Source: Candidatus Bathyarchaeota archaeon (GTDB taxonomy: Archaea; Thermoproteota; Bathyarchaeia; 40CM-2-53-6). From it: a stretch of DNA of 19,462 nucleotides. The translations under genes were made by a program, and so were the position numbers. Below are positions 1 to 19,462 of this stretch, one piece after another. Position 1 is the stretch's first letter. Every line of letters begins with the position of its first letter. A model generated the notes under the pieces. The model made no database searches and was not told the origin of the DNA. It saw nothing but the letters and a program-made list of their open reading frames with translations. The stretch spans positions 1 to 19,462 of the forward strand of contig CAWHWX010000011.1 of assembly GCA_963833125.1 (NCBI GenBank). The letters run 5' to 3'.

Positions 1-559
1 CGCGGGCTCGGCGCACTCAAGATGCGGACTCTCGAAGTGATATGTTTCCTTATTCTCCGCCGCCGGTGGATTGATGGGGCAAACCCACCCCTCCTGCATA
101 TCACTGGAACCTGGGGCGTGGAGTAGCCGTAAGTATTGTTTGTTCCGTAGGGTTGTCTCCACTGTTGGTGGATGAGAGAACGTAAGGCCGAGCAGTCGCT
201 GAATCGGTGTGAGTTGTCTCGGGCGAGTCGATGTGTCTTGGATTCGCGAGTTAATGAGGCCGCCTTCGACCGACTAACCGCCTGTATATTCTACCATCTC
301 GGGGTAACTGACGGGATGTCCGGGAGTTTAGAGACGTACAAGGGATTGACTCCTGAACCTTTGAAGGATGCCGAATGGCGAACCACGCTGCGAAGCTACT
401 TACATTCCGAGTCGCGCACTACGGCAGCCACGCTCAAACGTAGAACCCGCAGCCCCGAATAATCGAACAGGAGTTCAGCGCGGCTGTCCATAGGACAAAA
501 ACGACAACGCAAAGCAAGCAAGTGAGAACAATCGATCGCAGTTTTTCGAGACTGAGGTG

Positions 560-611
560 TGGCGCCGGGAGAGGGAGCTGAACTAACGGTTCAACATACC
601 CACACCCACCA
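560..611. repeat. Back-to-back tRNA-3'-end-like element, copy A
   Basis: Minus strand 583->560 reads GTTCAGCTCCCTCTCCCGGCGCCA, 24 nt matching tRNA positions 53-76 with G73, Ser-like. Plus strand 588-611 reads GGTTCAA-catacccaca-CCCACCA. No tRNA 5' half is present. Confidence 0.7.
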
Positions 612-669
612 CGCACTTGTGCTGCTTTATAGGAAACAGAAGTTCAAGATCGGGTAACCATGAAACGAA

Positions 670-1851
670 TTGGTGGCCGTAGTTGAGGAAGGAGAGTCGT
701 TTTCTTCTAGACTCATCTTCAGGGCCTCTTTCACGCTTGCTCTCATAATCTTGCCAACACTTCATGGCTTCTTTGCAACAGCACAGGTGCGAGCGTGTAA
801 GATCTTGCCACTTTCAGCTTTCGTGGGGAGGATTCAACAGCCCGCAAGGTATTGCTATTGATTCATCTGGAAACGTATACGTAGCGGACCAAGGGAGCAA
901 TCGTGTTGAGAAGTTCACTGGAACAGGCACTTACATTACACAGTGGGGTTCGAGCGGGGTTGGCAATGGCCACTTCTACGACCCGTATGGTGTTGCTGTG
1001 AATTCATCGGGGAATGTGTACGTCACCGACTATCTAAACAACCGCGTTCAAGTCTTCACCAGAACGGGCACTTATGTTACTCAATTTGGTTCAGGCTCCG
1101 GTTATTATGGAGGGTTTACAGGCCCAACCGGTATTGCCATCGACTCGTCCGGAAATGTGTACGTAGTTGACTTCTACTACGACCTTGTTCAGAAATTCGA
1201 CGACTCAGGACATTTCCTTTTTGTTTTTTGGGGGAGTGGCTCCAGTAATCACCGATTTAATGGTCCGGAATCCGTTGCGGTCGATTTGTCAGGTAACGTG
1301 TACGTAACTGACGGAGGAAATGATGAAGTTGTGAAGTTTACCAGTAAAGGGATCTTCGTAACTTATTGGGGTGAGTCTGGCTCTGGTAACGGGGAATTCC
1401 ACCATCCTCAAGGGGTCGCCGTTGATGCCTCGGGGAACGTTTACGTGACCGATACTGGGAACAATCGTGTTGGTCTTCAATGGTTCGGGCAGTTACCTTG
1501 CTCGATGGGGTTCTGAAGTTAGGGAACGACGATTTCGCCAGCCCGCAGGGTATTGCGGTGAATTCTCTTGGAGACGTGTACGTAGCTGAATTGATGTCGA
1601 ATCGGGTAGTGAGGTTTAGCGACTTGCCTGCCACCACAACAATCTCGTTAACAACCTCATCAAAAAGCACAAGTGAGTTTGGCACAACATCACTGGTTTC
1701 TGTGGAATCAATGACGATAGCGGCTGTCGTGATCGTGTTCTTCGTCGTTATTGGCGTAATCTTCTTTGCCCTAAAGAGAAGAGCTCGTTGGGGATTCAAG
1801 GACAACTTCCCTTCTCGGCAGCTTGGTCCAAACGAATGCACAAGTCAATAG
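670..1851 (+). CDS. NHL-repeat (beta-propeller) cell-surface protein with signal peptide, Ser/Thr linker and C-terminal TM anchor; frameshifted
   Basis: About six repeats of F..P.GIAVDSSGNVYV.D..N.RV.KF in ORFs 764-1516 and 1480-1851. Hydrophobic N-terminus in ORF 670-861. C-terminal IAAVVIVFFVVIGVIFFALKRR. Frameshifts near 800 and 1475-1510. Confidence 0.9.
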
Positions 1852-2053
1852 CGAGTATGATTCGGGTAATAATCTTCCATGTGCGAAGAGTTAGACCTTT
1901 AGCGGAAACAAGGATACGGAGTGAGAGAATAGTGAGTAAAAGATAATTACAGAAGTCATCATAAAGCAGAGCAAGCTGGCAGCTTCCGTTGAGTGGATCC
2001 CCACAAACACAATGGAGTATTAATCTAGGCGAAGCATTGCTGGAGGAGCGTAA

Positions 2054-2221
2054 ACGGGAGAAACAGAGCCAACTATCTGCAAGATTTGCCATAAGAATCC
2101 GGCGGAATTTTCGGGCTATTGTGGCGATTGTTATTCGAAGCTAAAAAGTGATAAGAAAACGAAGAACGTCACGAAACAGAAGTTTTGGTTGTTTTCATTC
2201 TTCCATCTGTTTGATACTTAG
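2054..2221 (+). CDS. Small CxxC-x9-CxxC zinc-finger protein (55 aa); start codon reads ACG
   Basis: Translates as (M)GETEPTICKICHKNPAEFSGYCGDCYSKLKSDKKTKNVTKQKFWLFSFFHLFDT*. GGAGG at 2042-2046 lies 7 nt upstream, with TATA-like tattaat near 2018. Not in the ORF track. Confidence 0.55.
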   Translation, partial: TGETEPTICKICHKNPAEFSGYCGDCYSKLKSDKKTKNVTKQKFWLFSFFHLFDT

Positions 2222-2275
2222 ATTTGTGGACGAATCGCTTCCTTTGAGATATGCGAAGATTACTACTCCGACCTC

Positions 2276-3220
2276 TCACCTGGGGTTCTCTTCACTTTTC
2301 TCCGAAAAAGAAAAGCCGCAGTCGCAGCCACTATCACAGCCATGGCGGTCAGAAGAATTCGTTCTTTCTCCGCAGGCTTGATGGTTCAGCGCCGCTTCTT
2401 CCTGAGCGGTTTTCCATGCGTTGTACTGGTAGGCTACAAGCGCTAGACCCGCAGTTTCCCGAGTTTGCTTCCCTGTTTGAAGTCATATTGCCAAGGTAAA
2501 GGCTCGGATCCCACCATCTTCACGTTGAAACTGCCATATTCGAGCTTCAAGCTCCGGTCGGTAGGGTATAGTCTGGTTGAGTTTGTCGGCTGCATACATG
2601 AGCAGAGCCAGCTTGTAGATGCTGTAGAAACCATCTTGCTGCGTTGGCCAATCCCATAACCCCGCCCCATTCCACATCTGCAAGGCTTGGTTGAAGTAGT
2701 AGTCCGAGCGCCAGTAGTCGCCGGTGCTCTGCGCTTCAATGCTCCGTAACAAAGCAAATCCGCATAGCGAACCCAGTCTGGTTGAAACTTACCCGCCCCG
2801 TTACCTCTCGCTTCAGCCTGCACGAGGAACGAGTCGTTCTCGACAACCTTGACGATGGGTGTGTAGGGTGGGAATTGAATTACCATGCCGAATAGGGCTT
2901 CATGTAAACCATCCGTGAAAATTCCGTACTTCTGCATGGTTTGAATAATCCGCGCCGTTATGTTCGGGTAGTCTGCTGCTAGAACGTGCGTTGCGATGAG
3001 ATTGTCGGATAGAAGCCAGTAATGCTGTGTGAATGGCTTATCAGGGTGATTCCCTCACCAACCCCACAGTGCCGTTGAATTGTGCCGCCAAGAAATCTTC
3101 AAGCCTCAGAGCCAGTCTGCAAATCCGAGGGCGCTGAAGTCGCGCTGAGCCTGGGCTGGAGAATTATCAAAAGCAGCAGCAGTACGAATCCTGCCGTTTC
3201 CTACAGTACTCTCCACCCAT
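2276..3220 (-). CDS. Secreted, membrane-anchored hypothetical protein, possible (alpha/alpha) barrel / glycosidase-like fold; frameshifted
   Basis: Stitched frames give GFVLLLLLIILQP (signal), FNGTVGLVRESP, YWLLSDNLIA, YADLLCYGAL, MWNGAGLWD, YSIYKLALL, WQFQREDGGI and a C-terminal hydrophobic ILLTAMAVIVAATAAF. The fold assignment is inference. Confidence 0.7.
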
Positions 3221-3392
3221 TGGAAGTAAGCCTCGAAATAGTATACTACACCTTTGACCGTCAGCCGTTAATATCTCAATATTCGAGCAAGGATAATTCG
3301 CTGAAAGAAGAGTCAGTTTGCAATGTTGGAATTACACCGACATATGCAATATACTACGTAGAAATGGTCGCTCTTAGCGATGAAGTGTGTTG

Positions 3393-3829
3393 TGGAAGTG
3401 ACTTAGTGGGTAGGTTTGCTTTGGACTTACTCGCCAAGATAGGTTGATCCAGCATTCGTATGATGTCTGAAACCGCACTGACGAAAGGTGTCGTTACTCC
3501 CGGGGCGTAGCTTAGGACTACGACAAGTTTCTTGACTCTCAAGAATACCAGAGAGGACCTTCTCATACCTAACCGTCACTGAGTCCAACCCATCAAGAAC
3601 CCCTTGAAGCCTCTCCGCAGGCGTCGACGAGAATGGGCGGCATAAGTTGAATGAACCTGCGGTCGTCTTCCTCAGCAGATACGCTCTGGACTCCTTCTTT
3701 CATCTTCAAGAGGATCTATGAAACTGGTTGTCTACAATGCCTACGTACCGAAGCCTGTCGTCCCGCTTGAAGGCCTCCGACGCGAACTTCTCGGGAGCCA
3801 GCGGCGCCTTCAGTGACTGGAAGTGACTT
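3393..3829 (+). repeat. 12-bp direct repeat TGGAAGTGACTT (3393-3404 and 3818-3829) flanking a one-gene insert
   Basis: Exact 12-mer seen at both positions, 425 bp apart. Confidence 0.75.
3427..3812 (-). CDS. Roadblock/LC7-like (DUF6659-like) small protein; frameshifted
   Basis: Stitched: APEKFASEAFKRDDRLRYVGIVDNQFH..KMKEGVQSVSAEEDDRRFIQLMPPILVDA.ERLQGVLDGLDSVTVRYEKVL.VFLRVKKLVVVLSYAPGVTTPF. RYVGIVD and VRYEKV resemble this TACK family from memory. Confidence 0.7.
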
Positions 3830-4164
3830 CATTCAAGTCTTCATTTTTACAGGTTCGAGTTGCAGAAATCTCATGTCGGGATTATTCACCAACGCAGATG
3901 GTTCCGGGATTTACATGGTCACGCTACTTGGAGGGCTGAGTGCTGGCACATATGGCCCATGCGTCCGATCCTGCCTTGGGAGAGAAGAAGCAGCTGCGTC
4001 GACCCGCACAGTTGTCCCAGGTACACCTCCGCCTATCCGTGAATATCCGTTTGGACTATCAATTCTCACGATCCTCATCATAATTGGGTACGGTTTCGTT
4101 AAACACCAAAACACGAAACCATTCTAACAACTAGTCTTTCACATTATGGACTTGAACTCAATTA

Positions 4165-4215
4165 GGGTCAGAGTCGGAGCGATTTGAACCGAAAGGGTCA
4201 GGAATGAGTAAACCA
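4165..4215. repeat. Degenerate tRNA-3'-end-like element, copy D
   Basis: Minus strand 4190->4165 reads GGTTCAAATCGCTCCGACTCTGACCC. The plus strand follows with GGGTCAGGAATGAGTAAACCA, resembling the GTCAGAA arm variant. Confidence 0.45.
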
Positions 4216-4271
4216 GGTGTAATGAGATTTGCCGTCCACTCTTACTTAACGATAGATTCTGGAGCATTAAT

Positions 4272-4694
4272 CTACAAGGTTCTCATGCGGTTATTTTTCG
4301 GGTTATGTTCTACTTCTGCTAATCCTAATGCTTCCATTACGGGCGGCACATACATTCCAAATCGTCCCCGTCCCCTTTCTTCAAGCCATACCAACCACCA
4401 ACGGAGTTCTTGGGTGAACGTGCCCATGCCTCAACAGTTCCCTCCTCGCGGGCTTTTGTTCATCTGCGCTCCCTAGCTCCATCCAATCGCCATGTTTCTT
4501 GAGCATGGCTGGTAGGTCTTCTAGGCAGCGTAGATTGTAGCGAAGTTCTGTTGATCCGACTTTACACACCAAGGCAGGTGGAGTCAGTGTTTCGTCACGA
4601 TATGCGGTGAACTCTGATGTTCCTGGAGGTGTCTTGAGAACCCAGGGATTTTCATTCATCCGTTTCCTTTTGTCTTTGCTTTTGACATGGCCAT
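4272..4694 (-). CDS. DUF6855 family protein; frameshifted
   Basis: PWVLKTPPGTSEF, LGSADEQKPA, GTVEAWARSPKNSVGGWYGLKKG and RGRFGMYVPPVMEALGLAEVEHNPKNNRMR recovered across frames. Confidence 0.85.
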
Positions 4695-4742
4695 CGTGTC
4701 GAAACGTACCGTTAAAGAGGTTTCCCTGGACTCTCCAGCGTT

Positions 4743-4817
4743 CAGCGATGGGACAGGGGATTCTGACCCCAATTTACCGGTACATATAACCCGGTTCAAA
4801 TTTGGTTTTGCGCACCA
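4743..4817. repeat. Back-to-back tRNA-3'-end-like element, copy E
   Basis: Plus strand 4793-4817 reads GGTTCAA-atttggttttg-CGCACCA. Minus strand 4770->4745 reads GGGGTCAGAATCCCCTGTCCCATCGC (GGGG/CCCC T-stem, 7-nt loop, Ser-like acceptor strand). Confidence 0.7.
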
Positions 4818-4836
4818 GCCTAACCACACACGAAAG

Positions 4837-5670
4837 TTACGCCCGATATTCATTGAAGTCACATACTTGCTCGTACCCAACACGCTGATAGACGGTTAGA
4901 AATCGGATTCGCTAGGTTAGTAAATAGACAGCAGAACTGTTTCCCAGAATCAAGCATCAATTGACTTAAAGTCGCAACGCAAACAGTCGCGTAACCTTTC
5001 TGCCGCAGTTCGGGTGGAGTCTACACGAGACTAATCCTTACTCCGTGGCTAGTTGGACTGCCCCATGCAGCAATTGAGCACAAGCCCTTATCCTCCCAAA
5101 CATAGAGACGACGATCAGCCAGCAAAAGCTGAAACGTCTTCGATGCGTCTCCCTCCGTTTGTGGTTCTCCAATGTCAGCGTTGAAATTGTGAATCCAACG
5201 CACAAAATATTCGCATCACTGTTAGCTACTAAACGAATGCGACCGTTGACAGTTGGTGGAGGAATAACTTGTCGAAGCTGGTATAGTCGCAGCGAACGAT
5301 GTGCTCGAAAAGGCCGACCCGTTTTGTCCGTCCACAGTTCGTTGAAAGCTTGAGCCGTCTCAGTGGGTCCGTTCACGCCTGGAAGATGAATCTTCTTAGT
5401 CAGCATCTGATCTACAATTTCCACCAGGGCGTCTCTCTTAGCTCGGGTCAGAACAAGGTTGTGTGGAGGGGTCATCATGGCAGCTGCTTGCACCTTACCG
5501 TTCTCTTCTACGGTGATGAAGTACGGGGGCTGTTCGATTCGTTCGGGATGGGCTGCCAAAACCGAACTGATACCGAGTAGAAGAGTGTTCTCCGCTTCGA
5601 ATGCTTCCAAGAAAGTAGCGCACGTTGAAGGAATCTAGCAGGGTCACTGTCAAGATACAGCATTATTCAT
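4837..5670 (-). CDS. GNAT family N-acetyltransferase (two-domain type); frameshifted
   Basis: EAENTLLLG, LPGVNGP, GVRISLV.TPPELRQKGYATVCVATLSQ (acetyl-CoA motif A) and CCLFTNLANPISN..YQRVGY. Confidence 0.9.
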
Positions 5671-5746
5671 GGACCTTTCAGCCGAGTTACTGCGTTTTAA
5701 CGTAATCAGCGAATGAAGTTTTCGGTAATTGTGGGGGTGGTACCAC

Positions 5747-5808
5747 TGGTGCGCACACACACTTTCTGACGGCTTATGACGACGGTTCAAATTCAGTCGC
5801 ACGCACCA
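5747..5808. repeat. Back-to-back tRNA-3'-end-like element, copy B (perfect TGGTGCG/CGCACCA termini)
   Basis: TGGTGCG-cacacacact-TTCTGAC (24-nt left arm), 13-nt spacer, then GGTTCAA-attcagtcgca-CGCACCA. Followed by aactacggtcaagggctaacgc at 5826-5847. Confidence 0.75.
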
Positions 5809-5853
5809 CTAGAACCAACAACAAAAACTACGGTCAAGGGCTAACGCTAGCAA

Positions 5854-6084
5854 AACAAGGTGGAATGCATGAACGGAGAAATCCGCGATCGGAACGAGTA
5901 ATGCAAACCCTAGAGAAACCAGACACACCGATCCTTTTAGGTATGCAAATCTTCCACAACTACGTTCGACCACACGAGACTTTGAATGGTAAAGACTCCG
6001 AGCGAGGCTCCGGCAATCAACGTGGAGGCCGGAGATAAATGGCTAAGCTTGATTCGCAATGCTAGCCGTAAGGTTGCAAAATAA
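5854..6084 (+). mobile_element. C-terminal remnant of a DDE-type integrase/transposase (IS6-like archaeal group)
   Basis: Stitched NKVECMNGEIRDR.RVMQTLEKPDTPILLGMQIFHNYVRPHETLNGK.TPSEA..INVE.GDKWLSLIRNAS, with the typical HNxxRPHxxLxGxTP tail. No N-terminal or catalytic portion. Confidence 0.85.
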
Positions 6085-6126
6085 TAATTGGCTGGTAGAA
6101 TCCAGTGATACCAGTGTCGCTGCAGT

Positions 6127-6424
6127 TCATTCGTGTAGTTCGTCTAATCTGAATTCTGTCTTCTTCAAAACCTGGTCATAAGAGCGCTTGCTTCTGTTGT
6201 GCGCTTCTCTAGTTCAATTGAGTCTTGTTGCAGCTGAATGCGTTCGATTGGCCAAGAGCCATCCTGGAGGAAGTTTTTCGAATGCTTTTGTGAGCAGCAA
6301 GTCGCTCGCTCCTCGCGGATTCTAATTTCCAAATAATAACAGTAATAATGAAAGATGATATTGAAAAATAAAGAAGCGACAGAAAAATAATTTCTATTTC
6401 TAAACTGGTCAATTCAAGTCGCAT
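6127..6424 (-). CDS. Small single-TM hypothetical protein, AT-rich 5' end
   Basis: ORF 6209-6424 has an N-terminal TM (IIFLSLLYFSISSFIITVIIW). It probably continues after a frameshift to EAHNRSKRSYDQVLKKTEFRLDELHE*. Confidence 0.4.
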
Positions 6425-6535
6425 AATCTAAGGAAGTAGGATGGCAACTGTTATCTATGCTCAACGCAGCTACTAAAAGTGAAATTCGTTTGTCAGAGAG
6501 GGAATGGGCTAAAGAACGTGGGGAGAGCGTGGAGG

Positions 6536-6718
6536 GTGTCGCGAATAGAGTGCGCTTCGTTGAATCTTGGTGACTCACGTCAACAACATGTCAAGAACAA
6601 AGAGGACTTGGTAGTAATCGCTTCGATTCTGCACAAGCCAGTCATTAAGCATGAAAATAGGTACTACGTCTTAGATGACGCGATCACGTATACACACCGT
6701 CCGTTAAGCAAAGCTTAA
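6536..6718 (+). CDS. Small hypothetical protein
   Basis: Protein-like part of ORF 6479-6718 (VKNKEDLVVIASILHKPVIKHENRYYVLDDAITY). Purine-rich RBS-like sequence precedes a GTG at 6536; start uncertain. Confidence 0.45.
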   Translation: MSRIECASLNLGDSRQQHVKNKEDLVVIASILHKPVIKHENRYYVLDDAITYTHRPLSKA

Positions 6719-6798
6719 GACTGTTTTGAGTTGCCGGAATTCTGAATTATAGTTAGCCATTTATCTTTTCCTTGAACTTTGATGGCCGCGGCTTCTGT
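6715..6798 (-). mobile_element. Second, shorter C-terminal remnant of the same transposase family
   Basis: TEAAAIKVQGKDKWLTIIQNS aligns with SEA..INVE.GDKWLSLIRNA of the 5854-6084 remnant. Confidence 0.75.
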
Positions 6799-6812
6799 GT
6801 GTGTGGGTCTCA

Positions 6813-6918
6813 TGGTGCGAGCATCGGTGATTGAACCTTTGTTGTTAATCGTTTGAAAAGTGTGTGTGAGATTTTTGGTGCGCAAAAAAAGAACTACGGT
6901 ATGAGCTAACGCAGACCA
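6813..6918. repeat. tRNA-3'-end-like element copy C (inverted relative to B) plus adjacent partial copy C'
   Basis: Minus strand 6837->6813 reads GGTTCAA-tcaccgatgct-CGCACCA, preceded by cacacacacttttcaaac (B has cacacacactttctgac). Second TGGTGCG at 6876-6882. aactacggtatgagctaacgc at 6892-6912 matches 5826-5847. Confidence 0.7.
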
Positions 6919-7027
6919 TTCTCTGTGGGGTCTAAGGCAATGATTCAATCTCTAGTTCTGATACTTCGACACTTGCGATGATCGCCTTTCGTAGAGGGTT
7001 TCCCTAGACTAGACAATCACCCATTAC

Positions 7028-7114
7028 TTACCACATTCTCACGTAACCGCATTCGCATTCCTCTCCCTGTTTCAGCGATCTTTTCAAACATCGAGGACAA
7101 AGCTGCTCTCCCAA
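7028..7114 (-). CDS. 28-aa zinc-ribbon microprotein (CPxC...CxCG)
   Basis: TTG start, MGEQLCPRCLKRSLKQGEECECGYVRMW*. Below the ORF-track cutoff. Confidence 0.55.
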   Translation of the reverse strand: MGEQLCPRCLKRSLKQGEECECGYVRMW

Positions 7115-7125
7115 TTACAACTCAC

Positions 7126-7224
7126 TTACCCCGACGAGAGGCCGAAGTGACATTCACAAATTCTAGCCTCTTGCAGGCTGAGTTTCGCCTCGCAGCAGCC
7201 AGACGCCTTTATGGATTCGGACAC
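7126..7224 (-). CDS. 32-aa Cys-rich microprotein
   Basis: GTG start with GGGAG upstream, MSESIKASGCCEAKLSLQEARICECHFGLSSG*. Ends 11 nt before the next micro-ORF. Confidence 0.35.
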   Translation of the reverse strand: MSESIKASGCCEAKLSLQEARICECHFGLSSG

Positions 7225-7304
7225 TGTTGATCTCCCACGATCTCACGCCTAACCGACCATACCTATGAAGAACCATCCACCCCCACACTGTCAACAACAT
7301 GGGC

Positions 7305-7393
7305 TTAGTATACTAATGTTTGCTACTATTAGGTGAGCCGATAAGCGAGTTATGCCCTATGCTCCATGGGTTATGCTACCAAACGGGTAGCAT
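7305..7393. promoter_or_regulatory. Palindromic putative operator sites in a divergent intergenic region
   Basis: TTAGTATACTAA (7305-7316, perfect palindrome) and ATGCTACC-aaacg-GGTAGCAT (7373-7393), 4 nt before the ATG at 7398. Confidence 0.5.
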
Positions 7394-7397
7394 TAGA

Positions 7398-7589
7398 ATG
7401 CTTCAAGGCAAAGGGAAGTTCATCAATCGCAGAACAAGAACCGCCAGCAAAGACTACGACCGATTCTTCATTTATGTTCCAGTTGAAGTGGCTAGAGACA
7501 GCGCCTTTCCTTTCAAAGCCAATGACCTTGTAACTATAAAAGTAGACAAGGGAAAGAACAGACTGACAGTAGAGAAATCAAGAGGATAG
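7398..7589 (+). CDS. AbrB/MazE/SpoVT-like swapped-hairpin DNA-binding protein
   Basis: 63 aa containing YDRFFIYVPVEVARDSAFPFKANDLVTIKVD..NRLTVEK, the IxIPxxxxxxxxxxxGDxVxI pattern. Confidence 0.75.
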   Translation: MLQGKGKFINRRTRTASKDYDRFFIYVPVEVARDSAFPFKANDLVTIKVDKGKNRLTVEKSRG

Positions 7590-8146
7590 GAAATCTTCTT
7601 CTCCAATTCCTTTCGAACATCAGCTTTGCTCTCGTTCACGTCGATCTCGTCCTCGTCGTCAGCGTCGTCAAATTCCTCATCAAAAAACTTCTCGAAACGT
7701 TCATCTAAGATAGAATCCAGCTCGTCCTTGGTAACGAGTTCCTCTTCCTCATCGTTCGTTTTCTTGTGCCTGTCAAAAATCGGTTGCTGGCTAGTTCTGG
7801 AATTGTGACTTGGATTTCCGTGTCTGTTCCTTGAAGTCGGCATCGGCGATTCGCCACAACTTGCGTTCAAGCCTAGCTTCGATTACTGAGGTTTGCCAGC
7901 TAGTAATTAGGTAGATGTACGTGGTTATGCCAGAGACCGCGTAGAACATGAACAGTAGTTTTCCAATCATTGTGTGAGGAGTAATATCCCCGAATCCAAC
8001 TGTGCTGAAGACGGTAATTGTCCAATAGAGTGAGTCGAAGAGTGTGTGGTTCTCTATGTAAGAGAAGAGAAACGTGCTCACGAATGTAAGGGCTACGATG
8101 TAGCTGATCGCCCACCTTCTTCGTCTTGCAGTTTCAAGAAGTACAT
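7578..8146 (-). CDS. Two-TM potassium channel (KcsA-like) with acidic C-terminal tail; frameshifted
   Basis: FDSLYWTITVFSTVGFGDITP pore helix and selectivity filter between two TM helices. The tail lies in frame 7472-7870; the 3' end is uncertain. Confidence 0.88.
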
Positions 8147-8202
8147 GGTGCGGTTTCTCGAAATCTGTTCCGGTCAGAGTGTGACAGAACCCGTTTTGGA
8201 TT

Positions 8203-8661
8203 CTAACTTTTCGAGATATTTGGTCTGGATAGGATTTCCTTGATCTCAGGAGGTGTATGACCTTCGTAGGTTATCTTAACCACCCACCGCAGTAAGTCCC
8301 GTTCAGTTATTATCCCAACTAGCCTATTCCCGCTAATTATTGGAAGCCGCCTGATCCCGTGTCTGAGCATGAGCTCCATTGCTTCAGGATTACGAGTGAA
8401 TGGAGACGCGGAAATGAGAGGGCTTGACATTACACGCTTTACCTGAATGCCAAGCGTCTTAGGACCTTTCGCTACCTGCCTTGAAACATCTCGTTCAGTT
8501 ACTATTCCTACAGGCGTCCCCTTGTCAACGACGACCACGCATCCAATGTTGCGTTTCACCATCTTCTTCAAAGCGTCTTTGAGAAGCATACTGGGTTTGA
8601 CTGTTTCAACTTTAGCACTCATAATCGAACTGAGCTCGTCAGATTCAACGAGTTCCGACAC
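8203..8661 (-). CDS. CBS domain pair protein
   Basis: Two CBS repeats: IGCVVVVDKGTPVGIVTERD and IRRLPIISGNRLVGIITERD. Confidence 0.95.
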   Translation of the reverse strand: MSELVESDELSSIMSAKVETVKPSMLLKDALKKMVKRNIGCVVVVDKGTPVGIVTERDVSRQVAKGPKTLGIQVKRVMSSPLISASPFTRNPEAMELMLRHGIRRLPIISGNRLVGIITERDLLRWVVKITYEGHTPPEIKEILSRPNISKS

Positions 8662-8786
8662 AATTGTTCACTGAAGTCAGCACTTTCATTGCATTAAAGC
8701 CTTCCGAAGGCGGGTGACGCAGGGCGCGTTTCAATATTATCTGCTAGTCAATCAGGTTAATTTAGTATTGGTTACGGTATGTGATT

Positions 8787-9008
8787 ATGAAGAAAGTTAA
8801 TGGAAAGAAATTCGTGATAGATTCCATTGCTTCTGCAATCTTCTGGACTCTGGTGTACATCCCTGTCTTTGCTTACACATCAAGATCAGTAGAGCTTGCG
8901 TTAGTAGGTCTTGGCTCAGCAGCATTAGTTGTGATAGTGTTTGGTGGAGCTTATGGAAGATTCCTCGATTGGTTCAGAAAGGCGTTCTACATCAAAACAC
9001 CCTCTTAG
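8787..9008 (+). CDS. Small 2-TM membrane protein resembling a half-size AlaE (L-alanine exporter)-like unit
   Basis: FVIDSIASAIFWT...GGAYGRFLDWFRKAF resembles the AlaE repeat motif (D..A...F / YGx(Y/F)xDW). Family assignment is from memory. Confidence 0.55.
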   Translation: MKKVNGKKFVIDSIASAIFWTLVYIPVFAYTSRSVELALVGLGSAALVVIVFGGAYGRFLDWFRKAFYIKTPS

Positions 9009-9245
9009 CATGTTCTTTCTTTTAGCTTGCATTCTGGATTAGAGTCAACCACGACACGCTAAAGATACATAACATTTGCAGGCTCAGCACTCAAGATCCA
9101 TCTCACAGTAAGGTCGATTGGGCCAGACTCGTCATCGCCCGCCCCGATCATTTCCTCTTACGTGCTAATTTGCGTATCTGACTTGCATGCTTATTTCGCC
9201 GTAGCCTACTCTCGTGCCAACCACGAAAGTTGAAAGTGCGGAGAT

Positions 9246-10219
9246 ATGCCCATTATTCATGTCACGCCAGTGGGCTTCGAAAGCCTGGGCGTCAGGTCCA
9301 TGTGTACCTTTGTTGAGACGCCCGACGTTAGGATACTGATTGACGCGGGCGTAGCGTTGGGGCCTCGTCTTAGGAGGTTACCGCACCCGCGAGAGTACAA
9401 GGCTCGAAATGAATGCCGTGCAAGAATTCGAAACTACGCGGCGAAGGCAGATGCGATTGTAATCTCACACTATCACAATGACCACCATACACCAAACTAC
9501 ACGGAAAACGTCTGGCTCGGATCGAGTGCAGATGAAGCGGAAGAGATCTATCGCGAAAAAACTGTTCTGCAAAGGATATTCGTAACGCAATAAACTTCAA
9601 CCAGCGGAGGAGGGGCTGGATGTTTCAACGCTTCGTGAAACGGATCGGCAGTAAGTGTGAGATAGCTGACGGTAAAATGTTTGACTTTGGAGCAACCAAG
9701 ATCACGCTCTCGCAGCCTGTGCCTCATGGAGAGGAGAGTTCCGGCTTGGGGTGGGTCCTTATGACTTGCGTTAGGTCAGGAGAGGAAACTTTCCTGCACG
9801 CTTCCGACGTTCAAGGACCGATGTCCAAGGAAACGGCCAAACTGATACTTGAAGGGAAGCCAGACTGTCTTGTGCTTGGAGGCCCACCCACGTATCTCGA
9901 AGGGGTGAGAGTGGCTCAAGCGCCGATTCAGGCAGGCATCGAGAACGCCTCTAGACTTGCAAGTAAGATACCAATCATAATCTTTGAACATCACATACTC
10001 CGCTCCGAAAAATGGAGGGAGCAATCAAACTCGGTATATGATGCCGCCTCAAGCGCCGAGCATAAGGTCATGACTGCGGCTGAATACCTCAAAACCCCAA
10101 ACATGCTTCTAGAGTCTCAGCGGGAGCAGTTGTATGAGGAAGAGGCTCCATCGCCAGAGTTCATGAAATGGACTGAGCTTCATCGAGAGAAAAAACGGTT
10201 ACAGCCTCCTCCAGTCTAG
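9246..10219 (+). CDS. UPF0282 family MBL-fold metallo-hydrolase; one frameshift near 9565
   Basis: ESLGVRSMCTFVETPD, IDAGVALGP, ISHYHNDH, PVPHG, HASDVQGP, GGPPTYL and EHHILR. Confidence 0.92.
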
Positions 10220-10230
10220 GGCAGTTGACG

Positions 10231-10261
10231 GGGGAAAAGACCGGACCCGAAAAAGGGTCCG
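10231..10261 (-). terminator. Hairpin plus pyrimidine tract downstream of the Cren7-like gene
   Basis: CGGACCC/GGGTCCG stem (10242-10261) followed on the minus strand by gtcttttcccc. Lies between convergent genes. Confidence 0.65.
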
Positions 10262-10278
10262 CAAAGGATCTGATCGGA

Positions 10279-10440
10279 TTAGGCGCCTGCCAGCTTTGTC
10301 GCCAGTCGGAATTTCTTTCCACATGATGGGCAGGAGAAGTGTTTGATGTGTAGGGCGGGGCCACGTCCGTCCTTTGGATGCATATCCCATTCTTTCGCTG
10401 GGCCAATTACTTCGCCACCGCATTTGAGACATTTCACCAA
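10279..10440 (-). CDS. Cren7-like small basic zinc-ribbon protein (putative chromatin protein)
   Basis: (M)VKCLKCGGEVIGPAKEWDMHPKDGRGPALHIKHFSCPSCGKKFRLATK follows the Cren7 pattern P.K.W...PK.....I..F..P..GK.FR, plus two CxxC. RBS GAGGTGA at 10454->10448. Confidence 0.75.
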   Translation of the reverse strand: MVKCLKCGGEVIGPAKEWDMHPKDGRGPALHIKHFSCPSCGKKFRLATKLAGA

Positions 10441-10465
10441 GAAGTCTTCACCTCGATGGGGTCGG

Positions 10466-10584
10466 CAGTCGGATGTTGGACACGAGGTGCGGAGCACGTT
10501 TGATGGTGACGCCACTTGGGTTTGGCTTGGGGGTGTGGCGTCATTGGGTGCGTGTTATCCTCGTGTCCAACGACGCTGACTGCC
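10466..10584 (-). ncRNA. Long nested hairpin forming the 5' leader of the Cren7-like gene (candidate cis-regulatory RNA)
   Basis: Nested stems GGCAGTC/GACTGCC, GTTGGACACGAGG/CCTCGTGTCCAAC (13 bp), CACG/CGTG and TGACGCCAC/GTGGCGTCA. Lies between the TATA box and the RBS. Confidence 0.7.
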
Positions 10585-10608
10585 ATGGACGGTCCATACA
10601 CTTTTGAT

Positions 10609-10646
10609 GGTATATTAATGTTTCATTTATGGTACGTTAATATACC
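10609..10646. promoter_or_regulatory. Symmetric bidirectional promoter (two opposed TTAATATA boxes)
   Basis: GGTATATTAA (10609-10618) and TTAATATACC (10637-10646) form a perfect 10-bp inverted repeat between divergent genes. Confidence 0.65.
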
Positions 10647-10688
10647 GCCGTGACTAATCTCTCTTAGAAATTTAGAGGAGGTTGCAAT

Positions 10689-10847
10689 ATGAACGGAGAT
10701 TCAAAGCGAAGCTTTGCTGTAGCCCTTGCTTCATTCGCGATAGGCGCCGTAGTCGCCGGAGTACTCGGAAACCCGAGAACACGTCAGCGTATCGCTGTCG
10801 CGAGCAAGAAGCTGGCTAAGAGAGCTAAGGCAGCTGACCTAGCGTAA
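10689..10847 (+). CDS. 52-aa single-TM protein with basic amphipathic tail (YtxH-like architecture)
   Basis: MNGDSKRSFAVALASFAIGAVVAGVLGNPRTRQRIAVASKKLAKRAKAADLA*. Strong RBS GAGGAGGT, own TATA box and downstream hairpin. Not in the ORF track. Confidence 0.75.
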   Translation: MNGDSKRSFAVALASFAIGAVVAGVLGNPRTRQRIAVASKKLAKRAKAADLA

Positions 10848-10859
10848 ACAACCCACACG

Positions 10860-10892
10860 GGGGCGGTAAACAAACCGCTCCTTTCCTCTCAT
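10860..10892 (+). terminator. Hairpin plus pyrimidine tract
   Basis: GGGGCGGT-aaacaa-ACCGCTCC followed by tttcctctc. Confidence 0.55.
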
Positions 10893-11004
10893 TCTAAAGT
10901 TCGAGTCTGATCCTTTGTCGCCTTTTCCTGGGACAATCCTAAGGTGTTGGCCTCAGAAGGATTCTAGGAAAGCTTAATTCTCAATCCGAATTACCATTGG
11001 AATC

Positions 11005-11068
11005 AGGGCGCGTGAGTGGGGCCTCCCACCCGATTGCGCCAAAGAAACCCCGGAGTAGGGAGGTAATT
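11005..11068 (+). ncRNA. Structured 5' leader of queT; candidate riboswitch or K-turn-containing cis-regulatory RNA
   Basis: GGCGCG/TGCGCC outer stem, GTGGG/CCCAC inner stem, A-rich linker AAAGAAA then CCCC. Anti-SD CCTCCC (11022-11027) complements SD GGGAGG (11058-11063). BRE/TATA-like gaaagcttaatt at ~10968-10979. Confidence 0.5.
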
Positions 11069-11070
11069 AG

Positions 11071-11607
11071 ATGAAAGCTAAGAGTTCAATCAATATCGCA
11101 TTGACCGCAGTATTCGCCGCAATTTACGCCCTAGGCGTAGTATTTCTTGCCCCAATCAGTTTTCAAATCTTCCAAGTTAGAGTAGCAGATGCCCTGCTGC
11201 CTCTCGCTATGCTATTCGGTTGGCCTGCCGTTCTAGGACTATCACTAGGTGCTTTCGTTGCAAACATATTCGGAGGCCTTGGGCCAGTCGATATGGTTGG
11301 AGGTTCAGTAGCGAATTTCATAGCGACGTTCCTCGCCTGGCGATTGGTAGCCAGCAGGGGAAGGCGTTGGGCGTTGGTTGGAGTTGGGGCAGAGATTGTT
11401 ATCGTCACGCTCGTGGTTGGATCCTACTTGAGCTACCTACTCGCTATGCCGATAGAAATCAGCTGGCTAGGGGTCTTCCTAGGAAGCGTAATCGCAATTG
11501 GAGTGCTCGGATCGATACTGTTCTTTGCACTCTCAACTGAAAGAGTTTCAGCCCTGTTGAGATCATACGGTCTAGGAATCTACACGCAGCGGCCCGAGAA
11601 AAAGTAG
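11071..11607 (+). CDS. queT: QueT transporter family protein (ECF S-component for 7-deazaguanine precursors)
   Basis: AVFAAIY..LAPISF..FQVRVADALLPL..GLSLGAFVANIFG..GPVDMVGGS, the QueT signature. Multi-TM. Confidence 0.9.
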   Translation: MKAKSSINIALTAVFAAIYALGVVFLAPISFQIFQVRVADALLPLAMLFGWPAVLGLSLGAFVANIFGGLGPVDMVGGSVANFIATFLAWRLVASRGRRWALVGVGAEIVIVTLVVGSYLSYLLAMPIEISWLGVFLGSVIAIGVLGSILFFALSTERVSALLRSYGLGIYTQRPEKK

Positions 11608-11629
11608 GATAATTGGCTTCGAGTATTCA

Positions 11630-12274
11630 CTACTTCGCTCGAGAGCCGATGCGCGAGGTTTTCGAGAGTAGGGTATTCGAATCGCGTGCGAGCTTCCGCA
11701 TGATTCGGATTGGTGGAGGCGCAGGTGGACGGCCTCGCAAGACCATTCGATCAATCCAAAGAGTCGTGGGTGGTTCGATATTCGGCTGCCACAACATTGC
11801 CTCTACTTCGCCAAGGTGGAGTAGGTGCTCCGTCGTGCACTGCGCTAGGGCTGCCTCGCGAGTTACTTTCAGAGGGTGCCCGAGCCGAACCCAACGGACG
11901 ACTTTCTGAAGCGCTCGGTCGTTGTCCCATCGTGACAAGTATTCTTCGGACAGGTCTGTGATGCTGCGCAAACGCTCTCGGACGGAGTCAATGTCGTTGT
12001 ACCGTCGCCTTGACAGTTGAGCTGAGAAACTAGGCCACGGCGCTGCTCGGCCTTGGCAGAATTTCGTGATGTGATGCTCCTCGATGTAGGCGAGATGGAG
12101 AAATAGATTTCGGAACGAGTTGAGGCTGACTTCGCGGTTCCGCGTAGATTCCTTCCAACCAAGACTCGCGGCGGTCTCAAAGAAATCGCCTCGTAGGTCG
12201 TGCACAAATCGCAATAGGGCGATAATGTTGACCTTCGTTCGGAGAGTTGGGCTGTCGGAGTTTTTCCCAGTCAA
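11630..12274 (-). CDS. DinB/YfiT-like family protein
   Basis: SFRNLFLHLAYIEEHH and EHLLHLGE metal-binding His motifs of the DinB four-helix bundle. Confidence 0.85.
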   Translation of the reverse strand: MTGKNSDSPTLRTKVNIIALLRFVHDLRGDFFETAASLGWKESTRNREVSLNSFRNLFLHLAYIEEHHITKFCQGRAAPWPSFSAQLSRRRYNDIDSVRERLRSITDLSEEYLSRWDNDRALQKVVRWVRLGHPLKVTREAALAQCTTEHLLHLGEVEAMLWQPNIEPPTTLWIDRMVLRGRPPAPPPIRIMRKLARDSNTLLSKTSRIGSRAK

Positions 12275-12392
12275 GGCTCATATGCTCCAGCGCTAATTGG
12301 TGCGCCAATGATAATTAGCTGTTTTCGCTTCGGTAGAATGTTGAGATACGGAATCGATAGAGTTTGAACCAAGTCTGATCAGTGTTGGTCCC

Positions 12393-12920
12393 GTTGAGAG
12401 GTAGTTTCCAATCGCAACCATTCAACTGATCCTTGGTGACATCACAGGGCAGAGGGTAGACGCAATCGTGAACGCTGCGAATACAAGTCTGCTCGGCGGC
12501 GGTGGTGTGGATGGAGCGATTCATCGAGCTGCGGGTCCTAGACTGCTTGAGGAATGCCGCAAGCTGGGAGGTTGTCCAACTGGTCAAGCGAAAATAACCA
12601 CGGGAGGTAATTTACTCGCTAAATTTGTCATTCATACCGTGGGCCCGATCTGGAGAGGGGGCGGGAATCAGGAAGATCAACAGCTACGTGCCTGCTACTT
12701 GAATTCTATGAAAGTCGCAGAGCAGAATGGGGTTCGATCAATCGCGTTCCCATCAATTAGCACCGGCGCTTATGGATTCCCGGTTGAGAGCGCCTCAAAA
12801 ATCGCTGTAGCCACCGTCCGCGAATCTCTCGATAAAACACCCCACGTTCAAACCGTTCTCTTCGTATGTTTTTCCCAATCCGACTATGAAGTTTACCAAG
12901 AAGCGCTCAAGGCGGAATAA
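12393..12920 (+). CDS. Macro domain protein (O-acetyl-ADP-ribose deacetylase / ADP-ribosylhydrolase, YmdB-like)
   Basis: LILGDITGQRVDAIVNAANTSLLGGGGVDGAIHRAAG, VIHTVGPIW and AFPSISTGAYGFP. The frame is open upstream of 12468 to ~12404; the true start is obscured by a probable error. Confidence 0.95.
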
Positions 12921-12938
12921 GTTCGCGAGATCTGCGGG

Positions 12939-13729
12939 CTAAGAGTTTAGTTCGGCTTTGAAGACTGTTACCGCCTTGCCGCCGATGAAAACTCTCCTGT
13001 CCCCCACTCTAACCCGGATTACACCGCCTCGCCTCGAAGCCTGGTAGGCTAAGAGTTCACTCTTGTGAAGCCTGGATTGCCAGAACGGTCCCAAGACTGA
13101 GTGGGCGGATCCTGTTACTGGGTCTTCATTGATTCCTGCTCGGGGGGCGAAGAAGCGGCTGACGAAGTCGTATGGTTCTGTTTTTGCTTTGGCGGTTACG
13201 ATGAGTCCGCGGATGGGAAGTTTGGAGAGCAAGGTCAAGTCGGGTTTCATGTTGCGAACAGAATTCTCTGAACTGACTTCGACAATAGAATCGAACCTGC
13301 TTCTTCCCATGTACCTGGGCTTGACTCCAAGTGCCTTTGACAATCCTTTGGGAACCTTAACTTGTCTGTCAGGAAGGGATGGGAAATCAAGTTCGATCCA
13401 TTCGTCTCGCCGTTTGGCGGTTAGGAGGCCACTATGCGTGTGAAACCTGGCCTGATCCTCTATGCCTAGTAATCCGGTTTCCCAGAGGATATGAGCACTG
13501 GCGAGGGTTGCGTGTCCACACAGGTCAACCTCGACTAACGGCGTGAACCAGCGCAAACCATGGCCGTCCTCCCTCTTATGGAGGAATGCCGTTTCGGACA
13601 GGTTCATTTCTTGAGCTACCTTCTGCATCCACCCCTCACTACGGGTTCCTGCAGGATGCATACGGCGGCTGGGTTGCCGGCAAATACCGTATCCGTGAAG
13701 GCGTCAACGTGAAAGATCGTCAGGACCAT
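12939..13729 (-). CDS. PhzF family isomerase/epimerase; one frameshift near 13650
   Basis: MVLTIFHVDAFTDTVFAGNPAAVC, EMNLSETAF, LRWFTP.VEVDLCGHATLA and EDPVTGSAH. Confidence 0.95.
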
Positions 13730-13849
13730 ATTCTCGGGGATAAGGATGCGGGCGTATAACCTTTGATTCCATTTCTGGTCATGGTAAGCTGCCGTTGCCC
13801 CTGAAAACAGTGCCGCATTGGGTAAACCATGGATGTTTGAAAAAGAATG

Positions 13850-14714
13850 CTATCTGCTTGAGCGATCATATTTTCTTAGAACATTTGGAATGGCCTCAGT
13901 AAGGTCGGAGGCGACCATGTGGAATCCTTTCTGTTCGTAAACGATGTCCCCCGCCGCGCCATGAATGTACGCTCCCGCTACAGCTGCGGAGAATAGTTCG
14001 GCACCTTGTGCGAGAAAAGCCCCGATTATTCCTGATAAAACGTCGCCAGCTCCGGCGGTAGCCATTCCAGGATTCCCAGTATGGTTAACCTTCGCTGGCT
14101 TCCGTCTGTAACAATAGTGTCGTGTCCTTTCAGGAGAAGCACGCAACCATGTTCCTTGGCGAAATTCTTGCAAATAGGCAACCTATCCCGCCACAGTTGA
14201 GGCGCTTCCACACCGGAGATTGCCTTGAACTCACCCGCGTGAGGTGTGATAAGAACGCCTTTGAGCGATTCCTTTGCGTCAGCGAGCGTTCGGATGGCGT
14301 CGGCGTCAATTAGGAGTAACTTGCTTAGCTTGCGCTTCCTTGATGATCAGCGGTAACGCTTGAATAGTTTCGGCGTGACGTCCGATTCCGGGACCTAACA
14401 CAACGGCATCAGAGGCTGCAAGTAACCCAGAGAGTTGGTCGATCTGCTCAGGATTGACTACGTCGCCGCGCAGTGAATGTACAATGAGGTTTGGGGAATA
14501 TCCACGAATGGTCGGAGCAACGGATCTCGGTGCGGCAATGATCGTCAGGCCTACTCCGGTTCTGAGAGCGGCCATTCCGGCTAAGGCTGGAGCGCCAGAA
14601 TAGACATCACTACCCCCTATGATTAGCAAGCATCCGAAATCTCTCTTAGACGCATACCGGCCTCTCGCCTTGACTACGCCTCTAACGTCTCCAGGGCCAG
14701 AATACAAGATCCAT
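13850..14714 (-). CDS. nnrD: ADP/ATP-dependent NAD(P)H-hydrate dehydratase (YjeF C-terminal domain), stand-alone; frameshifted
   Basis: [51 protein letters not shown] and [16 protein letters not shown]. Confidence 0.92.
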
Positions 14715-14843
14715 CCCCACGGTTGACTTGCACCGTATGTAGACGCCGCTTACTTCTGCCTTGCCTCTTAGAGTAACTCATCTCTACCGACGGAACACAA
14801 AAAACGGTGTTCTCACCACAATTCGACGAGGCGTATCGCGGAG

Positions 14844-16562
14844 ATGAAGAACCAACTGTAGCTCAGATTCTGAACGAAGTCGCGGACATGCTCGATATGC
14901 AGGGCGTCGAGTTCAAACCACGCGCATATCGCAGGGCCGCACGAACCATAGAATCGCTTGGAGAACCGATAGAAGAGGTGTACACGAAAGGCAAACTCGA
15001 AGAGCTGCCGGGTGTCGGCGAAGCCATCGCCAAGAAAATCGGAGAGATAATCGAGACTGGCTCACTCAAGTACCGTGACGAACTCAAGGCAAAGACACCA
15101 ATGGATTTGGAAGGCATACTGGCGGTGGAAGGAATCGGGCCAAAGACCGCGGCCGTGCTTTTCAAGAGGTTGGGAATAAAGTCGCTAGATGATCTCGAAC
15201 GTGCAGCAAAAGAACATAAAATCAGAGAGATCAAGCGGTTGGGACCGAAGACTGAAGAGAACATACTCAGCAGCATCGAACTCGCCAAGAAGAGTAAAGC
15301 CCGCATACTACTAGGGGACGCGCTCCCAGTTGCTGAAGAAATATGCAAACACCTACGCGGCAACAAGAAAGGGGAAGCAACCCAGGTCGAAGCAGCAGGG
15401 TCCTTGCGAAGAATGAAGGAAACCATCGGTGACATCGACATACTCGCAACTTCGCCTCACCCGACTCAATTGTCTGACACCTTCACCAAAATGTCAGACG
15501 TTCGAAAAGTTCTTGAAAAAGGAGAAACCAAATCATCAATCCTCCTACAAAGCAACCTTCAGGTCGATCTTCGCATCGTAGAAGAACAGAGCTTCGGCTC
15601 GGCATTGATGTACTTCACAGGGTCGAAGGATCATAACATCGCGCTACGAAAACTCGCCATATCCAAGGGCCTCAAGCTCAGCGAATATGGTTTGTTCAAA
15701 GGCGACGCATCCAGTGGCGGGGCGCACCGAAGAGGAAGTCTACAAGAAACTCGGCCTGGATTACATTCCACCCGAACTCAGGGAGGACAGAGGAGAAGTG
15801 GACGCTGGCAATGAAGCATGAACTCCCCGACCTGATTCCCTACGACGCAATACAGGGAGATCTACAAATGCACACCAAGTGGAGTGATGGGCAGAGGACT
15901 ATCGAGGAGATGGCTCAAGCCGCAAAAACCTTGGGCTATTCGTACATCGCGATAACCGACCATTACAGCACAATGCCAATCGTCAACGGCCTCAACGAAC
16001 AGCGCTTGCGACGAGCAAATGAAGGAAATAGACCACGTAAACCAACAGTTAGAAGGAGTTACAGTTCTCAAAGGCGCTGAAGTGGATATTGCACCCGACG
16101 GCGAATTGAAAGGCGAAGAATCTGTCTTGCGAGAGTTGGATCTAGTCGTTGGGAGTATACACGGAACTTTCAAACAAACGAAAAAGCAGATGACTCAACG
16201 TCTAATCACGACAATGGAAAGCGGCCTCGTTAACATCATCGGCCATCCAACGAGCAGAAAGATAAACGAAAAGAATCCATGTGAAATGGATTTCGATGAA
16301 ATCTTCGAAGCTTCAAAACGAACCGGAACCTATCTTGAAATAAATTCATCTCCACATCGACTCGACTTAGACGACGCGAACGCCAGACTGGCTTTGAAAG
16401 CAGGGTGCAAACTCGCCATAAACACAGATGCTCACGACACAGGATGAGTTGAGGAATATTCGATTCGGAATTGGTGTAGCTCGAAGAGGCTGGTTGAGCC
16501 GAGCCGACGTGATCAACACAATGCCCTTAGAGAAACTGAAGACGATCCTGAAAAGGCACTGA
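14844..16562 (+). CDS. polX: DNA polymerase X with C-terminal PHP domain; several frameshifts
   Basis: HhH motifs ([18 protein letters not shown]), AGSLRR, GDIDIL and VDLR catalytic Asp triad, [12 protein letters not shown] motifs HTKWSDG, TDH, GHP and TDAH; ends ARRGWL...VINT. Confidence 0.96.
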
Positions 16563-16628
16563 ATAAGTGAAAGAATTCTCCAAAGTTTTATATTCCAAAC
16601 GGACTAATCCGACTCTGAGGCAACCTCA

Positions 16629-16995
16629 GTGGACATTAGTCGGCACGATCATTCACCTAGTAATCGCTGGTATCATCGGCGGAATTTTCGTCTGGCTCGC
16701 CGCAAAAGCACTGGGCGCACCTCGGGCGTCATACTGGCACGGCATTTTGACGGTTGTCTGTGCGATCATACTCACCGATATCATAGGCTATTTCATCGGC
16801 GGGTTAGGGATGGATTACAACAATCATCGAAATCGTCATAATCCTACTGCTTGATCAAGCACTTCTTCGGTGTTGGCTGGATTAAGGCGAGTTGTAATCG
16901 CAATACTTGCTGTGATCATACTGATCATAGTGCTCTTCGTACTAGCGGCGATTGGAATCACAGTACTCGGCGGAATGTTCCCGGGCGTCCCATAG
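16629..16995 (+). CDS. Small 4-TM hypothetical membrane protein; frameshifted
   Basis: Stitched LVGTIIHLVIAGIIGGIFVWLAAKALG...LIKHFFGVGWIKA.VIAILAVIILIIVLFVLAAIGITVLGGMFPGVP*. GAGG RBS upstream. Confidence 0.7.
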
Positions 16996-17042
16996 GCTGG
17001 ATAGTGGAGAAAGCGACGACTCGGCGCTCCCGTACTGGGACC

Positions 17043-17327
17043 TCAAAGCTGAGATGTAGAGCTAGCCGGTAACGCGTAAGCTGACTCTACAGATTCCTGA
17101 CTTCGAAACTTAGCATTCTTCCGGCGGGCGAATCGTCGTCCCACCACGATGAAACTCCCTAACACTAAGCCGGCCAGTACTGATTCTGGGGGAAAGCCTG
17201 GTATTGCAACCACCATGACGTTTCCTCTACCCTGCATGATCAAGAAAATTATGACTACTAGCGATATGAGGCTCAGGAGCGAGATTACCAGCAAAATGAT
17301 GCCTACAGGACCCTCTGTCGCGAACAA
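17043..17327 (-). CDS. Small membrane protein with IPGFP (PGF-CTERM-like) motif, TM and basic tail
   Basis: Long N-terminal hydrophobic stretch, then AIPGFPPESVLAGLVLGSFIVVGRRFARRK. Confidence 0.65.
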   Translation of the reverse strand: MFATEGPVGIILLVISLLSLISLVVIIFLIMQGRGNVMVVAIPGFPPESVLAGLVLGSFIVVGRRFARRKNAKFRSQESVESAYALPASSTSQL

Positions 17328-17562
17328 CCACTACCATGTTTTCCACCGATTAGCAGCATCTGTGAAGATTGGACGGTAAGGACTTTTCGTTGCCACAAGA
17401 GATGGACAAGGGCAAACACCACCCACTGCAACTATTGCAGTAGGTTGAACAACCAACTTTTACACGGCAAGACAACCCCCCCAATATTCGTCGCGCAACA
17501 TGAAATCCTCTTGAACTCACTTGGTAGAGGGGCTGGTCTGGAGGTCGTTTCTTTGCCTTTTG

Positions 17563-18264
17563 TTAAAGGTAGAGATACGTGATGTTCACTGTTGCAGTGA
17601 CTTGTTGTGGTCCGGAGTTTATTGGCGTTGGCTGTTTGGTTCCACTAGTGTTCCCGTATATGATTGGTTGTGGGACGATGCCGTAGCCGTAGTTGGTCGA
17701 TACAGAAGCAACTCCGAGAATCACGCCTCCTAATCCGCTAACTATCGCTGACGCTTGTGAATTGGCGTCCTGGACCGCTTTATGATACGCTTGGCCTTGC
17801 AGGGTGTTGTAATTCGGGTCGGTGAACGTGAAGGAAATTCCGTCTATCTCATTTGCTCCCGCTTGTACTGCCGCGTCGATGATTCTTCCGACGTTCGGTA
17901 GATTCTCAGTTCCAGTAACGATTACCTCCATTGAATTCAAGGCAACGTAACCGACGACCTCACTGTAATTGTATGCATCGTATGTAGGCGAGAGTGAGTA
18001 AGAGAGTGTCTTGATGTCGCTCTTGTTGACTCCGAGAGCGGCAAGCGAAACAAAGACTGCATTCGCCTGAACTCCGTTCTCCGCCGCCGCTTTGGCTGCC
18101 GATGAGTCTTGCGTGCGAACTGAAAACATTATGTCCGCTTCGTCGGGATACGCTGTTACGGTTCCTGTCCCGGTGACGCTGATTCTCGGCACCGCGACGA
18201 AGTACAGAAAAGACGCCAGGATAACTATGCCAACTAATCCTATGCCTATCATTCGTTTCTTCAT
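17563..18264 (-). CDS. SIMPL domain (DUF541) protein
   Basis: N-terminal anchor, ISVTGTGTVTAYPDEA, DIKTLSYSLSPTYD, IIDAAVQAGANEIDGISF and QQVTATVNITY. Confidence 0.93.
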   Translation of the reverse strand: MKKRMIGIGLVGIVILASFLYFVAVPRISVTGTGTVTAYPDEADIMFSVRTQDSSAAKAAAENGVQANAVFVSLAALGVNKSDIKTLSYSLSPTYDAYNYSEVVGYVALNSMEVIVTGTENLPNVGRIIDAAVQAGANEIDGISFTFTDPNYNTLQGQAYHKAVQDANSQASAIVSGLGGVILGVASVSTNYGYGIVPQPIIYGNTSGTKQPTPINSGPQQVTATVNITYLYL

Positions 18265-18361
18265 TGCGATCGAATTATCATACTTCTAATTGACCTAATA
18301 GTCTAGGCAATAGAACATGGTCGCATCACTGTTCTAATTCATAGTACCTATCATCTGAGGC

Positions 18362-19356
18362 TCAGTGGGTTCTACGATTGACCAACTTCTTCCAGACTGG
18401 GCCAAAACAGTTCTGGGGTATCATGAGGCCTACGACCCAGTTGGGCTTATCCACAATCTCGTGTATTCTTAGATCCCCGGCTACGCTACAGAATATGTAC
18501 GCCTCCTCCCTACTGATCCCGGCGCTTTCAGTTAGTTCGAAAATCATTCTGCTAATTGCTTGCTTGCACGCATCCATCAGGTCCGGTCGCTATGCCCGTC
18601 GTCACGTAACTTCTCCCAACCGGTACCCTCAGGCCGCTGTGAAATAGTGTGGGGCCTCAAGGTTTGCATCCCTTAATCAAACCGATTCGCACGGTGACTG
18701 CTCCGGGGCATTCGATGGCCGTCACGCAAACCTCCCCATCCCCCTGAGCTGCGTGAACGTCGCCGACTGAAAACAGGCCACCGTCCACCTGAACTGGGAG
18801 CAGGAGTCTACTTCCAGCGGTCAGATGGCGTATGTCCATATTGCCGCCATGAAATCCAGGGGGCATGACCTCCGTGGGCTGGTCGAGGTCCGGTGCCACT
18901 CCCATCACTCCGCAAAACGGCCTATACCGGACTCTCAACCCGTTCTTGAAATCCACCCAACTTTTCTTACTGATCTTCCACGTCCACAGGAAGGGTTCGT
19001 TGAATCCATCGAGCGCTCCAAGTCCGGGAATCACTGCGGACCAGCCCCAATCAGCAGTATCGACTTTCAATATGTCAACCATCAACGCGTCGCCTTTTCC
19101 AGCGCCCTTCACGCCGGACTGGTCCAGTAAGAGGATAGAACTTGGCCACGTCAAGTTTGCTGATCTCACTGCTCGTGCTTTTCCGAGTTAATTGGGACGA
19201 CGTAACCTCATGAATCTGGAAGGTAACACGGTCGCCCGAATCGATCTCTAGGACGGGTTTATGGTTTTTGTTCCACATGTAGTGGGAGCTTTCCTTCTTC
19301 ACGAGATAGGAATGTGGCAAGTTTTCTCTGCTAACAAAAGTTGCAAGCGTCGCCAC
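18362..19356 (-). CDS. Acetamidase/formamidase family protein; frameshifted
   Basis: PVLEIDSGD, PLTGPV, PFCGVMGVAP, GGNMD, SVGDVHAAQGDGEVCVTAIE and AYIFCSVAGDLRIHEIVDKPNW. Confidence 0.93.
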
Positions 19357-19462
19357 TATTTAACATCCGCATAAGTATCGCGTCTGTCGGCATCACATCC
19401 AGCAGACATCTCCGGCTAGTCTTCAGCGTTTTCCATCAGAAATTTGGAAGGGAGCTACATCT

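What the first reader, a model, noticed from the sequence alone, without database searches (positions are those of the whole stretch)
560..6918. Family of back-to-back tRNA-3'-end-like sites separating single-gene cassettes: possible integron-like or tRNA-derived recombination system
Seen: three intergenic copies of GGTTCAA-N11-CGCACCA with identical spacing but unrelated N11 (4793-4817 +, 5784-5808 +, 6813-6837 -). There is also an N10 variant (588-611 +) and a decayed copy (4165-4190 -). Most have a second, outward-facing arm 4-25 nt away, giving ~50-75 bp imperfect inverted repeats with a variable centre. All lie between genes and bracket DUF6855 and the GNAT one gene at a time. I found none in the core-like region right of ~7 kb. 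Established: this spacing equals tRNA positions 52-76 (T loop to CCA), ...CGCACCA is the usual end of archaeal tRNA-Leu, and archaeal tyrosine integrases use tRNA 3' halves as att sites, normally leaving single direct copies. Inference: paired divergent arms that keep only the T-loop and ACCA boxes look like protein-recognition boxes of a cassette-shuffling site, analogous to integron attC but tRNA-derived. No recombinase is present in this window.
Basis: partly seen in the sequence, partly recalled or inferred. Interest (0 to 1): 0.85.

Follow-up and report, generated by a model that had tools for sequence, protein, structure and literature searches.

The report
tRNA-end-like repeats bounding archaeal gene cassettes
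Short repeats that mimic the end of a glycine tRNA gene sit between accessory genes in a group of soil archaea and mark where genes are swapped between strains, a possible cassette-exchange system whose enzyme is not yet known.

Summary
The sites are real and not chance: 4 pattern matches against 0.01 expected.

They belong to a lineage-wide family of ~45-bp intergenic units:
- Each unit has three conserved boxes (GGTTCAAAT, CGCACCA, a CA-run) separated by variable segments (227 units).
- Copy number is 64-73 per genome.
- The family occurs in two genera whose relatives are titled Bathyarchaeia (17/22 and 10/10 genomes). It was not found in a sister genus (0/22).
- The prototype is the 3' end plus trailer of the real tRNA-Gly(GCC) gene.

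The units cluster in variable islands, about one per intergenic gap. They flank single genes of diverse function.

Units behave as synteny breakpoints:
- In 67 of 75 informative units the two flanks have separate fates in other genomes.
- No empty site was seen.
- Strain variants replace cassettes exactly at units.

No recombinase is linked, and one copy-rich genome has no detectable tyrosine recombinase. Unit orientation relative to genes is random, unlike integrons.

Verdict: the observation largely holds. The cassette-junction reading is partly supported. The enzyme and the mechanism (site-specific or homology-driven) remain open.

The parts
2..23 (+). Left copy (with a 1-nt insertion) of a ~21-nt direct repeat that bounds the ~9-kb variable island
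   Evidence: The same repeat is exact at both ends of the non-homologous island in the second haplotype (C16:426465 and C16:436222).
560..583 (-). 3'-end fragment (T-loop to CCA) of a different real tRNA, standing head-to-head with the next part
   Evidence: Sequence. The matching real tRNA 3' ends are listed (C19:109139, C21:14798).
588..611 (+). T-loop-like box followed by a CA-rich stretch. Homology to the other haplotype ends at 594.
764..1851 (+). NHL-repeat gene, frameshifted; cargo of the island
   Evidence: PF01436 on both pieces
4148..4189 (.). Member of a separate small repeat family with two T-loop-like boxes.
4384..4659 (-). DUF6855 fragment (92 aa against a 132-position profile); cassette cargo
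4747..4791 (-). Decayed reversed 3' fragment of tRNA-Gly(CCC) plus a conserved element-end arm. Together they look like the attR of an element family that integrates into tRNA-Gly(CCC).
4792..4835 (+). Family unit with all three boxes
4840..5634 (-). GNAT-like gene broken over three frames; cassette cargo
   Evidence: motifs recognised by eye, from recall. There was no Pfam hit on the 190-aa ORF.
5726..5760 (-). Family unit of the hairpin-capable type. It is the divergent partner of the next unit.
5781..5826 (+). Family unit whose CA-run is decayed
5866..6084 (+). Frameshifted C-terminal remnant of an IS6-like (DDE_Tnp_IS240) transposase, cut off about 45 nt after the unit
6795..6837 (-). Family unit with all three boxes
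6860..6890 (-). Degenerate unit in tandem with the previous one
   Evidence: (6862-6882) and the sequence
9078..9098 (+). Right, diverged copy of the direct repeat. From here the window is 95% identical to the second haplotype.

Best explanation
The sites are copies of a lineage-specific family of ~45-bp DNA units. The units resemble the attachment site formed by the 3' end of the tRNA-Gly(GCC) gene (T-loop box, acceptor end and CCA) plus its 18-nt trailer.

Shown:
- The units lie almost only between genes.
- They concentrate in about a dozen variable islands per genome, roughly one per gap.
- They are the places where synteny breaks between strains and species, so the genes between them behave as independently inherited cassettes.

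Inferred:
- The units are recombination sites. A recombinase acting in trans recognises the conserved boxes and exchanges DNA in or beside the CGCACCA box. It is probably an integrase of the kind that targets tRNA 3' ends and is only sporadically present on mobile elements.
- As a result a cassette keeps the CA-run half of a unit at one end, and in some cases the T-loop half at the other.
- Tandem ~60-nt units would then be empty cassettes.
- The enzyme has not been identified.
For: Family and non-chance:
- 4 matches in the window against 0.01 expected.
- 64 copies in this genome. Another genome has 63 matches to the core pattern with up to 2 mismatches, while the reversed control pattern gives 0.

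Box-wise conservation:
- In 227 units, model positions 1-13, 22-28 and 35-44 are mostly at least 90% conserved.
- Positions 14-17, 20-21 and 29-34 carry about 0.15-1.0 bit.
- Variable parts differ between copies, with a modal difference of 7 of 12 positions.

Prototype:
- An intron-bearing tRNA-Gly(GCC) gene ends in a full unit and is followed by tandem units.

Location:
- 60 of 64 copies lie outside ORFs of 90 aa or more that cover 72% of the genome.

Junction behaviour:
- 75 of 222 units were informative. In 11 both flanks are found but in different places, and in 56 only one flank is found.
- In 8 both flanks are found together, and 7 of these are near-identical haplotypes of the same assembly. 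No empty site was seen.
- 19 of 231 homology-block ends lie within 30 nt of a unit, against 4.75 expected for random placement in the same loci.

Worked cases:
- Contig C29 against C18: a segment is replaced between the CA-run of the tRNA unit and the start of the third unit.
- One membrane-protein cassette occurs in three genomes. It keeps the T-loop half of its unit, and homology stops at the CGCA|CCA point.
- Another cassette occurs in three contexts. It keeps the CCA-to-CA-run half, while the T-loop half differs.
- C39 against C32: the break falls at the T-loop box.

Other support:
- Each gene of an 8-kb island maps to a different place in relatives.
- Cargo is diverse, and one cargo protein pair is unique to 1 of 59 genomes.
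- Closely adjacent units are never convergent (0 of 48), which argues for a polar process.
- An element with an integrase next to tRNA-Gly(CCC) has a family unit in direct orientation about 4.4 kb away.
Against: - No recombinase is linked. The window has none.
- One genome that is 98% complete has 33 copies but no PF00589 match at all.
- In a 3-contig genome the three integrases are not adjacent to any of the ~12 clusters. The nearest lies about 20 kb from one.
- The integrase found beside tRNA-Gly(CCC) occurs in only 5 of 23 genomes at 63% identity or more, plus a 141-residue partial match (51% identity) in a sixth. It is absent from this genome.
- Breakpoints are not at one fixed position. 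They fall at the T-loop box, at the CGCACCA box and in or after the CA-run. This fits homology-driven exchange as well.
- Units flank cassettes in inverted orientation more often than in direct orientation (50 against 37 of 87). Simple integration of circles does not predict that.
- Several strain-level replacements involve no unit.
- For three of the four genomes compared, only the islands were available as search targets, so 'one flank only' partly reflects sampling.
Confidence: 0.4

Rival explanations
1. The units are portable homology patches. They are old dispersed repeats with no dedicated enzyme. Ordinary homologous or microhomology-mediated recombination between units, on incoming DNA or within the genome, swaps the genes between them.
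For: - Breakpoints fall at several positions inside the units, always in or beside conserved boxes.
- No linked recombinase was found, and one copy-rich genome has no tyrosine recombinase.
- At least one deletion elsewhere uses 5-nt microhomology.
Against: - The shared boxes are only 7-13 nt long, which is short for efficient homologous exchange.
- Box-wise conservation over 227 copies and two genera needs a selective cause.
- Convergent adjacent pairs are missing (0 of 48), which symmetric homologous exchange does not predict.
Confidence: 0.2
2. The units are ordinary decayed attachment-site scars, left by serial integration of integrase-bearing elements into tRNA genes and then scattered by rearrangement. 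They have no present function.
For: - The island holds reversed 3' fragments of two other tRNAs (560-583 and 4747-4763) and an attR-like arm.
- The prototype unit is a real tRNA-Gly(GCC) end with tandem copies behind it.
- In thaumarchaea, 57% of integrated elements sit in tRNA genes (PMC6563490, passages read).
Against: - Neutral scars should decay evenly, but the boxes stay at least 90% conserved while the spacers are free.
- There are 60-70 copies in about 12 clusters, most far from any tRNA-Gly gene and in both orientations.
- The family persists in two genera.
Confidence: 0.15
3. The units are a MITE- or REP-like selfish repeat that transposes into intergenic DNA. Divergent pairs or hairpin-type units, with TG...CA ends, would be the mobile form. 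The cassette pattern would be a by-product.
For: - 15 of 48 adjacent pairs form ~100-nt inverted composites with TG...CA outer ends, and 56 of 227 units are small palindromes.
- IS6-like DDE transposase genes occur in 20 of 28 genomes that have the repeat, against 2 of 31 that lack it. All 17 genomes with at least 10 exact copies have one.
Against: - No empty site was found among 75 informative units.
- No target-site duplication was seen.
- There are few near-identical copies and no sign of a burst.
- None of 10 IS6-like loci carries a unit within 1.5 kb, and their candidate terminal repeats look different.
- A Y1 (REP-associated) transposase occurs in 1 of 23 genomes.
Confidence: 0.1
4. The units are cis-acting signals for gene expression or chromosome organisation. 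They could be binding sites of a lineage-specific DNA-binding protein, insulators or terminators for accessory genes. They would mark island genes without causing their exchange.
For: - Strict intergenic location, often 8-60 nt from start or stop codons.
- Box-wise conservation typical of protein-binding sites.
- An analogy exists in the promoter-bearing intergenic repeats of halovirus HF2 (PMC8707807; only the title and the start of the abstract were seen, in the listing).
Against: - There is no orientation preference toward gene starts or ends. The CA side faces 34 starts and 29 ends, and the T-loop side faces 20 starts and 25 ends (tallied).
- Five species of the same genus, and a sister genus (0 of 22), had no exact match.
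- Breakpoints lie inside the units, not merely between genes.
Confidence: 0.1

Closest known systems
Integron attC arrays, including clusters of attC sites lacking an integrase (CALINs)
   Same: - Short sites with conserved boxes and a variable centre.
- About one site per mostly single-gene cassette.
- Cargo is functionally diverse and often of unknown function.
- Arrays differ between strains, with junctions at the sites.
- Arrays exist without a neighbouring integrase.
   Different: - No IntI, attI or Pc platform was found anywhere.
- The site sequence resembles a tRNA 3' end, not the R/L-box palindrome.
- Most units cannot fold into a hairpin (171 of 227).
- Units and genes lie in all relative orientations.
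- There are about 12 small clusters per genome.
tRNA-gene attachment sites of archaeal and bacterial tyrosine-integrase elements
   Same: - The unit equals tRNA positions ~52-76 plus trailer.
- A real tRNA-Gly(GCC) gene carries the prototype, with tandem copies behind it.
- Fragments of other tRNA 3' ends, and a tRNA-Gly(CCC)-integrating element with its integrase, occur in the same lineage.
   Different: - There are tens of copies away from tRNA genes, in both orientations.
- Each copy has its own variable segment rather than being an exact copy of the tRNA.
- No integrase lies within or beside the cassettes.
REP/BIME elements with RAYT transposases, and MITEs
   Same: - Intergenic location and tens of copies.
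- Occurrence as solo, tandem or inverted pairs.
- Restriction to a lineage.
   Different: - No RAYT-type Y1 transposase (1 of 23 genomes).
- No empty sites or target duplications were seen.
- Copies are concentrated in variable islands and coincide with synteny breaks.
IS26/IS6-type arrays of translocatable units
   Same: - Genes are separated by copies of one short element.
- At genome level the repeat co-occurs with IS6-like DDE transposase genes.
   Different: - The units are not the ends of the IS6-like genes examined (0 of 10 loci).
- The units are not in uniform direct orientation.

Membership tests
Integron | Integron integrase (a tyrosine recombinase) with attI and promoter next to the array | tested here: not met
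   There is no PF00589 match in the window's contig. The 3 integrases of a 3-contig relative are not adjacent to any of its ~12 clusters; the nearest lies about 20 kb from one. One relative with 33 copies has none at all.
Integron | attC: an imperfect palindrome with paired R and L boxes that folds as a single strand | tested here: not met
   Only 56 of 227 units carry a GT-run able to pair with the CA-run. No long-range covariation was found between the variable segments.
Integron | Cassettes of one promoterless ORF in a fixed orientation relative to the site | tested here: not met
   One ORF fills at least half of the gap in 54 of 87 gaps. All unit and gene orientation combinations occur without preference.
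Integron | Cassette content varies between strains, with junctions at the sites | tested here: met
MITE | Terminal inverted repeats with target-site duplication and presence/absence polymorphism | tested here: not met
   No empty site was found among 75 informative units. Inverted composites make up only 15 of 48 adjacent pairs. No duplication was seen at the junctions read.
MITE | Many near-identical copies from recent bursts | tested here: not met
   Within each genome the variable positions differ at a mode of 7 of 12. Few pairs differ at 1 position or fewer.
REP/BIME with RAYT | A Y1 (IS200/IS605-like) transposase gene in genomes that carry the repeat | tested here: not met
   PF01797 was found in 1 of 23 genomes of the genus and not in this genome.
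tRNA-gene att site of an integrative element | Sequence identity to the 3' part of a resident tRNA gene | tested here: inconclusive
   The T-loop box and the acceptor end plus CCA match tRNA-Gly(GCC), and the trailer matches too. Positions corresponding to tRNA 61-69 differ in nearly every copy.
tRNA-gene att site of an integrative element | Direct repeats flanking an element that encodes its integrase | tested here: not met
   Cargo of 20 cassettes shows no recombinase. One element beside tRNA-Gly(CCC) has a unit as a possible distal site, but four homologous elements do not.
CRISPR array | Near-identical repeats at regular spacing with unique spacers of fixed length | tested here: not met
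   Units differ from each other. Spacing ranges from about 10 nt to several kb, and the gaps hold genes.
tRNA-like RNA element (Rfam) | A conserved fold with paired acceptor and T stems | tested here: not met
   There is no Rfam match at E up to 1 in the window. ARAGORN finds no tRNA. No covariation was found.

The most novel reading that the evidence does not exclude
A gene-cassette exchange system native to a clade of Bathyarchaeia. Its recombination site is derived from the 3' end and trailer of tRNA-Gly(GCC). It is served in trans by a recombinase that is not a recognisable integron integrase, and possibly not a tyrosine recombinase at all. The system would build and reshuffle about a dozen small cassette arrays per genome and capture genes from outside the family.
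Probability: 0.3. Interest if true: 0.85.

Novelty: new variant of a known kind. Interest (0 to 1): 0.66.

Why it matters
Bathyarchaeia are abundant and uncultured, and their means of gene exchange are almost unknown.

If these units are active recombination sites, they would be a second, independently evolved cassette-capture system, built from a tRNA attachment site rather than an attC hairpin. They would also explain how accessory genes, some unique to one genome in 59, enter these genomes one at a time.

Even on the conservative reading, the family is useful in three ways:
- The units mark variable islands in these genomes.
- Contig ends coincide with units, so they may cause assembly breaks.
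- They offer a defined DNA substrate with which to look for the enzyme.

Tried and rejected
1. RNA reading. Rfam gave nothing in the window at E up to 1, ARAGORN found nothing, and there was no covariation. I dropped the idea of a tRNA-like RNA or 3'-processing signal.
2. Promoter or terminator reading. There is no orientation preference toward gene starts or ends.
3. IS6-like transposase as the source of the units. The window fragment at 5866-6084 and the copies on contig C4 are decayed. Intact homologues in relatives show no unit within 1.5 kb (0 of 10 loci) and no unit-like terminal repeats. Only the genome-level co-occurrence remains.
4. A recurrent unknown 357-aa protein in one island as a candidate enzyme. 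It and its paralogue (57% identity) occur in 1 of 59 genomes, so it is cargo.
5. An apparent 356-nt insertion carrying a unit turned out to be a microhomology deletion inside a gene in the other genome.
6. My early guess that the genome was a Nitrososphaera was wrong. Relatives with many copies are titled Bathyarchaeia.
7. Viral contigs gave 10 single matches. By my own rough estimate this is about the chance level. I did not follow them up.
8. Sequencing runs: none was listed for window 3800-7300 and no RNA holder was listed. Reads could therefore not be mined for circles or empty sites.
10. Literature searches found no description of this repeat. I read passages of PMC6563490. For all other papers I saw only the search listings.

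Full report
**The observation**

Shuffled sequence gives 0.01 matches. The window holds no tRNA gene, and nothing in it resembles an Rfam family at E up to 1.

The window is the whole of contig C11 of a 39-contig, 3.07-Mb assembly. Genome-wide the pattern matches 43 times. About two thirds of these are the 3' ends of real tRNA genes, which here encode CCA and mostly carry introns. About a dozen are not tRNA genes, and these resemble each other beyond the pattern.

**One repeat family**

An nhmmer model iterated from these copies finds 64 units in this genome at E up to 0.01. Across four genomes I aligned 227 units. A unit is about 45 bp long and has this layout:
- a T-loop box (GGTTCAAAT, preceded by GAC), present in about 136 of the 227 units;
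- a variable stretch of about 8 nt;
- the box CGCACCA, at least 95% conserved;
- a variable stretch of about 6 nt;
- a CA-run.

In 56 of the 227 units the first variable stretch is a GT-run that could pair with the CA-run. Apart from that I found no long-range covariation.

The window's units lie at 4792-4835 +, 5726-5760 -, 5781-5817 + and 6795-6837 -. A degenerate unit lies at 6862-6882 -.

- The N10 variant (588-611) is not recognised by the model.
- The 'decayed copy' at 4165-4190 belongs to another small repeat family.

**Origin of the unit**

The only real tRNA gene followed by the CA-run is an intron-bearing tRNA-Gly(GCC) on contig C18. Rfam tRNA scores it at 34.4 bits, and I read the anticodon from that alignment. 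Its last 25 bases plus 18 bases of trailer form a complete unit. A second unit follows in tandem and a third lies 0.8 kb further on. This is what a tRNA attachment site with repeated use would look like.

The window also carries other tRNA-related pieces:
- a reversed 3' fragment of another tRNA (560-583);
- a decayed reversed fragment of tRNA-Gly(CCC) (4747-4763);
- next to that, a conserved arm (4764-4791).

The same arm recurs next to real tRNA-Gly(CCC) genes that have an integrase 0.6 kb away in relatives. In two of those three cases the partner is a fragment of a different tRNA. The fourth match has a tandem partner.

**Distribution**

A core pattern (CGCACCA, six partly free bases, CCACACAC) with up to one mismatch occurs in 17 of 18 sampled genomes of the genus, at up to 61 copies. 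The reversed control pattern gives 0 everywhere.

An exact-match scan of 105 genomes of the order gave the following:

| Group | Genomes with a match |
|---|---|
| Own genus (excluding this genome) | 17 of 22 |
| Second genus of the same family | 10 of 10 |
| Third genus of the family | 0 of 22 |
| Two further genera of the family | 0 of 4 |
| Other families | 4 genomes, 1-2 matches each |

Five species of the own genus have no exact match, two of them at least 93% complete.

In the public genome collection, contigs with several matches are titled Candidatus Bathyarchaeia or Bathyarchaeota MAGs. Bacterial records carry mostly single matches, which I take to be chance. My early guess of Nitrososphaera was wrong.

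**Position and arrangement**

- 60 of 64 units lie outside ORFs of 90 aa or more that cover 72% of the genome.
- In a 3-contig relative, 63 copies fall into about 12 clusters.
- In an 8-kb stretch of another relative nearly every intergenic gap holds a unit, sometimes 8-16 nt from a start or stop codon.

There are 166 gaps between neighbouring units:

| Gap size | Count | Orientation of the two units |
|---|---|---|
| Under 150 nt | 48 | 33 tandem, 15 divergent, 0 convergent |
| 150-2500 nt | 87 | 36 with both CA-runs facing inward, 37 direct, 14 with both facing outward |
| Over 2500 nt | 31 | not analysed |

One ORF fills at least half of the gap in 54 of the 87 mid-sized gaps. Gene direction shows no preference relative to either side of a unit (my tally). 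This argues against a promoter or terminator, and also against the fixed polarity of integron cassettes.

Cargo is varied: GNAT, CMD, EamA, MFS, an amino-acid permease, arginase, UbiA, radical SAM, a DEAD helicase, KaiC-TPR, a phosphoesterase and proteins without a family. None of the 20 tested is a recombinase. One pair of cargo paralogues (57% identical) occurs in only 1 of 59 genomes of the family.

**Units as junctions**

1. The assembly contains strain variants. Contig C29 matches C18 at 92-98% around the tRNA-Gly(GCC) gene. The stretch between the CA-run of the tRNA unit and the start of the third unit is replaced by 1.4 kb of unrelated DNA with its own units.
2. A membrane-protein cassette is found in three genomes at 88-90% identity. 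It keeps the T-loop half and variable stretch of its downstream unit. Homology stops at or just before the CCA. Only one of the three contexts continues with the CA-run half.
3. A second cassette occurs in three contexts. It keeps the CCA-to-CA-run half of its upstream unit, while the T-loop half differs.
4. Between contigs C39 and C32 the break lies at the T-loop box.
5. Each gene of the 8-kb island maps to a different locus in relatives.
6. Of 231 distinct ends of between-genome homology blocks, 19 lie within 30 nt of a unit, against 4.75 expected for random positions in the same loci. Where a block abuts a unit, it lies on the CA-run side in 25 cases and on the T-loop side in 11.
7. I searched the 220-nt flanks of 222 units separately. 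75 units were informative:
   - 8 had both flanks together elsewhere, 7 of them being the near-identical haplotypes C6 and C18, with the unit kept;
   - 11 had the two flanks in different places;
   - 56 had only one flank;
   - none showed an empty site.

   For three of the four genomes only the islands were available as targets, so the 'one flank' class is partly a sampling effect.

**The window's own island**

Window 9078-19462 is 95% identical to C16:436222-446572, and window 2-76 matches C16:426465-426538. Between these anchors the two haplotypes share almost nothing (8.5 kb against 9.6 kb), the exception being a 40-nt match at 555-594.

In both haplotypes the island is bounded by a ~21-nt direct repeat. 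It is exact in C16 and diverged in the window.

The left break lies at 594, inside the T-loop-like box of the N10 site.

The window's version carries five units and decayed cargo: a frameshifted NHL gene, a DUF6855 fragment, a GNAT-like gene in three frames and an IS6-like transposase remnant. The C16 version has no unit (one search set).

The window's contig ends 44 nt before a unit in the C16 copy. This suggests that units break assemblies.

**The search for an enzyme**

- The window's contig has no tyrosine recombinase.
- The archaeal-type integrases of this genome lie next to other tRNA genes. A cluster of six recombinase-like ORFs at the start of C16 looks foreign in composition.
- A 98%-complete relative with 33 copies has no PF00589 match at all.
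- Y1 transposases occur in 1 of 23 genomes.
- The integrase beside tRNA-Gly(CCC) occurs in 5 of 23 genomes at 63% identity or more, plus a 141-residue partial match (51% identity) in a sixth. In one case a unit lies in direct orientation 4.4 kb from the tRNA end. In four others there is no such unit.
- IS6-like DDE genes track the repeat at genome level. They occur in 20 of 28 genomes with the repeat against 2 of 31 without, and in all 17 genomes with at least 10 exact copies. These genomes are kin, so the counts are not independent. None of 10 such loci carries a unit, and their candidate ends look different.

**Conclusion**

The sites are a real, conserved, lineage-specific family that resembles the tRNA-Gly(GCC) attachment site, and they mark the junctions of independently inherited small cassettes.

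I favour trans-acting site-specific recombination (0.4). My reasons are the box-wise conservation, the half-units that travel with cassettes, the absence of convergent neighbours and the tRNA-att prototype.

Homology-driven exchange between the units (0.2), plain att scars (0.15), a MITE-like repeat (0.1) and a regulatory site (0.1) remain possible.

The family fails the defining tests for an integron, a MITE, a REP/RAYT system and a CRISPR array. It works most like attC arrays without an integrase.

My searches of the held literature turned up no description of it. Supplementary files could not be seen.

Noticed in passing
whole assembly; e.g. contig C31 = C16:426514-436230, C2 and C3 = C16:88-107 kb, C6 and C29 = C18:121-129 kb: The assembly holds two or three strain variants of many regions at 88-98% identity. 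These gave natural close comparisons, but some 'copies' are haplotypes rather than paralogues.
   Followed up: partly
window 9081-9139 (-): There is a sub-threshold resemblance to archaeal C/D box sRNAs (14.9 bits, E 1.3). It overlaps the right copy of the island's direct repeat, so the island may have integrated into the end of a small RNA gene.
   Followed up: no
G000 contig C29:4620-6321: A 1.7-kb insertion with an NHL-repeat gene sits at the 5' end of the tRNA-Gly(GCC) gene. It is flanked by a 25-33-nt duplication of the tRNA 5' end and is absent from the C18 and C6 variants.
   Followed up: partly
window 4764-4791; also C9:3870, C14:44826, C14:50318, C14:12336, C1:81791, C1:85017: A second repeat family carries a TACCGGTA palindrome and a TATA-like stretch. 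The same arm follows real tRNA genes that have an integrase 0.6 kb away in relatives, so it looks like the end of an integrative element family.
   Followed up: partly
G000 contig C16:1-13000: Six tyrosine-recombinase-like ORFs lie in a row. They are arginine-rich and unlike the archaeal-type integrases of the genome. This may be a foreign element or a mis-binned piece.
   Followed up: no
genome-wide: tRNA genes encode CCA and most carry one or more introns. ARAGORN finds 7 tRNA genes without intron search and 30-31 with it, and tRNA-Gly(GCC) has two insertions in the Rfam alignment.
   Followed up: partly
L013 (G013:C12) 7055-7148: Another short repeat occurs in at least 5 copies at 86% identity in one relative (G003) and in several other genomes. 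It is unrelated to the family studied here.
   Followed up: no
L038 (G014:C1) 3017-4087 and 6075-7154: Two paralogous proteins of 357 and 360 aa (57% identity) have no Pfam family. Each lies in its own unit-flanked cassette, and they were found in 1 of 59 genomes of the family.
   Followed up: partly
family-wide: IS6-like DDE transposase genes (PF13610) are present in 20 of 28 genomes that carry the repeat and in 2 of 31 that do not, yet they are not physically linked to units.
   Followed up: partly

Follow-up and report, generated by a model that had tools for sequence, protein, structure and literature searches.

In bacteria, queT genes are subject to control by preQ1 riboswitches, as recounted in the available portions of two publications (PMC5372724, PMC11625349). 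One of these, a 2024 review, distinguishes three preQ1 classes and, in its available text, assigns them to bacterial phyla only, the word 'archaea' being absent (PMC11625349). As outlined in the same portions of the review, class I is an H-type pseudoknot in which a short G+C-rich helix, P1, is followed after its 3' strand by an A-rich loop, L3, and a second helix drawn from the 3' tail takes in bases of the Shine-Dalgarno (SD) sequence; a UC/AC specificity motif precedes the P1 3' strand, and 7-deazaguanine genes, queT among them, are switched off through SD occlusion (PMC11625349). Class II likewise lies 5' of queT (COG4708/DUF988) and acts on translation only, its SD being fully enclosed in a pseudoknot helix; the available text portrays it as a HLout pseudoknot with helices P1–P4 and U-A-U triples, found in Bacillota only (PMC11625349). 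Class III (RF02680) has a HLout aptamer set apart from the SD, and its anti-SD:SD helix forms on ligand binding, again according to the available text (PMC11625349).

The window considered here, a stretch of 19,462 nucleotides of DNA from a Candidatus Bathyarchaeota archaeon, harbours a queT gene preceded by a leader of ∼60 nt. Very few riboswitch classes are known from archaea, and we are aware of none exclusive to this domain. The identity of the gene, proposed in a preliminary description of this DNA that relied on the letters and their open reading frames, is borne out by Pfam: the open reading frame at 11071–11607 encodes a QueT transporter (PF06177, E 2.5e-27, 96.4 bits versus a cut-off of 33.7). 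All the sequence elements listed in that description are present where it placed them.

In Rfam, the preQ1-I riboswitch (class I, types 1–3) and preQ1-II are represented by RF00522 and RF01054. A cmscan of positions 10800–11200 with E values up to 10 returned no preQ1 match and no family over the leader, in keeping with the earlier suspicion that the sequence departs from the preQ1-I consensus; the same scan gave three matches at chance level, located elsewhere or on the other strand. At gathering thresholds, 20 diverse loci containing the motif (92,683 bases) gave 0 Rfam matches. An archaeal queT or preQ0 riboswitch is not described in the literature searched, a search whose scope excluded supplementary motif lists (for example the 224 candidates of PMC5737381) and many subscription journals, so that a prior description is possible.

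Distribution of the leader and its downstream genes

The QueT protein was searched against 41 related genomes, 30 of which contain orthologues, and the 220 nt located 5' of each orthologue were compared. A block of ∼60 nt is nearly identical 5' of queT even when the proteins share only 38–50% identity, and the DNA flanking the block is unrelated between loci. The block is present at 27 of 32 queT loci; the five loci that lack it encode distant QueT paralogues (30–35% identity) situated behind a different gene. The 27 orthologous leaders constitute alignment A1, from which a covariance model, R1, was built, comprising 64 positions and including helices P1 and P2 only. The preliminary description had suggested aligning archaeal queT leaders, and the outcome is a leader that is conserved 5' of orthologous queT genes and displays covariation.

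Of 151 genomes drawn from the class to which the window belongs, 91 are matched by R1; the matches include 71 of the 94 high-quality genomes and 53 of the 80 genera in that sample. Nearly all of these genomes possess one copy of the motif; the window's own genome has three. In a sample of the phylum, 28 of 151 genomes contain matches, and these extend to families outside the class (9/15, 3/3 and 2/2 genomes). The invariant core, written as an IUPAC pattern, retrieved at least 120 stretches from a genome collection, 96 of 120 being confirmed by R1 among the matches listed. Among these listed matches, all 96 confirmed records are archaeal by title and the 24 stretches rejected by R1 are all bacterial; the confirmed records carry mostly the titles Bathyarchaeia or Bathyarchaeota, and some are titled Methanomethylicota, Nitrososphaerota/Nitrosopumilales, Promethearchaeota or Hodarchaeota, all of these being submitters' labels. 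The same pattern retrieved at least 120 stretches from metagenomes: R1 confirms 111 of 120 among the matches listed, and 100 of the 111 are new sequences. Judging from record titles, the motif has been recovered from peat, soil, sediment, bins labelled as hot spring and other habitats.

The genes that follow the motif belong almost without exception to one pathway. Among 193 distinct genome instances, 174 are directly followed by queT (157 recognized by BLASTP and 17 by an HMM derived from those 157), five by queE and one by queC and then queT, and six are cut by contig ends. A further six precede a multi-pass, ECF-like membrane protein of 229–234 amino acids (the 232-aa protein) without known family, and one precedes a 277-aa protein, likewise without known family, which is followed by queC. 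Thus, queT, queE, queC or a putative transporter comes next in 187 of the 187 genome instances with enough downstream sequence. Metagenome instances (at least 111) follow suit: among the matches listed, queT (99), the same membrane family (6) and queE (2) account for 107 of the 107 with enough downstream sequence, contig ends interrupting the other four. No gene of another known pathway lies downstream in these 193 and at least 111 instances, the only other neighbours being the two family-less membrane proteins. For the latter, of 232 and 277 aa, no Pfam or NCBIfam family was found, and BLASTP comparison with QueT was insignificant. The queE assignments rest on NCBIfam best matches that are all QueE (top five families) with E values of 1e-25 to 1e-35, below the equivalog cut-offs, and the queC instance matches TIGR00364 with 195 bits versus a cut-off of 150. 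Operons of the type motif-queE-GATase::QueC, motif-queE-queC and motif-queC-queT are observed.

The window's own genome contains an archaeosine tRNA-guanine transglycosylase (358 bits versus a cut-off of 350) and, on another contig, QueD, QueC-like and QueF-family genes, the QueF-family match being weak (27.8 bits versus a cut-off of 27.3). Its two additional copies of the motif are found at a second queT locus, 97% identical to the first, and before a frameshifted queE plus queC on contig C27.

A TATA-like box upstream of the leader had been noted earlier, and this element turns out to stand at a fixed distance from the start of the motif. When 189 upstream regions are aligned at the first position of the motif, the A/T-rich box occupies −32 to −26 (at −28, A in 62 and T in 105 of the 189), and the bases ahead of it, −38 to −33, are rich in A. 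The spacing between TATA box and transcription start in archaea is ∼26 nt. Given this usual spacing and the position of the promoter-like box, the queT transcript would start at ∼11002–11006, a few bases 5' of P1. Public RNA runs provide two contigs of low depth, one covering only 10694–10905, which corresponds to the upstream gene, and one of 151 nt from a relative covering 11050–11200. In public DNA, a single low-depth contig is identical over 11005–11056 and diverges 5' of that interval, in agreement with where the motif begins. Scans for sigma-70 promoters and intrinsic terminators, two models that are not applicable to archaea, returned values equal to shuffled expectation.

Helices and invariant bases of the leader RNA

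The coordinates of the features are collected in Table 1. Position 1 of the model corresponds to 11005 and, owing to an extra A at 11033 in the window, each model position n from 29 onwards corresponds to 11005+n.

Table 1. Promoter, RNA elements and gene at the queT locus of the window
Feature	Window	Model	Strand	Remarks
Promoter-like element	10967–10979		+	BRE-like purine-rich GGAAAG, then TATA-like box CTTAATT (10973–10979)
P1 5' strand, GGCGCG	11007–11012	3–8	+	99% of cells paired; compensatory changes at 2 of 6 pairs
Near-invariant UGAG	11013–11016	9–12	+	Start of L1 (pseudoknot) or 5' side of internal loop (hairpin)
P2 5' strand, GUGGG	11016–11020	12–16	+	Rival of the tail for pairing with the anti-SD strand (its 3' half); an anti-anti-SD
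P3 5' strand, CCUCCCACCCG	11022–11032	18–28	+	Anti-SD CCUCCC (11022–11027), A24, C25, then CCG
P1 3' strand, UGCGCC	11035–11040	30–35	+	Preceded by U 11034, the one-base loop L2
Loop L3, A-rich linker and CCC	11041–11050	36–45	+	AAA 11045–11047; CCC 11048–11050
P3 3' strand, CGG-A-GU-A-GGGAGG	11051–11063	46–58	+	SD GGGAGG at 11058–11063
queT CDS, 178 aa	11071–11607		+	Candidate regulated gene; start codon 7 nt 3' of the SD

When considered by itself, the leader of the window folds as a P1/P2 hairpin of −24.6 kcal/mol, which is unexceptional for its composition (z = −1.11). The case for the predicted structure is one of cross-genome comparison rather than of folding energy, and in this comparison covariation supports three helices: P1, P2 and P3. 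Helix P1 of the preliminary description is conserved and has undergone compensatory changes at two pairs: among the 99 rows of alignment A2, pair 7/31 appears 67 times as G-C and 32 times as C-G, and the outer pair 3/35 occurs as G-C, A-U, U-A and G-U. The inner hairpin P2 is paired in 97.3% of cases at 12–15/22–25, a figure from an alignment that leans towards P1 and P2 because it was fitted to them. Pair 13/24 (11017/11028) changes from U-A to C-G and G-C, and A-U occurs at pair 12/25. Some divergent members (L117, L121, L130 and L214) lack P2.

The third helix, P3, joins the anti-SD strand to the tail. In its common form it consists of pairs 18–23/53–58, 24-51, 25-50 and 26–28/46–48, with A49 and A52 bulged and both freely variable. 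P3 was absent from the model behind the alignment, so that it was not fitted in. Mutual information singled out pair 23/53, which is C-G in 151 and U-A in 11 instances, and the duplex between loop and SD has an energy of −12.88 kcal/mol with each sequence's own partner versus −11.38 ± 0.13 kcal/mol with permuted partners, none of 300 permutations being as low. P1 and P3 together are 96.0% paired in A2 (90.6% shuffled) with a covariation of 0.169 versus 0.081; the corresponding values are 94.2% (89.7%) and 0.159 versus 0.081 in A3, and 94.4% (90.7%) and 0.117 versus 0.060 in the metagenome alignment A5, with 0 of 500 shuffles reaching the observed level in each alignment. As related sequences can surpass column shuffles without any structure, stronger evidence for the predicted helix is provided by a control in which the P3/P1 partner is slid, which lowers pairing in A2 to 45–57%, and by divergent members in which the whole of P3 has been exchanged: CCGAC/GUCGG, UCCGAC/GUCGGA, ACAUCUC/GAGAUGU, GUCUC/GAGAC, GCUCCC/GGGAGC and CCUUCC/GGAAGG. 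Further replacements are CCUCCU/AGGAGG and CACCUCC/GGAGGUG. In L117 and L121, minimal members devoid of P2, P3 forms a continuous helix of 8–9 bp, which has a single bulge and leads directly into CCG:CGG.

Not all parts of P3 contribute equally. The CCG:CGG pairs at its base (26–28/46–48) never vary and are therefore neutral, yielding no covariation signal. Weakest are the two pairs in the middle, 24-51 and 25-50, which are unpaired in 13–21 of about 90–99 rows and exhibit double changes in A2 and A3 (for example U-A 6–8 times) that are absent in A5. The covariation of the anti-SD with the SD upholds the pairing envisaged in the preliminary description, as well as its mutual exclusion with the inner hairpin GUGGG/CCCAC, which has covariation of its own (U-A to C-G at 11017/11028): positions 11026–11029 are common to the P3 5' strand and the P2 3' strand, and the two helices cannot coexist because both use model positions 22–25. 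An alternative partner for the anti-SD, GGAG at 11052–11055 acting as a decoy, was discarded, since position 49 is unconstrained (among 191 instances, A in 92, U in 44 and G in 34).

The leader thus has an H-type layout in which S1 is P1, L1 spans 9–17, S2 is P3, L2 is U29 and L3 spans 36–45. Within it, U9 is present in 190, G10 in 171, A11 in 159 and G12 in 182 of 191 distinct instances, and A40, A41, A42, C44 and C45, that is AAA plus the last two bases of CCC, in each of the 191; the A-rich tail that had been noticed in the window is therefore invariant in its AAA core. The invariant unpaired bases of these 191 instances are all situated at the P1/P3 junction. In known small pseudoknot riboswitches, as the available text of the review relates, the ligand sits at such a junction (PMC11625349). 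A ligand pocket at this site is probable in the archaeal leader as well, and L3 may lie in the minor groove of P1 by analogy with preQ1-I as described in that text (PMC11625349).

Two elements of the preliminary description did not withstand the comparison. A pseudoknot between GGGG (11018–11021) and CCCC has a covariation of 0.041 versus 0.038 for shuffled alignments, and 169 of 500 shuffles attain that value. Of its four pairs, two fail to pair in 19 and 34 of 99 rows; G16 and G17 are variable whereas the C's are constant, and mutual information gave no signal for 14–17 with 43–46. This proposal should be replaced by the different, longer pseudoknot P3. The internal loop had been likened to a K-turn, an element defined by tandem sheared G-A pairs next to a 3-nt bulge, which here requires A 11033: this base is an insertion seen in six of 191 instances, 175 of which read CCGU without it. 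A correlation between U18 and A43, by which AAAACCCGG accompanies loops reading UCUCCC, recurs in two lineages, inconsistently.

With preQ1-I, as portrayed in the available text of the review, the archaeal motif shares an H-type pseudoknot in which P1 and P3 covary and the AAA of L3 is invariant, a short G+C-rich P1, an A-rich L3 after the P1 3' strand, a second helix from the 3' tail that includes SD bases, and a link to 7-deazaguanine genes including queT, with OFF control by SD occlusion being predicted here (PMC11625349). The differences are substantial nonetheless. The class I aptamer measures ∼34 nt with a P2 of 3–4 bp in the sources available, whereas the archaeal P3, of ∼11 bp, encloses the SD completely. 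The UC/AC motif that the review's available text locates before the P1 3' strand is missing (PMC11625349), and G28-U29(-U30) is found at this place in 188–191 of 191 instances. The archaeal motif adds an invariant CCC-CGG in and after L3 and the competing hairpin P2, and its records are all archaeal among the matches listed, whereas the available text of the review names bacterial phyla only (PMC11625349). In common with preQ1-II it lies 5' of queT, with control predicted at translation and the SD fully within a pseudoknot helix; a predicted anti-SD:SD helix that forms on ligand binding is shared with preQ1-III. The two HLout classes, as the same text depicts them, diverge from the archaeal motif, which is H-type, gives no Rfam match to either and contains the SD-pairing strand within its conserved core (PMC11625349). 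The regulon is that of the bacterial preQ1 riboswitches, insofar as the available portions of the two publications describe it (PMC5372724, PMC11625349).

The resemblance to small H-type pseudoknots extends beyond the preQ1 classes. In SAM-II and SAM-V, a ligand at a triplex or junction stabilizes an SD-containing helix; these bacterial RNAs differ from the archaeal motif in ligand and regulon and bear no Rfam similarity to it. If ligand sensing holds, the archaeal leader would constitute a riboswitch class not described so far.

The leader as a candidate riboswitch

The segment 11005–11070 is almost certainly a real cis-regulatory structured RNA. It displays features that generally mark riboswitches: a conserved and covarying structure, invariant unpaired bases, a consistent position in cis, a single pathway and occurrence in several lineages. 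The riboswitch reading is favoured because the RNA is more conserved than the gene, lies at the predicted 5' end of the mRNA, alternates between exclusive folds that covary, assembles invariant bases at a junction and accompanies a regulon centred on a single metabolite. From this comparative evidence, the leader RNA would very probably sense a small molecule directly, and it is likely to be a translational OFF riboswitch for a 7-deazaguanine base, most plausibly preQ0, that hides the SD via P3. The preliminary description had proposed such an OFF switch, and comparative, purely bioinformatic evidence favours it: the RNA is conserved beyond the protein, the helix that buries the SD covaries, and queT, queE and queC lie downstream. 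Judged from gene association only, the ligand would most likely be preQ0. Archaea use preQ0 directly for archaeosine, which makes preQ0 the likeliest ligand and OFF the likeliest logic. The placement of the invariant bases and the logic of the regulon suggest that the ligand-bound fold is the P3 pseudoknot.

In the proposed mechanism, the leader of ∼60 nt (11005–11064) would act as both aptamer and expression platform, placed at the transcript's 5' end or close to it. When ligand is lacking, P1, the internal loop and P2 would form a hairpin, leaving the SD free and queT translated. When ligand is present, CCUCCCACCCG would pair with CGG..GU..GGGAGG of the tail to generate an H-type pseudoknot of P1 and an 11-bp P3, in which the entire SD is buried and the A-rich L3 runs along P1; UGAG, U29, AAA, CCC and the CCG:CGG pairs would gather at the P1/P3 junction and hold the ligand. 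Ample preQ0 would in this manner shut off its own import, by QueT and by the uncharacterized protein that resembles an ECF S component, and also, in other lineages, its own synthesis by queE and queC.

The gene association that points to preQ0 cannot separate related 7-deazapurines, and a riboswitch for 7-carboxy-7-deazaguanine, preQ1, archaeosine base, queuine or a purine such as guanine would leave much the same record. The enzymes encoded by queE and queC catalyse steps that precede preQ0, the free base in which the pathway ends and which serves the archaeal tRNA-guanine transglycosylase. This order of the pathway, the presence of the transglycosylase in the window's own genome and the lack of any purine-salvage or purine-synthesis gene downstream of the 193 and at least 111 instances render another ligand unlikely, although the substrate range of QueT is experimentally unsettled in the available text of one source (PMC5372724) and the weak QueF-family match (27.8 bits versus 27.3) leaves preQ1 possible. 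The choice between P2 and P3 might instead be driven by a protein, with the leader serving as an L7Ae/K-turn element or as the operator of a dedicated repressor. L7Ae is widely used by archaea, and in the window UGA opposite CCGAU could form tandem G-A pairs; the A required for these pairs is nevertheless found in only six of 191 instances, CCGU standing in 175, and no conserved regulator gene adjoins the motif in the loci examined. Moreover, ∼20 near-invariant unpaired bases at a pseudoknot junction, maintained in several lineages and linked to one pathway, are the usual signature of an aptamer, and a protein-binding leader therefore seems rather unlikely.

Those same ∼20 bases and the strict link to one pathway would be unneeded in an RNA thermometer or a constitutive damping element, and records from many habitats, by their titles, also speak against a thermometer. 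The energies are what brings such schemes into consideration: in the window, the P3 duplex amounts to −18.7 kcal/mol, whereas P2 amounts to −8.1 kcal/mol when likewise scored as two strands and to −7.8 kcal/mol as a hairpin. As P3 is far more stable than P2, nearest-neighbour energies, a scheme unable to account for pseudoknot loops, do not make evident why P3 should require a ligand, and the SD might be masked by default, to be opened by ligand or by temperature. An ON switch of this kind would induce both synthesis and import of one product, for which there is no obvious rationale, and reversed or ligand-free operation is judged quite improbable. A last proposal starts from the near-invariant A-G-U-G-G at 11015–11019, which presumably resembles A14-G15-Y16-G18-G19 of the tRNA D-loop: the leader would mimic a D-arm that is recognized or modified by the archaeosine tRNA-guanine transglycosylase, occupancy or base exchange reporting preQ0, and bacterial TGT can reportedly modify an mRNA in vitro. 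The resemblance involves only five bases, the variants UAGGUG and UG-GUG alter the segment and members without P2 lose GG, while a small-molecule pocket explains the junction pattern more simply; such mimicry is highly improbable.

If the leader is an OFF riboswitch for preQ0, its consequences reach beyond the single locus. We lean, by somewhat more than an even chance, towards the full proposal that the motif represents a riboswitch class present in archaea alone, the first such class and also the first in nature to be tuned to preQ0, with the SD-burying helix inside the aptamer and a built-in competitor hairpin that sets the ON state. On this proposal the motif, which also occurs in records bearing the titles Methanomethylicota, Nitrososphaerota and Asgard archaea, would be what chiefly controls the import and synthesis of 7-deazaguanines in Bathyarchaeia, and would mark the 232-aa ECF-like protein as a new 7-deazaguanine transporter. 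SD-sequestering riboswitches would then operate in uncultured archaea, and the motif would supply a new small RNA fold for structural work and a regulatory part for archaeal genetics. For the organisms themselves, it would provide a genome-level marker of the salvage and synthesis of 7-deazaguanines, both in Bathyarchaeia and in their relatives, and a pointer to an unannotated family of transporters.

Membrane proteins in place of queT, and distant QueT-like paralogues

Directly 3′ of the motif, where queT is expected, a gene for a multi-pass membrane protein of 229–245 aa is found in 6 of the 193 genome instances and in 6 of the 111 metagenome instances, in both cases among the matches listed. 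This motif-led protein has no family in Pfam or NCBIfam; its nearest neighbours in the ESM Atlas fall in clusters automatically named 'ECF transporter S component' (score 0.94), which is a lead only. The protein is a candidate new 7-deazaguanine transporter. More distant QueT-like paralogues, with 30–35% identity, are encoded in relatives (loci L025–L029) and on contigs C12, C26 and C38 of the own genome. Their genes lack the motif and have a conserved membrane-protein gene immediately 5′; these paralogues are probably S components for a different substrate.

Table. Coordinates of the features discussed (L, sequence locus; C, contig of the own genome)
Feature	Location	Strand	Remark
Membrane-protein gene replacing queT	L044:1565-2263	+	genome
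Same	L063:1068-1772	+	genome
Same	L043, L065, L140, L206		genome
Same	L267, L268, L283, L302, L349, L315		metagenome
Second motif + queT copy	C16 438141-438740 (L031/L039)		counterpart of window 11005-11607
Third motif copy	C27 (L089/L254), L254 589-652		precedes queE-queC
queE	L254 649-1304		behind C27 motif copy
queC	L254 1480-2229		behind C27 motif copy
Archaeosine tRNA-guanine transglycosylase	C15 14916-16269 (L255/L256)		profile match in two pieces
ORF, N-terminal part only of metallo-beta-lactamase fold	window 9246-9593	+	Pfam Lactamase_B, positions 6-56 of 196
ORF without family	window 9620-10219	+	adjacent to preceding ORF
Small ORF (52 aa), hydrophobic segment	within window 10689-10905		weak LapA_dom match
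G+C-rich hairpin, then T-rich run	window 10856-10885 (hairpin)		3′ of 52-aa ORF
DUF2848 protein gene	L237:6744-7415	+	209.7 bits
AAAACCCGG tail variant	L071, L080, L099, L100, L106, L112, L184, L202, L225, L247-L251

Possibly duplicated or interrupted genes in the own genome

The QueT proteins of C16 and of the window are 97% identical and their upstream sequences differ; with the contamination of the assembly estimated at 7%, the two loci either arose by recent duplication or come from two strains placed in one bin. On C27, the anti-SD:SD pair of the motif is GCUCCC/GGGAGC and the queE that follows is split over two frames (ORFs of 124 aa and 138 aa), a sign of a frameshift or of faulty assembly. 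The transglycosylase pieces on C15 cover profile positions 1–254 and 250–439 in overlapping ORFs: the gene is either split or frameshifted, or the two ORFs form a two-gene arrangement. Similarly oriented, the adjacent window ORFs at the metallo-beta-lactamase match may be one gene broken by a stop or frameshift.

Tail variant and neighbouring genes

In the tail variant AAAACCCGG, present in at least two lineages, model position 43 is A, not C. In most cases the variant comes with an anti-SD loop that begins with U (UCUCCC) and with an SD whose end is GGGAGA or GGGAGG; no pairing scheme accounts for it.

Upstream of the motif, the order of small gene, hairpin and T-rich run seen in the window recurs in several orthologous loci, and a single metatranscriptome contig spans exactly window 10694–10905. 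In one operon led by the candidate riboswitch (L237), the DUF2848 gene sits after queE and GATase::QueC, a position that suggests a possible link of DUF2848 to 7-deazaguanine metabolism.
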